From Candidatus Altiarchaeales archaeon (GTDB lineage: Archaea; Altiarchaeota; Altiarchaeia; IMC4; SCGC-AAA252-I15): a DNA stretch of 64,000 nt. Made by a program: the position numbers and the translations under genes. Below, one piece after another: positions 1-64,000 of this stretch. How positions within the stretch are numbered: position 1 is the first letter of the stretch; each line of letters starts with the position of its first letter. The notes below the pieces were generated by a model. It did not search any database and had not been told where the DNA came from. It saw nothing but the letters and a program-made list of their open reading frames with translations. The stretch is taken from the NCBI GenBank assembly GCA_014727915.1, contig WJMO01000011.1, positions 1 to 64,000 on the forward strand, given 5' to 3'.

Positions 1-1
1 C

Positions 2-6319
<6,318 letters not shown>

Positions 6320-6322
6320 AGC

Positions 6323-6367
6323 GTTTACTTGGCTTTCGCCAATTTTTTTGGTGAAAGTCAAGCAAAC
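6323..6367 (+). terminator. 20-bp stem / 5-nt loop hairpin just after the stop codon
   Basis: gtttacttggctttcgccaa-ttttt-ttggtgaaagtcaagcaaac pairs with two G:U pairs and one mismatch. Confidence 0.55.
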
Positions 6368-6429
6368 ACTTAATTTTTAATAAACCACTATTATTCTCAA
6401 AAGGATATTAAAGGGTTAAAATATGCAAA

Positions 6430-6560
6430 AACACATAAAAATAAACATTGTACACATTTTTAAAGGTGTGTTGTTCAATAAATAAAAATAAAATAGGCTA
6501 TTGTACAATTTTTAAGGGGTAAAACGAAAAGTAACTTACCGTGTGTGGTGGTTGTGCAAC
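6430..6560. promoter_or_regulatory. AT-rich promoter region with a direct repeat and four TTGTNCA boxes
   Basis: ataaaaataaa...attgtaca(c)atttttaa-gg occurs twice (about 6435 and 6482). TTGTNCA occurs at 6448, 6471, 6501 and 6552. Confidence 0.4.
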
Positions 6561-6680
6561 ATGTTGGATGAATGGTTGGCTAAGTGGGTTGAGAAACTGA
6601 ACGCTAGACTTCTAGGAACCAAACCAGCCCCGGCTATCTGCACACAAACTAAGTCTAAAAACCTATTGGAGAAGAGGTAA
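6561..6680 (+). CDS. Putative 39-aa small protein or leader peptide (MLDEWLAKWVEKLNARLLGTKPAPAICTQTKSKNLLEKR)
   Basis: The ATG is preceded by a GGTGG SD-like motif, and the stop lies 5 nt before the next ATG. It is below the ORF-track length cut-off. Confidence 0.4.
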   Translation: MLDEWLAKWVEKLNARLLGTKPAPAICTQTKSKNLLEKR

Positions 6681-6685
6681 ACCAA

Positions 6686-9600
6686 ATGAAAAAACAAAAA
6701 AACAAAGGAAGCAACTGTGACGGCTGTAGACAAACGAAAACCCACACGGGCAACCATGGAATATGGCACAAACTCATGCTCACAAGCCTCGCACTACTCC
6801 TAATAACCTCACTCTCCAATAGCGTAAGCGCCACCTCGGATGTTTGGGTTAACAATGACGGGTGTAACTCCAACGTTGACGCATATTTCTCCCCCGGTGA
6901 CACCGTATACATCAACGCTGAAGTACCTAACACAGTATTTGAAAGGCCTGTTGAATGGAAAATAGTCAAAAATTCAGACAGCAGTCTCGTAGCTTCAGGC
7001 GAATATATTGACTCTGGTGGCGACTTTTGCATAGAAGATGAAATGGGATCATATGATGATGCATATGCTGTTCAACCCGGCGACAGTGGAACGTACACTG
7101 TATCTGTGAGAAAGAAAAGATGTTTTATTGGTTGTTGGTGGACTGACTGGGAATCAACAGAATATATTGTATGTTCCGGTTCCGATGTTGATGGAGACTA
7201 TTATTCCACAAGCGCAGCCGATGAAGGCACTAACTGTTGTGGCTCTGCGAGAGGCGAGCAATGTCTATCAGGACTAGACTGTGACGATAATGATAATACT
7301 CTATATCCTAGCCAGGATTGTGGTGTGTGCGCTATCTGCGATGATGCTGGCGACTGTGTCTTCGATGACTCTCAGGACAACGACTGCTCTGGCAACGACA
7401 TAGTTGGCGTGGAAACATGCTACAATGACCCCGATGATGCTAAGGACTTCACTTGGGACTACCGTGAAGAGTTCATAAGCGAATGTTCAGATGTGGCTTC
7501 TGATAATGGTTTCAGCTGTACAACTGGTAATGAAACGATAACCCACGCATGCGATAAAGACACTAATGGTTGCGGAGCAGAGTGCGAGGATGACGACGAC
7601 TGCTATGACATGTGTGCAGTAGGCACTCCAGGACTCTTGATGACCGGCGGAACCTGTAATGGACTGCCTGGATGCGACTGCACCTATTCAGGATCAACAG
7701 ACTGTAACAGCCTAGACTGCTCAGAGCAATTATACATACAGGTCTTCGAGGACGAGGCAACCTGTATGGGAGCAGACTTCATGTGTGAAGTAGTAGTCGA
7801 TGGTGAAGACTCATGTATCGTCGACGATACGACGGAATGTTCAGAAACAATAACCTGTGACATGGACGCCGAATGCGAAGAACTAACCTGCGGAACGGAT
7901 GCATCAGTCTGCCACGTGGGAGACAGCGGCTTGGAATGGTACGGTGGCAGCCTCACAGACCTTCAAGGCGAAGGTGAAGGTATATGTTGCGACGGCGTAG
8001 ACAACGACTGTGACGGTCTCATAGATTGTGCAGATGATGATTGTGCTGGCGAGCCTGAGTGTGAGCAGCCATCTTGTCCTAGTGGGATGACCCGGACAGT
8101 TGATCCAATAGAAACTGTAGCTGTGGACAGCTCACTTGCTGCTGGAGTAGACTCGACAAAGACGTTGATTTCGGGAATGGACTACTTGCTTGTGGCAAGC
8201 AGTACATATAAATACTCTGATGGAGAAAACGACAAGCAGGCTGACGCAGAATACCAGACAATAGATTCATGGCTGAATTTAAGGACGGACCTTGACGACT
8301 CCATACTCGATTTGCTCGTGAACGAAGTCAACTACGATTTCGGATGCTACAGAGACAGCCACGAATACAAATACCTGTACTCACCAAGCACGACAGGAAC
8401 AGTCAATTTCCTGGTGAGTGACTGGTTCGGAACTGGATGGCCAAAATGCAACGACCAGTCATGCATAGACGACAACTCAGACTCCCTGACAGTTGACATT
8501 TACTGCTGCGCGGACGAGCCGGGAGAGGAGGTCTCATGCGATGACGGTTTGGACAACGACTGCGATAACCTAATCGACTGCGAGGACCCGGGCTGCGCTG
8601 GAGAGATGGGTCCTGGGGATGTTCAGTGCTGTCAGGATGACAATGACAATGACTGCAGCGGCTCATTGCCCGCGGTATTCCAGTGTGACTACGATCCCGA
8701 TGACAACGATAACACCTGGGACTTCCACCCGATGGAACCCTTCGTATGCGAGGACAACGTGTGCACAGACCCTGGTTATAACCCGAACACGTGGGAGCAC
8801 ACCTGCGCAGACGATGACGACACTGATGGTATTGCGATGTTCGGCAGTGAGACAAAGAAATGCGGCGCCGAATGCGACCAGGACAGCGACTGTGATGACA
8901 CGATATGCTGGGACGGCTGCCTTGATGGTAAGACTCTCATACTCTGCCCGGACCTGACAAACGACTGTGATGCCGGCTGCGAGTGCGAGGACAACCAGTG
9001 TCCGCTGCCTTCGACTCAGGCATGTGAGCCGATTGGCCACAACCCCGACGGCGACGACATCGACACTGAATGCGGCGACAACTGCCCGGACATGGCCAAC
9101 AACGACCAGGTAGACACTGACGGCGACGGGTTAGGTGACGTATGTGACCTATGCGACGAGCACAGGGACACACTGATACTGTTAAGCGGTGAAGGCCCGG
9201 ATGAAGTCCCGCTAACATTCATACACACTGCGTGGACGGCCAACATACCCGGAGCAACCTGGGTGTGGAGCGAAGACCCCATATCCGACACGACAGTTGA
9301 AGTCGAGGAAGAGTTCACCCGGACATTCTACGTGATGAACGACCTGGACTCCGCCATACTCGACATAGCAGCAGACAACTCATACGAGGTCTACGTAAAC
9401 GGCGACCTAGCATGCGATGACCAGACCGAGAAGAACTTCAACCTAGCAGGCCAGGACCAGTGCGACCTAACCTCATACATGGACTTGGACGCTGAAAACA
9501 CAGTAACCTTCAAGGTGAAGAACTGGGCCGTGCCAGGAAGCACATACACAAGCAACCCAGCAGGCCTACTATACAAGCTGGTCATAACCTACGCCAGAAT

Positions 9601-11800
9601 AGACACTGACGGCGACGGACTCGGAGACGCATGCGACCCATGCCCCTATGACGCAGGCAACGACGCCGACAATGACGGATACTGCGCAGCCAGCTGCGAC
9701 CTCTATCCAGAAGAAGAACCACAGCCTCCAGGGGTCGTATTAGACCAGCCGGTCACATTCCTCGACTGCGGCGACTGCAACGACAACAACCCAGACGCCA
9801 ATCCGGGGATGGCCGAAGTATGCGATGACTGCTTCGACAACGACTGCAACGGATACGCAGACTGCGACGAGCCCGAAGCGTGCATTAACGCCATGGACGA
9901 GAACGACAAGCTCATGTGCCAGATGCCCTCCTGCCCGGTAGTCGATACCGAACTGGTCAGCCTAGAGCTCATATCGACGGTTCCGGTCAACGTAGGGCCG
10001 TCATACACGGACACCTACGGTCCATACACGAGCCCGAGCATGTGGTACATATTAAAGCCCATGGGAACCTACGACTACGGCCCCAAGATGGCCGACGCCG
10101 AATGCAGCGACAGGCCCCTTTCAAGCTACGGGCCAGGATGGAGGAAAGGCGAGGACGTGTTCCCCTCAGTAGTCGGACTGGACGTGCAAGTCAACGACAA
10201 CAACATAAACTGGGGCGGATTCAACTCGGCCCACACATACTACGACCTCCAGCCGGGAACCGACGACAACGTCAAATTCAGCGTATACGACAACCAATAC
10301 GCGGACAATATCGGACCGTTGAACGTCGAAGTATGGGCTTGCTGCTACGACCATGACATGGACGAATACTATGACCAGGACCAGCCCGGATGCTGTGTGA
10401 ACCCGGAAGAATACTATGATCTAGACGCCGCCCCGCCGGCCGAGCCTGAAGTAGTATTGTGCGACAACTGCATGGGGTTAGACAACAATCAAACCGACAC
10501 CGACTTTGACGGCATCGGAGACGCCTGCGACTGTGGTGCTGACGAACTATGCACGGCAGAGCAGTACTGCATAGACATGCAGACCCCAGACCCGGACTGC
10601 GACATAGACGATGACGGAGTGGCAAACCCGGATGATAACTGCGTGAACACACCCAATGGTCCTGACCTCGGTACCTGCGAGGGCGGTGAATACGACGGGG
10701 AACTATGTAACACAAACCCCACCGCATTGCCTGGTACCACAGTCCGGTCAGATTGTGGAAGCGGGACGTGCAGCATGAACCAGGAGGACTCTGACCAGGA
10801 TGGCATAGGCGACGTCTGCGACCCGGACGCCGACGGCGACGGAGTCACAGGATGCGGGAAGGAACAGGAACCAAATGCAGCTCCTGGATTCCAAGCCAGC
10901 ACCACCACGACCCTAGCTGGGCCGTGCGACTGCGATGACGTGGCAATAGACGACGAAGGATGCCCCGACTCCGTCGAGGGATGCACTGAGGAGACCGCAG
11001 GATGCGCGATATGCACACACCCCGGCGCCGACGACCCCCTGAACGACGGAATTGACAGCAACTGCGTCAACAACCCGCCCGTGTGCGCGATCAACGACCC
11101 GACTGCAGGCACGACCTACGTGCACATGAGCGCGCCAGTCGACGTCAACTTCCTAGGCGGAATAGGCGACGAGGAAGACTGCCTCGACATAGTGTGGGAC
11201 TTCGGCAACGGCAACACATGGGAAGGGAACAACTGCGAGCCGGACATAGTCCCAGCAGGCTTACCGGGAATGTCGGGAATGCCAGGGGACAACGAGACCG
11301 AGGAGCCCAGTACCTATGATGGAGTGGGCACGTTCACCATAACACTGACCGTCACCGAGAACAACGACACTGCAGTCAACCCGGGAGCCAGCGACAGCGA
11401 TACGGTGGACATCTTCATAATGAAGGAGCGGAAGCGCACGACGACCACTTTAGCGCCTCCGACGACCGTGCCTTCACCTCCGACCACGCAGCCGCCGTCT
11501 CCGCCGACGACCGTTCCGTCTCCGCCGACGACGCTCCCAGCACCTACAACGACCCTCTCAAGGCCTGCTCCGCCCAGCACGTTAGCGACTGTGACAGGGT
11601 CTGAAGTGGAAGGCGAGGAGCCGGGCGTTATCGGTTACGCGGCAGCGCCAATAGACTACAACGCGGTATTCAAGAGCAGCGGATTCAGGAACCTGATGGT
11701 ACTGCTCATACTGATAGCGGGCTATGGCACCTGGGCCAGAGACACCCAGCTCAAAAACCGCGCAGCCGCCGCGTCTCAGGGCAAGAAGAAAGGAAAGTAA
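6686..11800 (+). CDS. Giant Cys/Asp-rich cell-surface protein, paralog of the upstream gene
   Basis: N-terminal signal peptide (LMLTSLALLLITSLSNSVSA). It has the same MopE-like and TSP3-like repeats, the same IAADNSYEVxVN beta-sandwich module, a PKD-like YVHMSAPV module, a Pro/Thr linker and a C-terminal TM. Confidence 0.88.
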   Translation: MKKQKNKGSNCDGCRQTKTHTGNHGIWHKLMLTSLALLLITSLSNSVSATSDVWVNNDGCNSNVDAYFSPGDTVYINAEVPNTVFERPVEWKIVKNSDSSLVASGEYIDSGGDFCIEDEMGSYDDAYAVQPGDSGTYTVSVRKKRCFIGCWWTDWESTEYIVCSGSDVDGDYYSTSAADEGTNCCGSARGEQCLSGLDCDDNDNTLYPSQDCGVCAICDDAGDCVFDDSQDNDCSGNDIVGVETCYNDPDDAKDFTWDYREEFISECSDVASDNGFSCTTGNETITHACDKDTNGCGAECEDDDDCYDMCAVGTPGLLMTGGTCNGLPGCDCTYSGSTDCNSLDCSEQLYIQVFEDEATCMGADFMCEVVVDGEDSCIVDDTTECSETITCDMDAECEELTCGTDASVCHVGDSGLEWYGGSLTDLQGEGEGICCDGVDNDCDGLIDCADDDCAGEPECEQPSCPSGMTRTVDPIETVAVDSSLAAGVDSTKTLISGMDYLLVASSTYKYSDGENDKQADAEYQTIDSWLNLRTDLDDSILDLLVNEVNYDFGCYRDSHEYKYLYSPSTTGTVNFLVSDWFGTGWPKCNDQSCIDDNSDSLTVDIYCCADEPGEEVSCDDGLDNDCDNLIDCEDPGCAGEMGPGDVQCCQDDNDNDCSGSLPAVFQCDYDPDDNDNTWDFHPMEPFVCEDNVCTDPGYNPNTWEHTCADDDDTDGIAMFGSETKKCGAECDQDSDCDDTICWDGCLDGKTLILCPDLTNDCDAGCECEDNQCPLPSTQACEPIGHNPDGDDIDTECGDNCPDMANNDQVDTDGDGLGDVCDLCDEHRDTLILLSGEGPDEVPLTFIHTAWTANIPGATWVWSEDPISDTTVEVEEEFTRTFYVMNDLDSAILDIAADNSYEVYVNGDLACDDQTEKNFNLAGQDQCDLTSYMDLDAENTVTFKVKNWAVPGSTYTSNPAGLLYKLVITYARIDTDGDGLGDACDPCPYDAGNDADNDGYCAASCDLYPEEEPQPPGVVLDQPVTFLDCGDCNDNNPDANPGMAEVCDDCFDNDCNGYADCDEPEACINAMDENDKLMCQMPSCPVVDTELVSLELISTVPVNVGPSYTDTYGPYTSPSMWYILKPMGTYDYGPKMADAECSDRPLSSYGPGWRKGEDVFPSVVGLDVQVNDNNINWGGFNSAHTYYDLQPGTDDNVKFSVYDNQYADNIGPLNVEVWACCYDHDMDEYYDQDQPGCCVNPEEYYDLDAAPPAEPEVVLCDNCMGLDNNQTDTDFDGIGDACDCGADELCTAEQYCIDMQTPDPDCDIDDDGVANPDDNCVNTPNGPDLGTCEGGEYDGELCNTNPTALPGTTVRSDCGSGTCSMNQEDSDQDGIGDVCDPDADGDGVTGCGKEQEPNAAPGFQASTTTTLAGPCDCDDVAIDDEGCPDSVEGCTEETAGCAICTHPGADDPLNDGIDSNCVNNPPVCAINDPTAGTTYVHMSAPVDVNFLGGIGDEEDCLDIVWDFGNGNTWEGNNCEPDIVPAGLPGMSGMPGDNETEEPSTYDGVGTFTITLTVTENNDTAVNPGASDSDTVDIFIMKERKRTTTTLAPPTTVPSPPTTQPPSPPTTVPSPPTTLPAPTTTLSRPAPPSTLATVTGSEVEGEEPGVIGYAAAPIDYNAVFKSSGFRNLMVLLILIAGYGTWARDTQLKNRAAAASQGKKKGK

Positions 11801-11837
11801 GCCTCCCAGGGCTTACTACCCCCTTTTCTTTTATCTT
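11797..11837 (+). terminator. Short hairpin plus pyrimidine tract
   Basis: gtaagcc...ggcttac stem followed by ccccttttcttttatcttc. Confidence 0.4.
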
Positions 11838-11868
11838 CTGCCGCCTTAATTATGGTAGAGTGCATTCT

Positions 11869-14800
11869 ATGAAAAAACCGGCATATGCGCTAGCTCTGCT
11901 TCTCCTTACTGGGTGTGTGACCGCATCGCCGCCCATGATGTGGGAGTTCAGGGCTCGAGGCTCGATATACACGGACGTAATCGTGGAAGACAGCATAGTC
12001 TACTTCGGGTCGTCGGGGGGCATACTATACGCTCTGAACAAGTCCACGGGACATCTGATATGGAACTACACGTCCACGGCGGGCATCTACTCCACGCCAG
12101 CCATCACTGATGATATGCTCATATTCGGATGCGACAACCACATAGTCTACGCTGTCAACAAGTCAAACGGCCACAGGATATGGACCTTCCTCACAGAGGA
12201 CAAGATACGCTCCTCCCCCACTGTCTCAGATGGCGTGGTCTATGTTGGCAGCGACGACGGGAACCTCTACGCCCTGAAAGAATCCAGCGGTAAGCACCTA
12301 TGGAACATATACATAGGCTACAGGATCCAGTCCAGGCCGCTGACCGAGGACTGGAAGTTCTACTTCGGAGCCGCCGACCGGAAAGCCTACGCGGCAAGCA
12401 AGATAACCGGGGGACTGCTGTGGAACATATCCGCCCGCGGACTGCTCAACTCCGACCCGGCGATGTACAAGGACATAATCTACTTCACATCGTCCGACAA
12501 GCGAATATACGCGTTGGACAAGTACACCGGCGACCACCTGTGGAATTTCACCACCAACGGCAGCCTACAGGGAGACCCGATAGTATCCGGGGAAAACGTC
12601 ATATTCGCCAGCCGAGACACGAACGTATACAGTCTGAACTCCTACTTCGGCGACCTAGTCTGGGCGACCTCACTCAACGAGAGCGTCTACGCCACCCCCC
12701 TAGTACAGGATGGCCGTGTGTACGTGGGAGCTGGAGACATAGCCTACGAATTGGACGAGAAGACCGGAGAGGTGCTGATGGCCATAAACGCGTCAGGCAG
12801 GATACGGCAGATGATGGCAGTATCGGACGGCATCTACTATATCCCCTCTGGCTCCTATCTGAGGGCATACGGTGGAACCCCCGAGATAGGGATAGCCGAT
12901 GTGAGAGTGGGTCCCCGGATACCCGTGGCCGGCAGGCCCTTCAATATCAACGTGACCCTGAAGAACTATGGGAATGCCATAGCCGCGGACTTCATAGTGG
13001 ACGTTTACCTGGACAGGGAGAACATATCCAACCGGAAGATCACCCTGAGGGCTGGGCAGGAGAGGACGATCTCGGTGAAGGTCAGCGCAGTCTACGGAAG
13101 CCACCTATTGGAGGTCATACTCGACCCCGATGAAGAGGTCATAGAATCTAACAAGTCAAACAACCGCCTTGGCGTTGTCTTCACAGCCACCTCGGACTGG
13201 CCCACCTTCCAGATGAACCGGAACCGCACTGGCAGCTACAACCTCAAAGACGACTACGATAGGAGGCACATGACCTTCAGGTGGACGTGCAAGCTAAACA
13301 CGACCAACCACACCCTCAGGGACGTCACATACCTACTAGAGCACCTCAACACCACCGACCGATTCAGCCTGGAGGATTTCGTCCTGAACCACACATGCTA
13401 CACCTACCAGTCAAGGGGATACCCAATACCCCGGATTTTTTCCAACTGGTCCTGCACGCCCACCAACGTGAACCTGACATTGGAGGACAACTTCAACGAT
13501 ATACGGAAGTATCTGATGGCACATGCGAAAGCCCAGGCGAACTCTACCCTCAAGAACCACATGACAACCCATGGGTTCAACATAACCGACTTCGAGATCG
13601 ACTTCAAATGCAAGACCACAGGCAATGACGTGATACCCCTGGCGGAGGAGATGCTGCGTTGGAAGTGCAGGGGACGCACAGGCTTCGAACCCACACCCAA
13701 CAATCTCTCAGAGGGGTGGACGTGCAGCACAACATACTACAGCAACTACTCCCTCCAGGACCTAACTGAGATGATGGGCTACGGATTGGCTGACAAGGTC
13801 GTGGAAAAGCGCAGGAAGATAACACTCAAGGATTTCACCCTCCTATGGGAGCACATTTCAGGGGGCAAGATAACGGCTTCTCCCCTTGCAGTCGACTTGG
13901 ACGGCAGCGGGGACGGGATGCTAGAGGTCCTCACCGCATCCTACGACGGCTATGTCACAGTTCTCGGCTCATCGGGGTCCGTCAAATGGACGACGGACTT
14001 GAAGGGCAAAGTCCATGGCATCTCAGCCCATGACCTGGAGGGTGACGGGCTCATCGAGATACTAGCAGGGCTGTTGGACGGCAGGGTACTGTGCCTCAAC
14101 CACACTGGGGATGTCAGGTGGGAATACGCTACCGGGGGTCCCGTCACCTCAACCCCAATGGCTCATGATGTGGACAGCACACCCGAGCTCGAGGTGGTGT
14201 TCGGCTCCGGCGACGAGTACATCTACGCCATCGACTACATGGGCATGCTCGTATGGTCTTATCCCACCACCGACGATGTCATATCAACCCCCGCCCTGGG
14301 GGATGTTGACGGCGACGGCACGGTCGAGATAATCGTCGGCACGAGGGAGAACACGGTATACGCGCTGAACACGCCCCCCTATAAGCTGTGGATGTACCAG
14401 ACCAACGGGGACCTGATAGGGGCTCCAACGGTCGCCCACACATACTCGACCAGGTCGACGGACATAATCATCGCCTCCGCGGACGGGAGCTTATACGACC
14501 TATACAAGACATCAGCGGGCCAGGAGGACATGACCCGTGTCTGCGGTCCCGACGGTTGCGAGCGCGTGGGAGTCGCGAAGACGAGGTTGAAACCCAGATG
14601 GGTTTTCACCACAGAGGATGCGATAGAGTCCTCTCCTGCGGTGGAGGACCTGGACGGGGACGGAAAGGCCGAAATAGTATTCGGCAGCACGGACCACAAC
14701 ATATACGTGATAAACAGCTCGGGAGAGCGGCTTATGAGGTATACGACGGGCGGTCCCATACGCTCTTCTCCTGCCATCGCCGACCTGGACTACGATGGCT

Positions 14801-15330
14801 TTCCGGAGATAATACTGGGCGGTGACGAAGGCAAACTATACGTGATGAACCTGTCCGGGGTCGCGCTCTGGACCTTCAAACAGGACAGTTTCATCAGGTC
14901 TTCTCCTGCCATCGCCGACATAGACAATGATGGTGTTTTGGAGGTGATAGTCGGATGCGACAGCGGCAGAACCTACGTTTTCGGGCTGGGATCACAAGAT
15001 GCTCCCGGGCAGAAGCCCACCTCTACCACTGTGGCATCCGTGGACCCTACGACAACCACCCTCGCACAGGCCTCATCAACCACCCTAATGCCGGCTGAGA
15101 CCACCACGACAACAGTCGAAGACAAGGTCACTACCTCCACAACAGTCAAACCCAAGATGACTTCTACGACGGTGGCGGCATATTCCCCCTATGAGGATTT
15201 CAGGTTCCCCTCAAACAAGGTGGACCTGCTCGCCCTCACATTGTTCATGTCCATAATGGGCTACTTTTTCTTCATGATAATCCACCCCCGCCCAAGGTGG
15301 GCTCGGAAGAGCAGGCTGAAAGATTATTAG
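11869..15330 (+). CDS. Surface protein: PQQ/BamB-like beta-propeller + CARDB Ig-like domain + FG-GAP/VCBS-like propeller + Thr-rich stalk + C-terminal TM
   Basis: Repeats SxPxVxDGxVYxGSxDGxLYAL..TG..LW, a CARDB motif (LKNYG...DPDEEVIESNKSNN) and SSPAIADLDxDGxxEI repeats. It has a lipobox-like LLLTGC. Confidence 0.85.
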   Translation: MKKPAYALALLLLTGCVTASPPMMWEFRARGSIYTDVIVEDSIVYFGSSGGILYALNKSTGHLIWNYTSTAGIYSTPAITDDMLIFGCDNHIVYAVNKSNGHRIWTFLTEDKIRSSPTVSDGVVYVGSDDGNLYALKESSGKHLWNIYIGYRIQSRPLTEDWKFYFGAADRKAYAASKITGGLLWNISARGLLNSDPAMYKDIIYFTSSDKRIYALDKYTGDHLWNFTTNGSLQGDPIVSGENVIFASRDTNVYSLNSYFGDLVWATSLNESVYATPLVQDGRVYVGAGDIAYELDEKTGEVLMAINASGRIRQMMAVSDGIYYIPSGSYLRAYGGTPEIGIADVRVGPRIPVAGRPFNINVTLKNYGNAIAADFIVDVYLDRENISNRKITLRAGQERTISVKVSAVYGSHLLEVILDPDEEVIESNKSNNRLGVVFTATSDWPTFQMNRNRTGSYNLKDDYDRRHMTFRWTCKLNTTNHTLRDVTYLLEHLNTTDRFSLEDFVLNHTCYTYQSRGYPIPRIFSNWSCTPTNVNLTLEDNFNDIRKYLMAHAKAQANSTLKNHMTTHGFNITDFEIDFKCKTTGNDVIPLAEEMLRWKCRGRTGFEPTPNNLSEGWTCSTTYYSNYSLQDLTEMMGYGLADKVVEKRRKITLKDFTLLWEHISGGKITASPLAVDLDGSGDGMLEVLTASYDGYVTVLGSSGSVKWTTDLKGKVHGISAHDLEGDGLIEILAGLLDGRVLCLNHTGDVRWEYATGGPVTSTPMAHDVDSTPELEVVFGSGDEYIYAIDYMGMLVWSYPTTDDVISTPALGDVDGDGTVEIIVGTRENTVYALNTPPYKLWMYQTNGDLIGAPTVAHTYSTRSTDIIIASADGSLYDLYKTSAGQEDMTRVCGPDGCERVGVAKTRLKPRWVFTTEDAIESSPAVEDLDGDGKAEIVFGSTDHNIYVINSSGERLMRYTTGGPIRSSPAIADLDYDGFPEIILGGDEGKLYVMNLSGVALWTFKQDSFIRSSPAIADIDNDGVLEVIVGCDSGRTYVFGLGSQDAPGQKPTSTTVASVDPTTTTLAQASSTTLMPAETTTTTVEDKVTTSTTVKPKMTSTTVAAYSPYEDFRFPSNKVDLLALTLFMSIMGYFFFMIIHPRPRWARKSRLKDY

Positions 15331-16562
15331 CTCCTGTCTCGCGTGAACGGCATGAGTATCACGCTCACGCCCACAGCGGTTATCACAATGCCCACGGACG
15401 TAACCAGGTCGTTGAGCAATTCGGGGATGAATGCGAGTATCAACCCCAATGCGAGCATCATGAACCCGGACATAAGCTTCAGCATCCTGCCCTCGCCCTC
15501 GCCGAGCTTCCGGGAGCCCAGCGTCAACGTGAACACGAGGACGATCGTAAGGAGGGGCATCACGTAGACGAGGTTGTACAGTGCGAGATACATGTAGTTC
15601 TCAAGGGATGACAGGCCGCTCAACGTCAGGACTCTCGTGTAGACCATGGGAAGGCCCGCGGTGCAGAGTAGCTCGTAGGTGTTCGCCGCTACGGCGAGGA
15701 CTATCGTTCCCAATATCATCGACTGGAGCTCGGTTGCCTTGACAAGCGCCCTCATCCTCTTGAACAGTTTCGGCTTCGCGGACTCCGGGATGGAAAGCGA
15801 CGGCCCCTGCCTGAACCAGAACGCATCCTTTATGTTGAAAACTGCAACGGTGATGGCTACAACACCCGCCAATGTGGTGATGAGCCTTATCTCCTTCATC
15901 AGCAGGAAGAAGTTCAGCCAGGCGGACATGAAGATGAAGTATATGAGCCCCGAGAAGAAGACGAATATCAATCCTATCAAGAGCATCCTCCTCCTGCTCT
16001 TAGCGTGTATGAGCAGGCTCAACAGGAAGAACAGGACGAAGAACGCGCAGGGGTTGAACCCGTCCAAACCTCCCAGGACCACCGTGAACAGGGGCAGGGA
16101 AAGCTGGGACACCTCTACCTCCCCTATGAAGGGGATCTCCACGTTAACCTTCCCGGCGTCCGCGATGGTGCAGCCTGTGATGTTCTCGCCTTTTTCCAGC
16201 CGCTCATGGCACTCGAGTATGCTGTCCCTTATGATATTCCCCGATATGCTGTCGTCTATGTAGCCTATGTAGAGCCTGTCGCAGACCAGGGTTCCGGGCA
16301 CGCTGCTGGCTCCCCCTCCGCATTCCTCGATCTTCTCAGCGAACAGGAACGCGTTGTCACGGTCCTCCGACACCTCGAATTGCCTGACCTCGAGCCATGG
16401 AAACTCCGACATAAGCCCCTCAAGGAACGGTTTCTCCTCCGCGCAGTGGGGGCAAGTGTTCGAGTAGTAGAAGTCCACGACCACGGTCACATTCTCCAAT
16501 TGTTGGGCGTTAACCAACGGTGTGATAAGCAAAATCACGGATGCTAGGGCAAACCTGTTCAT
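15327..16562 (-). CDS. Thioredoxin/glutaredoxin domain fused to a CcdA/DsbD-like transmembrane domain
   Basis: Signal peptide and FYYSNTCPHC motif. The TM region carries DGFNPCAF and ELLCTAG, the conserved Cys pair. Confidence 0.8.
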   Translation of the reverse strand: MNRFALASVILLITPLVNAQQLENVTVVVDFYYSNTCPHCAEEKPFLEGLMSEFPWLEVRQFEVSEDRDNAFLFAEKIEECGGGASSVPGTLVCDRLYIGYIDDSISGNIIRDSILECHERLEKGENITGCTIADAGKVNVEIPFIGEVEVSQLSLPLFTVVLGGLDGFNPCAFFVLFFLLSLLIHAKSRRRMLLIGLIFVFFSGLIYFIFMSAWLNFFLLMKEIRLITTLAGVVAITVAVFNIKDAFWFRQGPSLSIPESAKPKLFKRMRALVKATELQSMILGTIVLAVAANTYELLCTAGLPMVYTRVLTLSGLSSLENYMYLALYNLVYVMPLLTIVLVFTLTLGSRKLGEGEGRMLKLMSGFMMLALGLILAFIPELLNDLVTSVGIVITAVGVSVILMPFTRDRS

Positions 16563-16614
16563 CGCATAAGATATGCGCGCAACGCTTATTAACCCTTATT
16601 CTGTATCTTATCCT

Positions 16615-17496
16615 ATGGCTGTCATCCTAGAGGCCGACCTGCCTTTGAAGCTGCACAACAGGGGGAAAGTCCGTGACATATACGACCTCGGTGACAGGCT
16701 GCTTATCATAGCATCAGACAGGATAAGCGCGTTCGACGTTGTACTGCCCAATGGAATACCGCGGAAAGGCGAGGTCCTGACGAAGCTCTCAGCCTACTGG
16801 TTCGACCGCATGGAAGATCTGGTGGAGAACCACATGGTATCCGTGGACGTGGGCGAATTCCCACCGGAGCTCCAGGAACACCGTGACGTCCTCGAGGGCA
16901 GGACCATGCTCGTCGAGAAGACCGAACCCCTGCCTATCGAATGCGTGGCCCGCGGCTACCTCGCAGGCTCCGGGTGGAAGGAATACCAGGAGTCCAAGAC
17001 AGTCTGCGGTATCGAACTGCCCGACGGCCTCAAAGAGTCCGACAAGCTCCCGGAGGTCATATTCACTCCAGCCACGAAGGCGGAATCCGGCCATGACATG
17101 AACATAAGCTATGAGAAGGCCGCGGGGATAGTCGGCGAGGAGGTCGCAGAGAAGGTCCGAGACCTGACAGTCCGGATATACAAGAAGGCCGCGGAGGAGA
17201 TGGAAGAGAAGGGGATAATCCTATGTGACACCAAATTCGAGTTCGGCCTGAGGGACGGGGAGATAATATTCATAGACGAGGCATTAACGCCTGACTCCTC
17301 ACGGTTCTGGCCTAAAGACGGCTACGAGCCCGGGAGGCCCCAGAAGAGCTTTGACAAACAATACGTGCGCGACTACCTTGAGACCTTGGACTGGGACAAG
17401 ACACCGCCCGGCCCCGAGCTCCCCGAGGAGGTCGTGGCCGAGACCAGCCGCAAATACGTCGAAGCATACAAGCGCATAACAGCCAGGGACCTGTAA
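16615..17496 (+). CDS. purC: SAICAR synthase
   Basis: [53 protein letters not shown] and [10 protein letters not shown] motifs. Confidence 0.97.
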
Positions 17497-17527
17497 AATA
17501 CTTATACGTCCACGACCATTCTCTAAC

Positions 17528-18481
17528 ATGGTGTTGGACAAGCTGCTGAATCCCAAGCTGCTGCGCTCCCATCCGGTATATGCGATACCCACTGGTTTCG
17601 CGTTCGTGGTACTCGGGTTCGTGTCCTCCAGGCTCATATTCTCCAGCCAGGTCAGCCTGGTCATGGTGGCTTTCAGCAGCCTACTCATGCTCCCATACGT
17701 GGTGAAGATATTCGAATACGACGAGTTGGACGTCGACATAGACGACACCAGCCAGGAGGAACTGGGCGAATGGGTCAAGAAATGCCTCAGGGACGGCTAC
17801 AGCCCCCAGCAGATAAAAGACAACCTCATACGGAACAACATAGACAAGCCATACGACCTATTCTACGACCTTGCAGGAGTCGACGAGGAATACGTGAAGC
17901 ACATGACCTCCACCAACGTGTTCACCAGGCATATGAGGACCATCGCATTCTACGTCTACCTCTTCCTCGGGAGCACGCTGGCTTTCATGCTGTTATTCGG
18001 CCTCTTGGATGACATGTCCGTGAAGGAAGCGTTCAGGAACCAGCTGGATGTCATCACACCCGGCCCTGGCGGCCACTTCACCGGGCAGAAGATGCTCGCG
18101 TCCATAGTCTCGAACAACCTGAAGATAACCCTCATATGCGTCCTCCTCTCGCTCATGTACGGTTCGGGTGCCATATTCATACTCACCTACAACGCATCCA
18201 TCGCCGGGGTCATGTATGGGACAATAATCCGCACACTCGTCTGGGGTGTGAACCCGCTATACAGCCGGTGGGGGTCCCTCATATTCTACCTACCCCACAC
18301 GACATTGGAGATATTCGCATACTTACTCGCAGCCATATCAGGGGGCATACTCTCCAAGGCGACGGTGGGCTCCCAGGAGGGGAGCATAAGGATCTGGTTG
18401 AAGGACGGGCTGATGTTGTTCGCAATGTCCTTGATATTGATATTCATAGCTGGGTGGATAGAAGTTCAGGTGCTACTCTAA
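17528..18481 (+). CDS. Stage II sporulation protein M (DUF95)-family membrane protein
   Basis: Multi-TM protein with NNLKI...G.GAIFILTYNAS..G, LPHTTLEIFAYLLAAISGG and a terminal AGWIEV. Confidence 0.75.
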   Translation: MVLDKLLNPKLLRSHPVYAIPTGFAFVVLGFVSSRLIFSSQVSLVMVAFSSLLMLPYVVKIFEYDELDVDIDDTSQEELGEWVKKCLRDGYSPQQIKDNLIRNNIDKPYDLFYDLAGVDEEYVKHMTSTNVFTRHMRTIAFYVYLFLGSTLAFMLLFGLLDDMSVKEAFRNQLDVITPGPGGHFTGQKMLASIVSNNLKITLICVLLSLMYGSGAIFILTYNASIAGVMYGTIIRTLVWGVNPLYSRWGSLIFYLPHTTLEIFAYLLAAISGGILSKATVGSQEGSIRIWLKDGLMLFAMSLILIFIAGWIEVQVLL

Positions 18482-18942
18482 TCCTCTATGTTCTCCACCA
18501 TATTATCGGGGGATACGTTAAGCGGATATTGGACGTGGTAGTCCTTCCCGGGGTTGGGGATCCAGTAGTTGTTCAGGTAGTCTGGAGTGGTCCATATGGT
18601 GGTGGTCGTGGTCGGAGGGGTCGTTGTGGTGGTCGTTGAGAGGGTGGTGGATGTGATCTTCGCTTGCTTCTCGCTGATCTTGTTGAAGAGCCTGTTGAAG
18701 GCTTCAGTTTGGGGGTCCAATGTGGTGGAGGTGACGGTCGTGACCGTCTTAAGCGTTGTCGTGGCGGTCGTGGACGTTGGAAGGGTCGTTGTGGCCGTCG
18801 TTGAAGTGGTCTCTGGCGTTGCCGTGGTCGTCGTGGGCCGGTGCTCGTAGACCGCTAGGGTCGTGGTGGAGCCGGAGCTGCCCCCCGTTGACATGCACCC
18901 GCAGGCCAACACCGTGAATATTATCCCGACAACCCATTTCAT
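18478..18942 (-). CDS. Thr-rich putative lipoprotein
   Basis: Signal peptide ending LACGC, followed by long poly-Thr tracts. Confidence 0.65.
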   Translation of the reverse strand: MKWVVGIIFTVLACGCMSTGGSSGSTTTLAVYEHRPTTTTATPETTSTTATTTLPTSTTATTTLKTVTTVTSTTLDPQTEAFNRLFNKISEKQAKITSTTLSTTTTTTPPTTTTTIWTTPDYLNNYWIPNPGKDYHVQYPLNVSPDNMVENIED

Positions 18943-19036
18943 CGCTGTATTTATATTCTAATCCTGGCATATATTTAATCCTTACCCGGGAGTTTGCTGT
19001 TTTCTGGACTGGTTAGGGGGGGATTCAGCTGAAAAA

Positions 19037-20551
19037 ATGAAGGCTGTGATACTAGCCGGGGGATTCGGCACGAGGCTCCGACCCCTCACATTCTCCAAGC
19101 CAAAACCACTTATACCCCTGCTCAACAGGCCCGTACTAGCCCATATACTCGATCACCTTAAAGCCCATGGGGTGGACGAGGTCGCCATAACCACAAACTA
19201 CCTCAGACAGCAGATCATGGACTACTTCGGCCGTGAATACTGCAATATCCGGCTCACCTACCCCTCCGAGGACTGGCCCATGGGCACGGCAGGCTGCGTG
19301 AAGAACATAGAAGACTACTTTGACGACACATTCATCGTCATGCAGGGGGACACGATAACGGACATGGACCTCTCCGCGTTGGTTAAGCAGCACAACTACT
19401 ACAGCGGCCTCTGCACCATAGGTTCAGTGCGGGTTAAGGACCCATGGAACTATGGTGTCATGGACTTGGACGATATGGGCAGGGTCAGGCAGTTCTTCGA
19501 GAAGCCCCTCATAGACGAGTGCACAACCGACCTCGTGAACACCGGAGTATATGTGATGGAGCCGGAGGCTCTTGAACACGTGCCCGCCAACACGTTCTTC
19601 GACTTCTCCAAGAACCTTTTTCCAATACTCTTGGAGAGACAGAGCCTGTTCGCAACCCTGATAGAGGGTTTCTGGATAGATGTCGGCAGGCCTGGAGGAT
19701 ACAACGCCGCGAAGAAGTGGATGATGTCACGTTTGCAGTCCAGCATATCGCCCGACTCCAACGTAGAAGGAAAGCTGGAGGGCCCTGTCGTCATAGGGGA
19801 AGGGGTTAACGTAGGGGCCCACACCCACATCATCGGCCCCGTCGTGTTGGGGGACAATGCGATGCTGGACCGGAAGACCGTTGTCGGCCCCTACACGGTC
19901 ATCGGTAACGCAGCCGAGATCGGCGAATACAGCCTACTGAACGGGGCAGTATTGTTCGAGAACGTCGCCCTCTCTTCATCTAACGAGGTGGCTAACAGCA
20001 TAGTAGCCGAGAACTGCAGGGTTGGAGTTGACAGCAGGATACAATCCGACGTTCTGATCGGCAGCAACTGCTATCTGAAGGATGGCGTTTCCATAGTCTT
20101 TGGGTCGCGACTCTGGCCCAACATGGAGATAAGCGGCCACTCACTTGTCAACGGCACCCTAAAACGTTTCGTAACAGTGAACGCCAGGCATGAGGACCCT
20201 GAATGGGTGCTTAGGAAGGTCACCTCCGAGGAGGCGTTCTACTTCAACAAGAAGGAGGGCAGTCATGTTTCCTACACCGGCCAGAGAGCCAGAAGCCTGC
20301 TGGAGTTCAACAACATACTGAAGGAGGTCGAAGCGTCCTCCTTGAATTATCACCTCCGGTCAGATGTCAACGACTTCCAACAATGGCTCGATGACATACT
20401 ATGCGACCCTATTCTGGCCCGGGACTTCGAGGGCATAAAGCAGGAGGTGTCTGTTGATGACAGAATGCTCGTACGTCAGATGATGATTGAAGCCACAACC
20501 AGGAGGCTCAACCAGCTTCTTAACGAGGTAAGGCCCAGGGGCTACGCATAA
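19037..20551 (+). CDS. NDP-sugar synthase (mannose-1-phosphate guanylyltransferase-like) with hexapeptide repeats and a C-terminal DUF5752-like domain
   Basis: LAGGFGTRLRPLT..KPKPL, GTAG, EKP and WIDVG motifs, then a left-handed beta-helix. The tail reads AFYF...ARSLLEF...SLNYHL...NDFQQWL. Confidence 0.88.
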   Translation: MKAVILAGGFGTRLRPLTFSKPKPLIPLLNRPVLAHILDHLKAHGVDEVAITTNYLRQQIMDYFGREYCNIRLTYPSEDWPMGTAGCVKNIEDYFDDTFIVMQGDTITDMDLSALVKQHNYYSGLCTIGSVRVKDPWNYGVMDLDDMGRVRQFFEKPLIDECTTDLVNTGVYVMEPEALEHVPANTFFDFSKNLFPILLERQSLFATLIEGFWIDVGRPGGYNAAKKWMMSRLQSSISPDSNVEGKLEGPVVIGEGVNVGAHTHIIGPVVLGDNAMLDRKTVVGPYTVIGNAAEIGEYSLLNGAVLFENVALSSSNEVANSIVAENCRVGVDSRIQSDVLIGSNCYLKDGVSIVFGSRLWPNMEISGHSLVNGTLKRFVTVNARHEDPEWVLRKVTSEEAFYFNKKEGSHVSYTGQRARSLLEFNNILKEVEASSLNYHLRSDVNDFQQWLDDILCDPILARDFEGIKQEVSVDDRMLVRQMMIEATTRRLNQLLNEVRPRGYA

Positions 20552-20557
20552 AACAGG

Positions 20558-21991
20558 TCATCTGAGATATTCTATGAGCTCTCCTATGAGCACCCTATCC
20601 TGCTTCTTGCTGTCACGATCCCTAACAGTAACCGAGTCATCCTCCAGGGTCTCATAGTCCACTGTAATGCAGTAGGGGACTCCTATCTCGTCGGCCCTCG
20701 CATACCTCTTCCCGATGCTACCGCTGTGGTCTATGAAAGTGAAAAAACCCGCTTCCCTGACTTTTCCGAAAACCTCTTCGGTCTTCTCCGGCACACCGTC
20801 CTTCTTCACCAGCGAGTATACCCCCACGGTATATGGTGCTATCTTCTTCGGAAAGCTGAAATATGTCCTGTCATCATCTTCCCTGAAGCAGCTCTCAAGG
20901 ACGCAGTAGAAAGGCCGGTCTATCCCGTAGGCGACCTCCATCACATGAGGTATGAACTTCCTCCCCTCTAAGCTGACTTTCATGTCCTCCCCGCTGTGCT
21001 TCATATGCTGGCCGAGGTCGTAGTCTGTCCTGTCTGCTATCCCGACCAGCTCTATCCTCCCGAATGAATCGCTCGCGAACTCCACATCCCACGTGTCGCT
21101 GCTGTAGAATGCGCGCTCGTCCTCCCTGTGCTGCCGCAGCTGAAGCCGTTTAGGGTCCAATCCCATGTCCTCGAACACCCTCAAAGCCTTGCCCAACTGG
21201 TAGGCGAGGAACGGTATCCTTATCACTCCCCTCTCGCAGGCCTCCCCTATCGTCATCTCAAGGACGTTATCGTCCTTGTCCGTTATCCTGACCTTCCTAT
21301 CAGCGACCTCCCCGAACCTGGGAGCGGACTTGTCATCGGGGTCCATGAAGAACTGTATCTCCGCCTGGTTGAACTCCCTCAACCTTATCATGCCCTGCCT
21401 GGGCGATATCTCATTCCTGAACGAATGGCCTATCTGTATTGCCCCGAAGGGCAGTTTCCTCCTCGCGTACTCCCAGAGCCTCCGGAAACCTAGGTAGGTG
21501 GACTGGGCGGTCTCAGGCCTGAGATACCCTGTCCTCTTGCCCTTCCCAGTGCCAATGGTGGTCTGGAACATAAGATTGTACTCGTAGGGCTCGCCGAAAC
21601 CTCCCTTGCACTCCGGGCAGGTGATCCCACGTTCCTTCAGGAGGGCGTCCACCTCCTCAGCGGGCTTGCCCTCCGCTTCGACACCCACCTCCTCCAGGAG
21701 CTTATCGGCCCTGTAGCACTCATGGCATCTGTTGCATTCTACCATCAGATCAGCGAAGCTGTCCACGTGGCCGGATGCTACCCACACCTCCTCAGGGCTC
21801 AGGGTAGGGCACTGGACCTCGAAGCATCCCTCGCCTATGACATAATGCCTCCTTAGCAGGTCCTCGATATTCTGCTTTATCCTGGAGCCTATGGGACCAT
21901 AGTCGACGAAACCGCTGACTCCCCTGTATATCTCAAAGGACGGGTAGGCTATCCCCCTCCTCTTCGAAACGTCCATTATCCTGTCTTGCAT
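20558..21991 (-). CDS. glyS: Glycine--tRNA ligase (archaeal/eukaryotic alpha2 type)
   Basis: DYGPIG, ASGHVDSFAD, YLRPETAQ, SFRNEISPRQGMIRLREFNQAEIQFF and SIGKRYARADEIGVPY motifs. Confidence 0.96.
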   Translation of the reverse strand: MQDRIMDVSKRRGIAYPSFEIYRGVSGFVDYGPIGSRIKQNIEDLLRRHYVIGEGCFEVQCPTLSPEEVWVASGHVDSFADLMVECNRCHECYRADKLLEEVGVEAEGKPAEEVDALLKERGITCPECKGGFGEPYEYNLMFQTTIGTGKGKRTGYLRPETAQSTYLGFRRLWEYARRKLPFGAIQIGHSFRNEISPRQGMIRLREFNQAEIQFFMDPDDKSAPRFGEVADRKVRITDKDDNVLEMTIGEACERGVIRIPFLAYQLGKALRVFEDMGLDPKRLQLRQHREDERAFYSSDTWDVEFASDSFGRIELVGIADRTDYDLGQHMKHSGEDMKVSLEGRKFIPHVMEVAYGIDRPFYCVLESCFREDDDRTYFSFPKKIAPYTVGVYSLVKKDGVPEKTEEVFGKVREAGFFTFIDHSGSIGKRYARADEIGVPYCITVDYETLEDDSVTVRDRDSKKQDRVLIGELIEYLR

Positions 21992-21992
21992 A

Positions 21993-23837
21993 CTAATCTA
22001 CCCTTGTCCTCTCTTCCTCTATGAGCTTCCTAAGCTCGTCCTCGACCTTGGTCTTGGTCTCAGAGTCCCTTCTGATGGCCCACTCCTCGTCACGCCTCCT
22101 GACCCTCTCAGCCTCCTCCATCTTCTTCTTCCTGAATTCGGTCTCCATCACACGCCTCCTGCTGAGTATCTGGAATATAAGGACTCCAGTGACGATAAGT
22201 ATGACCGCACCCACTATGACGGCGTTCCTGAACTCTATGTCCTGCTGCCTGACTTTCTCCCTTGACTCCTTTATGATCCCGTCAGTGCGGGTTATTCCCA
22301 AGCTGTAATTGATCTCAACGTATATGTTATTGGCGCTCTCCGCCCATGGAAGCGCGTTCCGGTAATCTGATGTGTCATAGTATCCTTGTGCCTTGCTGTA
22401 GTAGCCGTTGGCTTCATCCAACTTTTCAGCTCCTTCCGTGATCTTAGCCATGAGCTCCTCCACATTGGCTGTGCTCTCCTCGTCCCGTATGTCCATGTAG
22501 ATCTTCTTGGACTTTGAAGCGTCCATCATAGCAGAATCAAAGTCCGCTACATTATAGTAGGCTATCGCATTCTGCAGGTACATGTGGGCGTCATCCCTCT
22601 GTTTCGTCCTCAGGTTTATCTGATTGATGAAGGAGTCGACCTTGGACAGGCATACGTAGTTCTTAAGCTGGTCGCATATCTCCCGGGCCTTGTTGGCGTA
22701 GGCTTTCGCGTTTATCATCTGATTCTCCAAGTACATCTCCTGGCTGTTCTTGTAGTATTCCTCAGCGATCTGCAGCATCCTCTCCCTACCGCAGGTGTCC
22801 TGTATGTCGGACAGCAGAGCGTTGACCTCGCTCACATATGCCCAGTACCTCTTCATGTTGATCTGCTTGTCCGGCGGGAGCCTCCACTCCATGTTATATG
22901 CTTCATTGTAGAAGTCCATGTAAATGGACTTGGCCTTGTTCGCCCGGTCCGTCGCATTCAGGCATTCATTCTCCATTATGGCGAATCTCTTAGCCTCCTC
23001 ATAGAGGCTCTGCGCCTCCCTCATCCTCTGCTCCTTCGTGTCGTCTATAACCTCCCTGCACCTTGACGCCAGCAACGTCGCGGTCGACATCCCCTCCTTG
23101 TCGTCTATTGACGTATAGAGGTTCTGTGCGTCTGCGGCGTATTCAACGCACCGCTGGTTATCCCCGGAGGCGTGGAATTTGATGGCGTCATCATACGCTG
23201 CCTTGGCCTGCATCCTTATGCTGCTCATCTTGTTGTTTATGCTGGTAAGCAGGGATGCTGAGTTGCTCACTCCCGCCTCATAGGGGCAGCTGTGGTATTT
23301 CTCACTCGCATTCAGAGCATAGTTCTTGGCTGACACGTAGAAATCCGATAGGAAGGCGTCCTGGGCCAGCTGGTAGAACTCATCACCAACCCTGATGCAT
23401 TCAACCATCTCCTTGTTCATCTGCGCCCTTGCGCGGGTGATCAGGTCCTCAGTTATCAAGACGTTCGTGTTGTCCCCCAGGTTCTGGTAGATGAGCTTCG
23501 CCCTCTCGGCGAACTCGACAGACTTCTGAAGGTTATCATACCCGCCCTGCAGGAAATAGTCGTTTGCTATGCTCTTATAAGTCGAAGCCAGCTGGTTACC
23601 CGACAGCAGGGATTCTATGTTGTTTATCATGCTGTCGCATTTCTCGACACCCCAGGAGTTATCCACCTGCTCGTACACCTCACGCGCCCTGTATACCGTG
23701 TTCAAAGCGTTCTTATAGTCTCCTGACTGGTAGTATATCTCGGCCGACTTATAAAAGCTGTCCGCCTCTATGTTGCTCGCCGCAGCCGCAAGACCCGACA
23801 AAACAACCAAAACCGCCAAGATAGCCTCCGCCCTCAT
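21993..23837 (-). CDS. Secreted TPR-like helical-repeat protein with C-terminal TM and charged tail
   Basis: Signal peptide, repeated A..YY..A..YY...DY..A...A..A..IY motif, TM AVIVGAVILIVTGVLIF and a coiled-coil tail. Confidence 0.7.
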   Translation of the reverse strand: MRAEAILAVLVVLSGLAAAASNIEADSFYKSAEIYYQSGDYKNALNTVYRAREVYEQVDNSWGVEKCDSMINNIESLLSGNQLASTYKSIANDYFLQGGYDNLQKSVEFAERAKLIYQNLGDNTNVLITEDLITRARAQMNKEMVECIRVGDEFYQLAQDAFLSDFYVSAKNYALNASEKYHSCPYEAGVSNSASLLTSINNKMSSIRMQAKAAYDDAIKFHASGDNQRCVEYAADAQNLYTSIDDKEGMSTATLLASRCREVIDDTKEQRMREAQSLYEEAKRFAIMENECLNATDRANKAKSIYMDFYNEAYNMEWRLPPDKQINMKRYWAYVSEVNALLSDIQDTCGRERMLQIAEEYYKNSQEMYLENQMINAKAYANKAREICDQLKNYVCLSKVDSFINQINLRTKQRDDAHMYLQNAIAYYNVADFDSAMMDASKSKKIYMDIRDEESTANVEELMAKITEGAEKLDEANGYYSKAQGYYDTSDYRNALPWAESANNIYVEINYSLGITRTDGIIKESREKVRQQDIEFRNAVIVGAVILIVTGVLIFQILSRRRVMETEFRKKKMEEAERVRRRDEEWAIRRDSETKTKVEDELRKLIEEERTRVD

Positions 23838-23838
23838 G

Positions 23839-25722
23839 CTACTTCACCTCGTCGAAATCGTCCAGGTCATCCATACCCATCATATCCTCCTCGAAGCTTC
23901 CCGAACGCTGCATAGAATCGTCTATCGTCTCCACACCCTCGGACCTCCTCTTGACGAGCAAAAGTATCACGATAACAGCCAACACACCTATCACTATGTA
24001 AAGCATCCTATTCGGCTTCTCAGGCTCTGGGAGCGTGGATGATGTGCTCTTGGGCAGCGTGCTCAGATATTGCGGGTACTCCAGCTGCTTCTCCACCTGC
24101 AGCAGCAGCAGCTCGCATTTGACCTCCCCCTCACGGTCCCCGTTCGACTTGTAGATGTCCATCGCCTTCTCAGCCAATGTCTTAGCAGAGGCGTAATCGC
24201 CCGAGAAGAACGCATCCTGTGCCCTCGAGTACATTATGTTGGCCGCTTCTAGGCTGTCCTCCTGCAGCAGCCCCTCAATCAACGTTATCAGCCTCTCCGA
24301 ATCGACCTGTCCCTTCTCATACCCGACCTCTATATACAGGTTCTTGGCTTCGCGGAAGTACTCCAGTGCACTCTCATAGTCTGATGTGATGTAAGCCTCC
24401 TGCCCCAGGTTGTATGCAGTATCCGCCCTCCTGCGGATGTTATACGTCTCGTTGACCATGAACGCCATGATCCTGGGCTCGTTGGAGACCACCACAACCT
24501 CGTCCACGAGGTCTCCGAATATGTTGCCCGACGCCACCTTCATCAGCGGGACTCCCGTGTTATGCCGCCACTTGAAGTTGCCAGAAAGGTCCAGCAGGTA
24601 TACAGTACCGCTCAACACCGAGACCAGAAGGTCCTCCACCTGGTCGTTGTCAACGTCCTTTATGAACAGCTGGCTGGGCTCCCCGTCCAACGGGTAATCC
24701 CAGATCGGCATTCCATTATGGTCGAGCGCGTATAGCTTGTTGTCTGAGCAGGCGACCAGCATCTCATCTAAGTCGTCGGTGTCCAAGTCCACCATGACAA
24801 TGTCATTAACCGTGCATTTGAGGTCGGCGGTCCATTGCACCGAGCTTTTAATCTTGATGTTTTCATTCGTGCTGGCTACGATTTCCGTGGTCTTCACAGC
24901 GATAATCCTCTCCGAATCGGTGACAACCAGTATGTCAGGGAATCCAGTGTCCGTCAACTTGCCGATGAGTATCCGGCGTATCCCCTTCTTCAGCTTGGGC
25001 AGGTCTGGTTCGACGTCAACCTGTGTCATCAACCGCCCGTTATAGTTTATGAAATACAGCTGGTCGCTGCCTGCGATAATGTCTTTTCTACCGTTCGAGT
25101 CCATGTCATACATGTTCACAGCCATGACCGGGATGTCCAACAGACCGTCGCCCTTGTCGGGGTAGTTCCATATTCGCTCACCATAGCTCCTGAAGAGATA
25201 CACTCGCCCGTCAGACCCCCCCACAACCTCATAGTACTTGTCCCCCTCCACATCGTCTATGTGGATGTCGTTCAAGACCGCGGTAGAATCGAACTTCCGC
25301 TTCAGATTACCTCTGCTGTCGAGTATCCTTATGCTTCCCCTGTGGATCTGGGGTGTGCCGAGTATCTGCCCGCTCGACAGTATGATCTCGTATCTCTGGT
25401 CCCGGTCCAGGTCGAATACCATCGCATCCTTTATCACGTCATCCACGCCGTAATGCCACATCTTCGTCCCGTTCTTCGTGTAAACTGAGACGTGGTTCTT
25501 GTTCTTTATGTTCCTCGTTCCAGCGCTACCAGAAGTCACGACGCACACGTCTTCGAAGCCGTCGCCGTCCACGTCCACCACGGAGTTCAGGACGACAGAA
25601 ACCCGCTCATCCAATCCGGTCACAGGATAGTCCTCCCATAGCGGGGAAAGAACAGTGGGCTCCTCGGCTGCCGCCGATATGGAAATCAAAAAAACCAGGA
25701 GAAAAACCCATGCTACTCTCAT
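23839..25722 (-). CDS. Secreted FG-GAP-like beta-propeller + TPR-like repeats + TM anchor
   Basis: Signal peptide, DxDxDGxxD/E repeats with W.Y blades, two TPR-like units and a C-terminal TM. Confidence 0.7.
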   Translation of the reverse strand: MRVAWVFLLVFLISISAAAEEPTVLSPLWEDYPVTGLDERVSVVLNSVVDVDGDGFEDVCVVTSGSAGTRNIKNKNHVSVYTKNGTKMWHYGVDDVIKDAMVFDLDRDQRYEIILSSGQILGTPQIHRGSIRILDSRGNLKRKFDSTAVLNDIHIDDVEGDKYYEVVGGSDGRVYLFRSYGERIWNYPDKGDGLLDIPVMAVNMYDMDSNGRKDIIAGSDQLYFINYNGRLMTQVDVEPDLPKLKKGIRRILIGKLTDTGFPDILVVTDSERIIAVKTTEIVASTNENIKIKSSVQWTADLKCTVNDIVMVDLDTDDLDEMLVACSDNKLYALDHNGMPIWDYPLDGEPSQLFIKDVDNDQVEDLLVSVLSGTVYLLDLSGNFKWRHNTGVPLMKVASGNIFGDLVDEVVVVSNEPRIMAFMVNETYNIRRRADTAYNLGQEAYITSDYESALEYFREAKNLYIEVGYEKGQVDSERLITLIEGLLQEDSLEAANIMYSRAQDAFFSGDYASAKTLAEKAMDIYKSNGDREGEVKCELLLLQVEKQLEYPQYLSTLPKSTSSTLPEPEKPNRMLYIVIGVLAVIVILLLVKRRSEGVETIDDSMQRSGSFEEDMMGMDDLDDFDEVK

Positions 25723-25754
25723 CCTAGATAATTGAGAACACACGATTATAAGCG

Positions 25755-26705
25755 TTATTCGGGCCTGTAGAACTCTGCCGCGTCCTCCGGAGCCATCGTA
25801 TTTATTATTATCTCCGAACCCAGTTCGAAGCCAGCCCAGTTGGACAGCCTGGGCAGCAATTCTACATGCAGGTGAAGGTCCGCCCCTCTGGGGTTGACGT
25901 GGAAGTAAAGGTTATACGGTGGGTCGTTAAGTCCGTCCCTCAGCTTCTCAAGCAGGAGCTTAAACGCAGAGGCCATGCTATGGCGCTCCTCGTCTGAAAG
26001 GTCTCCCAGATCGTGAACATGCCTCTTAGGCACTATCCACGCCTCCATCGGGCTTCTCGACGCGTAGGGTGTGAACACTGCCATGTGATAGTCTTCCCAC
26101 ACCTTCCTCGGACCTCCCACCTCCTTCTTCCAGGCGTCGCATAGGGGGCAGGAACCGTTCAACGTCTTATACCTCTCAACCGCCTCAGCCTCCTCCTTGA
26201 CAAGCCTGGGGACCACAGGGGTCGAGATGATCTGGGTGTGGGTGTGTGAGAGGGAAGCCCCGGCCTTTCTGCCGTGGTTCTTGAAAACGAGAGCGTATCT
26301 GACCCTGGGGTCCGATAGCATATGCTCCACTCTCTCATTGTACACTGATAGCACATGGCTTATCCTCTCTATCGAAAGGTCGGAGACCGACTTGCTGTGG
26401 GCCGGGTTCTCAACCACGATCTCATGGTATCCGTAGGCTGGCATGAGCTCGTCCGAACCCTCCTCCTCTTCGGTCGTCACTGCAGGGTACTTGTTGGGGA
26501 ACACCCGGATGACCCAGTGACCGTCCTCCTCCACCCTGCTTATCTCAGCGGGTGTCATCTCCTCGTTCCCAGGGCAGAAAAAGCACGTCTTGCCATCTTC
26601 CTCCGGAGCGGGGTCCCTCTTGAAGTCGCTCGGCCTCTTACCCCTCCCAACTGCGATTATGACTCTCCGGTCGAGGAAGTAGTCTTTCCTCAACTCGTTC
26701 TCCAT
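25755..26705 (-). CDS. galT: Galactose-1-phosphate uridylyltransferase
   Basis: RGKRP, CFFCPGNE, VFPNKYPA, GYHEIVVE and FKNHG..AGASLSHTHTQ (HxHxQ) motifs. Confidence 0.93.
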   Translation of the reverse strand: MENELRKDYFLDRRVIIAVGRGKRPSDFKRDPAPEEDGKTCFFCPGNEEMTPAEISRVEEDGHWVIRVFPNKYPAVTTEEEEGSDELMPAYGYHEIVVENPAHSKSVSDLSIERISHVLSVYNERVEHMLSDPRVRYALVFKNHGRKAGASLSHTHTQIISTPVVPRLVKEEAEAVERYKTLNGSCPLCDAWKKEVGGPRKVWEDYHMAVFTPYASRSPMEAWIVPKRHVHDLGDLSDEERHSMASAFKLLLEKLRDGLNDPPYNLYFHVNPRGADLHLHVELLPRLSNWAGFELGSEIIINTMAPEDAAEFYRPE

Positions 26706-26768
26706 GGGAGAGAATGTGATTACAGGCATTTAAACCAGATTTAAGCAGGTAAATCCAGTACTTCTAAC

Positions 26769-27782
26769 ATGGGAAAGTCAGGTGCTGCGGTTGTGAGAAG
26801 AGAGCTGAAGCTCGTCGGAGATGACATTGAATTGAACCGTGTGACGGCAGACCAGCTTACAACACAGCAGCTGGAAGAGGTCGGCAGGCTAGACCGTAAG
26901 AGGGCATCATCTGCCGGGCTCAACCCCCTCACATCGGACAAAACAGGGTTGAACGCCCGAATCGCGGGTGTGGAGGGGGAACACCACCTAAAAGAGGGGA
27001 AGCTCAGGGTAGAATCTGACATGGGCTCTAATGTTGACATGCCAGGCAGCCCTACGCAAAGGCATGAATCCCTCCTCTCAGGCAATGTGGATCAGCCGGG
27101 CGTCCACGCTCACCTGGACACGGAGCGCACAACAGACCTGCTGGCAGGCTCCGATGTAAAGGCCGCCTCAGACACGGCGGGTTCGGTGAGGGCGGGGGTC
27201 ATCTCCGAGGGGGGGACAGACCGGCTAACCCCAGCAGCCTCTGAGAGGGTGGCTTACACCGGAGTTTCAACAACACCCGAGGAAGTCATAGTCTCCGCGC
27301 GTGGTAGGGTAAGTCAACTGCCAGAGGTCGGGCGCAAGCTTGGGGATGCGATGTCCGAGCTTGCCAATGACATGATGAAATCAACCGACGGAAGCAGCGT
27401 GGACGACCTGGCAGCGGACTTTGAAAAAGCACATGATATCGTGGAATCCGCGGTGAAGCAGAGGGCGCTGATATCGGATAGGCTGTCCACGCAGGGTGTA
27501 ACAGATGAGGTGGCCCAGGAGCGGCTACTCCGACACCTTGGAATCGCAGCCTTCAAGACCTCCGCCTTCCTGGGGTCGACAGGCACCTTCTTGGATGGAA
27601 AACAGCTCTTGGACCAGACCGTGGCCGTGCTGTCCGGTGAGGAGGAGCGCAGCTGGCAGTCCGACCAGGTGCTTAAGGAGTTCCTGTCCAACCAGGGTAT
27701 ACGGAGGGACCATCCCAACCTGATGAGGTGGATAGAGGGGATGCTCACAGACGAGCAAGGGAGGGGCAGACAGGCAGCTTGA
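26769..27782 (+). CDS. Hypothetical protein immediately upstream of the FtsZ-like gene
   Basis: 337-aa ORF that fills the gap, with its stop 2 nt before the next ATG. No motif recognised. Confidence 0.6.
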   Translation: MGKSGAAVVRRELKLVGDDIELNRVTADQLTTQQLEEVGRLDRKRASSAGLNPLTSDKTGLNARIAGVEGEHHLKEGKLRVESDMGSNVDMPGSPTQRHESLLSGNVDQPGVHAHLDTERTTDLLAGSDVKAASDTAGSVRAGVISEGGTDRLTPAASERVAYTGVSTTPEEVIVSARGRVSQLPEVGRKLGDAMSELANDMMKSTDGSSVDDLAADFEKAHDIVESAVKQRALISDRLSTQGVTDEVAQERLLRHLGIAAFKTSAFLGSTGTFLDGKQLLDQTVAVLSGEEERSWQSDQVLKEFLSNQGIRRDHPNLMRWIEGMLTDEQGRGRQAA

Positions 27783-27784
27783 AG

Positions 27785-28669
27785 ATGTCCAAGATAAAAG
27801 TAGTTGGTGTGGGCGGAAGCGGTTGCGCGACAGCCGAGAAGATGGAGGCCTGCAGCGGATGCCATCTAGTAGCAGTCCACACGGATGCCATGAGCCTCCT
27901 GAAGTACAAGGTCCACGATAAGATACTCGTAGGCAAGGCTGTCACCCGCGGACGGAGCACGGGCAACAACATATCTCTCGGCGAGGAAGCCGCCCTCTCA
28001 GACAGGGACAGGATATCCGAGGTTCTAGGGGACTGTGACGTGGTATTCCTCGTAGCCGGCCTGGGCGGCGGAACGGGCGCAGGGGCGTCGCCGATAGTCG
28101 CTGAAGAGGCCAAAGGACATGGCAGCGCGGTTATAGCGTTCGTTAACATACCCTTCACAGCCGAGGGAAAGGTATGCCGGTCCAATGCGGATAATGGGAT
28201 CAGCCGCCTAAGACCCTTCTGCAACCTGATAGTCGTGGTGGAAAATGACAGGTTCCTCAAACTGGTCCACGACCTCTCCATAAGGGACGCTTTCACCACC
28301 GTCAACCGGATAATACTCGAGGCGGTGACTGGCATGGTGGTGTTGATAGAGGATTCGGGATTGGAGAACATAATGCCCATGCTCAGGGGGTATGCGACAT
28401 TAGGTCATGGCGTCGGCTCCAACCCCCGGAAGGCGTTGAGGGCTGCGTTGGACTCTCCGCTGATAGGCGCGGACATATCAACTGCCTCTGGGGTCCTGCT
28501 GAACTTCACATCCCATTCCAAGTCTGTTGAGGGCATACAGCCCGCCTTGGAGGAGCTGAACTCGAACATATCCTCTGCGGCGGGTGTCGTGTGGACCAAC
28601 ACCGCAGACGACAGCGCCGAAGCGGTGGAGGTCCTGGCGCTCTTCTCAGGCGTTGAATTGACGGTCTGA
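27785..28669 (+). CDS. Short, divergent FtsZ/tubulin-family protein
   Basis: KIKVVGVGGSG, AGLGGGTGAG tubulin signature, PFTAEG and ENDR. The T7-loop NxDxxD motif and the C-terminal tail are absent. Confidence 0.85.
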   Translation: MSKIKVVGVGGSGCATAEKMEACSGCHLVAVHTDAMSLLKYKVHDKILVGKAVTRGRSTGNNISLGEEAALSDRDRISEVLGDCDVVFLVAGLGGGTGAGASPIVAEEAKGHGSAVIAFVNIPFTAEGKVCRSNADNGISRLRPFCNLIVVVENDRFLKLVHDLSIRDAFTTVNRIILEAVTGMVVLIEDSGLENIMPMLRGYATLGHGVGSNPRKALRAALDSPLIGADISTASGVLLNFTSHSKSVEGIQPALEELNSNISSAAGVVWTNTADDSAEAVEVLALFSGVELTV

Positions 28670-28704
28670 ATGCTTTTAAACCGGGATGTTTTATATTCTC
28701 TCAT

Positions 28705-28863
28705 ATGGCCTTCAGCACCAATGAGCTCCTGATAGTCCTTTTGATAATCCTGCTGCTCTTTGGGGGCAGGAAGCTCCCGGAACTGGCTCGTTCCCTGGGC
28801 CTTTCCATGAACGAATTCAAGAAGACCCAGGAAAAGCCCAAGGAGAATACTGCGGAAAAGTGA
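28705..28863 (+). CDS. tatA: Twin-arginine translocase subunit TatA
   Basis: Own translation (52 aa, not in the ORF track): MAFSTNELLIVLLIILLLFGGRKLPELARSLGLSMNEFKKTQEKPKENTAEK. Confidence 0.92.
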   Translation: MAFSTNELLIVLLIILLLFGGRKLPELARSLGLSMNEFKKTQEKPKENTAEK

Positions 28864-29558
28864 AAGCATCCCTGACAGAGCATCTTAAAGAGCTGAGACG
28901 CAGGCTGATATCTGTTTTGTCCGTGTTCGCAATCGCGGCCATCCTATCCTATCCGATCTCCCCTTCACTGCTGTCAAGGGCGAAAGCCGACCTACTCGGC
29001 GACTTAGACCTGGTTGTTTTGGGGCCTCAGGAGGCGCTTATGATATACGTGAAGGTTTCGGTGCTGCTGGGTTTCGCCTTCACCATGCCCGTGCTCACCT
29101 ATCATGTATGGGCGTTCATATCACCAGGCCTCCTAAAGAAGGAGAAGGAGTTCATCGCATACCTTGTGCTGCCTTCCGCCTTACTCTTCGCGTCCGGGCT
29201 GCTCTTCGGATACTATGCCCTACTCCCGGTGGCGTTGAAGTTCCTGATAGCCTCCGCGCAGCCCCTGGCAACCCCCATGCTGTCATTGGATCACACCTTC
29301 ACATTCATCGTGTCGATACTGTTGGCTTTGGGTGTCATATTCCAGCTTCCCCTGGTAACAGCCGCCCTAGCCAGGCTCGGCCTCCTCGATTCCCGTGCCC
29401 TGTCCAGGTACAGGAGGCATTCTATCGTAGTGATACTGCTGGTGTCTGCGATGGTCACCGACCCGAGCGTCGTGACCCAGCTCCTCCTTGCCGTGCCGAT
29501 GATAATACTGTATGAGGTCGGCATTTTTACGTCTAAACTCGCAGGTGGTAATGGATGA
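28860..29558 (+). CDS. tatC: Twin-arginine translocase subunit TatC
   Basis: LTEHLKELRRRL, WAFISPGLLKKEK, FQLP and LYEVGI motifs. Confidence 0.95.
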   Translation: MKASLTEHLKELRRRLISVLSVFAIAAILSYPISPSLLSRAKADLLGDLDLVVLGPQEALMIYVKVSVLLGFAFTMPVLTYHVWAFISPGLLKKEKEFIAYLVLPSALLFASGLLFGYYALLPVALKFLIASAQPLATPMLSLDHTFTFIVSILLALGVIFQLPLVTAALARLGLLDSRALSRYRRHSIVVILLVSAMVTDPSVVTQLLLAVPMIILYEVGIFTSKLAGGNG

Positions 29559-29701
29559 TCAGCACGCTTGAGCTAATTGTGGCTTTCATAATCTTGTTGG
29601 TGCTCTTCGGCCCTGAGCGTCTGCCTGAGATGGCACGCGAGGCTGGGAATGCTGTGAGAGAGCTTAGGGAGGCGTTTTATGGGAAGGAACTCAAGGGCTA
29701 G
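29555..29701 (+). CDS. Second TatA/TatB-family subunit (TatB-like FGPERLP)
   Basis: Own translation: MISTLELIVAFIILLVLFGPERLPEMAREAGNAVRELREAFYGKELKG. It has an ATGA overlap with tatC. Confidence 0.85.
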   Translation: MISTLELIVAFIILLVLFGPERLPEMAREAGNAVRELREAFYGKELKG

Positions 29702-30431
29702 CGTTTTATTGGCTGCTGTCCTGCTGTCGGGCTGTGTCACAAGCGACATAATGGACTCTGAATATCACCTTCCTGACAGGGCGTGCAGGTCATACGACAA
29801 CGACTGGTTCGAGAGGGGTTTCACCAGGATGCCGGCGTGCTCGATGAACGTTTACGCGTGCATGAAAGAGTGCGAGTCAAGGTCGTCTGCGGGCGAGGGC
29901 CTCTCAAGCCCTGCATGCATCATGGACGGCGTGAGATACAACAACTTCACACAACGGGATTGGGCGTGCGCGGTAGGTGACGGGAGCACATGCAGTTTAT
30001 ACCAATCAGGCGAGGCCGAGAACCTCATACTTCTGGACGAAGAATGCGATCCTGTGGATGTGACATACGACCTTGAAGTTGTTACCGCATACGCCGACGG
30101 GTCAGAGTACCGTTTCGGCGATGAATTGACGGTTACCGTGCTCAACTTGGAGCCTGAGAAGGTATGCCTGGGCTCGTGCAATACCATCTACTATCAGAGA
30201 AAGATCGGCGCCGCATGGGACGACTACATGGTAACGTGCATTGCAAACTTCATCTCTGACTGCATCGAACCCGGCGACAGCAGGGGGCTGGCTCAGACGC
30301 TGGTGAAGGTTGGCGACATGGGGGAGGGAACCTACAGGGTTGCAGTCCCAGTATACTATGGTTGTCCGGACGACGAGATGCCCTGCGAGGAGATGAAAAT
30401 AAAGTACACTGGAGAATTCAAAATAGTTTGA
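29679..30431 (+). CDS. Cys-rich putative lipoprotein with an Ig-like C-terminal domain
   Basis: Lipobox LLSGC. The C-terminus has Y.FGDELTVTV.N...IEPGDSR...GTYRV. Confidence 0.65.
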   Translation: MGRNSRASVLLAAVLLSGCVTSDIMDSEYHLPDRACRSYDNDWFERGFTRMPACSMNVYACMKECESRSSAGEGLSSPACIMDGVRYNNFTQRDWACAVGDGSTCSLYQSGEAENLILLDEECDPVDVTYDLEVVTAYADGSEYRFGDELTVTVLNLEPEKVCLGSCNTIYYQRKIGAAWDDYMVTCIANFISDCIEPGDSRGLAQTLVKVGDMGEGTYRVAVPVYYGCPDDEMPCEEMKIKYTGEFKIV

Positions 30432-30453
30432 GAAAAAACCGTTTTTTTACATA

Positions 30454-32040
30454 TTATTTGAAGCCTTCCTGGTGGAATTCCTGGGCCTGGTATGTGAGCA
30501 CCTCGCTTGTCCTCCAGCAGTTCGCAGGGCTTCCCTGCTTGAGGCAGAGGTGGCTTAGGAACTCCTCCTTGTCCGGCAGCTGCTCCCATACTACTGGCAG
30601 GTACGTGGATTGTCTCATCCCGTTCTTCAATATGACGCCGTCTACTCCGGGTATCAGCTTGGCCAGCAGGTCCTCCGGGCTGTCGTAGTGCAGCTCCTTC
30701 GGCTCCGAGAGCACGGATATCTCGATCCGCACGTCTTCCAGCTCGTCCTCTCGCACCGGCTTGAACCTGCTGTCATGCAATGCCGCATTCAAGGTGTTCT
30801 CCATCACGCACTCGTGCAGCTTCCTCATCGGCGCCAGGTGTCCGATGCACCCCCTCAGCTCGCCGTCCTTGTTCAATGTGACGAAGCAGCCTTTGACCTC
30901 ACGCAGCTTCGGGGGAAGGCTGCTGTAGTCGTACTTCATCTCTACTCCGCTGTAGTGGCTCTCCAATGCCTTTTGCGCCAGGTCCAACAGCAATTCCTGC
31001 TCTTCAGCATTCAGCCCGTCGTAGAATCCTATGGACGCATAACCTACCACGCCGTTGCTCGCGTCGCCTGACGTGTCCCCGGAGTTCCGGTAGTCGAACT
31101 TCATAGTCCTCCATCCCCTCTCATATGCCATCAGCATCAATGCCATGGTGGGTATCTTCCCGCAGCAGTCACCCTCCCGTGCCATCTTCACATAGTCCAA
31201 GCCGACTATCGCTTCTATGGTTTTCTCGTCCAGGCCCACTGCCTCGTCGTATTCGTGGTAGTGGCTGAGGTCCGTTGACGCTATTACCAGCGTGTCTTCG
31301 TCCACGTACTTTTCCAAGGCTGCCGCTAGAACTTTGGGGTCGACGTCACCGACCACTACTGGTATGAGCTTGAACGGGGGTAGAACCTTCTGGAGGAAGG
31401 GTACCTGGACTTCGACGCTGTGCTCTCTTTCATGGGCTTCGGGCTCGTAGGTGAACACGTCCTCCTCTAGCATCTCCTTTACCTTCGGCGATACTGGGAC
31501 GTCGCCTAAGGGCGTCTTGTAGAAGTCCGCGTCCGCTATGGAGGCGCCCTTTAGGTAGTGCCTGTGGCTTGGGCCCATCACTATCACGGTCTCGTACCTG
31601 CTGTTCATCAGCTGCCGGTACCCGTAGGCGGCAACCTGCCCTGAGAACCTGTAACCCGCGTGGGGTGAGATCAGACCCCGTATGCCATATACTCCGGGAT
31701 AGTCCTCGGCGTCTCCGAGGTAGCGGTCTATGTCATCTGAAAGCTTGTGGGGTTCGCTCGCATAGAAAGCCCCCGCGACCGCCGGCCTTCGGTATGTGGG
31801 GGTCAACGTCGTGGAGGTGCCGGTTATGTTGCCCCTCTCCCCGGAGATGTCCGCGGACCCTGCCTGGTTGAATATCACATATGCCATCACCGCGGTCACG
31901 ATGATGATGCCGCCAACCAGTATGGCGTCCATGACCCGGTCACCCTCTTTGCCCTTCTTTTTCTTAACCTGCCTCTCCTTGGCTTCTGTCTTCTTCCCCT
32001 TGTCCTTCTTCTTCTTCTTCCTGCTCATATGTGAACCCAT
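30454..32040 (-). CDS. Membrane-anchored AmmeMemoRadiSam protein B (MEMO1) - protein A (AMMECR1) fusion
   Basis: MEMO1 motifs RRPAVAGAFY, PHAGYRFSG, EHSVEVQVPFLQ, ASTDLSHY, NSGD and VVGYAS. AMMECR1 motifs FVTL...ELRGCIG, AALHDSRF, EISVLS, TYLPVVWEQ and LCLKQG. N-terminal Lys-rich segment followed by a TM. Confidence 0.92.
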   Translation of the reverse strand: MGSHMSRKKKKKDKGKKTEAKERQVKKKKGKEGDRVMDAILVGGIIIVTAVMAYVIFNQAGSADISGERGNITGTSTTLTPTYRRPAVAGAFYASEPHKLSDDIDRYLGDAEDYPGVYGIRGLISPHAGYRFSGQVAAYGYRQLMNSRYETVIVMGPSHRHYLKGASIADADFYKTPLGDVPVSPKVKEMLEEDVFTYEPEAHEREHSVEVQVPFLQKVLPPFKLIPVVVGDVDPKVLAAALEKYVDEDTLVIASTDLSHYHEYDEAVGLDEKTIEAIVGLDYVKMAREGDCCGKIPTMALMLMAYERGWRTMKFDYRNSGDTSGDASNGVVGYASIGFYDGLNAEEQELLLDLAQKALESHYSGVEMKYDYSSLPPKLREVKGCFVTLNKDGELRGCIGHLAPMRKLHECVMENTLNAALHDSRFKPVREDELEDVRIEISVLSEPKELHYDSPEDLLAKLIPGVDGVILKNGMRQSTYLPVVWEQLPDKEEFLSHLCLKQGSPANCWRTSEVLTYQAQEFHQEGFK

Positions 32041-32096
32041 TATTCAAACAGATATTAATATCGGGCTTTTTATAGCCTATATTGTATTTGTATTAT

Positions 32097-32540
32097 ATGC
32101 CTTCCGCCGGTGAGGTCCTGAAGAATGCTGTCATGTGGGAGGTGAAGGCATATGAATTCTACATGCGCGCGTCTGAGGAGGTTGGGAACCAGTCCTTGAA
32201 GGGGCTTCTCCTGGGCCTGGCGGGCGAGGAGCTTAAGCACAAGGAGATGATCGACCGGTTGGACGTTGGGAACATCGGCGTGAGGACTTGTGGTATAGAC
32301 TTCATAGACCTCGTAGGCGAGTTTGGATCCAACACGTATGAAATCCGCAAGTCAGCCGCCCGGGTTCTCGAGTTCGCGATGGACAAGGAGCGGAAGGCCG
32401 AGGAAAAGTACAGGCGGCTATCGCTTGAATTGGACGATCCCGAGGCCAAGAAGGTCTGTGAAGTTCTTGCGGCCGCCGAGAACTGCCACTTTAGCCTTAT
32501 AGCCGCAGAGCTCGGAAGACTACACCGGAAAAGCGTGTGA
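32097..32540 (+). CDS. Rubrerythrin/ferritin-like protein
   Basis: E..AYEFY...LAGEELKHKE and E...A...Y...LAAAENCH di-iron pattern. Confidence 0.8.
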   Translation: MPSAGEVLKNAVMWEVKAYEFYMRASEEVGNQSLKGLLLGLAGEELKHKEMIDRLDVGNIGVRTCGIDFIDLVGEFGSNTYEIRKSAARVLEFAMDKERKAEEKYRRLSLELDDPEAKKVCEVLAAAENCHFSLIAAELGRLHRKSV

Positions 32541-32625
32541 TTTCATCTTTCAACGTTCTTTTGTTTTTTAAGTTGTCATTCACTGTCTTTTCTACTTTTC
32601 GATTTCAAATTAGAGAGTGTTCAAC

Positions 32626-33912
32626 ATGAAGAATCGTTGGTTGGTTGTTATAGGAGCTTTGATAATACAGTTGTGTCTTGGAGCCATCTACAGTTGGAGC
32701 GTCTTCACCAAAGACCTCACCACCCCCTTGGCGGAGGGTGGCGTGTATGGGTTCTCCGCCTCCCAGGCTGCGTGGATATTCTCGGCGGGCCTGGCCACCT
32801 TCGCGGTGGTGATGGTGTTGGCTGGTCGCATGCAGGCCAAGATCGGGCCCAAGCCCATCGCAATGGCAGGCGGTGTCGTGTTGGGCGCGGGCTACATCCT
32901 CGGCGGACTCTTCGGCAGCTCGTTCATCAACCAGCTCCTGTTCATCGGAGTGGTCGGCGGCGCGGGCATAGGGCTAGCGTATGTGGTCCCCATCGCAGTT
33001 GGTGTGAAGTGGTTCCCTGACAAGAAGGGAATGATAACTGGACTTGCAGTTTCTGGATTCGGATTTGGAGCGACCCTATGGGTGAAGCTCGCAGGCGAAT
33101 GGGGCGGGCTGCTGGCTAACGTCAGCCTCTTCGGACTGCCCGGAGTTCAGAGCGTCTTCATCATATACGGTGTTATATTCCTGGTTTTGGTGGTTTTGGC
33201 TAGTGTTGTGATGGTTAACCCCCCAGAGGGGTATAGGCCTGCGGGTTGGGAGCCTCCCAAGGCAACAGAGGCTGCGACCGGATCTGTCGAGTTCACAAGC
33301 GGCGAGATGCTACGGACACCCCAGTTCTTCATGCTGTTCCTCGCGTTCCTAGGCTCCGCGTTGGCCGGGTTGATGGTCATCTCCTGCATCAAACTGTTCG
33401 GGATAGACGCGTTGACGGCAAGCGGGGCAGCCCCTGACGTGGCAAAAGCCGGAGCGATAGCGGGCACTGCCATGGCAATATACGCGATACTCAACGGGTT
33501 GGGAAGGATAGTCTGGGGAACTGTGTCCGACAGAATAGGGAGGAAGAACGCGCTGTTCCTCATGTGCCTACTACAGGGCGTTATAATGTTCTTCTTCTAC
33601 CGTATGGGCTCGTCTGAACTCGGCCTTATCGCTGGCGCGAGCATAATCGGCTTCAACTTCGGAGGGAACTTCGCGTTGTTCCCGGCTGCGACGGCCGACT
33701 TCTTCGGCAACAAGAACGTGGGCTCCAACTATGGCTGGGTTTTCCTCGCCTACGGTTTCGCAGGCATTGCCGGGCCTCAGATAGCGGGCTACTTCAAGGA
33801 CACGGCACAGGGCGACGTCACAGCGTGGACGAACCCGTTCATGATAGCCAGCGCGGCGTGCATAGTTGCGGCGGTCATCGTGTTGATGCTGAGGAGGCCG
33901 AGGAGCGGGTAG
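32626..33912 (+). CDS. OFA-family MFS transporter (oxalate/formate antiporter-like)
   Basis: LGAIYSWSVF, KWFPDKKG..TGLAV.GFG and NGLGRI.WG..SDRIGR motifs. Confidence 0.9.
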   Translation: MKNRWLVVIGALIIQLCLGAIYSWSVFTKDLTTPLAEGGVYGFSASQAAWIFSAGLATFAVVMVLAGRMQAKIGPKPIAMAGGVVLGAGYILGGLFGSSFINQLLFIGVVGGAGIGLAYVVPIAVGVKWFPDKKGMITGLAVSGFGFGATLWVKLAGEWGGLLANVSLFGLPGVQSVFIIYGVIFLVLVVLASVVMVNPPEGYRPAGWEPPKATEAATGSVEFTSGEMLRTPQFFMLFLAFLGSALAGLMVISCIKLFGIDALTASGAAPDVAKAGAIAGTAMAIYAILNGLGRIVWGTVSDRIGRKNALFLMCLLQGVIMFFFYRMGSSELGLIAGASIIGFNFGGNFALFPAATADFFGNKNVGSNYGWVFLAYGFAGIAGPQIAGYFKDTAQGDVTAWTNPFMIASAACIVAAVIVLMLRRPRSG

Positions 33913-33916
33913 GTTC

Positions 33917-35455
33917 TCATTCGGGGTGTGCGCCAGCAGCCTCTTTCCGGTGGACATACCCCATCGTACCCCACCACGTGTCCACAGAGCATACCAGCTC
34001 TCCACCATCGTATCCTCTGATGTCGTTGAAGGCGTAGTAGTCTCCTTCTTCTGTGGTGGTGGTATCTATCCTCTTCCTGTCTTCGGGGGGCAGGGAGTCT
34101 ACTCCATACTCGCCGACCCACCTGAAAGTGCGAACCCTTATCCTGTCCCGGCCGTCCAGTTCGAGGATCCTCTCATAGGATTCCCGGTATGACAGTCCCC
34201 AGTAGTCGAGGGGGAAACTGTCCTGTGTTTCTCCGAAGAGGCCCGCGGCGAAGTTGAAGTAGGCCATCTCATACGGGTGGTTCGCGGCCATGGTATAGGC
34301 GGTGCAGAGCGAGCTTGCGGTTATGAGCAGAGCCACTGCTGCCGATCTTCCGCGCCGGCCATCCGCCCACACTTTCACCTGCCTCAACCCTTCCATGGAT
34401 ATCATCATGAACGCGGGGTAGACGAGATAATGGTGGCGCCAGCCGTTGTATAATGTGACCTTGAATATCATCGTGGAGGCCAGGGGTATGATGAGCCATA
34501 GCAGGAAAACAAGGGTGTTCCGCTTCTCCCTGCTCCATCCCCTCTCAGTCAGATGGCGGGCTGCCGCTCCCAAACCCGCTGTGAAGAGGATGATGTACAG
34601 TGGTGGTGTGGTGATTAGCATCCATGCCGGCGTGTAATGCCATGGGGGCATCGCGTCCCTTATAGTCTCTCCGAAGTAGAGGTATGTGAAAGGGTAGAAC
34701 AGGTCTTTGGCGGAGGCGAAGCTGGAAACGAACCCTCCGACGGGATCGTCCCAGATCATCGGCCAGAACATGTACGCGAGCAGTAGCGTCATAACAGCAT
34801 ATGCTACTCCTGCCTTCCGCCCGCTCTTCCCGTATGCTAGGGTCAATGCAAGTGTCAGGACGGGTATGGCGGCTCCGAAGTTGCGGATGCCTATCAACAC
34901 CGCAGAGGACACTGAGTGGGTCAGCGCCCATTTGATGTCCCTCTCGTCCAGGAACCTTAGCATGGTGTATGCGCATGCCGTGAACATGGTCATCGTGGGT
35001 ATGTCAACGGAGTTGTAGAATCCGTGGGCGAATATCCTGGGCGTCAACACGATGAACAACGAACCTGCCAGGGCGATCTTAGGGCTTTTGAAGTGGTAGT
35101 TGCATAGGATGTAGAAGAACAGAATCCCTGTCCAATATGACATGAAGGTCAGGAGGTGCCTGAGGTACGTCACATCCCTGGTGTCTTCGACCCCTGCCGA
35201 TTTCTCGGCGGCTGCCAGCGTCAGCTCGAAAAGGGGGCCGTGTATCATGCAGTGGCTTTGGTCGAGGAAGGGGTCATATTCTCCCTCCATGATTAGGTTG
35301 TACACTGCAGTTCCGAATCGGCGGTTGTTCCTCTGATCCCAGTGGGTGCCGTAGTCCGTGTAGGTGGTCAGGCCCAGTAGGAGCAGGAGGGCGAAGAATA
35401 GGACGCTCAATTTCTTCCAGCCGCCTTTGCCGATCCCCGGGATGGGATGTTCCAT
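33917..35455 (-). CDS. GT-C fold membrane glycosyltransferase (PMT/ArnT, GT39-like)
   Basis: Multi-TM protein with DYGTHWDQ, PRIFAHGFYNSVD, PWHY, YNGWRH and DYWG motifs. Confidence 0.75.
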   Translation of the reverse strand: MEHPIPGIGKGGWKKLSVLFFALLLLLGLTTYTDYGTHWDQRNNRRFGTAVYNLIMEGEYDPFLDQSHCMIHGPLFELTLAAAEKSAGVEDTRDVTYLRHLLTFMSYWTGILFFYILCNYHFKSPKIALAGSLFIVLTPRIFAHGFYNSVDIPTMTMFTACAYTMLRFLDERDIKWALTHSVSSAVLIGIRNFGAAIPVLTLALTLAYGKSGRKAGVAYAVMTLLLAYMFWPMIWDDPVGGFVSSFASAKDLFYPFTYLYFGETIRDAMPPWHYTPAWMLITTPPLYIILFTAGLGAAARHLTERGWSREKRNTLVFLLWLIIPLASTMIFKVTLYNGWRHHYLVYPAFMMISMEGLRQVKVWADGRRGRSAAVALLITASSLCTAYTMAANHPYEMAYFNFAAGLFGETQDSFPLDYWGLSYRESYERILELDGRDRIRVRTFRWVGEYGVDSLPPEDRKRIDTTTTEEGDYYAFNDIRGYDGGELVCSVDTWWGTMGYVHRKEAAGAHPE

Positions 35456-35535
35456 TCCGTTAGATTAAATGGTTTTCTAAAGTATAATACCCCGGCCTTG
35501 CATCGCTTTTTTACCGGTATTTTTAAGTGAATAAC

Positions 35536-36282
35536 ATGGTGGATGTGGTCGTAGTGATGGGCGTTGGCTTGATAGTCCTGTTGTCATACTTCCTCAGGAC
35601 GTTGACAGGGTTTGGGAGCGCTCTCATCGCCATGCCCTTCCTGGTCCTGTTGTTCTCGGACCTCCGGTTCGTAGTCCCGTTGTTCGCGGCCATCGAATTG
35701 TTGAACGGGTATCTCAACTACAGGGGCTCCGCGGCCAGGGCTAAGTTCTCGGATTACAAGGCCACCTTCAGCATGGTATTTGTCGGCACCGTTATCGGAT
35801 GTCTGCTGTTGAGGTTCGCTCCAGAGAACGTCCTCCGGTTCTTCTTTGCATTGTTCCTGCTGGCATTCGCAGTCAAGTTGTATTTTGGCTCCGGTTTCAA
35901 GCTGCCCGGCTATGGGCTTGTGGACGTGGGTTTCTATCCTCTCATCGGGGGTTTGTTGTTCGGCGTCTACAACACCGGCCGTCCGGTCGTTCTGAGCTGG
36001 CTGTCCAAGAGGCCGCTTGAGAAGCCATTGACGGAGGAATCGCTCGCTTCGCTGTTCTTCTTCAAGAGCGTTTTCCAGGTGGCGTTGTTCATCGTCCTGG
36101 GCCTGCTGGGCTTCAGCGTGCTGGCATATCTGATATTGGCTGTTCCGATGCTGTTGCTGGCCAGGTTCCTGGCTGCGTCGACGCCCAATCACCTGGACGA
36201 CCGCATGGTTTCAGGTGGTGCGTCGGCGGTGTTCGCCGCGGTGGCCTTGCTGATAGTCTTCATGCTGGTCGCGCAGGGGTGA
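35536..36282 (+). CDS. TauE/SafE (TSUP) sulfite-exporter-family protein
   Basis: TGFGSALIAMP and a multi-TM layout with GGLLFGVYNTGRP. Confidence 0.75.
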   Translation: MVDVVVVMGVGLIVLLSYFLRTLTGFGSALIAMPFLVLLFSDLRFVVPLFAAIELLNGYLNYRGSAARAKFSDYKATFSMVFVGTVIGCLLLRFAPENVLRFFFALFLLAFAVKLYFGSGFKLPGYGLVDVGFYPLIGGLLFGVYNTGRPVVLSWLSKRPLEKPLTEESLASLFFFKSVFQVALFIVLGLLGFSVLAYLILAVPMLLLARFLAASTPNHLDDRMVSGGASAVFAAVALLIVFMLVAQG

Positions 36283-37177
36283 GCCAGTCATCGTAGCCTC
36301 TTTCTTCTCCCCTGACTATGCTCAGGTACTTGGACTGTATCCTCTCGGTTACCTGGCCTCTGCCGCCGTATTCCCTGTCGTCTATCTGGCGTATCGGGGT
36401 TACTTCGGCGGCGGTGCCTGTGAAGAAGGCCTCATCCGCGTCCTTTAGCTCCTCGACCGTTATCTCTCCCTCTTTGACCTCGTATCCGATGTCTGACGCG
36501 ATCTTCCTGACAGTATCCTGTGTTATGCCCGGCAGAGCACCCGAATCCTCTGATGTCGTCTTCAAGACCTCGTCTTTGACAGTGAACAAGTTCTCACCCG
36601 AACCCTCGGCTACACTGCCTTTGGTGTTGAGCATGATGGCCTCGTCAAATCCTCTCCTGACGGCTTCGACCTTTGCCAGCGACGCGTTCGCATAGTTGGC
36701 GGTTGCCTTGGCTGTGGGCGGCATCGTCGACGGGTCTATCCTCCTCCACGTCGAGATGGTGGCTTTAACGCCCTTCTCCATCCCGTCCTCGCCAAGGTAT
36801 GCCCCCCACTCCCAGACCGCGTGGCTGACGTCAACCGGGTTGCCCAGGGGGCAGACTCCCAATTCCCTGTAGCCGAAGAACGCTATGGTCCTGACATAGC
36901 ATTCCCTCAGGTTGTTTGCTCTTATGGTCTCAATGACCTGGGCGCATAGTTCATCAACCGTGTATGGGAGTTCCATGTTGTAGGCTGCGCCGCTCTTCAC
37001 AAGCCTTCTCATGTGGTCCTTCAGCCTGAACACCGCCGGGCCCTCGCATGTGTCATAGCACCTGCAGCTCTCGAAGACTCCCGTCCCATAGTGGAGTGCA
37101 TGGGCTAGGACGTGGACTTTAGCTTCCTCCCACGCTGCCAGCTCTCCGTTGTACATGACCTTTTCAGTCGCTTTCAT
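36260..37177 (-). CDS. ilvE: Branched-chain amino acid aminotransferase
   Basis: HALHYGTGVFES, FRLKDHMRRL, AKATANY, EGSGENLF, LPGIT and EAFFTGTAAEVTPI motifs. Confidence 0.96.
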   Translation of the reverse strand: MKATEKVMYNGELAAWEEAKVHVLAHALHYGTGVFESCRCYDTCEGPAVFRLKDHMRRLVKSGAAYNMELPYTVDELCAQVIETIRANNLRECYVRTIAFFGYRELGVCPLGNPVDVSHAVWEWGAYLGEDGMEKGVKATISTWRRIDPSTMPPTAKATANYANASLAKVEAVRRGFDEAIMLNTKGSVAEGSGENLFTVKDEVLKTTSEDSGALPGITQDTVRKIASDIGYEVKEGEITVEELKDADEAFFTGTAAEVTPIRQIDDREYGGRGQVTERIQSKYLSIVRGEERGYDDWLTPARPA

Positions 37178-37234
37178 ATGGGGAAAGATGTGAACCCCAG
37201 GTTAAATAGGCCGGAAAATGAATATTTTACTGTT

Positions 37235-37579
37235 ATGGGATGGTTTGACTGGCTGTTCTCCCCCGAGGACGGGGAAAAGGAGGTTTGGGTGAAGGTCTGC
37301 CCCATGTGCGGGAGCAAGGAGGTCACGAGCAGGGGCATGATATCCCGGCGTGCGCTGTCTCCCAACTTCATCTGCAAGTCATGCGGGTTCCAAAGCCCTC
37401 TCTTCCCCGAGCTGCCGTTGGAAGAGGCGGGGAAGATCCCCGACCAACCGAGCGTTTTAGTGCCTTCCAGGGCGCCGATCGCAGCGGACCACAGCCGATT
37501 GGATGATGGCATGGGCCGCGGCAGGATATTCTGGCTCATGTTAGTGGCGTTGGTCCTGTGGCTGATACTCGCATACTGA
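37235..37579 (+). CDS. Small zinc-ribbon protein with C-terminal TM
   Basis: CPMCGS...CKSCGF and a hydrophobic C-terminus. Confidence 0.65.
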   Translation: MGWFDWLFSPEDGEKEVWVKVCPMCGSKEVTSRGMISRRALSPNFICKSCGFQSPLFPELPLEEAGKIPDQPSVLVPSRAPIAADHSRLDDGMGRGRIFWLMLVALVLWLILAY

Positions 37580-37585
37580 CGGGTT

Positions 37586-38776
37586 TCACATCCAAACTCC
37601 CGCGATCGCTTCCCCGCAGAACCTGCAATTCCCATCTTGGAGGTTGTTCTCCGTTATCCTGTATCCTGCCCTGCCTATGACGGTCCTACCGCATCGGGGG
37701 CAGATGGTGTCTTCCAGTTGTAGTTGGGGTGCGTTGCCGACGAAAACGTAGTTCAATCCCGCGTCAGATGCGATGTCCCTTGCGTTGGTGAGGACTTCAA
37801 GGGGTGTTGGCGGTAGCTTTGTCAGCTTGTACTGGGGGTGGAACCTGCTGAAATGGAGGGGGTAGTCGCCTCCGATGTTCTTGACGATCCATCTGCTCAT
37901 CTCCCCTATGACGTCTAGGTCGTCGGTCCAGGTTGGCACGATGAGGTTGGTGATCTCGAACCATATCCTGTTCTCGTGCAGGGTCTTCAGGGTTTTCAAT
38001 ACCGGCTGTAGGCTGCCGCCGTTCAACTCCAGGTAAATGTTGTCTCTGAACCCTTTCAAGTCGACGTTCGCAGCGTCCAAGACCGTGCAGAACCTCTCAA
38101 GCGGCTCCTCGTTCATGTGTCCGTTGGTTATCCACAGGTTCCTCACTCCCTCCTCCCTCGCTATCACGCTCGTGTCGTACATGTACTCGTAGAATATGGT
38201 GGGCTCGTTGTAGGTGTATGCTATCGACTTGCACCCCTGCTGCAAGGCTCCTGCGACGACGGCATCGGGGAAGAGCTCCCCGTTTTCGGTCTCCTCCGGG
38301 GGATACTGGCTTATCTCCCAGTTCTGGCAGTTCAAACACCTGAGGTTGCACCCTGCCGTCGCTATGCTGAAGGCCTTGGACGCCGGCAGGAAATGGAATA
38401 GGGGCTTCTTCTCTATGGGGTCCACGTGGACCGAGCAGGGGTTCCCGTAGACGAGAGAATAGAGTCTGCCGCCGTGGTTCACCCTAACCCTGCATATGCC
38501 CCTCTGGCCAGGCTGTAGGCTGCAGGTGTTGGGGCATAGGCCGCACCGCACCGTCCCACCCAGGTCCCGGTAATCGTATGCTTCCCTGCTCCACTTCCAC
38601 AGCTCAGAGGGGGCGGCGGTCACCTCCGAACCGCCGTTGGGTCTGCTTTCCGGCTTCCCCTTCGACAGCTCGTTGACGATGTATCCTCCAGCACCCAATC
38701 CCACGGCTCCGACGGCCGCCTTCTTGAGGAATTCCCTCCTGCTTATGCCCTCGCTCCTATCATCCCTACTTGCCAC
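37586..38776 (-). CDS. AmmeMemoRadiSam radical SAM enzyme with N-terminal twin-arginine signal
   Basis: SRREFLK plus hydrophobic h-region, CGLCPNTC...GICRVR, DPIEKKPLFHF, CNLRCLNCQNWEIS (CxxxCxxC), YTYNEP, PLHFSRFHP and C-terminal CxxC motifs. Confidence 0.93.
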   Translation of the reverse strand: MASRDDRSEGISRREFLKKAAVGAVGLGAGGYIVNELSKGKPESRPNGGSEVTAAPSELWKWSREAYDYRDLGGTVRCGLCPNTCSLQPGQRGICRVRVNHGGRLYSLVYGNPCSVHVDPIEKKPLFHFLPASKAFSIATAGCNLRCLNCQNWEISQYPPEETENGELFPDAVVAGALQQGCKSIAYTYNEPTIFYEYMYDTSVIAREEGVRNLWITNGHMNEEPLERFCTVLDAANVDLKGFRDNIYLELNGGSLQPVLKTLKTLHENRIWFEITNLIVPTWTDDLDVIGEMSRWIVKNIGGDYPLHFSRFHPQYKLTKLPPTPLEVLTNARDIASDAGLNYVFVGNAPQLQLEDTICPRCGRTVIGRAGYRITENNLQDGNCRFCGEAIAGVWM

Positions 38777-40886
38777 TTGTTAGCCTCAGATACCCTAAAA
38801 CGTTCACTGCGCAGACAAGCGCGCAGACGGTTAATATTCCCACTGCGGGTATTAAAAAGACGCTGACCAGCATGCACCCTATGAATGCGCCGAGGAAGTC
38901 GAGGCTGTAGAGTGTTCCCGCGGTCTCCCCTGGCGTTTGCTGCCCTTTATTCGCCCTCGCCGCCAGGGGGAAAACCGACCCCACTATCGACCCCAACGCG
39001 GCTGTAATCAAGGGGAAGATTACCTGTGCGGAGAACTGTGCCATCGGCGCGGCCTTCACGGTGTTCAACGACATGATGACGGCTGCCAGGACCAGCGGAT
39101 AGGCTGTGGCGGCTGCTATCATCCGCGTCAGGCGTCTTCTTTCCCCTCCCAGTTTCCTGTTGGCCCTATGGGCTCCCCACGCCAGCCCTACCATGAAAGA
39201 CGTCACTATCAAACCCACCTGGTGGTATACGAACCCGTAAAGTGCCTGGAATGAGATTAGCAGCACAACCTCCAAGGCGGTGCCTGTGAACCCGACACCC
39301 ATTATGTTAGCTTTCAACGGCTCCAGCCTGAAGTACAATATGGCGGCTGCCAACCCGAAAGCGACGGCAAAGTGGGGCAGGTATCCTCTCATGTTGAAGT
39401 AGGTCATCCAATACCTGAGGTGGTGGTAGTATGCCGTAGGCTTAAGGTCCCGGTTTAATTCTCCGCCTGAGGCGATGTTCTCCTCCAGGTAGCTGATCCT
39501 CTCGTCGTTGAGCGTTCCAACCAGGTAGTTCTCGTTCACATAGTGTGTTTCAACCCCTGAATCCCCTACCAAACGCCCTATGCCCGTCTCCAAACCCGAA
39601 TCCGACGCGAGGTATATGTTCCTCCCTCCTGGTAGTGCGAGGACTTCGGCGAATGCCTCAGTTAGCGTCGCGTATACGCCCGCGTTCAACATCCTCACCT
39701 CCTCGTTCATGTAGTTCTCCGACCCGCTAACTCCCGTTGAGAACACGCCTCCAGGGCTCAATATCCTCTTCACTTCACTGTAGAACTCGAGGGTGTAGAA
39801 CCTGTTCAACTGGGCTGTGGTGGGGTCTGGCAGGTCCACGATGACTACATCGTACATGATGGGTGAGGTTTTGACGTAGATCCTCCCGTCCATGTTGTGC
39901 ACGTTCACCCGCGGGTCTTCAACCCCGGTTTCTCCAAGGTACTCCCTCGCTAATCTTATTATCTCCGGGTCTAGTTCGACGTAGTCGACCTGGCTGACGT
40001 CATACTTCAGTATCTCCTTCAACGTGCCCGAGACCCCTCCGGAGATCAGGAGCACGTTGTCTGCCTTGTCCCGCTGGGACATTGGGTAGTGGACAGTCTC
40101 CTCGGCTGATACCACGTCGCCGGTGCTGAACAATGGCAGGTTGTTCTCGTAGAAGTTCACCTGCCCTGACGATTCGGAAACGACGAGGTTCCCATAGCGT
40201 GTGTTCACCTGCTCCAGAACATGCTCGCCCTGGAACCTGATGCTGTCCGTCACGTCCTGGAGGTCGACCGCGAACGCGAATGACACTATCATAAGGCAGA
40301 TAATTGCAGACCCTATCCTCCACCGTCCCCCGATAGAGTAAAGTCCCGCCGCTGACGCGAGCCCTGCCACATAGGCTGTCTGGAAGGAGTCCAGCAGGTT
40401 CACCAGGAGGAAGGTGAACGCGAGCCCTCCGAGTATGTCACCGGCGGAGTCGAGGATGTAGCCCCATCCTATTCCCTCGGCCTTCCGGTCTTCCGCGATT
40501 ATCGCGCATACCAGCGTGATCTGGACGCCGTAGAGCATGCAGTAGGGGCCGAGTGTCAGAGCAAGCGAACCCAGGATATGGGCCAGGCCTGCCATCTCAC
40601 CCCTGACGGTGAGGACGGAGTCAACGGTGTTGGAGACGTAGACTGAAGCCGGGATCAGGAGGGCGCCGAATGCCAGAGTAAATGCGAACGCGGTCCTGGA
40701 GTCCTTTACTTTCACCTTGGCTGCGGTGTGGCTGCCGAGCCCGACCAGTGCCATCCATGCTCCGAGGGCGAGGCCGAAGACGAGCTCGTTCCCGTAGAAG
40801 ATGTTGAGGAACTCCCTGAGGAATGTGAGCTGGGCGACCATGGACGCAAAGCCTATCATAACCGCGGCAAAACCGTATTTGGACAT
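38766..40886 (-). CDS. Membrane-fused spermidine-synthase-like (SAM-binding) protein
   Basis: TM bundle, then EETVHYPM, VLLISGG, YVELDPEII, DGR and YDVVIVDLPDP...NRFYTLEFY, then a second TM bundle. Confidence 0.85.
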   Translation of the reverse strand: MSKYGFAAVMIGFASMVAQLTFLREFLNIFYGNELVFGLALGAWMALVGLGSHTAAKVKVKDSRTAFAFTLAFGALLIPASVYVSNTVDSVLTVRGEMAGLAHILGSLALTLGPYCMLYGVQITLVCAIIAEDRKAEGIGWGYILDSAGDILGGLAFTFLLVNLLDSFQTAYVAGLASAAGLYSIGGRWRIGSAIICLMIVSFAFAVDLQDVTDSIRFQGEHVLEQVNTRYGNLVVSESSGQVNFYENNLPLFSTGDVVSAEETVHYPMSQRDKADNVLLISGGVSGTLKEILKYDVSQVDYVELDPEIIRLAREYLGETGVEDPRVNVHNMDGRIYVKTSPIMYDVVIVDLPDPTTAQLNRFYTLEFYSEVKRILSPGGVFSTGVSGSENYMNEEVRMLNAGVYATLTEAFAEVLALPGGRNIYLASDSGLETGIGRLVGDSGVETHYVNENYLVGTLNDERISYLEENIASGGELNRDLKPTAYYHHLRYWMTYFNMRGYLPHFAVAFGLAAAILYFRLEPLKANIMGVGFTGTALEVVLLISFQALYGFVYHQVGLIVTSFMVGLAWGAHRANRKLGGERRRLTRMIAAATAYPLVLAAVIMSLNTVKAAPMAQFSAQVIFPLITAALGSIVGSVFPLAARANKGQQTPGETAGTLYSLDFLGAFIGCMLVSVFLIPAVGILTVCALVCAVNVLGYLRLTSGK

Positions 40887-40925
40887 TGTCTGCTCTTATA
40901 TTATTTTCTGATAATATTATGTACC

Positions 40926-41447
40926 ATGTTCTCCGACATTATAAGGGTCGTGTGGTTCATTCTGCCGGCTTATGTGGCGAACTCCATCGCCATAGACGTG
41001 TCCGGCGTCCCGTTCCTCAAAAAATACGATACGCCAATGGACTTCGGGAGGTCAGTGGGCGGCAAGCGGATTCTCGGGGATGGGAAGACCTGGAGGGGGT
41101 TCATATCAGGGGTGCTGGCCGCTGTCCTGACTGGTTACCTCCAGCAGTCCTATCAGGCGGACGGGTTCGTTCAGATGACGCCTTTACTCGGGTTCCTGCT
41201 GGGTTTCGGGGCTTTAGGGGGTGATGCGGCGGCTTCTTTCATAAAGCGGAGGACCGGCTTGGGCAGGGGGCATCCCGTGTTCCTCCTGGACCAGCTCGAC
41301 TATGTTTTCGGCGCCTTCCTGGCGGCCTCATTAGTTGTTCCCCTGGATTTTCCCCCTCTTTTTTTAGCTTGTTTAATAACTTTACCCATCCACTACATAA
41401 GCAATATAGTGGCGTGGTTGTTGAAGTTGAAGCCTAAACCCTGGTAA
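40926..41447 (+). CDS. carS: CDP-archaeol synthase
   Basis: LPAYVANS, PMDFG, RILGDGKTWRG, GD...SFIKRR and LLDQLDY motifs. Confidence 0.92.
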   Translation: MFSDIIRVVWFILPAYVANSIAIDVSGVPFLKKYDTPMDFGRSVGGKRILGDGKTWRGFISGVLAAVLTGYLQQSYQADGFVQMTPLLGFLLGFGALGGDAAASFIKRRTGLGRGHPVFLLDQLDYVFGAFLAASLVVPLDFPPLFLACLITLPIHYISNIVAWLLKLKPKPW

Positions 41448-41448
41448 A

Positions 41449-42801
41449 GTGGATTATGAAGCTATAGTAGTGGGGGCTGGTGTGAGCGGTCTTCTGTCAG
41501 CGTTGGCTCTGTCCAAGGAGGGGAAGAACGTGCTCGTGCTCGAACGGGATGGTGAGGTGGGCGGTAACCTCCGCACCTACGAGGTTGACGGCTGGTGGGT
41601 TGACACGGGCCTTCACGCGATCACGCACGTGGACGACGGCCCGTTGACGAAGCTGATGGACGACTACTTCGACGTTATACCGAGGTTCCTCCCCTACGGC
41701 AACTACCACATCCGCACCCGGGAGAAGCTTGTGGTTTTCCCTTGGACGATGCAGGCTTGGGTGAACTTTGACGTCCTGCCGCAGAATGACAGGTTCCAGC
41801 TTATGAGCATACTCGGCGCCTCCGTCGCATCCAGCATCTTCGGCTCGGTGGACAAGAACCAGAGCGTCTACGACTTCCTGAAGAACAACCGGTTCAGCGA
41901 CAAGACTTGGCGGTTCATCGACACCTTCAGCTATTTCATGAGCGGGAAGAACATGCGCAAGACCCCCGTGTGGAGGCTGATGAAGGGGGCCCGTTACATC
42001 CAGGAGAACGAGAGCGAGTTCATCGGCGACAAGGTTGTCGGCGGAATCGCCAATGTGGCCAAACTGCTCGCCTATGACGGCAGCTACCACCAGGCCTACC
42101 CGAAGCTGGGAGCTGGGGCGGTGACTGACTGTATCGTCAGGTCTTTCCCCAAGGGCAAGGTGACTGTGAAGACCTCTGAGGAGGTGAAGGCGTTGGATTG
42201 CAGGGATGGGAAGGTGGTTGGCGTCGAAACGGATAACGACAGTTACGCCTCGGATTTGACTGTATACTCTGGTTACATGAGGGACCTTCCCGGGCTTTCC
42301 GGGGAATTCGACGAAGACTTCAGGGAATCAGTAGGCTCGTTGGAGCAGAGCACGTCCATCACAGTGTGGCTGGGGTTGGATGAGGTTCTGCCAGAGTTCG
42401 ATTACATGGGTGCGGAGGTCTGGTTCGAGGAGGGCAAGTCCTACTGGGGCATGTCCACCAGCAGATACAACCAGTCATTCGCTCCGGAGGGCAAGCAGCT
42501 TGTGGGTTTCACCGCGATCATAGAGGGCGGCCGGGAATCTGAGGAGAAGGCGCTGATCGAGTCAATCTACACTGCCGTCCCGTCCGCCGAGGATCACGTG
42601 GAGTTCAGGCACGCGCAGGTCACCATACCTGAGAAGGCGGCGATTACCGTGGGCTCCAGGTTCCCTGGGCAGAAGGCCCCCTTGGATGGGCTCTACCTGG
42701 TGGGGACGGACACGGACATCCGCAGCATGGGCGTTACCAGGGCCGCGTTCTCGGTGGTTGAGATGCTCAAGATACTGAAGGGAGAAGGGAGGCTAACATG
42801 A
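41449..42801 (+). CDS. FAD-dependent oxidoreductase (phytoene-desaturase-like)
   Basis: VVGAGVSGL..A..L...G..V.VLE....GG, VDTGLH and GLYLVGTD motifs. Confidence 0.82.
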   Translation: MDYEAIVVGAGVSGLLSALALSKEGKNVLVLERDGEVGGNLRTYEVDGWWVDTGLHAITHVDDGPLTKLMDDYFDVIPRFLPYGNYHIRTREKLVVFPWTMQAWVNFDVLPQNDRFQLMSILGASVASSIFGSVDKNQSVYDFLKNNRFSDKTWRFIDTFSYFMSGKNMRKTPVWRLMKGARYIQENESEFIGDKVVGGIANVAKLLAYDGSYHQAYPKLGAGAVTDCIVRSFPKGKVTVKTSEEVKALDCRDGKVVGVETDNDSYASDLTVYSGYMRDLPGLSGEFDEDFRESVGSLEQSTSITVWLGLDEVLPEFDYMGAEVWFEEGKSYWGMSTSRYNQSFAPEGKQLVGFTAIIEGGRESEEKALIESIYTAVPSAEDHVEFRHAQVTIPEKAAITVGSRFPGQKAPLDGLYLVGTDTDIRSMGVTRAAFSVVEMLKILKGEGRLT

Positions 42802-44042
42802 AGTTAACGCTGCCATACGGTGATTCGACAACGGAGATTGAGGTTGACGATGACCGGGTGCAGGCTTACATCGAGCCGGCCCACTTCGACAAGCGGGACT
42901 TGAAGGATCTTTTACGGGAGTCTTTGGAGGACTCATACGCCCTGAGCCTTGAGGAATTCCTAAAGGGCAAGAAGTCCATACTGTTGGTTGTGAACGACCT
43001 GACCCGCCCCACACCCACTGCGAAGGTGTTGGAGGTTCTCCTGCCCTTGTTGGGTGACAGGGAGTTGAAGTTCATCATCGCCACCGGCTCTCATAAGCCG
43101 CCGGGTAAGCCGGGGTTGAAGACCATACTCGGCGAAGGCGTCTACGAGGCTCATAAGAAGGAGGTTTACAGCCACGAGGCCAAGGACGACGTGTTCCTAA
43201 GGTATGCGGGGGAGACCTCGCGGGGTAACAGCATCTACTTGAACAAGATGCTATGGCTCGTGGACGGGGTAATAAACATCAACAGCGTGGAGCCCCATTA
43301 TTTCGCGGGTTTCACCGGCGGCCGGAAGAGTTTTCTACCGGGTGTGTCCAGTTATAAGACGATCACCAAGAACCATTCGTTCGCTTTGGAGGAGGGGAGC
43401 CAGCTGTGCAACCTGGAGGGGAACCCCGTTAACGAGGACATGGAGGAGGCCGCCGCATTGGTCCCCAAGCCGATCTTCAGCTTCAACCTGGTGTTGGACG
43501 CGGACAACGACGTGGCCGGCGTTTTCGCTGGCGGGTTGAGGGAGTCTTTCCGGGCGGCCTGCGAGTTCACCCTCACAAAATACACGTTCTCGTTGGAGGA
43601 GAAGGCGGATGTTGTGCTGGCTTTTGTGGAGCGGCCGATGAGCAGGGACCTCTACCAGACTCAGAAGGTCATCGAGCCCTCGAAGCTCGCGTTGAAGGAG
43701 GGGGGTGTTCTCATCTTCGTCTCTCAGTGTGACGGGGGCGTGGGCCCTGAAAACTACTATGCGCTGATGAGCTCGTCCACGAACCCTCATGAGATATTGA
43801 TGAGCATACAGCAGAAGTACAAGCTCGGCTACCACAAAGCCGCCCGCCTGTTGGAAATCGCCACCTGGGCGGACATGTACGCGGTAACCGACCTGGAAGA
43901 CCATGTCCTAGAGCGCGTCTTCATGAAACCCTTCAGCACCGCTCAGGAAGCAGTCGACACCGCACTCAAAGAAAAAGGCCCCCAAGCCAAAATAATCATA
44001 ATCAAAAACGCACTCATCACAATACCACAAAACAAAGCTTAG
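42798..44042 (+). CDS. larA: Nickel-pincer-dependent lactate-racemase-family protein
   Basis: NDLTRPTPT, ATGSH, EPHYFAGFTGGRKSFLPG, DLYQTQK and LGYHKA motifs. Confidence 0.88.
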   Translation: MKLTLPYGDSTTEIEVDDDRVQAYIEPAHFDKRDLKDLLRESLEDSYALSLEEFLKGKKSILLVVNDLTRPTPTAKVLEVLLPLLGDRELKFIIATGSHKPPGKPGLKTILGEGVYEAHKKEVYSHEAKDDVFLRYAGETSRGNSIYLNKMLWLVDGVININSVEPHYFAGFTGGRKSFLPGVSSYKTITKNHSFALEEGSQLCNLEGNPVNEDMEEAAALVPKPIFSFNLVLDADNDVAGVFAGGLRESFRAACEFTLTKYTFSLEEKADVVLAFVERPMSRDLYQTQKVIEPSKLALKEGGVLIFVSQCDGGVGPENYYALMSSSTNPHEILMSIQQKYKLGYHKAARLLEIATWADMYAVTDLEDHVLERVFMKPFSTAQEAVDTALKEKGPQAKIIIIKNALITIPQNKA

Positions 44043-44076
44043 GTCTCTGGATTTTTGAATTTCAGGTGAAATAGTA

Positions 44077-45243
44077 GTGGGGCTGTCAGGGACGGCGTGT
44101 TCTCTGGGGGTAAACCATTTTAAGATCACTGTGGATGGTAGTTCTCTTAAGGTTGAGGGTTGCGGTCAATCGGTCGAATCAACGGATTCCTCCTACTCCA
44201 ACACGGGGGAGATTTCGCTCCAAAACCATTATGGGACTTCCTCCTCCTTCGACAACATAACCGTGAGGAAATACGCCAACCCTACACCAACCTTTAATGG
44301 ATTCCACACCGAAGAAACCTACACTCCAAGCCCACCCCTGGGCGGCAGCGGAGAAATATACTATTATCACCCTGACCATCTTGGTTCAACTGTTGTGGTT
44401 AGTGACAGTGACGGTAATTTAGAAGAGAGAATTTCATATCAGCCGTTTGGCCTACCCCGTCAATCCAGTGAAGAATTGTACCAGTTCACTAGTCAGGAGT
44501 GGGAGGGAGACCTTGGATTCTATGACTACGGAGCTCGTCAGTATAATCCGACCCTTAGGAGGTTCATGCAAGCTGATAGTATAATACCAAATCCTTATAA
44601 TCCGCAAAACATGAACAGATACTCGTATGTACTGAATAATCCACTCATATATATTGATCCTACTGGTCATGTAGGCTTTATAGTTGGTTTAACGGGTCAG
44701 TCAGGTACATATCCTGTTGGAGTAGGTGATAGTATTACAGAAACACAAGGTTTTGCAGTTGCTATATCTTCTGATCTTAAAATAAGTTGGGGTTCTGTTA
44801 AAAGTGCTGGTGTGGGGGATATTACTCCTACTGGATCTGCAGGTTTATTATTATTACGATCAGATGGTGTAGAACATGTTAGTGGATTCTCTGGTTCCTC
44901 AACAGATGTTATGGGTGATACGAGTTTAATGCCTGGAACCAGTGTTGGATTAATTGGTGTTACCAATGAAGATGGTGAATGTTCTGGAACTGGCATGACA
45001 GTTTCATTAGACATTAATGCTCCTGCAGGGATATTTGGAGCTTCAGCGGGGGTTGTTAATTCTGAAACAATAGTTACTGAACATACAAATAATGGAGATA
45101 TAACACATGGTGATACCCAAGCTTATAATAATATATATTCGGAGGTCGCAAATGATTATTTAAGTGAAGCAGATGTTGCTGGGACACTTGAACGTTTAAC
45201 AGAAACTGCCAATACTATAATACAAAAAATCACGGGAGAATAA
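44077..45243 (+). CDS. 5'-truncated Rhs protein: short beta-domain remnant + RHS core + variable C-terminal (putative toxin) domain 1
   Basis: YYYHPDHLGS, YQFTSQEW, FYDYGARQYNP...RFMQAD, NRYSYVLNNP..YIDPTG, then a Gly/Ser-rich CT. Confidence 0.88.
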   Translation: MGLSGTACSLGVNHFKITVDGSSLKVEGCGQSVESTDSSYSNTGEISLQNHYGTSSSFDNITVRKYANPTPTFNGFHTEETYTPSPPLGGSGEIYYYHPDHLGSTVVVSDSDGNLEERISYQPFGLPRQSSEELYQFTSQEWEGDLGFYDYGARQYNPTLRRFMQADSIIPNPYNPQNMNRYSYVLNNPLIYIDPTGHVGFIVGLTGQSGTYPVGVGDSITETQGFAVAISSDLKISWGSVKSAGVGDITPTGSAGLLLLRSDGVEHVSGFSGSSTDVMGDTSLMPGTSVGLIGVTNEDGECSGTGMTVSLDINAPAGIFGASAGVVNSETIVTEHTNNGDITHGDTQAYNNIYSEVANDYLSEADVAGTLERLTETANTIIQKITGE

Positions 45244-45253
45244 CAAGAAGACA

Positions 45254-45919
45254 ATGGAAAATAAACACAATAATAGGTGGTTTCCATTTGCATTAACCTG
45301 GATAAATGGTATGATATATTCCCTAGTTGGTCTTTTACATAGATTTTATGATAAGACTATATTTATGGTGTTATTTGCTGTTCTTATTTTTTTAGAACTA
45401 CTTATTTTCAATTACTTAAAACAAAATAGAAAATATAATCATGACCTACTTAAAATATTCCGATTACCTAAATTATCAAAATTATACTTAATCTGCCAAA
45501 TTCCATTTCTTATACTGCTTATTGATTACAATCTAATAATCATGGCTATATTTATCAGTTCATTCATCTGGTTAGTCTTTGCTTATATGTTAAAATTTCA
45601 TAAACCATTCCAAAAGGAAATTAATTCACTCAACTTCACACATAATACACACCCTTTTTTAATACCTGAAGAACTATACAAAAAATTAATTCAATTTTTT
45701 ATTTCTCTACCTTTAATTTTTGCTATTTCCTTCCTACTTGTTATTCCGCCATTATTCAGATCATTTAAAGATTTGATTTTTTCACTATTTAGAAAAAATA
45801 TTTGTATATTAATAACAATCCCCCTTTTTGGGCTAATGTTATATTCATTAATATTTACTGCATATTTCCTATACACTCCCCTCTACTACTTTGCCTATTT
45901 CCTCTTTAAGAATACATAG
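45254..45919 (+). CDS. Multi-TM protein, putative immunity protein 1
   Basis: Very AT-rich and hydrophobic. It starts 10 nt after the Rhs-CT1 stop. Confidence 0.7.
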   Translation: MENKHNNRWFPFALTWINGMIYSLVGLLHRFYDKTIFMVLFAVLIFLELLIFNYLKQNRKYNHDLLKIFRLPKLSKLYLICQIPFLILLIDYNLIIMAIFISSFIWLVFAYMLKFHKPFQKEINSLNFTHNTHPFLIPEELYKKLIQFFISLPLIFAISFLLVIPPLFRSFKDLIFSLFRKNICILITIPLFGLMLYSLIFTAYFLYTPLYYFAYFLFKNT

Positions 45920-45970
45920 TATGGCATAACTCTTATCAATTGTGTCAGTTTATTTCACCGGAGTTGGGGT

Positions 45971-46678
45971 GATTTAGGCTTCTACGATTATGGTGCAAGA
46001 CAATACAACCCCACACTACGAAGATTCATGCAACCGGACAGTATTATCCCGGATTATTATAATCCGCAATCGTTGAACCGGTACTCGTACACACTGAATA
46101 ATCCGTTGAAATATATCGATCCAGATGGACATTTGGGTGTAGAGTATAGTAGTAGCTCTTCAATTGGTACTTTCCCAATTCCAATACCAAGTATTTCAAT
46201 TAGTCATGGTATTGGTCATACTATTGATTTCTCGACAGGGGATACTGATCAAGGTGTCAATTTGGCTATTTCAACTGGTGATACTACTCTCTCAGTCTCA
46301 GTAACCTTTAGTATTTCGGTTTTCCCAAATTATCAGGAGATGGGTGATTTTTCTGGAGAGACATCTGAAACTGGAGGTGAAGTACAAATATTTGGCATCT
46401 CGAGTTTATTGAGTGTTGGCAAGCAGGATATTTACTCTCGGGAAGGGCAAGAAACAAATATTAATGATAAAATCGGCGACCGTTATACACTTAGTATTGG
46501 TAAGGCTCCATTTCGCGCATCTGGAGATTATATGCATGTAGATACTACTTCAATCGAGGTAATGCCAGATGATTCAGAATCCTTAATAGATGTTCATCGA
46601 ACAGACAATAAGGGAAATTCAGGAACAGATTCTGAGACACATACCGAATCTGGACTAATAAAAACAAAAACCGGATAA
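45971..46678 (+). CDS. Orphan Rhs core fragment + C-terminal domain 2
   Basis: In-frame DLGFYDYGARQYNPTLRRFMQPD...NRYSYTLNNPLKYIDPDG. The first ATG (46028) is internal to the core. Confidence 0.82.
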   Translation, partial: DLGFYDYGARQYNPTLRRFMQPDSIIPDYYNPQSLNRYSYTLNNPLKYIDPDGHLGVEYSSSSSIGTFPIPIPSISISHGIGHTIDFSTGDTDQGVNLAISTGDTTLSVSVTFSISVFPNYQEMGDFSGETSETGGEVQIFGISSLLSVGKQDIYSREGQETNINDKIGDRYTLSIGKAPFRASGDYMHVDTTSIEVMPDDSESLIDVHRTDNKGNSGTDSETHTESGLIKTKTG

Positions 46679-46699
46679 TTAATTAACTAAGGTGGGGAT

Positions 46700-47035
46700 A
46701 TGGAACAAATAATCGAAAAAATATTTTACATATTAATCTCAATAGGTGCTCTAATTTTGGTTTATGCTCCTATGTTTTATAAAGAAAAACTCGCGAAATA
46801 TCTGAAAAACAATAAATTAGATATCTATAAATCTTTACCTTCAGATCAATCTTTTCCTTATATTCTTGAGAGTGATAAGATCGGTTGGATCTCATTTATA
46901 AAATATATCTTTTCGAAACACCCACAAGATGACAAAACATGCCTTAAATACAAAAGAATAATTATCTTTTCATGGATTGGAATAATCCTTCTATTTTGTT
47001 CTATTCTCTACCTATTATATGCTGGGTTTATATGA
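46700..47035 (+). CDS. Two-TM small protein, putative immunity protein 2
   Basis: SD-like aaggtgggg, a TM-loop-TM layout, AT-rich, and follows CT2. Confidence 0.75.
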   Translation: MEQIIEKIFYILISIGALILVYAPMFYKEKLAKYLKNNKLDIYKSLPSDQSFPYILESDKIGWISFIKYIFSKHPQDDKTCLKYKRIIIFSWIGIILLFCSILYLLYAGFI

Positions 47036-47044
47036 TTTCGTTCC

Positions 47045-47926
47045 ACATCACCCCAAGGCGGCAGCGGAGAAATATACTATTATCACCCTGACCATCTTGG
47101 TTCAACTGTTGTGGTTAGTGACAGTGACGGTAATTTAGAAGAGAGAATTTCATATCAGCCTTATGGGTTACCCCGTCAAGATAGCGAAGAATTGTATCAG
47201 TTCACCAGTCAGGAGTGGCAATCTGATTTAGGCTTCTATGATTATGGAGCAAGACAATACAACCCAACCCTTAGGAGGTTCATGCAACCCGACAACATAA
47301 TACCAGACTACTACAACCCACAAAGCCTAAACCGGTATTCCTATGTGGTAAATAATCCACTACTATATGTTGATCCAACAGGCGAGATTGGGATTTCTAC
47401 TGATGTTTATATCAATGTTGGATTAGTAAAAGGGTTTTCATTTTCGGTTGGAAATGTATATGCTATATCTGATTCTGGAGAACCATCATCAGGAAAGACC
47501 ATGTCCTTCAGTGGGGGTGACTCTTCGCCAACGGGGGCAGTAGGTATAAGAGTGACTTTTCATCCAAATATGCAAGATGTATCAGACAAGGCTGGATACT
47601 CAAATGAGGCTTTAGCTGATGCTAATCCCTTTACTATAGGTCCTGTTCCAATAACTGGTGGATATGGTCAGAGTTGGGAAAGTCAAGGAGAAGCTGATGG
47701 ATTGTTTTGTGTTGATAATACTATTCCTTCTTATGATAAAAATAGCAATAATGATCATTTCCTTACACTTGCCGTTGATACTAATACATTCCTGCCAGTG
47801 TCAGTAGGGACATATGAAACCTATACAGTGGTTATTGAAGATCCTTCACTTGATAATCCCACAACCCAAATTCATGATCCTGGTCCAGCTTTTAAACAAG
47901 AGGGGGGAGGTGGTGGTGCTGGATAA
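47045..47926 (+). CDS. Orphan Rhs core + C-terminal domain 3
   Basis: In-frame TSPQGGSGEIYYYHPDHLGSTVVVSDSDG...YVDPTG with no ATG at its 5' end (track start is the GTG at 47111). Confidence 0.85.
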   Translation, partial: TSPQGGSGEIYYYHPDHLGSTVVVSDSDGNLEERISYQPYGLPRQDSEELYQFTSQEWQSDLGFYDYGARQYNPTLRRFMQPDNIIPDYYNPQSLNRYSYVVNNPLLYVDPTGEIGISTDVYINVGLVKGFSFSVGNVYAISDSGEPSSGKTMSFSGGDSSPTGAVGIRVTFHPNMQDVSDKAGYSNEALADANPFTIGPVPITGGYGQSWESQGEADGLFCVDNTIPSYDKNSNNDHFLTLAVDTNTFLPVSVGTYETYTVVIEDPSLDNPTTQIHDPGPAFKQEGGGGGAG

Positions 47927-47965
47927 AAAGAAATTAGTTAATATGATATTAAATGAATATGATAT

Positions 47966-48298
47966 GTGATTGCCATGAACTATTTATATATGATTTTTGA
48001 TGCATTTTTTTATGTATTAATATTATGTGGTTTTATCCTTTTCTTCTATTCTCATTATCTAATACTGCAAGTGATATTCTATTCTTATAAAAAGAAGAAT
48101 AAATTAAATTTTTTATCAGAAAAACTAGCACCTTATTGGATATACCCCTGGTTATTGCGAAATGATCCAAACGACGACGAATATACGTTAAATATGAAAA
48201 ATAAAATTAGATTGTCTTTTCTATCCATGTTAATTATCTGTTTGTTATGCTTTTTTCTAATCCCATTTTTCAAATATAAATATTATGAATTATTCTAA
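47966..48298 (+). CDS. Two-TM small protein, putative immunity protein 3
   Basis: TM-loop-(DD...K)-TM layout like 46700..47035, and follows CT3. Confidence 0.72.
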   Translation: MIAMNYLYMIFDAFFYVLILCGFILFFYSHYLILQVIFYSYKKKNKLNFLSEKLAPYWIYPWLLRNDPNDDEYTLNMKNKIRLSFLSMLIICLLCFFLIPFFKYKYYELF

Positions 48299-48366
48299 TT
48301 ATCGCCCAATTACATGAGAGAGATTCGTTTTGTCCCTCCCGGTCTGATATATGTCCTATCATTTTT

Positions 48367-48462
48367 GAGGTATATTATTATCACCCTGATCACTTAGGAA
48401 GCACAGTAGTGGTTTCTGACAGTGATGGTAATTTGCATGAGAGGATATAATACCTGCCTTTT
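48367..48462 (+). pseudogene. Rhs-core remnant with in-frame stop
   Basis: Translates EVYYYHPDHLGSTVVVSDSDGNLHERI*YLPF. Confidence 0.85.
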
Positions 48463-48546
48463 TGGGGGTTTTTTTGTGATAGCTTTTCATTTTTATACAT
48501 ATGTTGTATGTATATTATACATATCATCATTTTTGGGTGTTTTGTG

Positions 48547-48804
48547 ATGGAGAGTGTTAGGGTTAATGTGTTGCTTCCGGAGAAGCTTTTGAGGGAGTCT
48601 AAAAGTCTTGTGGAGAAGGGTTATTTCAGTAATTTCAGCGAGATTGTCCGGGAGAGCCTTAGACGGGAGATAATTAACTACAAGATTGGGCTGGGTGAGT
48701 TGACAGAGAAAGACCTGGAATTGCTTGAATGGGTAAGGCATGAGAAAGCCGCGGGCAATATACTGTCTGAAAAGGATATGGCAAAACATGGTCTCAAAGT
48801 TTGA
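48547..48804 (+). CDS. Ribbon-helix-helix antitoxin
   Basis: MESVRVNVLLPEKL...LVEKGYFSNFSEIVRESLR is an Arc/MetJ/CopG pattern, and the gene overlaps the toxin start. Confidence 0.85.
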   Translation: MESVRVNVLLPEKLLRESKSLVEKGYFSNFSEIVRESLRREIINYKIGLGELTEKDLELLEWVRHEKAAGNILSEKDMAKHGLKV

Positions 48805-49093
48805 ACTATGTTACTCCCGATTCTTTGAAACGCAGTGGCTCGGCTTCGACGAAAAAACCAGATCGATAATCAAAGACAGGTTAAAGCTCATCAAACAGAA
48901 CCCCCTCCGATACGACACCCTCAAAGGATACACGAGAGTCCGGAAACTGAAGTTATCCCTTGAAGGAAAATACCAACGGCTACTCTACGCACTCCACATG
49001 CCCAAAACAAACCATATACTCATCCTAGGTGTATTCGACAGAGATAAAGGCTACCAAGAATTCGAAAGAAAATTCATAAAACTCAAAAAATAA
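48788..49093 (+). CDS. RelE/ParE-family toxin
   Basis: About 101 aa and basic, with F...W..FDEKTR..I..RL..IKQNP...LKG...RKL...RLLY....ILILGVFDR.KGY. Confidence 0.8.
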   Translation: MVSKFELCYSRFFETQWLGFDEKTRSIIKDRLKLIKQNPLRYDTLKGYTRVRKLKLSLEGKYQRLLYALHMPKTNHILILGVFDRDKGYQEFERKFIKLKK

Positions 49094-49097
49094 AAAC

Positions 49098-49183
49098 ACA
49101 CTCCAAGCCCCCAGGGCGGCAGCGGTGAAATATACTACCACCCCCCCAACCACCTAGGCTCAACGGCTGTTGTTAGTGACAGT
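49098..49183 (+). pseudogene. Terminal degenerate Rhs-core remnant
   Basis: Translates TPSPQGGSGEIYYHPPNHLGSTAVVSDS. The 13-mer acactccaagccc matches 44321. Confidence 0.8.
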
Positions 49184-49260
49184 AGTTTTCAGAGAGATTT
49201 TAAGATATTCAAAATAATTATTAGAATTTTATAAACTATTTTAACTTTTCTTTGAATAGT

Positions 49261-50235
49261 TTATGTTTTTTCTGCGATGGCGTTTATGTCGCTCATGATT
49301 GCGCTGCTGGTTTCTCGGGGTCCGGCTCCTGCTCCGATCAGGGTTATCTCTCCGGCGACGTCTGTGTCGACTAATACTGCGTTCAGGCTGCCGCCCACGT
49401 TCAGTGGGTGGTCCAGTGGCACCAGCCGGGGGCTCACCTCCTTCGCGGCAATATCCCCCACGAGTTTGATGGTGTACCCGTGTTCCTTCGCCAAGTCCAC
49501 CGCCTCAGGTGTCACGCCGGTTATCCCAACCACCTTCAAATCCTTGAACTTCACATCCATCCCCAGCGAGTTAGCCAAGATAACGACCTTGGCGGCGGAA
49601 TCGATGCCCTCGATGTCATAGGTCGGGTCCGTCTCCGCCAAACCCAACGTCTGAGCCTCCAACAGCGCAGCCTTGAAATCAACGCCCTCCTCCAGCATCT
49701 TCGTAAGTATGAAGTTGGTCGTCCCATTCAAGATGCCATAGACGTTCCTCGCCTTGTTACTCTTCAACTCCCGGTCCAACGTGTTAAGAACAGGGATCGC
49801 ACCCCCAACGGTAGCCTCGAACTTCAACATCACACCATTATCCTCGGCCAATTTCACCAGCTCACCGTAGGCCACCACCAACGGACTCTTATTGGATGTG
49901 ACAACGTGCTTCCCCGACTCCAACGCAGCCCGGATATGCTTCAAACCCGGCTCCCCAGATTTGATGTCGCCGGGCGTCAATTCCACAACGATGTCAGCGT
50001 CAACTTCATTAATCACATCCAATGTCTTCCGCTTGCCCCACCGGGGCTTCTCCTTCAGCAGCCTCTTCAAGTCAACGCCACTTTCATCCACGATGCAGCC
50101 GCTGTACTCGCAGACGGCCACGACCTTCACGTCCAAACCCCCCTTCTTCAAAGAGCTTCTCTTCTCAGCCAAGGTCTCCACCAATCCCCTGCCGATGTTC
50201 CCGTAGCCCACGATTACCAGGCGCAACACTTTCAT
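49261..50235 (-). CDS. hom: Homoserine dehydrogenase
   Basis: GYGNIG, HVVTSNK, FEATVGGAIP, GILNGTTNFIL, AETDPTYDIEGIDSAAK and GAGAGPRETSSA motifs. Confidence 0.96.
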   Translation of the reverse strand: MKVLRLVIVGYGNIGRGLVETLAEKRSSLKKGGLDVKVVAVCEYSGCIVDESGVDLKRLLKEKPRWGKRKTLDVINEVDADIVVELTPGDIKSGEPGLKHIRAALESGKHVVTSNKSPLVVAYGELVKLAEDNGVMLKFEATVGGAIPVLNTLDRELKSNKARNVYGILNGTTNFILTKMLEEGVDFKAALLEAQTLGLAETDPTYDIEGIDSAAKVVILANSLGMDVKFKDLKVVGITGVTPEAVDLAKEHGYTIKLVGDIAAKEVSPRLVPLDHPLNVGGSLNAVLVDTDVAGEITLIGAGAGPRETSSAIMSDINAIAEKT

Positions 50236-50726
50236 GCCGCCACCTCGTTTATGAACAGGAACCTCTTCTCCCGGCAGATGGTCTGGATCACGTCCATCAG
50301 CTTACCATGCTTGTTGTCGTCCACGTCCACCTCCATCAGCACAGCGGACTCCGCCTCTGGGTCTGTCATCCGAACGTCCACGTCACGGACCAGCCCCAAC
50401 TCGTTGATCCGGTCGATGGTGTCCTGGATGTCGTTGTCGATCACGTGACCCACGAAGATGAACGACAGGCTCCTCTTCTTATAGTACCTGTGACCCTCGA
50501 CGCGAACGTCCCTGACCCTCACCTTCTCCTTCTTCAACGCGCCGAGGATCCTCGACAGCGACTCCTGGTCCCGGACCTTGAACACAACATCCACTCCCAC
50601 AAGGCCCTTGCTTCCCCGGGAATGGAGCACGCTGACTATGTTACCCCCGTTCGCGGAGATGGGCTCCAACGCCCTCACCAGCATCCCAGGAACGTCCCTG
50701 AGACCAAGACTCACGTCAACCCGCAT
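50232..50726 (-). CDS. ACT-domain protein (archaeal allosteric regulator of homoserine dehydrogenase)
   Basis: LRDVPGML...LEPISANGGNIVSVLHSR and GHVIDNDIQDTIDRI. It overlaps hom. Confidence 0.85.
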   Translation of the reverse strand: MRVDVSLGLRDVPGMLVRALEPISANGGNIVSVLHSRGSKGLVGVDVVFKVRDQESLSRILGALKKEKVRVRDVRVEGHRYYKKRSLSFIFVGHVIDNDIQDTIDRINELGLVRDVDVRMTDPEAESAVLMEVDVDDNKHGKLMDVIQTICREKRFLFINEVAA

Positions 50727-50775
50727 TCTAACCCCTGGATATTTATTATCCCGTCTACCCTAAAAAGAACCCACG

Positions 50776-52800
50776 ATGCGCACTTTAGTGGTTACGGAGA
50801 AGCCCAACGTCGCGGAGAGGATAGCCAACAGCCTCGGCAAGGCAACGAGGAAAACACACGGGGGAGTCGCATACTACGAGGTCGGCGACACCGTCGTCGC
50901 CCCCGCAGTCGGCCACATATACGGGCTCAGGGAGAGGAAAAGCAAAGGCTGGGTGTATCCGGTCTTCGACATAGAATGGGCGCCCTCCTACTCCATCAAC
51001 AAGAGCAGCGCATTCACCAAGAAGTACCTGAACAACATCAAGCACCTGAGCAAAGACTGCCAGAGGTTCATCAACGCCTGCGACTACGACGTCGAAGGAG
51101 AGGTCATAGGATACAACGTGATCAAACACGCATGCGGGGCTGATCCCCTGTCCGAGAAGGTCCGGAGGGTGAAGTACTCGACCCTCACAAAGGACTCGAT
51201 ACTCAAGGCCTTCGAGAAGATCGGGCCCATCGACAAGGGGCTCGCCGACGCAGGCCTGGCGAGGCACAGCCTCGACTGGTACTGGGGTATCAACCTCTCA
51301 CGGGCGCTGAGCAACGCGGCCCGCAGCGCCAAACGATACGCCACATTGAGCATCGGCCGCGTGCAGGGGCCCACGTTGAAGGTGCTGGCGAAGAGGGAGC
51401 GGAGCATACAAGCCTTCAAGCCGGAGACATACTGGCAGGTGGAGATGCAATGCCGCAAGGAGACTGACTTCACCAGCATGCACGAAGCCGACAAGTTCAG
51501 CGAACAGGAGAAGGCCGACGCGGTCAAGGAGAAATGCGGCGACAAGGCCAGGGTCTCGGACGTGCAGAGCAGGAAGTACAAGCAGACACCCCCCTACCCC
51601 TTCGACCTCACCACATTGCAGACGGAAGCCTACAAGCACCTCAACATCGACCCCAGGCGGACGTTGGAGATAGCCCAGAGCCTGTACACCAACGCGTACA
51701 TCAGCTACCCGAGGACCAGCAGCCAGCAGATACCGGAGGACATAGACTGCCGGAAGATAATAACCGACTTGAAGAGGCAGGGCGACTACGGAGTATTATG
51801 CGAGAAGCTGCTGGAGAAGAAGAAATTGAAGCCCACCAACGGGAAGAAGAAGGACCCAGCCCACCCCGCAATACATCCGACGGGCGAGATGCCCGCCAGG
51901 CTGGACGCACAACACAAGAGAGTATACGACCTCGTAACAAGGAGGTTCCTCGCATCATTCGGCGAGCACGCGGTAAGGCAGAGCGTATCCGTGAAACTGG
52001 ACAACAACGGAGAAACATTCATCGCCAAGGGCAACACCACCGTCGAGAAGGGCTGGCACACATACTACGGCCCCTACGCCAAGTTCGAGGAGAACCTCCT
52101 CCCGGTTCTTGAGAAAGGCGACGACGTCGACGTCAGGGACGTGCTAGTCCATGAGAAGGAGACCAAACCCCCGAAGAGGTTCACCCCCGCGTCGATCATA
52201 AAGGAGATGGAGAAGCGGAACATCGGAACCAAGGCGACGAGGTCGCAGATCGTGGACATACTATTCCGCCGCGGATACCTCCACGGGAAGACGATAGAAG
52301 TAACCAAGCTCGGCTTGTCAGTGGTGGACGCCCTTAACAAGTACTGCCCGGAGGTGCTGAGCGACAAGCTCACCCGGAAGTTCGAGGAGGACATGGAGCA
52401 GATACAGGAGGGCAAGCTCACATCCGAGGAAGTCATAGACGATGGGCGCAGGACGTTGGAGAATATACTCGCCGAGTTCAAGGAGAACGAGCTGAAGATC
52501 GGCACCGCACTCGCCGACAGCATACTCGAGGCGAAGAGGCGGGCGAGCAGCCTCGGACCCTGCCCAGTCTGCAAGAACGACCTGGTAGTCCGGAAATCAC
52601 GGTACGGGGGGCATTTCATAGGATGCACGGGATACCCCAAGTGCACCCACACCTGGCCCCTGCCCAAAGACCCCGTTAAGAAGATCGGCGAGTGCAAGCA
52701 CTGCGGGTATGCGATGATGATAGTCATGCCCAAGGGCAAACGCAAATGGAGCTTCTGCGTCAACCAGGCCTGCCCCGGGAAAAAGAAGAAAACGAGATGA
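50776..52800 (+). CDS. topA: DNA topoisomerase IA
   Basis: TEKP, GH, ACDYDVEGEVIG, SIGRVQGPTL, ISYPRT, DPAHPAIHPT, IGTKATR and C-terminal Zn ribbons. Confidence 0.97.
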   Translation: MRTLVVTEKPNVAERIANSLGKATRKTHGGVAYYEVGDTVVAPAVGHIYGLRERKSKGWVYPVFDIEWAPSYSINKSSAFTKKYLNNIKHLSKDCQRFINACDYDVEGEVIGYNVIKHACGADPLSEKVRRVKYSTLTKDSILKAFEKIGPIDKGLADAGLARHSLDWYWGINLSRALSNAARSAKRYATLSIGRVQGPTLKVLAKRERSIQAFKPETYWQVEMQCRKETDFTSMHEADKFSEQEKADAVKEKCGDKARVSDVQSRKYKQTPPYPFDLTTLQTEAYKHLNIDPRRTLEIAQSLYTNAYISYPRTSSQQIPEDIDCRKIITDLKRQGDYGVLCEKLLEKKKLKPTNGKKKDPAHPAIHPTGEMPARLDAQHKRVYDLVTRRFLASFGEHAVRQSVSVKLDNNGETFIAKGNTTVEKGWHTYYGPYAKFEENLLPVLEKGDDVDVRDVLVHEKETKPPKRFTPASIIKEMEKRNIGTKATRSQIVDILFRRGYLHGKTIEVTKLGLSVVDALNKYCPEVLSDKLTRKFEEDMEQIQEGKLTSEEVIDDGRRTLENILAEFKENELKIGTALADSILEAKRRASSLGPCPVCKNDLVVRKSRYGGHFIGCTGYPKCTHTWPLPKDPVKKIGECKHCGYAMMIVMPKGKRKWSFCVNQACPGKKKKTR

Positions 52801-52802
52801 TG

Positions 52803-53978
52803 CTATCCCCGCTCCATGTCGTCGATCCTTCTCAGATACTCGCGGGCAAGTGAATTGGACGGGTCCAGCTTCAGAGCTTCGCTGAAGTGCTTTCTCGCGC
52901 CATCAAAGTCGTCGATGTTCCCCAGGAAAGAACCGTAGTTGAACTGCGCGTATGGGTTTCGGGGGTTCAGCTCCACAGCCCGCCGATAATGTCGTCCAGC
53001 CATCTCCAGGCCCTCATGGGTCTCCCTCTCAGTCAATATATTGCCGTATATTATGTGCGCGTCAGCAGACTTGGGATTCAGTTCCAGCGCCCTTCTGACA
53101 TGCTCCTCGGCCTTATCGGATTCGCCGCAGTTAAACAGCAGATTAGCGAAGTTCTCATGGGTTAGGTAGGATTTCGGGTCCAACTCCAAAGCCCTCTCAT
53201 ACTCTCTCTTAGCCTCTGCTGCCTGGTTGAACTGGCTTAGGAGGAGTCCCAGGCTTTCATGAGCCCTCGCATCCGCGGCGTCAGCGCTCATCCGCACAGG
53301 GTCGGCCTGCATAAGCTCGGCTATCGACCCGCCTTCACGCAGCTTATACGCCAGATGCCGTGTTATCAAACCACTCTCAGCATCAACCGCCCTAACCCAT
53401 CTGTCAACGGACAACAGCGAACCATATAGGGCGTCGGAGACGAGGAAGCTGTTCCCTGCCTTGACGACTGCGACCATATGGGCTGGGATATCCATCACTC
53501 CGGCTTCAAAGCCCACAGTGGACGCGATCTTGGTGAAGATCTGGCTGTGGTGGATGCAGTCAACGGCGTCGACTTTCGGGTTGCCCGGGAGATGGCCGAA
53601 TGCGTTCTTGAACTCGCGCGCCTTCTCAACCCTCCCCTCCCCGCAATGTCTGATGTTGAAGCGTGAGACAACCCGGGGGTATCCGCTCCTGACCTCCCGG
53701 TGGATGTGGCATGCGATCTCAACCTCGGCTTCCATCTGCTCCCGGGGCGAGAGTTCCTGGTACCATCTTTCGTTCCTGAAGCTCCTATCCGGGAGAGTCC
53801 TCAACACTGTTCTATCAGGCAGCTCGACATCAACGGCATCTCCTCTGCCCCTCTCGATCCCTTCACGGCTGTAATCCCCTATAAGGTCGGTGATGCCCGA
53901 CAGTAGGCCCTGTTTGGTCTGGTTCTCCCGAAGATCCGGCAAAGCGCTCTCAACCGGCCGGCCGGAAACAACTTTCAT
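52803..53978 (-). CDS. Transglutaminase/papain-like domain + C-terminal TPR repeats
   Basis: DCIHHSQIF...PAHMVAVV...LVSD gives a candidate Cys-His-Asp triad. Four TPRs follow (RALELDP, RALELNP, RAVELNP, EALKLDP). Confidence 0.7.
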   Translation of the reverse strand: MKVVSGRPVESALPDLRENQTKQGLLSGITDLIGDYSREGIERGRGDAVDVELPDRTVLRTLPDRSFRNERWYQELSPREQMEAEVEIACHIHREVRSGYPRVVSRFNIRHCGEGRVEKAREFKNAFGHLPGNPKVDAVDCIHHSQIFTKIASTVGFEAGVMDIPAHMVAVVKAGNSFLVSDALYGSLLSVDRWVRAVDAESGLITRHLAYKLREGGSIAELMQADPVRMSADAADARAHESLGLLLSQFNQAAEAKREYERALELDPKSYLTHENFANLLFNCGESDKAEEHVRRALELNPKSADAHIIYGNILTERETHEGLEMAGRHYRRAVELNPRNPYAQFNYGSFLGNIDDFDGARKHFSEALKLDPSNSLAREYLRRIDDMERG

Positions 53979-54015
53979 CGCATTAACAAATCAGGAAACG
54001 CGCGAATTAAAGCGT

Positions 54016-54267
54016 TCACGTGTTCAGCGGGTCTGTCAGCTCAACGGTGGTCGGGTTCTTCCGGTATATGACTCCCCGCTCCTGCAGCACCTTTATGGCC
54101 TTGCTGATCTCGTCCTTTTCGATGCCGTGCCACATGAGCTGCTCCTCGAGGAACCTGACCTTAGCAGTCTTGAGCTCGCTCATCAGCTCGCAGATTAAAA
54201 GCTTGCAATCCAATGCCAACCACCGGAACATAGTATTCGACAAACTCATTAAAAAGCTTGACATCAA
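54016..54267 (-). CDS. Small winged-helix-like protein
   Basis: GIEKDEISKAIKVLQERGVIYRKNPTTVEL is a typical wHTH recognition helix plus wing. Confidence 0.55.
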   Translation of the reverse strand: MMSSFLMSLSNTMFRWLALDCKLLICELMSELKTAKVRFLEEQLMWHGIEKDEISKAIKVLQERGVIYRKNPTTVELTDPLNT

Positions 54268-54293
54268 TTTGATAATAGATTAAAGAAGATAGG

Positions 54294-55310
54294 ATGCGGC
54301 ATTATGGTTTGTGGCTGGACAAGTACAGCAGGCGGCGGGCGCAGATACTCAACACCTGGGCGGGCCTGTCAACCAACATAGCGGAGTTCAAGGCCAGGAT
54401 ACCCGCTGATGACCTGTTCCAGGAGGTCGTGGACGCTGGGGACGTGACCATGCGAACGGCCTTCGTCGACGGCGGCGAGGGCATAAGGGAGCTCATCGGG
54501 CTGGGAGTGTACTTCATCCGCGCCTCCGGGCTGGTATTGTCCGACCGGGAGGAGGGGGAGCTGTTCGTCCGCGACCTGGACATGAACGTCATAGACTACG
54601 ACGACCACGTGAAGGAGAGGGTCGAGCTGCTCAGGGAGGGGATGGAATTCGACGTCGCCATAAAGTGCATCGAAGACCACCACCCCCAGATGATGTTCCT
54701 CGACGGCTCCCTCTACGTCAAAGCACGGCGTAAACCCATAAAAACCCCGGAATACGAGCTTTACAGGAAGAAGATAGTTCGTCTCCTGAAGCTGGCCCGC
54801 AGGGAGGGCGTGAGGCTTGTGGGGGTCTCCGAGGACAGCAAGAGCAGGATGCTCAGCAAGCACCTGTCCGCCGAGTACCAGGTCAGGTTCCCCAAGTTCA
54901 TGACCGACTCCTCCATATTAAGGGTGCTCGCCGGCGACACAGTATACCGTACCAGGGAGTTCATACCCCAGAGCAAGTTCGAAGCCGACGACAGGATAGA
55001 GGACTCCCTAGTCGCAGGGTTCCCCACCGCCTACATACAGCCCACCAAACTCTCCAATCCGCTCCGCGTTGACGTCCCGGACTGGGAGAAAGACCTGTCT
55101 GAAGTGCTGTCTGTGATAGCTTCTCTGAGCAGGGGTTCACGCCATTTCGGATACCCCCTGCCATTGTACCTCGCCCACTTGGACGCTCACATCGCAAGCG
55201 CCCAGATGGACTGGACCGTACGGCAGATAGTCAACTACCTCAGCAAGAGGGATTCCATACTCGGCGGGGCGGTTCTGAAGTCCACTAGGAGGACGAACAG
55301 GCCCGAGTGA
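54294..55310 (+). CDS. nurA: NurA-family nuclease
   Basis: AFVDGG, MEFDVA, FLDGSL, VGVSEDSKSR, TDSSIL and GYPLPLYLAHLDA motifs. Confidence 0.85.
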   Translation: MRHYGLWLDKYSRRRAQILNTWAGLSTNIAEFKARIPADDLFQEVVDAGDVTMRTAFVDGGEGIRELIGLGVYFIRASGLVLSDREEGELFVRDLDMNVIDYDDHVKERVELLREGMEFDVAIKCIEDHHPQMMFLDGSLYVKARRKPIKTPEYELYRKKIVRLLKLARREGVRLVGVSEDSKSRMLSKHLSAEYQVRFPKFMTDSSILRVLAGDTVYRTREFIPQSKFEADDRIEDSLVAGFPTAYIQPTKLSNPLRVDVPDWEKDLSEVLSVIASLSRGSRHFGYPLPLYLAHLDAHIASAQMDWTVRQIVNYLSKRDSILGGAVLKSTRRTNRPE

Positions 55311-55410
55311 AAAACCCGTTATTTATAGAAAAATAAATATAATATTAAATAAACTGCGGTCTCCATGTTTCGGTGTTTGAACGGGGTATTGGAGAGGTTG
55401 TGGGTTTAAC

Positions 55411-58400
55411 ATGAATCCGATAGTTCGGCCTGACAGAAAGAGCAAGATACCGGAGGTAGCCGCCGTTCTCCTCGTCCTTTCAATGCTCTCCCTCTACTTC
55501 ATGGGCTCCGGGATAACGGGTTATTCGGTCGCCTCCAACATCTACCACAGCGACAGCGTCGATATCGCCTTGACGGGGAGAAGCATAGCTGACGTCACGC
55601 TCAAGTCGAAGCCCCTGTCCCTGCGGGTGTCGGGTTATGCGCTGGGCGGGGATGCGGTGGACATCTTCCTGAAATCCGGCGATGACTGGCTGCTGATAGC
55701 GAACGCCTCCTCGATGGAGGAGGTGGAACCTGACCTGGACGAGGACATATCGGAGGTGGTTTCGCTGATCAACTCCACCGCAGGAGTTTCCGAGGAGATC
55801 CGGACCCGCCTGGACTACGCCGGCAACAGCTCATGGGACGCGGACAACGACGGCCGGGAGACCATGCAGTCCGCGATAGACTTCACCGTCGAGAACACGG
55901 TCTTCACAGGCGACTTCGATGAGGATAAGCTCTGCACTGTATGGGAGGTCTACTCAGTGTACTCCGGGAACCTGACCGAGATGTGCTATGGAAACGAGGA
56001 CTGCTGCCTCATATACGGGCTTTCAGCCGCTCCGGAGAGCAGTTGGGACGACAAGTTCTACCTGCCCTACGGCAGGTACAGTGCGCTGGAGAAGAACGTG
56101 GTGGGTGCGAAGGTCGTCTACGCCGACGTCGACCTCTCCCTTGAAAGCCAGGCCTACACCATCTACCGGGGCGGGTGGGACTTCAAGAAAGCCATGTTCT
56201 ACGTTCCAAAGTTCAGGTTCACCAGCGAATGCCTGGAAACATGCTCCCTCAAGAACGGTTCAAGGGATGCTTCCATAATGGCTGTCGTCGGCGAGCACAT
56301 AAAGCTATACCTCGACTCCGTAGAATACGTTGGGGAGGGTTTGGGGGGTGTTAACTACTCCTTCGCGGGCATAAGGAACCTCAATGTGTCGGTGTCGAAC
56401 AAGGAGGGGGATCCCGTCGGCCATTACCTCTTCACATCAGACGGGGAGACGGTGGACTTGAAGCTGAGCTCTGAGCACATGGCAGCGGACCTGCAGTCCT
56501 CCGTGATGGTCATAACCTCGCCGGTAGAGTTGCCTGAGGACCCCATTCGTAAGACCTACTACAAGGAAGAGCCTGCGTCGACGACCGTCGCATCCGAGGT
56601 TGTCATATACGGGTTGAGGAACGCCCCCGGCGCCGTTGAGGCGGTGTTCGACGACGTCTCCGACGCCAGCGTGCGCACGGGCGTTGCCGCCTTGACCGAG
56701 GGTTTGGAGTTCGATAGCATGACCGTCACCCTGCCCAGGTACGGTGGGGTGACTGTCGTATCAGAGTGCGTGGACTTCAACAGGGAAGAGTTCAGATGCC
56801 TTCTGTGGGAGCCCTACACCTTCAACTTCACATCGACAGATTGGAACGTGTCCTTCACCTCTGACCACAGCGGAGTATACGCTGGAGTGAATGTCAGCGT
56901 CGTCGACTACATAGTAGAATATGGAAACACGACGGTCGTGGGCGCTAGGACCGAAGGCGACGTCGTGACGTGGTCCACTAGTATAGGCACTCAATACAGC
57001 GAGTCTCTCGAGTTCACCGCACTGTTGGAAGTCCCCGACTATGCCGAGAACATATCCATCGTCGACGACAAGACAGGGTTGGACCTTGACTTCGAGGATG
57101 TTTCAACGGAGGGGTCGGGTGTCAAGACATTGGAGGTGATGTTCCGGGGCAGCGGAGAATACACCATCTACTACATAACATCAGGGCCTTTGAAGGCAGA
57201 GCACGCTCCCGTGGAGGAAGGCGGGCTGCTGACCAAGAGGGTCGATATCACCAGCATAACCCCCTACGAGGATTTCATCATATACTCTCAGGCCGAGAAT
57301 GCCAAAGCATCGAGGATACGGCTTTTGGAGGTTTTGGACGGCCGCAGCGTGGACATAACCGACGAACCCCGATTCAACGTCTCCCTCGAGGACGTCGACG
57401 GCGACGGTGGCGTGGACTGGGTGTATTGGCTGCTCGCAGAAGGCGGCAACCGGACCTTCGACCTCGTCATCGACAACAGGGAGAAGATCATGAACTGGAC
57501 CAGCGAGTATGTGAGGACCTACCGGTTATCCGACGATGATTACCTTTCTGAGGTGTCAGTGGTTCCCGTCCAATACGAGGGTGAAAGCGGTTGGGTGGAA
57601 TATGATACTCTGCTGGTGGACAGCGGCAGGTCAGGCTACGACCTCAGATCCTCCGGCGCCGAATACACCGCGTACTTCAGCAGGTCATCATATAAGCCGG
57701 TCAGGGTAGAATACGACGGCGAATACGTTGACTCCACGCCAGCGGACGCTAACGGTGTTTCCGCCCTGGTGAGCGGGGACACCATCGCATACTATGGCAT
57801 ATGGGCTGGTGTGGACCTCTATTACACTGTGACTCCCGGCAGGCTTGTCATGGAAGCTGTGCTATTGAACGGGTCCAGCCAGCCCAGGCTCCCCTACCAG
57901 TTGGATGTACCCCGAACAAGGGAGCTCAGGGAAGACGGCAGGGGCGGATTAGGAGTCTATGACGGGGAGGGCAACCGCCTTTTCGGCGCGGTGCAGGCCT
58001 ATGCGGTTGACTCTGTGGGACGTCGGGCGGAGGTCCAGGGCGGACTTACAGTCAAAGGCCGGGACTACGTACACACGCTAGTATTGGACGAGGACTACTT
58101 GGAAGATGTGGTGTATCCCGTCTCTGTTGTTCAGGCCTGGGATGTCGGGGTTGCGGTGCCTTCGCTCGTGGGTGACGCGACCGAGGACGGGATGCACTCT
58201 AACACCTCGTCAATCATACTCGGATCAGTCGGCGATGACGTCTTCCGCGGCTACGCCGACTTCAACGTCGGAGCGTTGGAGGATTGGATGACATTGACCG
58301 GTTTGAAGCTGTCATTCAACGTTGAGAGTCCGCTGTCAGGTTGTGATAACTGCTCTTGCGTCGTCAATCACATGGGTGGTTCGGCGGCTGGTTACCTGTC

Positions 58401-60348
58401 CACGGGCGGGGGGGACATACACTGGGACATAGGCAACGGAACATCATACGGCAGCGAACCCACATGCGACGTGGCTGGCGCGAAGGAGGTCGACCTCGGC
58501 TTCAGAGGCGAGCGCGCGCTGTCTGAGAGCATGGGTTCGGGATTGTTCACCGTTGGCATCGTGTCATCCGCAGAATATGTTGAAGGCGGGGGCGGAGTCC
58601 TCACCTCAACGGACGGGTCAAGGGGCGAAGGGCTGAGGCTTTCAGTCCAGTGGACGAGGGGCACCACGACCACCCTCCCTTACCTGTACCTGGATGACAT
58701 CTCAGATATGCAGTCCAGCAGGCGGTGCGCCTACGATGAGGGTGGCAGAAGGTACCACTGTACTTCGAGGGATATCATCGTGAACGGGACGGTCGATCTA
58801 CTGGCGGTTGGGGAGAACAGCAGCCGGAACGCTGACTTCAAAGCGGACGGTAATTTCACAATAGTCGAGGGCGGAGCATTGCGGTTGGCTGGCAGGAACC
58901 TATCATGGGCTGGCAGCCACGGGATAGGGCAGCCGGACGGCGGAGACCTCACAGTCGAGGCGGGGGAGATAACAGTAGATGGGCTGTTGGACGTGAGCGG
59001 CGGCTCATACTCTTCGAAGACTTACAGCATGAATGCAGGCGACTCAGGTTCCATAACCTTGAGGGCTTCCGGGCATGTGACGGTCCTTGGCTCTATCGTA
59101 GGCGTCGGAGGTGACGTGGACGTTGAGAACTTCGAGGGCGACTTCGGGGGGAGGGGCGGTACTGTGGAGGTCATGTCAGGGAATTCAAACGTTTACTTGG
59201 GTGATGTGAGGTTGGATGCTGGCGTCTCCAACAACCAGCCCGGCCTTGATGGGGGCTCCCTCGGGGTGGAGGCCTCTGGCAGCGTCATCATCTCAAGGTT
59301 CTCGGCGGCTGGCAGCCTCTCCCAGTATGACAGCGGCGGCGATGCTGGCAGCCTATCTGTGAGGTCTGTCAATGACATAGAAGTCGGTTGTGTGAACGTG
59401 TCGGGCGGTTTTGGCGGGCTCGGAGGCGGAGGAGCGGGGGGGCTCGTGTCCTTGGAGTCTGACTTCGGGGACATAAGGCTGACCTGCGACTTCCATGGTG
59501 TTTCAGGCGGGTCTAACACCGGCTTCACCGGCCGCGCCGCGAATCTCACTTTCATGGCGCTCGGAGGTGACGTGGACTTGGACAACATAACGTTCTACCT
59601 CTACGGCGGGTCTGACGTCGGCGAGGGCGAAGGCGGTGACGGTGGATCTCTCACACTCTACGCTGCCGATGCGCTTTTGGGCTATGGTCTCAACCTCTCT
59701 GGTGGTTCTTCGGCGGGGGGGACCGGCGGCGACGGCGGAAGGGCGAGGGTCGAGTACTGCTGGGATCATAGGAGCGCATCCTACGAGGATGTCAGAGGGG
59801 GTCCGGGGCCGTTGTATGATGGTGTTAACGGTTCCGTGACTTTGGTGTCTCAGCCCAGCTGGTGCACGGTCGCGTCCATCACCACCACGACTACGACGTT
59901 GCCGGAGCCCATCACGGTTTCGTTGAGGGACCGGGGTAGGATGGCTGAGATGGGCTTGAAGTTCACTGACCGGGATGGCAATGAGCTGGCGGGCTTGCCA
60001 GGGGACAGGAAGGTCCAGATCAGGGATAACGCCGGTAAGAGGATAATGGAGTTCACAGTGACGGGCGAGTTCAACCTCACATCCTTGGTGGCGACCACCT
60101 TGGACGACCGGGTCTTTGTGGACTTCGAGAGGTCAACGGGCGTGGAATTGGAGCATTCCATCTTCATAGACGCGAGCGGCAAGCGGGGGGCGTATATCTG
60201 CCCGAACGCGGAGAGGATTAACGAGGTCTACTATGGCTGTCCGGGCATGGTGGTCTTCTACCACATCGAGTGCATTCAGGGGTCTGCCAAGCAGGGCCTG
60301 ACATGCGACGTTCACAAGGGCGATTACAGGATAAGCGGATTAACATGA
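55411..60348 (+). CDS. Giant membrane-anchored/secreted mosaic protein (WapA-N-like module, DNRLRE-like domain, Gly-rich beta-helix-like region)
   Basis: N-terminal TM plus GITGYSV. It contains ..RTY...PVQY....W...D..L...GDTIAYYGIWAGVDLYYTV...YPV, then FRGYADFNV, and GGDGGSLTL-type repeats. Confidence 0.75.
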   Translation: MNPIVRPDRKSKIPEVAAVLLVLSMLSLYFMGSGITGYSVASNIYHSDSVDIALTGRSIADVTLKSKPLSLRVSGYALGGDAVDIFLKSGDDWLLIANASSMEEVEPDLDEDISEVVSLINSTAGVSEEIRTRLDYAGNSSWDADNDGRETMQSAIDFTVENTVFTGDFDEDKLCTVWEVYSVYSGNLTEMCYGNEDCCLIYGLSAAPESSWDDKFYLPYGRYSALEKNVVGAKVVYADVDLSLESQAYTIYRGGWDFKKAMFYVPKFRFTSECLETCSLKNGSRDASIMAVVGEHIKLYLDSVEYVGEGLGGVNYSFAGIRNLNVSVSNKEGDPVGHYLFTSDGETVDLKLSSEHMAADLQSSVMVITSPVELPEDPIRKTYYKEEPASTTVASEVVIYGLRNAPGAVEAVFDDVSDASVRTGVAALTEGLEFDSMTVTLPRYGGVTVVSECVDFNREEFRCLLWEPYTFNFTSTDWNVSFTSDHSGVYAGVNVSVVDYIVEYGNTTVVGARTEGDVVTWSTSIGTQYSESLEFTALLEVPDYAENISIVDDKTGLDLDFEDVSTEGSGVKTLEVMFRGSGEYTIYYITSGPLKAEHAPVEEGGLLTKRVDITSITPYEDFIIYSQAENAKASRIRLLEVLDGRSVDITDEPRFNVSLEDVDGDGGVDWVYWLLAEGGNRTFDLVIDNREKIMNWTSEYVRTYRLSDDDYLSEVSVVPVQYEGESGWVEYDTLLVDSGRSGYDLRSSGAEYTAYFSRSSYKPVRVEYDGEYVDSTPADANGVSALVSGDTIAYYGIWAGVDLYYTVTPGRLVMEAVLLNGSSQPRLPYQLDVPRTRELREDGRGGLGVYDGEGNRLFGAVQAYAVDSVGRRAEVQGGLTVKGRDYVHTLVLDEDYLEDVVYPVSVVQAWDVGVAVPSLVGDATEDGMHSNTSSIILGSVGDDVFRGYADFNVGALEDWMTLTGLKLSFNVESPLSGCDNCSCVVNHMGGSAAGYLSTGGGDIHWDIGNGTSYGSEPTCDVAGAKEVDLGFRGERALSESMGSGLFTVGIVSSAEYVEGGGGVLTSTDGSRGEGLRLSVQWTRGTTTTLPYLYLDDISDMQSSRRCAYDEGGRRYHCTSRDIIVNGTVDLLAVGENSSRNADFKADGNFTIVEGGALRLAGRNLSWAGSHGIGQPDGGDLTVEAGEITVDGLLDVSGGSYSSKTYSMNAGDSGSITLRASGHVTVLGSIVGVGGDVDVENFEGDFGGRGGTVEVMSGNSNVYLGDVRLDAGVSNNQPGLDGGSLGVEASGSVIISRFSAAGSLSQYDSGGDAGSLSVRSVNDIEVGCVNVSGGFGGLGGGGAGGLVSLESDFGDIRLTCDFHGVSGGSNTGFTGRAANLTFMALGGDVDLDNITFYLYGGSDVGEGEGGDGGSLTLYAADALLGYGLNLSGGSSAGGTGGDGGRARVEYCWDHRSASYEDVRGGPGPLYDGVNGSVTLVSQPSWCTVASITTTTTTLPEPITVSLRDRGRMAEMGLKFTDRDGNELAGLPGDRKVQIRDNAGKRIMEFTVTGEFNLTSLVATTLDDRVFVDFERSTGVELEHSIFIDASGKRGAYICPNAERINEVYYGCPGMVVFYHIECIQGSAKQGLTCDVHKGDYRISGLT

Positions 60349-62669
60349 GTTCAATGGCGAAGTTATTGCACGGGAGGAAGGGCAGGCTGGCGTTGAGAGG
60401 TTCAGCCTACACGCTGATGTTCCTGGTATTGGTTGCGTCAGTCTACTTCACTCCTGAAGCAAGCTCCCAGGGTGGCGGTCCCCTGCCTCCTGGCTCCGGG
60501 TTCGGCGGGGGTTGGAGCATGGACACTTCGATAACCCAGTCGAACGCGAGCTTCTTCGGGGAGCGGCTTACCGTCAATTCGGGCCATAGGATATCGTTCG
60601 TCGACGACGTCAACCGCGACGGCTATGACGACATGATAATCGGCGCCTACAACGCCTACGGCGACCCCGTCGGTTCTAAGAGGGGCGAGGTCTATCTTGT
60701 CCTGGGCAGCTGGGAGTGGCAGATGGACACGAACCTCAGCGACGTCAACGCCAGCTATGTCGGGGAGGCCGACGATGATTATGCGGGGTTTGCTCTCTCC
60801 TTTGCGGGGGACGTGAACGCAGACGGATTCGCGGACTTCCTGATAGGCGCCTATGGAAACGACGATCCTGAGGATACCGGCGGTCAGAGCTACCTTATAC
60901 TGGGCCGTGCTGAGGGTTGGAGCATGGACTCTGTTCTGACGTCCGCCAATGCGAGCTTCTTCGGGGAGCGGTCATACCAACGCTCAGGCCATGGAGTGGC
61001 AGGGGTCGGGGATGTGAACGGCGACGGCTTCGACGACTTCATAGTGTCGGCGTCATACGACAGCGAACACGGGACCAACATAGGACAGGTGTACCTTATA
61101 ATGGGCAGACCCGAGGGTTGGAGCATGGACACTAACCTGAGCGAATCGAATGCGAGCTTCTTTGGCGAAGCTAACTCCGACTATGCGGGACATCATCTTT
61201 CATTGGCGGGAGTTGGTGACGTGAACTCTGATGGCTTCGACGACTTCCTCATAGGATCAGTATACAACGACGAATTCGGGCCTAACACAGGACAGTCGTA
61301 CCTCATCCTTGGGAGGCAGTTCGGGTGGGCTATGGACACGAACCTGAGCATGTCCAACGCCAGCTATTACGGCGAAGCGACAGAAGACTACTCCTGTGTC
61401 ACAGCTTCCGGTGCGGGAGACCTGAACGCCGACGGCACATTGGACTTCCTGGTGGGCGCATACTATAACAACGAAAACGGAGAGTATTCCGGCCAGTCTT
61501 ATGCGCTGTTCGGAGACAGCGGAGCCTGGACCCTGGACAACAATCTGAGCAAGTCCAATGCCAGCTTCAGGGGGGAGCGGCAGCAGAGCTATTCTGGCTG
61601 GCATCTCTCGGCCGTCGACGACGTGAACGGCGATGGCTTCGACGACTTCATGGTCGGAGCGTACCTGGACCTCGAACACGGATCTGACTCCGGCCAATCG
61701 TATATGCTCTTCGGCAAGAGCCGGGATTGGAATATGGACACAGGCCTCGGCGATTCCAACGCCAGCTTCTACGGGACAGAAACAAGCCCACATGGCGGCT
61801 CCTACTCCGGTTACGCGCTCACGGGCGTGGGGGACATGAACGCGGACGGGTTCTTCGACTTCTCCATCGGAGCCTACAGGGAGAGCGAGCACGAGCCCCT
61901 ATCCGGCCAGACTTACCTTTTCTACGGGGACAACAGCAGCTACGTGCCGATGACCATAACCTCCGTGTTGTTGGGGAATGAGAGCGATTACAGGCCGGCG
62001 GGGAACTATGTCATCGTCCCAGGATATGACAGCAGATTATACGTGAACGTGACCGCGACCGGCGGCAACGCGAACTTCCGGGATGTGGTGCGGGTGTGGG
62101 TTAACAGCAGCTCCGCGTCTAAGCCCATCAAGCTCATGTGCGTGGAGACCGGATTGGACACCAACGAATACCACGGGGTCTTCAGCGTCCGCAAGGGAGC
62201 CAGCATACAGCGGTTCCGGAAGGTCCAGGTCGCGAACATGACCAACATAACCGTGGCGGGAGTATACGCGGAGGACGTAAATGACGAGATACGGGTGTTC
62301 TACGGTTTGGAGAATACTAATCCCGTATTCGGCTACTACATGTACCAGCCTAATGAGACGTTCTCCAACGACACCTACATAAGCTCACCCACCGGCGCGG
62401 ACACCAACTACGGGAACAAGGAGGAACTGAAGGTCGGAAGATATGATTCGAGCAACATCTACCGGAGCCTGCTCCGCTTCGACATATCCCTGATACCCCC
62501 CGAGGCCAACGTCACACGTTCGATACTCAGCCTATACCTGTACAACGCCACGTACAGCATAGACGACCGCCCCTACAACCTCACAGGCTCATGGCTGGAG
62601 TCCCAGGTAACCTGGAACAACCGGCAGACGGGCACGGCATGGGGTAGCGCAGGCGGAGACTACGTCTGA
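60345..62669 (+). CDS. Secreted FG-GAP/integrin-alpha-like propeller protein ending in the N-half of a DNRLRE-like domain
   Basis: Seven repeats of NASFxGE...SG...GVGDVNxDGFDDFxxGAY...GQSYLxxG...W.MDTNL. The C-terminus reads DTYISS..DTNYG...YRSLLRFDIS..WLESQVTWNN..W..AGGDYV*. ATGA overlap with the previous gene. Confidence 0.85.
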   Translation: MSSMAKLLHGRKGRLALRGSAYTLMFLVLVASVYFTPEASSQGGGPLPPGSGFGGGWSMDTSITQSNASFFGERLTVNSGHRISFVDDVNRDGYDDMIIGAYNAYGDPVGSKRGEVYLVLGSWEWQMDTNLSDVNASYVGEADDDYAGFALSFAGDVNADGFADFLIGAYGNDDPEDTGGQSYLILGRAEGWSMDSVLTSANASFFGERSYQRSGHGVAGVGDVNGDGFDDFIVSASYDSEHGTNIGQVYLIMGRPEGWSMDTNLSESNASFFGEANSDYAGHHLSLAGVGDVNSDGFDDFLIGSVYNDEFGPNTGQSYLILGRQFGWAMDTNLSMSNASYYGEATEDYSCVTASGAGDLNADGTLDFLVGAYYNNENGEYSGQSYALFGDSGAWTLDNNLSKSNASFRGERQQSYSGWHLSAVDDVNGDGFDDFMVGAYLDLEHGSDSGQSYMLFGKSRDWNMDTGLGDSNASFYGTETSPHGGSYSGYALTGVGDMNADGFFDFSIGAYRESEHEPLSGQTYLFYGDNSSYVPMTITSVLLGNESDYRPAGNYVIVPGYDSRLYVNVTATGGNANFRDVVRVWVNSSSASKPIKLMCVETGLDTNEYHGVFSVRKGASIQRFRKVQVANMTNITVAGVYAEDVNDEIRVFYGLENTNPVFGYYMYQPNETFSNDTYISSPTGADTNYGNKEELKVGRYDSSNIYRSLLRFDISLIPPEANVTRSILSLYLYNATYSIDDRPYNLTGSWLESQVTWNNRQTGTAWGSAGGDYV

Positions 62670-62706
62670 TAACCTGCTTTTATACTGTTTATGTATATAG
62701 TAGAAC

Positions 62707-63126
62707 ATGACAGACCATCACCCTCATAGGCAGATGAGGATACCCATAATCCTGATATTGACCCTTGCGGTGATAATACTATCCGCTCTACTTATGGTGT
62801 CCTGGAACCGGCAGAATGTCCAGTGCACGGTACCCAGCAACCTGAAGGTACAATACGACCAGCCTAGAGTCTCGCAGTTGGACGGGACTTACTGGGCGTG
62901 CAGCACCTGGGTTTGCAACCGGCTGATGACACCCGCCGAGTGGATTAACAGGTACTGTTTCGTGCAGGAACAGGATACCGTATGCGGCATCCGGGACCAG
63001 GCAGGCAACAACTACGTTGTGCCCTTGAACCAGCTGAACGTCTCCGCCATCCAGGAGTGCGCAGAGTTCCTCTGCCTCCAGGAATCCCTGGTAAGGAACG
63101 CCTCCCACATACTCCCAGCACCCTGA
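62707..63126 (+). CDS. Small membrane-anchored Cys-rich protein
   Basis: N-terminal TM (IPIILILTLAVIILSALLMVSW) and several Cys residues. Confidence 0.6.
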   Translation: MTDHHPHRQMRIPIILILTLAVIILSALLMVSWNRQNVQCTVPSNLKVQYDQPRVSQLDGTYWACSTWVCNRLMTPAEWINRYCFVQEQDTVCGIRDQAGNNYVVPLNQLNVSAIQECAEFLCLQESLVRNASHILPAP

Positions 63127-63196
63127 AAGCCAACCTCTTTTATTCCTGGAAAGCCAAATAACCTATAATATATATTCTACTACTAGGTTGTAGGCC

Positions 63197-64000
63197 ATGG
63201 ATGAGGGGATAACACTTAAAATAACCTTGAAACAGGTATTACTGGTTTCCATCCTCGGTGTTTTTCTATTGGCTCCCGTCATCTCACAGCAGGACACGCC
63301 AGGCCTCCGGGAGGAGGATGGCTTGAATCATGTGTGGTTGAAGTACCGGCTAGGGCCGGGAGTCCGCAGGAACACATTGGTTGAAGACACTGGATATTCC
63401 CTCACATATAATGCGCGGCCGTTGATGAAGCCGTTGGTTGTGAATGAGGGCGGGCATCGGGTGGACTTGATGATCGTTAACAAGCCACCCTTTGTGGATG
63501 ATGAGAAGGGCTGGTTCAACCTGTCCGAGCCCAGCGCCGAGGTCGCGTGGGCTGCGTTGACGTTGAACCTCAGCTACAACAACGCCACCATAATCTTCGA
63601 AAGAACACTCGACTTCACCAACACCTCGGTGTTCAACATCACACGGGACGTTAACCTCAGCTACAACTGGGTGGAGATAGACACGGCCACGCTGAAGCCG
63701 CTCAACAGGCACGCGAAGATAATACTCTCCAACCTCACATTCAACGCCGTGAAGATAGAGAAGAACTACGCCCACTGCACAGACTGCACCGTACTCAGCT
63801 ACCAAGGGGGCAGGGCGGTGTTCAAGGTCGTGCCCACGCTCCTCAACTACCGGGCGGTGGAGCTCGCAGGATGGATAAACTGGGACCTCATAGACCTAAC
63901 GAGCGCGTGGATAGGCAGCACAGACAACAACCTGGGCGTCATACTGGTCGGCGAAGAAGGAGAGGACGGCACCCTAAGGCAGTACTACAGCTCCAACGAC
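63197..64000 (+). CDS. Secreted protein, 3'-partial, containing the C-half of a DNRLRE-like domain
   Basis: Own translation, open to the window end and not in the ORF track: MDEGITLKITLKQVLLVSILGVFLLAPVISQ...CTDCTVLSY...GWINWDLIDLTSAWIGSTDNNLGVILVGEEGEDGTLRQYYSSND. Confidence 0.8.
   Translation, partial: MDEGITLKITLKQVLLVSILGVFLLAPVISQQDTPGLREEDGLNHVWLKYRLGPGVRRNTLVEDTGYSLTYNARPLMKPLVVNEGGHRVDLMIVNKPPFVDDEKGWFNLSEPSAEVAWAALTLNLSYNNATIIFERTLDFTNTSVFNITRDVNLSYNWVEIDTATLKPLNRHAKIILSNLTFNAVKIEKNYAHCTDCTVLSYQGGRAVFKVVPTLLNYRAVELAGWINWDLIDLTSAWIGSTDNNLGVILVGEEGEDGTLRQYYSSND

Follow-up and report, generated by a model that had tools for sequence, protein, structure and literature searches.

The AmmeMemoRadiSam system, already known but uncharacterized, is cytoplasmic in its canonical form and combines a protein A (TIGR04335), a protein B (TIGR04336) and a radical SAM enzyme (rSAM, TIGR04337). 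For AMMECR1, the published proposals, as found in PMC2034487 and PMC4075521, favour RNA base modification, a role that an exported location would make impossible for such a system. The DNA analysed here (the window: 64,000 nucleotides, positions 1–64,000 of the forward strand of contig WJMO01000011.1, assembly GCA_014727915.1, from a Candidatus Altiarchaeales archaeon) encodes all three components above the curated cut-offs, with the CX3CX2C and extra Cys motifs invariant. Unlike in the canonical system, however, the components each carry an export or outward-anchoring signal, and a protein of a fourth domain family (MFS/SpeE-like) is a regular partner of the signal-bearing form. We consider it likely that the region encodes an exported AmmeMemoRadiSam variant of three conserved proteins, here alongside the Tat translocase. 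The gene content is as follows:

28705..28863, plus strand: tatA, Tat translocase pore subunit, 52 aa (TIGR01411 57.9 bits, cut-off 53.9)
28860..29558, plus strand: tatC, Tat signal receptor, 232 aa (PF00902 191.4 bits; TIGR00945 186, cut-off 132.7)
29555..29701, plus strand: second TatA-family gene, 48 aa (TIGR01411 45.7 bits, TIGR01410 (TatB) 39.0 bits, both below cut-off)
29679..30431, plus strand: lipoprotein rich in Cys, 250 aa, with an LLSGC lipobox; its gene overlaps the second tatA
30454..32040, minus strand: AmmeMemoRadiSam protein B-A fusion (MEMO1 + AMMECR1), 528 aa (TIGR04336 245.5 bits, cut-off 26; TIGR04335 193, cut-off 99)
31870..32040, minus strand: basic tail and signal-anchor helix (residues 39–57) of the B-A fusion, 17 K/R in the first 38 residues
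37586..38776, minus strand: AmmeMemoRadiSam rSAM, 396 aa (TIGR04337 367.4 bits, cut-off 220)
38657..38776, minus strand: Tat signal peptide region of the rSAM, residues 1–40 (TIGR01409 24.5 bits, cut-off 16.7)
38766..40886, minus strand: MFS-like membrane protein of 14 helices that carries a SpeE-like adenosyl-binding domain as an insert, 706 aa (NF037959 61.2, cut-off 40)
39387..40268, minus strand: SpeE-like soluble domain, residues 207–500 (fold match to SpeE structures, TM 0.70–0.76, E 1e-12)

The Rieske protein, hydrogenase small subunits and NapG-type ferredoxins are Fe-S proteins exported by the Tat system, which the rSAM resembles in its twin-arginine signal and in the requirement for folding and Fe-S binding before crossing; the signal of one rSAM relative (P0046) matches the Rieske TAT-signal family PF10399. 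Those proteins are electron carriers, unlike the rSAM. A literature search found no radical SAM enzyme described as a Tat substrate, and this oxygen-sensitive radical chemistry is generally regarded as restricted to the cell interior. The nearest characterized relatives of the rSAM are pyruvate formate-lyase activating enzyme (PFL-AE) and other glycyl-radical activases, the only source of matches among solved structures (3c8f and 8fo0, E approx. 4e-8), but its TIGR02493 score (45.9 bits) is far below the cut-off of 231.75. It also differs from them in its additional four-Cys motifs at both termini and in lacking a glycyl-radical enzyme as partner. The 706-aa protein shares with SpeE and its membrane-fused forms (PRK03612; NF037959) the entire SpeE fold, with PF01564 and NF037959 above cut-off, but here the SpeE-like domain separates two halves of 7 helices each, and its predicted orientation is outward. 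Finally, rSAM relatives fused to FMN_bind, Fer4_5 (PF12801) or DsbD_2 recall the extracytosolic NapH-like, NosR-like and DsbD-type systems with ApbE-flavinylated FMN_bind domains (PMC8238504), whereas the window lacks any such module; in the accessible part of that source radical SAM, AMMECR1 and Memo have zero occurrences each.

Tat genes and N-terminal signals

The original prediction had placed a tatA-tatC-tatB-like group less than 1 kb from the fusion gene. The tatA and tatC genes, which overlap by 4 nt, and the short distance (752 nt from the 3' end of the B-A fusion gene to the end of the second tatA) hold, but the TatB-like label is not established because the TIGR01411 and TatB-model scores of this gene are both below cut-off; it was dropped in favour of a second TatA paralogue. 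The clustering with tat genes, also part of that prediction, is seen again in the two archaeal loci that bear signals (L001, L028), whereas of the 59 signal-bearing bacterial loci just one (L021) shows it, the system being directly adjoined by tat genes in L028 (Altiarchaeota, in the order tatC-tatA-rSAM-B-A), L001 (Aenigmatarchaeota) and L021 (Omnitrophota). For the Cys-rich lipoprotein, no Pfam or NCBIfam family was matched and no homologue was found in 80 related loci, and its membership of the system is doubtful.

The Tat motif anticipated at the start of the rSAM is present, with the sequence S12-R-R-E-F-L-K18 followed by 15 uncharged residues (A20–N34) and a basic c-region, and the TIGR01409 match (E 2.4e-5) covers residues 11–31. 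A GAGG lies 8–11 nt upstream of the GTG start, and the h-region contains in-frame GTG and TTG codons. The pattern [ST]RRxF[IL]K is kept in 116 of the 120 closest relatives (114 RR and 3 KR/RK by a stricter test), and when rSAM sequences are clustered at 50% identity, approximately 40 of 150 cluster representatives have a Tat motif (34 RR and 6 KR/RK); a KREF[LI]K variant occurs in 22 loci, nearly all from Bacteroidota. The cysteines C143/C147/C150, C78/C81/C85/C95 and C359/C362/C384/C387 are invariant across 32 aligned relatives.

The N-terminus of the B-A fusion likewise bears out its earlier description, with 17 K/R in 38 residues, a single helix (39–57), the N71-I72-T73 sequon and a Thr-rich linker, ahead of the Memo (PF01875, residues 86–337) and AMMECR1 (PF01871, residues 353–522) domains; an internal Met37 immediately precedes the helix. 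With 17 K/R before the helix and one in the 15 residues after it, an N-in/C-out topology with both domains outside is predicted from the positive-inside rule, as had been proposed, and the relatives lend it support: of the 120 closest B-A fusions, 103 carry an anchor, a Sec signal or a lipobox at the N-terminus, where positive charge in most cases precedes the hydrophobic segment, lipoboxes are found on several of them (e.g. P0153, P0155, P0159, P0171, P0172 and P0189), and all 25 locus copies inspected carry a Sec-type signal or lipobox. Sequon density in 89 relatives is 1.12 per 100 residues in the linker versus 0.39 elsewhere in the protein. Given their conservation at the protein level in relatives, the rSAM and B-A signals are neither chance nor gene-calling artefacts.

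In the comparison of loci, a kind of survey that had been suggested, the two signals go together: where both genes are complete (44 loci), 32 carry both signals, none that of the rSAM only, five that of B/A only (L037, L056, L057, L063 and L079) and seven neither. The corresponding Fisher value (2e-5, without correction for relatedness) is inflated because the loci are related, the signal state changing only approximately six times on the rSAM-domain tree; five phylogenetically independent pairs run in the expected direction, with 3.3 the same, 0 opposite and 1.7 without difference, but not significantly so (median p 0.25).

The SpeE-like membrane protein

The rSAM gene overlaps the stop of the 706-aa protein gene by 11 nt, and the 706-aa protein is translationally coupled to it. 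The overlap had been noted at the outset, but with the gene treated as a neighbour encoding a membrane SAM-binding protein; it is in fact a conserved third component of the system. Of 80 related loci, 45 contain a SpeE-like gene, in many cases with B-A on one side and rSAM on the other, and such a gene lies near 42 of 61 signal-bearing versus 3 of 18 signal-less rSAM genes, two of these three (L061 and L069) being frameshift-split NosR-like-TM-rSAM fusions. Desulfobacterales, Bacteroidales, Verrucomicrobiia and other groups share an arrangement in which the genes for B-A, the SpeE-like membrane protein and the Tat-rSAM follow one another, in that order, on one strand. In the window a distance of 5.5 kb separates the B-A gene from the other two, and it is not part of their operon.

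The protein matches Spermine_synth (PF01564, 99.5 bits) and NF037959, the ‘fused MFS/spermidine synthase’ family, and passes no SpeE equivalog cut-off. Topology throughout was assigned from hydropathy, the positive-inside rule and AlphaFold2. The AlphaFold2 model (pLDDT 92.1, pTM 0.91) consists of seven helices, the soluble domain and seven further helices, and the N-terminal half resembles MFS half-domains. The family mean K+R of the short loops is 8.9 (loops 0, 2, 4, 6) versus 2.2 (1, 3, 5) in the first half and 8.5 (8, 10, 12, 14) versus 0.8 (9, 11, 13) in the second. Since the 7+7 helices, the loop charges and the likeness to MFS halves all agree, the SpeE-like domain is predicted to face outward.

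Acidic residues for ribose and adenine binding are kept in this domain (E304 in 34 and D333 in 37 of 38 relatives), while at the position of the SpeE catalytic Asp 29 of the 38 have N, S or L; the Asp of the GGGDGG loop of SpeE is absent. The complex modelling that had been proposed, here with SpeE-like residues 207–500 and rSAM residues 58–396, gave an ipSAE of 0.85 versus 0.00 for the best of three controls, with at least 94% of contacts shared between runs and partner pLDDT of at least 94. Among solved complexes 116 of 157 attain that ipSAE mark, and among mismatched pairs 2 of 215 do, counts that are only rough here because the analysis' own alignments were the input. In the model, loop 389–397 of the SpeE-like domain, with Y392 conserved in 35 of 38 relatives, touches rSAM residues 114–115, 152–155 and 189, beside the CX3CX2C cluster motif, so that the domain is predicted to dock on the active face of the rSAM.

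Electron supply, orientation and turnover

None of the genes in the window codes for an FMN_bind, NapH-like or DsbD protein or a cytochrome, nor for any external SAM or electron supply, and on the outer side of the membrane neither SAM nor a low-potential reductant has a known source. Close relatives of the rSAM include TM-FMN_bind-rSAM fusions with no intervening helix (P0250 and P0255), DsbD_2-rSAM fusions (P0241 and P0244) and, in 9 of 120 long relatives, a fusion of FMN_bind, NapH-like Fer4_5 and rSAM; a NosR-like gene is encoded beside the rSAM relative in 6 of 80 loci. Taking into account that the FMN_bind domains of NapH-like proteins are extracytosolic, according to PMC8238504, such fusions suggest a possible route of electrons to an external enzyme. 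Other combinations are CBM11/CIA30-rSAM (3 of 120 long relatives), beta-propeller-rSAM (2 of 120), and A-B and A-B-rSAM fusions. In all 13 of the signal-Memo-AMMECR1-rSAM triple fusions checked, a Sec-type signal or lipobox accompanies an intact CX3CX2C motif, which is hard to square with Fe-S loading before export.

These triple fusions, with their retained Fe-S motifs, are among the observations that would fit enzymes facing the cytoplasm, their N-terminal segments serving merely as anchors on the inner side and a membrane lipid substrate being reached from within. SAM and low-potential reductants (reduced flavodoxin or ferredoxin) are, as is generally known, available there; a signal-less rSAM stands beside a signal-bearing B/A in 5 of 44 loci; and in some anchored relatives the flank behind the helix is the more positive one (P0258, for instance, with four K/R there versus one before), which would make their domains cytoplasmic. 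A mere anchor, however, needs no exact S/T-R-R-x-F-L-K motif, yet 116 of 120 relatives keep it and TIGR01409 is above cut-off, the lipoboxes and cleavable Sec signals of the B-A relatives mean export, and the charge asymmetry around the B-A helix, the direct FMN_bind-rSAM fusions and the positive-inside placement of the SpeE-like domain all point outward, so that we regard a cytoplasmic orientation as rather unlikely. Conservation of the N-terminal segments as protein, in relatives only 55–70% identical, speaks against real starts lying downstream, with signal and anchor untranslated and the tat genes being unrelated neighbours. The GTG start of the rSAM, the alternative codons in its h-region, Met37 of the fusion and the rarity of bacterial tat linkage would leave room for it, but the database gene call (P0001) likewise starts ahead of the RR motif, the GTG is preceded by the Shine-Dalgarno-like GAGG, and the helix would be retained even with a start at Met37; such an artefact is highly improbable.

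Export might also occur with no turnover outside, if the rSAM acted once before export, for instance with the SpeE-like protein or some other partner as its target, if it were a single-use enzyme that passes through Tat pre-loaded with SAM and with its cluster reduced, or if it were a structural or scaffolding subunit. The lack of external supply genes in the window is in line with this, as are the general ability of Tat to move folded, cofactor-loaded proteins, the protein-acting activating enzymes that are the nearest characterized relatives of the rSAM family (PFL-AE model TIGR02493, 45.9 bits; PDB 3c8f, E 3.8e-8) and the modelled position of the conserved SpeE-like loop (Y392) at the entrance of the rSAM active site. 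On the other hand, every cluster cysteine is invariant in the 32 aligned relatives, nucleoside-binding residues are retained in the SpeE-like domain, and the repeated fusions with modules that conduct electrons across the membrane (9 of 120 long relatives, besides DsbD_2) argue for continuing electron supply and thus for turnover. Export without turnover is unlikely.

The Tat motif in 116 of 120 relatives, the anchors, Sec signals and lipoboxes of the B-A relatives, the paired signals in 32 of 44 loci and the FMN_bind fusions are independent comparative evidence that supports the extracytoplasmic AmmeMemoRadiSam system originally predicted. In the proposed mechanism, the rSAM would fold and acquire its Fe-S clusters in the cytoplasm and then cross the membrane by TatA/TatC through SRREFLK, its signal perhaps remaining uncleaved as an anchor, while the MEMO1-AMMECR1 fusion would insert N-in/C-out with both domains external. 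The 706-aa protein, as an MFS-type 6+1/1+6 helix bundle, would display on the outer face the SpeE-like domain, which may dock on the substrate-entry face of the rSAM. The three proteins would act on an outer-leaflet or envelope molecule, lipid or glycan, with the rSAM abstracting hydrogen and the chemistry being finished by Memo, a metal-dependent domain, together with AMMECR1, a Cys-bearing one; a role in lipid or glycan modification or in salvage is a guess. The form described here is a variant of a known system, and its signals suggest that the MEMO1/AMMECR1/radical SAM trio operates on the external side of the membrane.

Genes of the window and their assignment

The radical SAM enzyme of the window (rSAM, 396 aa) scored 367.4 bits against TIGR04337 (cut-off 220), and the cysteines of its CX3CX2C motif (C143/C147/C150) are invariant among 32 aligned relatives. 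The MEMO1-AMMECR1 fusion (B-A), a single 528-aa protein, scored 245.5 bits against TIGR04336 (MEMO1; cut-off 26) and 193 bits against TIGR04335 (AMMECR1; cut-off 99). By score, the system is a member of the AmmeMemoRadiSam families.

Genes of the system and of its surroundings, 28705-40886
28705-28863, + strand, tatA, above the curated cut-off
28860-29558, + strand, tatC, above the curated cut-off
29555-29701, + strand, second TatA-family gene, below the cut-offs of the TatA/E and TatB models
29679-30431, + strand, Cys-rich lipoprotein (250 aa, lipobox LLSGC), start overlapping the second tatA by 23 nt
30454-32040, - strand, MEMO1-AMMECR1 fusion (528 aa), convergent with the lipoprotein gene
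37586-38776, - strand, radical SAM gene (TIGR04337)
38766-40886, - strand, 706-aa membrane protein with a spermidine-synthase-type domain (SpeE-like protein), overlapping the rSAM start by 11 nt

The original prediction had described the genes, the Tat motif, the membrane anchor and the overlap of the rSAM and membrane-protein genes exactly, except for a 'tatB-like' label: that gene, at 29555-29701, is called here a second TatA paralogue because it falls below the cut-offs of both models. The genome thus encodes Tat machinery, with tatA and tatC above cut-off at 28705-29558.

Unlike in many relatives, in which the rSAM and B-A genes are contiguous, in the window they are 5.5 kb apart and separated by six unrelated genes (for a rubrerythrin-like protein, a lactate-type MFS transporter, a 512-aa membrane protein, TauE, IlvE and a Zn-ribbon protein). 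Beyond the SpeE-like gene, on the opposite strand, CDP-archaeol synthase (CarS), an FAD oxidoreductase and LarA are encoded; NurA is also encoded in the window. CarS and NurA suggest that the DNA is archaeal, in line with the archaeal nearest relative of its rSAM among the loci listed. The lipoprotein, the rubrerythrin-like protein, TauE, IlvE, the Zn-ribbon protein, CarS, the FAD oxidoreductase and LarA were rejected as parts of the system, having homologues in none of the 80 related loci listed, as were the lactate-type MFS transporter and the 512-aa membrane protein, each with a homologue in 1 of the 80. The Cys-rich lipoprotein matched no Pfam or NCBIfam family, an Rfam scan of the window gave no match, and with relaxed Pfam thresholds the window proteins lacking an assignment yielded just zinc-ribbon noise and, for the 512-aa membrane protein, a weak hint of PMT_2 (E 0.022).

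Some other features of the stretch deserve mention. The longest ORF of CarS (GTG at 40728) has a 159-nt opposite-strand overlap with the 5' end of the SpeE-like gene (40728-40886), its true start being probably further downstream, as the CarS domain does not start before residue 71. The B-A gene and the rubrerythrin/ferritin-like gene (32082-32540; PF02915, 41 bits) have divergent starts 41 nt apart (32041-32081) and probably share a promoter region. A low-GC island at 44000-49200 (GC 0.36-0.44 vs 0.54-0.60 in the flanks), which may be a foreign insert, carries seven same-strand ORFs of 110-388 aa (44077-45243, 45254-45919, 46028-46678, 46700-47035, 47111-47926, 47966-48298 and 48740-49093), with a Pfam match in 0 of 7. 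Very large ORFs (1999, 1704, 1156, 1645 and 799 aa) at 320-15330 and 55411-62669 contain MopE-type metal-binding motifs and beta-propeller/PQQ-like, FG-GAP, CARDB, CBM96 and disaggregatase repeats, two having no Pfam match at all; they probably encode surface proteins.

Export signals and tat linkage among relatives

That rSAM carries a Tat signal, as the original prediction held, is borne out by the TAT-signal model TIGR01409 (24.5 bits, cut-off 16.7) and by comparison with relatives. In the window protein, S12-RREFLK is followed by 15 uncharged residues at an N-terminal position, GAGG lies upstream of the GTG start, and the database's own gene call for this protein (P0001) starts before the RR. 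Among the 120 closest relatives (55-71% identical, with the window's own P0001 included; largely DPANN, Altiarchaeota, Methanofastidiosia and Theionarchaea), 116 have a [ST]RRxF[IL]K-type motif within the first 60 residues; when a hydrophobic stretch was also required, the counts were 114 RR, 3 KR/RK and 3 none. When 1.84 billion proteins were clustered at 50% identity, the 150 best cluster representatives comprised 34 with RR, 6 with KR/RK, 7 with another N-terminal hydrophobic segment and 103 with none. From these counts, the Tat-type rSAM emerges as a large and diverse subfamily beside the ordinary cytoplasmic one. Automatic annotation flags the TAT signal (PF10518) on some members (the relatives P0037 and P0109), and a crude search for Tat motifs in the remaining window ORFs, blind to GTG starts, gave as its sole match a spurious one inside the SpeE-like protein.

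A strongly hydrophobic segment lies within the first 110 residues of 103/120 closest B-A relatives, those devoid of it being mostly truncated records or proteins starting at the Memo domain. Most B-A relatives have a positive N-flank like the poly-Lys tail of the window protein, and several have lipoboxes. In the B-A linker, N-x-S/T sequons are about three times as dense as elsewhere in the protein (1.12 vs 0.39 per 100 residues in 89 proteins, 20 of which have at least one).

The scan of GTDB species representatives returned at least 80 rSAM loci, and the N-termini of the 80 listed were classed by inspection.

N-terminus of rSAM in the 80 loci listed
RR-Tat: 32
KR variant (KREF[LI]K, nearly all Bacteroidota): 22
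Other anchor or signal: 7
None: 18
Cut by contig end: 1

KREF[LI]K, with Lys for the first Arg of RREF[LI]K, is a form of the twin-arginine motif spread through a whole lineage (loci L002, L003, L005, L007, L011, L013, L014, L017, L019, L022, L024-L026, L029, L030, L032, L036, L038-L041 and L046). A B/A gene is present in 49 of the 80 loci listed, of which five were dropped for a cut N-terminus of B/A (L015, L035, L041, L053) or a cut rSAM (L045). In the 44 complete loci among those listed, both proteins bear a signal in 32, rSAM alone in none, B/A alone in 5 and neither in 7; 25 B-A N-termini examined from the first class are textbook Sec signal peptides or contain a lipobox. The evidence from relatives thus supports the extracytoplasmic interpretation put forward in the original prediction, with both catalytic proteins predicted to lie outside the membrane.

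Clustering of the 1788 ORFs around the 80 rSAM genes listed brought out no conserved families beyond the three core ones (rSAM, B/A and SpeE-like). A sigma-54 activator is found in 15 of these loci, a synteny block of SiaC-like, LigA, DUF6913 and DHDPS genes near rSAM is confined to Bacteroidales, and several other neighbour clusters are antisense ORFs.

The linkage to tat genes, also part of the original prediction, holds for archaea (3/3 Tat-type cases, the window counted) but not for bacteria, where 58 of the 59 signal-bearing loci listed are unlinked. Only 3 of the 80 loci listed have tatC inside the fetched stretch, each time directly adjoining the system: in L028 (Altiarchaeota) the order is tatC-tatA-rSAM-B-A with 4-nt spacing, and in both L001 (Aenigmatarchaeota) and L021 (Omnitrophota, the bacterial exception) tatC is divergent from the SpeE-like gene. 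The archaeal L001 also holds the nearest relative of the window rSAM among the loci listed (support 95).

The SpeE-like membrane protein

The membrane-protein gene overlapping that of rSAM is present as described and its overlap is real; it is not, however, an accidental neighbour, a homologue being found in 45 of the 80 loci listed. In many bacteria the order is B-A, SpeE-like protein, Tat-rSAM, on the same strand and often with overlapping ends. The gene occurs near 42/61 signal-bearing (RR-Tat, KR variant or other anchor) but only 3/18 signal-less rSAM genes among the loci listed, and two of the three exceptions are split NosR-like-TM-rSAM fusions. In these (L061:428-2997 and L069:8404-10963) the rSAM domain starts within the C-terminal end of the NosR-like ORF (motif ...ARYW.../...AKYW...) and continues in another frame; either frameshifts or assembly errors may have split them. 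Fisher values for the locus associations (2e-5 and 1e-4) overstate the evidence since the associations are phylogenetically clustered: in a FastTree phylogeny built from the rSAM domains of 79 loci and the window (the truncated L027 was omitted) the signal undergoes about 6 changes of state, and phylogenetically independent contrasts of signal against SpeE-like gene on this tree went in the expected direction without reaching significance.

The protein passes the 'fused MFS/spermidine synthase' model NF037959 (61.2 bits, cut-off 40). Its AlphaFold2 model, built with 38 relatives (pLDDT 92.1, pTM 0.91), has a soluble domain (about residues 209-500) between two sets of seven helices. When modelled by itself, the N-terminal half weakly resembles MFS half-domains (FLVCR2, G6PT, NorA and POT transporters; best E 0.05, TM up to 0.62), in agreement with the NCBIfam name. 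The MFS 6+6 core has both ends and the central loop in the cytoplasm. An extra helix on each side of an insert in such a core would give the 7+7 pattern and place the SpeE-like domain on the outer face, and the family-averaged Lys+Arg content of the short loops alternates (8.9 for loops 0, 2, 4 and 6 vs 2.2 for loops 1, 3 and 5; 8.5 for loops 8, 10, 12 and 14 vs 0.8 for loops 9, 11 and 13). Three concordant, indirect lines thus suggest that the domain faces outward.

The soluble domain aligns with solved structures of spermidine synthases along their entire length (Foldseek E 1e-12, TM 0.70-0.76) and shares their fold and nucleoside-binding residues, the latter kept in most of the 38 relatives (E291 in 36, E304 in 34, D333 in 37 and D346 in 38). 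However, the window protein misses all the SpeE equivalog cut-offs (TIGR00417, 92.3/249.55; PRK00811, 117/260; PRK03612, 181.1/472). Position 351, which we take to be the catalytic Asp of the SpeE DxxDP segment, is D in the window but N19/S5/L5/D3 across the 38 relatives. The Gly-rich loop of SpeE bears an Asp that selects decarboxylated SAM over SAM; this residue is absent here, where the loop reads SGGVSG. Given the failed cut-offs, the kept nucleoside-binding residues, the replacement of Asp at position 351 in most relatives and the absent loop Asp, the domain is treated as a putative adenosyl/SAM-binding module rather than as an aminopropyltransferase.

One complex was predicted, pairing SpeE-like residues 207-500 with mature rSAM (residues 58-396) and using a separate alignment for each. 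The score was 0.85, against 0.00 for the best of three controls; this mark is reached by 116/157 solved complexes and 2/215 mismatched pairs, a calibration that applies roughly here as own alignments were used. Three runs had at least 94% of contacts in common, with partner pLDDT of at least 94. We know of no solved SpeE-rSAM complex that the model could have memorised, and the sole PDB relatives of rSAM are the pyruvate formate-lyase (PFL)-activating enzymes, a glycyl-radical activating class from which the window protein differs in falling under the cut-offs (TIGR02493, 45.9/231.75; TIGR02494, 29.2/174.35). In the model, loop 389-397, which includes N391 and an almost invariant Y392, contacts rSAM residues 114-115, 152-155 and 189, and these residues flank CX3CX2C (143-150) and the invariant DPIEKKPL segment. 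The prediction lends support to a putative binding of the SpeE-like domain to rSAM and, if it is right, two adenosyl-dependent sites would face each other. SpeE-rSAM fusions were found neither in the 150 representatives nor in the 120 long relatives.

Electron supply, exceptions and possible function

Radical SAM enzymes, of which there are hundreds of thousands, are regarded as strictly confined to the cytoplasm, since they depend on SAM, an electron donor of low potential and shelter from oxygen. Fusions in relatives bear on the second of these needs: close relatives, sharing 46-55% identity in the rSAM domain, include DsbD_2-rSAM (P0241, P0244), DsbD_2-FMN_bind-Fer4_5-rSAM (P0248) and TM-FMN_bind-rSAM proteins with no helix between FMN_bind and rSAM (P0250, P0255); FMN_bind-Fer4_5-rSAM is found in 9/120 long relatives, and a NosR-like gene lies immediately upstream of rSAM in 6 of the 80 loci listed. 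From these fusions and neighbours, a covalently flavinylated domain in the place of flavodoxin is a plausible bacterial electron donor. In the available parts of the paper on NapH-like/NosR-like/DsbD electron transfer with flavinylated FMN_bind domains (PMC8238504), radical SAM, Memo and AMMECR1 are all unmentioned. A search of the rest of the window for electron-transfer partners found no FMN_bind/NapH-like/DsbD-type module. Envelope-type fusions (CBM11/CIA30-rSAM, 3/120, and beta-propeller-rSAM, 2/120 long relatives) are hints that the substrate may be glycan-associated in some lineages. An intein with a LAGLIDADG endonuclease domain interrupts many relatives near the cluster-binding motif, including the closest long ones (59-62% identical; P0391-P0395, P0399, P0441, P0442, P0452, P0465, P0282, P0331, P0340, P0344).

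Not all relatives fit. The five listed loci with a signal on B/A alone (L037, L056, L057, L063, L079) pair it with a signal-less rSAM. Triple fusions of signal, Memo, AMMECR1 and rSAM combine a Sec-type or lipobox signal with an intact CX3CX2C in 13/13 checked (P0407, P0409, P0410, P0417, P0424, P0425, P0429, P0430, P0437, P0438, P0446, P0450, P0259), so that an Fe-S radical enzyme is apparently routed through Sec, which would imply Fe-S loading after export or a signal not used as expected. In some anchored triple fusions the flank after the helix is the more positive one, and these would stay cytoplasmic. The rSAM family evidently includes members in the cytoplasm, members tethered to the membrane and exported ones, and a membrane- or envelope-bound substrate may be what unites them.

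Taken together, an extracytoplasmic system of three components (rSAM, B-A and the SpeE-like protein) is a likely reading of these sequences. That rSAM turns over outside the cell with the cassette's own supply of SAM and electrons, on an envelope lipid or glycan rather than RNA, is a much more tentative proposal, and delivery of SAM through the SpeE-like protein, a candidate SAM exporter and hand-off module, is likewise speculative. In such a mechanism the MFS-like half of the 706-aa protein would export SAM, or the substrate, and the outward SpeE-like domain, having lost the aminopropyltransferase Asp in most members, would hand the cofactor straight into the docked rSAM; in bacteria, electrons would arrive via flavinylated FMN_bind/NapH-like or DsbD-like conduits substituting for flavodoxin.

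MEMO1 and AMMECR1 are conserved up to humans and both are disease-linked, and to our knowledge neither has a known biochemical function. Memo gene contexts were reportedly analysed by Burroughs et al. 2019 (J Biol Chem), who are said to have added isoprenoid modification as a proposal. Published proposals for AMMECR1, as far as the accessible parts of PMC2034487 and PMC4075521 go, centre on RNA base modification. An exported variant would constrain the function of both proteins since outside the cell RNA modification is impossible. The literature searched, including the accessible parts of PMC10924467 and PMC13128918, contained no description of a Tat-exported or periplasmic rSAM, although Burroughs et al. 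2019 may note secreted forms, and looking there for a spermidine synthase linked to AMMECR1, or for fused MFS/SpeE proteins, turned up no relevant account of such a partner.

The signal-carrying rSAM clade is widespread, in DPANN and Altiarchaeota among archaea and in Desulfobacterales, Bacteroidales, Omnitrophota and Verrucomicrobiia among bacteria; its partners are predicted to be co-exported, and a dedicated membrane protein would display a SAM-type binding domain. If real, the system would bring radical chemistry to the cell envelope and pose concrete questions of how SAM and electrons are delivered across membranes, and the three-gene cassette offers a compact, testable system in culturable anaerobes.

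What the first reader, a model, noticed from the sequence alone, without database searches (positions are those of the whole stretch)
44077..49183. Archaeal Rhs polymorphic-toxin cassette array
Seen: an AT-rich island in a GC-rich archaeal background with five successive copies of Rhs-core coding sequence. Three continue past the DPxG motif into different C-terminal domains, each followed by a small membrane-protein gene. Cassettes 2 and 3 lack a proper 5' start. Known: in bacteria, orphan Rhs-CT/immunity pairs are swapped onto a full-length rhs gene by recombination in the core, and DPxG marks the autocleavage site. Inference: this is a silent toxin/immunity reservoir for inter-microbial antagonism in an archaeon, where such systems are little characterised. 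No full YD-repeat gene lies in the window.
Basis: partly seen in the sequence, partly recalled or inferred. Interest (0 to 1): 0.82.

Follow-up and report, generated by a model that had tools for sequence, protein, structure and literature searches.

The report
Headless Rhs toxin-immunity cassettes, Altiarchaeota
This stretch of an uncultivated archaeon's genome holds spare toxin ends of the Rhs type, each with its own protective membrane-protein gene, but the large delivery gene that normally carries such toxins is missing, so it is an ordinary kind of microbial weapon locus seen in an unusual host with a previously undescribed toxin family.

Summary
A 5.2-kb island (44043-49260, GC 0.37 against 0.56-0.57 in the flanks) lies between archaeal housekeeping genes. 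It carries five copies of Rhs-core sequence: two full, one 3' partial and two 5' stubs. Three run through a DPxG motif into C-terminal domains (CTs), each followed by a small membrane-protein gene.

- The three CTs are one divergent family (20-34% identity), found in 4 of 61 genomes of the phylum.
- Two AlphaFold models give an eight-stranded beta-barrel closest to Rhodococcus equi Vap proteins (Z 7.5-8.3).
- Cassette 1 is also headless. It has no signal peptide and no YD shell, and its 85-residue head matches nothing.
- An RHH/RelE-like pair sits between stubs 4 and 5.
- No YD-repeat gene was found in the 1.81-Mb assembly (90.6% complete).
- In another genus of the same family, the same chromosomal spot next to hom-ACT-topA holds a full rhs gene of about 2000 residues with a signal peptide, followed by homologous orphan cassettes.

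Best reading: a tip-displacement array that has lost its delivery gene. It is probably kept for immunity or as spare parts.

Rhs toxins with cassettes are already described in archaea (Methanosarcina, PMC3482391). This is a new member of a known kind, with a new CT/immunity family. Interest is moderate.

The parts
44043..49260 (.). AT-rich island between the LarA-like gene (42798-44042, +) and homoserine dehydrogenase (49261-50235, -)
   Evidence: GC 0.367 against 0.563 and 0.573 in the flanks. No tRNA gene in 38000-56000.
44077..45243 (+). Cassette 1 ORF (388 aa, GTG start; frame open from 44059). It comprises a unique head (to 44332), Rhs core copy 1 (44333-44670) and CT1 (44659-45240).
   Evidence: TIGR03696 66.5 bits at residues 121-198. 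The head has no relative in any frame, apart from a weak match to the last third of PF06439 (E 0.022, below cut-off). No transmembrane or signal segment.
45254..45919 (+). Putative immunity gene 1, 221 aa, multi-pass membrane protein, GC 0.26
   Evidence: Hydropathy segments. No Pfam, NCBIfam or PADLOC family.
45920..46678 (+). Cassette 2: an open frame of 252 codons that starts right after the stop of gene I1. It holds the degenerate 3' two-thirds of the core plus CT2 (46121-46675). The first ATG is at 46028.
   Evidence: TIGR03696 positions 28-76, 53.8 bits in the six-frame search. Alignments.
46700..47035 (+). Putative immunity gene 2, 111 aa, two hydrophobic segments
   Evidence: 27% identical to I3, E 7e-5. 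Family alignment A5 with three relatives' genes.
47036..47926 (+). Cassette 3: an open frame of 296 codons that starts right after the stop of gene I2. It holds full core copy 3 (47049-47391) plus CT3 (47375-47923). The first start codon is GTG at 47111.
   Evidence: TIGR03696 65.3 bits. A 104-bp tract is identical to copy 1. CT3 is 34% identical to the CT of an orphan cassette in G011, E 4e-22.
47966..48298 (+). Putative immunity gene 3, 110 aa, two hydrophobic segments
   Evidence: Matches the gene after the CT3-like toxin in G011 (35% over 40 aa, E 1e-4).
48371..48465 (+). Core stub 4: the 5' 32 codons of the core, 75% identical to copy 3, followed by no CT
48547..48804 (+). Small ribbon-helix-helix-like gene (85 aa from the ATG at 48547), putative antitoxin
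   Evidence: Weak RHH matches only, all below cut-offs: RHH_8 E 0.011, RHH_1 E 0.083, ParD TIGR02606 E 5e-4. Overlaps the next gene by 17 nt.
48788..49093 (+). RelE-like gene, 101 aa
   Evidence: 18 relatives at 61-78% identity, 17 of them 101 aa long and one 102. JGI names 7 of the 18 'RelE of RelBE'; NCBI names 3 of the 18 Candidatus Altiarchaeota. No Pfam, PDB or PADLOC sequence match.
49095..49183 (+). Core stub 5: a linker plus the 5' part of the core, 81% identical to copy 1, one codex-length difference (one codon shorter), GC 0.57. It ends abruptly 78 bp before the hom stop codon.

Best explanation
The island is an Rhs 'tip' array: the conserved C-terminal core (the plug with the DPxG aspartyl self-cleavage site), a variable toxin end and an immunity gene, repeated three times.

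How it was built (inferred): new tips were inserted one after another by homologous recombination inside the core, pushing older tips downstream. The latest event placed cassettes 1 and 2 in front of cassette 3 and left a duplicated 113-bp core segment. Two older 5' stubs remain further down and bracket a RelE/RHH pair.

What is missing: in this genome the delivery gene, a Sec-exported YD-shell protein of about 2000 residues as seen in relatives, is absent. All three toxin ends are therefore headless.

What the toxins are (inferred from models): they belong to one lineage-specific family of about 185 residues, predicted to fold as a Vap-like eight-stranded beta-barrel. I infer that they act on the target cell's membrane by permeabilisation or ion leak, and that the small membrane proteins encoded next to them block this.

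What the locus does now (inferred): it most likely serves as immunity against neighbours that still fire these toxins, and as spare parts if a shell gene is regained.

Shown: the anatomy, the family relations and the synteny. Inferred: toxicity, the membrane target, immunity, and the order of events.
For: Core identity:
- TIGR03696 scores above cut-off.
- In alignment A2, D167, D194 and G197 are invariant. The Asp of the second DPxG-type motif is the catalytic residue in Photorhabdus Rhs1 (PMC8636562, passages read).

Recombination:
- 44333-44445 against 47049-47161 is 110/113 identical, including a 104-bp perfect tract.
- Identity then falls to 88/115 and 78/108, and is lost after DPTG.
- Upstream of the repeat the sequences are unrelated.

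No shell gene in the assembly:
- 0 PF05593 hits at E<=0.1.
- Only 3 TIGR03696 hits, all in the island.
- tblastn with 4 relatives' full Rhs proteins hits only the core copies, plus an FG-GAP protein.

Relatives:
- 10 of the 40 related genomes have the core. Frames of 1462-2175 codons occur in 4 genomes.
- Complete frames with signal-peptide-like N-termini occur in G012 and G019, and probably in G022.
- In G011, contig ends C11 and C17 overlap by 32 nt. Joined, they read: rhs (about 2000 aa), TM gene, orphan with a CT1-like end, 112-aa TM gene, orphan with a CT3-like end (34%, E 4e-22), 98-aa TM gene (I2/I3-like), a 5' core stub, then (after three further genes) hom (60%), ACT (54%) and topA (60%), as in the window.

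One CT family:
- Pairwise E values of 5e-4 to 7e-4 within the window.
- E values of 1e-6 to 4e-22 against G011.
- Alignments A3 and A4.

Fold:
- Two models, pLDDT 69.8 and 69.1, pTM 0.67 and 0.59.
- Best hits of 48161 chains are VapB 4cv7 (Z 7.5 and 8.3, 107-108 of 111 residues, rmsd 3.2-3.3) and VapG 5aeo (Z 7.5 and 8.2).
- The next hits are OmpA-type barrels at Z 5.2-5.8.
- VapA binds and permeabilises liposomes (PMC10100859, abstract and section list read).
- The strands alternate between an aliphatic/aromatic face and a Gly/Ser/Thr/Ala face with few charges. VapD is described with a glycine-rich 'bald' surface (PMC4118825, search listing only).

Membrane-protein genes follow 6 of the 7 CTs of this family whose downstream DNA I saw. 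Five of these belong to one family, A5.
Against: - The assembly is 90.6% complete in 13 contigs. Rhs genes break assemblies (G011 shows this), so a shell gene may be unassembled.
- All three CT frames are intact over their full family length, which pure relics need not be.
- The fold rests on two models that share one shallow alignment of 9 rows. Their pLDDT is about 70, and Z 7.5-8.3 is at the level the tool calls common for a best hit.
- No sequence link to Vap (PF05526) or to any PDB chain.
- CT1 alone found one hit (E 1.3e-4) among 1.84 billion representatives. It found none on proteins of 680-2000 aa. So this CT family has not been seen on a complete full-length Rhs; the G019 gene carrying it is cut by a contig end.
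- Only 1 of 9 relatives with at least 8 kb beyond hom has Rhs there, and the same-genus genome G001 has none. Shared ancestry of the site is therefore not proven.
- No expression data.
Confidence: 0.6

Rival explanations
1. One reading: a silent reservoir of orphan tips that are recombined onto a full-length rhs gene lying elsewhere in this genome, in the unassembled tenth.
For: Completeness is 90.6%. Rhs loci sit at contig ends in relatives, and G011's locus is split over two contigs. The CT frames are intact. The 104-bp identical tract shows recent recombination.
Against: No YD repeat or further core was found anywhere in the 1.81 Mb. In G011 the main gene lies directly upstream of the orphans, but here that position is taken by a housekeeping gene 35 bp away. 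A distant main gene would need the same core, and none was seen.
Confidence: 0.2
2. The headless cassettes are expressed inside the cell from internal starts and act as toxin-antitoxin-like modules, for stress, phage or growth control, as reported for the Salmonella orphan rhs.
For: PMC7043789 reports that a Salmonella orphan Rhs lacking the delivery part functions as a type II TA module (title and start of the abstract in a search listing). Cassette 2 has an ATG 31 codons before its DPDG motif, and cassette 3 has a GTG in the core. A bona fide TA-like pair sits in the same island.
Against: No promoter or expression evidence. If the toxin acts on membranes from outside, it need not work from inside. 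No PADLOC family matched.
Confidence: 0.1
3. A decaying relic with no selected function: leftovers of a lost Rhs locus on their way to deletion.
For: Two stubs without CTs, a degenerate 5' part of copy 2, and no delivery gene. The same-genus genome G001 has only a 50-codon core fragment with a stop.
Against: Six intact ORFs without frameshifts across 4.2 kb of DNA at 24-44% GC inside a 56% GC genome. A recent recombination tract.
Confidence: 0.12
4. An assembly chimera or bacterial contamination placed inside an archaeal contig.
For: Strong GC contrast. Rhs is mostly a bacterial system. No read set could be listed to check coverage.
Against: Archaeal genes lie on both sides within one contig. 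The same CT/immunity family lies next to hom-ACT-topA in an independent assembly. The CT family was found only in this archaeal family, in 4 of 61 genomes of the phylum. The RelE-like gene has relatives named Altiarchaeota. Relatives' Rhs loci are also low in GC, at 0.39-0.45.
Confidence: 0.03

Closest known systems
Orphan rhs-CT/rhsI modules and C-terminal displacement arrays of enterobacterial rhs loci (Poole et al. 2011, PMC3150448, search listing seen; Jackson et al. 2009, recalled)
   Same: 5'-truncated core fragments fused to variable CTs, each with its own immunity gene, lined up on one strand. Homology ends at the DPxG motif. Signs of recombination in the core.
   Different: No full-length rhs gene upstream or elsewhere in the assembly. 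The first cassette carries an unrelated 85-residue head. Two members are 5'-only stubs without a CT. A RelE/RHH pair lies inside the array. The host is an archaeon, and relatives' main genes carry Sec-type signal peptides and not T6SS (PAAR/VgrG) adaptors.
Methanosarcina acetivorans RHS polymorphic toxins with toxin and immunity cassettes (Zhang et al. 2012, PMC3482391, passages read)
   Same: Archaeal Rhs-type polymorphic toxin with downstream cassettes. TIGR03696 and PF05593 both match that genome in the tool's control set.
   Different: A different phylum (Altiarchaeota). The shell gene is missing here. The CT and immunity families are not among those named in the passages I read; the paper's tables were not fully read.
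Rhodococcus equi Vap proteins (VapB 4cv7, VapG 5aeo, VapD)
   Same: Predicted eight-stranded beta-barrel of about 110 residues with one short helix between strands 4 and 5, and a small-residue-rich face. VapA is membrane-active.
   Different: No sequence similarity. Vaps are stand-alone secreted or surface proteins of an actinobacterial pathogen, not Rhs tips, and have no immunity partner. The likeness rests on models only.
Membrane-targeting Rhs/CDI toxins with membrane immunity proteins (Tse5-CT of Pseudomonas aeruginosa, PMC10684867, abstract seen in a listing; CdiA-CT EC93, recalled)
   Same: A toxin end released from an Rhs core, with small integral-membrane immunity proteins.
   Different: As I recall, those toxins are helical or glycine-zipper pore formers. 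This family is predicted to be all-beta.

Membership tests
Rhs/YD-repeat polymorphic toxin (full-length) | RHS repeat-associated core domain (TIGR03696) ending in DPxG | tested here: met
   66.5 and 65.3 bits (cut-off 32.5) for cassettes 1 and 3. Cassette 2 scores 53.8 bits in six-frame search over positions 28-76. Motifs IDPTGH, IDPDGH, VDPTGE. The Asp and Gly are invariant in A2.
Rhs/YD-repeat polymorphic toxin (full-length) | YD-repeat shell (PF05593 repeats, about 1000 or more residues) | tested here: not met
   0 PF05593 matches at E<=0.1 in the whole assembly, which is 90.6% complete. tblastn with four relatives' Rhs proteins hits only the core.
Rhs/YD-repeat polymorphic toxin (full-length) | N-terminal export or trafficking domain | tested here: not met
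   No hydrophobic segment in the cassette 1 protein. No family match for the head except a sub-threshold one. Complete Rhs frames in relatives G012 and G019 start with signal-peptide-like N-termini.
Orphan rhs-CT/immunity module | 5'-truncated core fragment plus CT plus downstream immunity gene, on the same strand | tested here: met
   Cassettes 2 and 3. Cassette 1 has a foreign head.
Orphan rhs-CT/immunity module | Lies downstream of a full-length rhs gene sharing the core | tested here: not met
   Not in this assembly. Met at the corresponding locus of G011.
Orphan rhs-CT/immunity module | CT is toxic and the neighbouring gene protects | not testable with these tools
   Needs expression assays.
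Vap family (R_equi_Vir, PF05526) | Sequence match to the family model | tested here: not met
   No PF05526 hit for 6 of 6 CTs at E<=10. A profile of A3 finds no PDB chain at E<=10.
Vap family (R_equi_Vir, PF05526) | Eight-stranded closed beta-barrel fold | tested here: inconclusive
   Two models of moderate confidence. VapB and VapG are the top hits at Z 7.5-8.3 and cover 101-108 of 110-111 residues. In the CT1 model they stand 2.5 Z above the next hit.
RelE/ParE-RHH type II toxin-antitoxin pair | Family-model match of toxin and antitoxin | tested here: inconclusive
   Toxin: no Pfam, PDB or PADLOC match, but JGI names 7 of its 18 homologues RelE. Antitoxin: RHH and ParD matches, all below cut-offs. 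The genes overlap by 17 nt.

The most novel reading that the evidence does not exclude
The CTs are a new class of small beta-barrel, membrane-inserting toxins, Vap-like or OMP-like. They would be fired by Sec-secreted Rhs proteins between Altiarchaeota, a lineage reported to have a double membrane whose outer-membrane components are unknown (PMC4500143). The two-helix immunity proteins would block insertion. If so, this would be the first effector-level handle on the archaeal outer membrane. It would also be a non-T6SS route of Rhs delivery in archaea.
Probability: 0.12. Interest if true: 0.8.

Novelty: new member of a known kind. Interest (0 to 1): 0.45.

Why it matters
Warfare between archaea is known mostly from genome surveys. 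This locus, read together with its intact counterpart in a sister genus, gives a concrete and testable set: three toxin ends of one undescribed family, each with a cognate small membrane protein. It also documents that Rhs loci are common in Altiarchaeota (10 of the 40 related genomes) and use signal peptides instead of a type VI apparatus. If the predicted Vap-like barrel and the membrane target hold, it would link an unexplained virulence-protein fold of Rhodococcus equi to a toxin-immunity system in which mechanism and resistance can be studied genetically. The headless state is a clear example of an immunity-only remnant, which bears on how such loci decay.

Tried and rejected
- Complex prediction of CT3 with I3, using alignments A4 and A5: no verdict (score 0.04, mark 0.32). 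This is evidence neither way.
- The look-up of sequencing runs for 43300-49900: none was listed and no RNA holder was listed. No read check of junctions, variants or expression was therefore possible, and read laying was not used.
- The search for related loci in genome contigs with the cassette 1 protein: 50 pattern matches, none confirmed.
- phmmer of CT1 against 1.84 billion representatives: one hit, a repetitive 3346-aa protein at E 1.3e-4, not followed up.
- ESM Atlas with CT1: low recognition (1459), only unnamed clusters.
- Foldseek against the PDB with the CT3 model: nothing at E<=0.001.
- CT1-like ends on proteins of 680-2000 aa: none at E<=0.01. The tool calls this weak evidence.
- The head of cassette 1: no relative in the relatives' loci, in the own genome, or in any frame. 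The PF06439 match (E 0.022) is below cut-off.
- I considered an integrase-type island with att repeats (copy 1 and copy 5 as 90-bp direct repeats). I rejected it because there is no integrase or tRNA and the repeats are coding core sequence.
- The antisense ORF in G001 (L018 8593-9765) looked spurious on translation.
- Makarova et al. 2019 (mBio, archaeal polymorphic toxins; DOI recalled) is not held in the library. Whether it lists Altiarchaeota Rhs or this CT family is unchecked. A search for 'Altiarchaeota' together with 'Rhs' found 0 papers.

Full report
WHAT IS THERE

The window is the first 64 kb of an 85-kb contig of a 1.81-Mb, 13-contig assembly rated 90.6% complete. Between a LarA-like gene (42798-44042, +) and homoserine dehydrogenase (hom, 49261-50235, -) lies a 5.2-kb stretch with GC 0.367. 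The flanks have GC 0.563 and 0.573. The flanks are archaeal housekeeping genes: a CDP-archaeol-synthase-like gene, an FAD oxidoreductase and LarA-like on the left; hom, an ACT-domain gene and a topoisomerase on the right. The left block is syntenic with a same-genus genome at 65-73% protein identity.

All island genes are on the + strand:
- Cassette 1: 44077-45243, 388 aa.
- Membrane gene I1: 45254-45919, 221 aa.
- Cassette 2: open frame 45920-46678.
- I2: 46700-47035, 111 aa.
- Cassette 3: open frame 47036-47926.
- I3: 47966-48298, 110 aa.
- A 32-codon core stub: 48371-48465.
- An RHH-like gene (48547-48804) overlapping a 101-aa RelE-like gene (48788-49093).
- A last core stub: 49095-49183.

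CHECK OF THE OBSERVATION

The Rhs core model TIGR03696 scores 66.5 and 65.3 bits (cut-off 32.5) on cassettes 1 and 3. In the six-frame search it scores 53.8 bits on cassette 2, covering only model positions 28-76. Stub 4 is matched by four relatives' Rhs proteins (E from 5e-8 to 4e-4). Stub 5 is 81% identical to copy 1 over 75 nt. Two core words occur three times each with up to 3 mismatches, against none in 100 shuffles.

The three long copies run through IDPTGH, IDPDGH and VDPTGE into about 185 further codons. The three downstream genes have hydrophobic segments of transmembrane length.

WHOSE GENOME

Earlier notes of this scan call the genome Altiarchaeales. I checked this only partly. The RelE-like protein has 18 relatives at 61-78% identity, of which NCBI names 3 Candidatus Altiarchaeota. 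A core hit is named Altiarchaeales (P0009).

NO DELIVERY GENE

The YD-repeat model PF05593 finds nothing in the assembly at E<=0.1. TIGR03696 finds only the three island copies. tblastn with four full-length Rhs proteins of relatives finds only the core copies, plus an FG-GAP repeat protein at 60270-62669.

Cassette 1 starts 35 bp after the LarA-like stop. Its first 85 residues match nothing in the relatives' loci, the own genome or any other frame. They show only a sub-threshold likeness to the last third of a ConA-like domain (PF06439, E 0.022). The protein has no signal peptide or membrane segment. All three toxin ends therefore lack the parts that export and encase an Rhs toxin.

The caveat is that a tenth of the genome may be unassembled, and Rhs loci break assemblies.

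RELATIVES

Ten of the 40 related genomes have the core. Four of them have frames of 1462-2175 codons. The complete ones begin with signal-peptide-like N-termini (G012 and G019). Their Rhs loci are also low in GC, at 0.39-0.45.

The most telling case is G011, in another genus of the same family. Two contig ends overlap by 32 nt. Joined, they read:
- an rhs gene of about 2000 aa;
- a membrane gene;
- an orphan with a CT1-like end;
- a 112-aa membrane gene;
- an orphan with a CT3-like end (34% identity, E 4e-22);
- a 98-aa membrane gene like I2 and I3;
- a 5' core stub;
- two secreted proteins and an FAD protein;
- hom (60%), ACT (54%) and the topoisomerase (60%), in the same order and orientation as in the window.

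The window's island thus sits where a complete Rhs locus sits in a sister genus. This is not general. Of 9 family genomes with at least 8 kb beyond hom, only G011 has Rhs there. In two genomes the FAD oxidoreductase abuts hom directly. The same-genus genome has neither the island nor this junction. An inherited locus with losses and repeated insertion at a variable spot both remain possible.

HOW THE ARRAY AROSE (INFERENCE)

Between copies 1 and 3, identity is 110/113 over 44333-44445. It is 88/115 and 78/108 further on, and nil after DPTG. Upstream of 44333 and 47049 the sequences are unrelated. This is what a single crossover of incoming DNA carrying the core's 5' part leaves behind: a duplicated segment around the insert, which here is cassettes 1 and 2, with the former tip (cassette 3) pushed downstream. 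It is the displacement pattern described for bacterial rhs loci (PMC3150448, search listing seen; Jackson et al. 2009, recalled).

Stubs 4 and 5 are 5'-only fragments. Stub 5 has host-like GC (0.57) and may be the oldest. The same kind of terminal 5' stub ends the G011 array.

THE TOXIN ENDS

The three CTs are not unrelated domains. CT1-CT3 and CT2-CT3 give E values of 7e-4 and 5e-4. CT1 matches both G011 CTs at E from 1e-6 to 8e-8. Nine sequences align end to end with shared motifs.

A profile of six of them finds the family in 4 of 61 genomes of the phylum, all in one family. There is no Pfam or PDB sequence match. Only one weak hit turned up among 1.84 billion representatives, and none on proteins of 680-2000 aa. 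In G019 the CT ends a frame that is cut by the contig end. That frame carries the same pre-core module as the relatives' full-length proteins.

AlphaFold models of CT3 and CT1 (pLDDT 69.8 and 69.1, pTM 0.67 and 0.59) both show eight long strands with a short helix after strand 4. Against 48161 chains, the best matches for both are Rhodococcus equi VapB (Z 7.5 and 8.3, 107-108 of 111 residues, rmsd 3.2-3.3 A) and VapG (Z 7.5 and 8.2). Outer-membrane-type eight-stranded barrels follow at Z 5.2-5.8.

These Z values are at the level the tool warns is common for a best hit, and the two models share one shallow alignment. I therefore treat the fold as likely a small closed beta-barrel and the Vap likeness as a lead.

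The strands alternate between an aliphatic/aromatic face and a Gly/Ser/Thr/Ala face with few charges. VapA binds and permeabilises liposomes (PMC10100859, abstract and section list).

Membrane-protein genes follow 6 of the 7 family CTs whose downstream DNA I saw. Five of these form one two-segment family with a conserved acidic loop motif. Together with the fold, this points to a membrane-directed toxin blocked in the membrane. That step is inferred, not shown.

WHAT THE LOCUS DOES NOW

Without a shell or signal, export by the route used in relatives is not available.
- Most likely (0.6 for the whole reading): the locus persists because its immunity genes protect against relatives that still deploy these toxins, and it can supply tips if a shell gene is regained.
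- An unassembled main gene: 0.2.
- Internal TA-like action, as reported for a Salmonella orphan (PMC7043789, search listing): 0.1.
- Pure decay: 0.12.
- Assembly chimera: 0.03. This is unlikely for the reasons given under the rivals.

COMPARISON AND NOVELTY

Rhs-type polymorphic toxins with cassettes were already noted in Methanosarcina acetivorans, and such systems were called rare in archaea (PMC3482391, passages read). Source names show Rhs-core proteins annotated in several archaeal phyla. The kind is therefore known.

What is new here:
- the host lineage;
- the Sec-type heads in relatives;
- the headless state, with an intact counterpart at the same site in a sister genus;
- a CT/immunity family that I found in no library.

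A search for 'Altiarchaeota' together with 'Rhs' found no paper. The main archaeal survey (Makarova et al. 2019, recalled) is not held, and supplements are closed, so prior listing of this family cannot be excluded.

The boldest reading not excluded concerns Altiarchaeales, which are described as double-membraned with unknown outer-membrane components (PMC4500143, passage read). A small barrel toxin aimed at that envelope would be of real interest. I give this 0.12.

VERDICT

This is a new member of a known kind. Interest is 0.45.

Noticed in passing
L022 3709-4761 and 4754-5617; L020 286-1788; L019 728-2416: Relatives' Rhs loci carry a recurring family of signal-peptide proteins of 288-563 aa next to the rhs gene. 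They may be accessory factors for export or attachment. None was found in the window's genome by tblastn.
   Followed up: partly
L022 785-1837; L025 5152-6399; proteins P0010, P0012, P0013, P0024: 'Mini-Rhs' proteins: a signal peptide, zero to a few YD repeats, the core and a CT, 350-580 aa in all. That is too short for a shell. They suggest that the core plus CT can be secreted without encapsulation in these lineages.
   Followed up: no
window 60270-62669 and 55411-60348: A 799-aa protein with six FG-GAP repeats and a CBM96/disaggregatase-like end, preceded by a 1645-aa ORF with no Pfam match.
   Followed up: partly
window 49184-49260: 78 bp of GC 0.23 sequence between stub 5 and the hom stop codon. 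The core homology ends abruptly at ...GTTAGTGACAGT.
   Followed up: no
L037 and L039 (G012, G002), 2130-3480: In genus g2 the FAD oxidoreductase, which lies left of the island in the window, abuts hom directly in convergent orientation. The hom 3' flank is therefore a rearrangement-prone spot in this family.
   Followed up: partly
L012 (G001:C21) 349-495: The same-genus genome keeps only a 50-codon Rhs-core fragment with an internal TAA, at a contig start and next to an AAA-ATPase-like gene.
   Followed up: no
L005, L007, L014 and proteins P0008, P0013, P0021: A second CT type in relatives' Rhs tips is rich in Gly/Ala hydrophobic stretches and looks like a glycine zipper. It is also followed by membrane-protein genes.
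   Followed up: no
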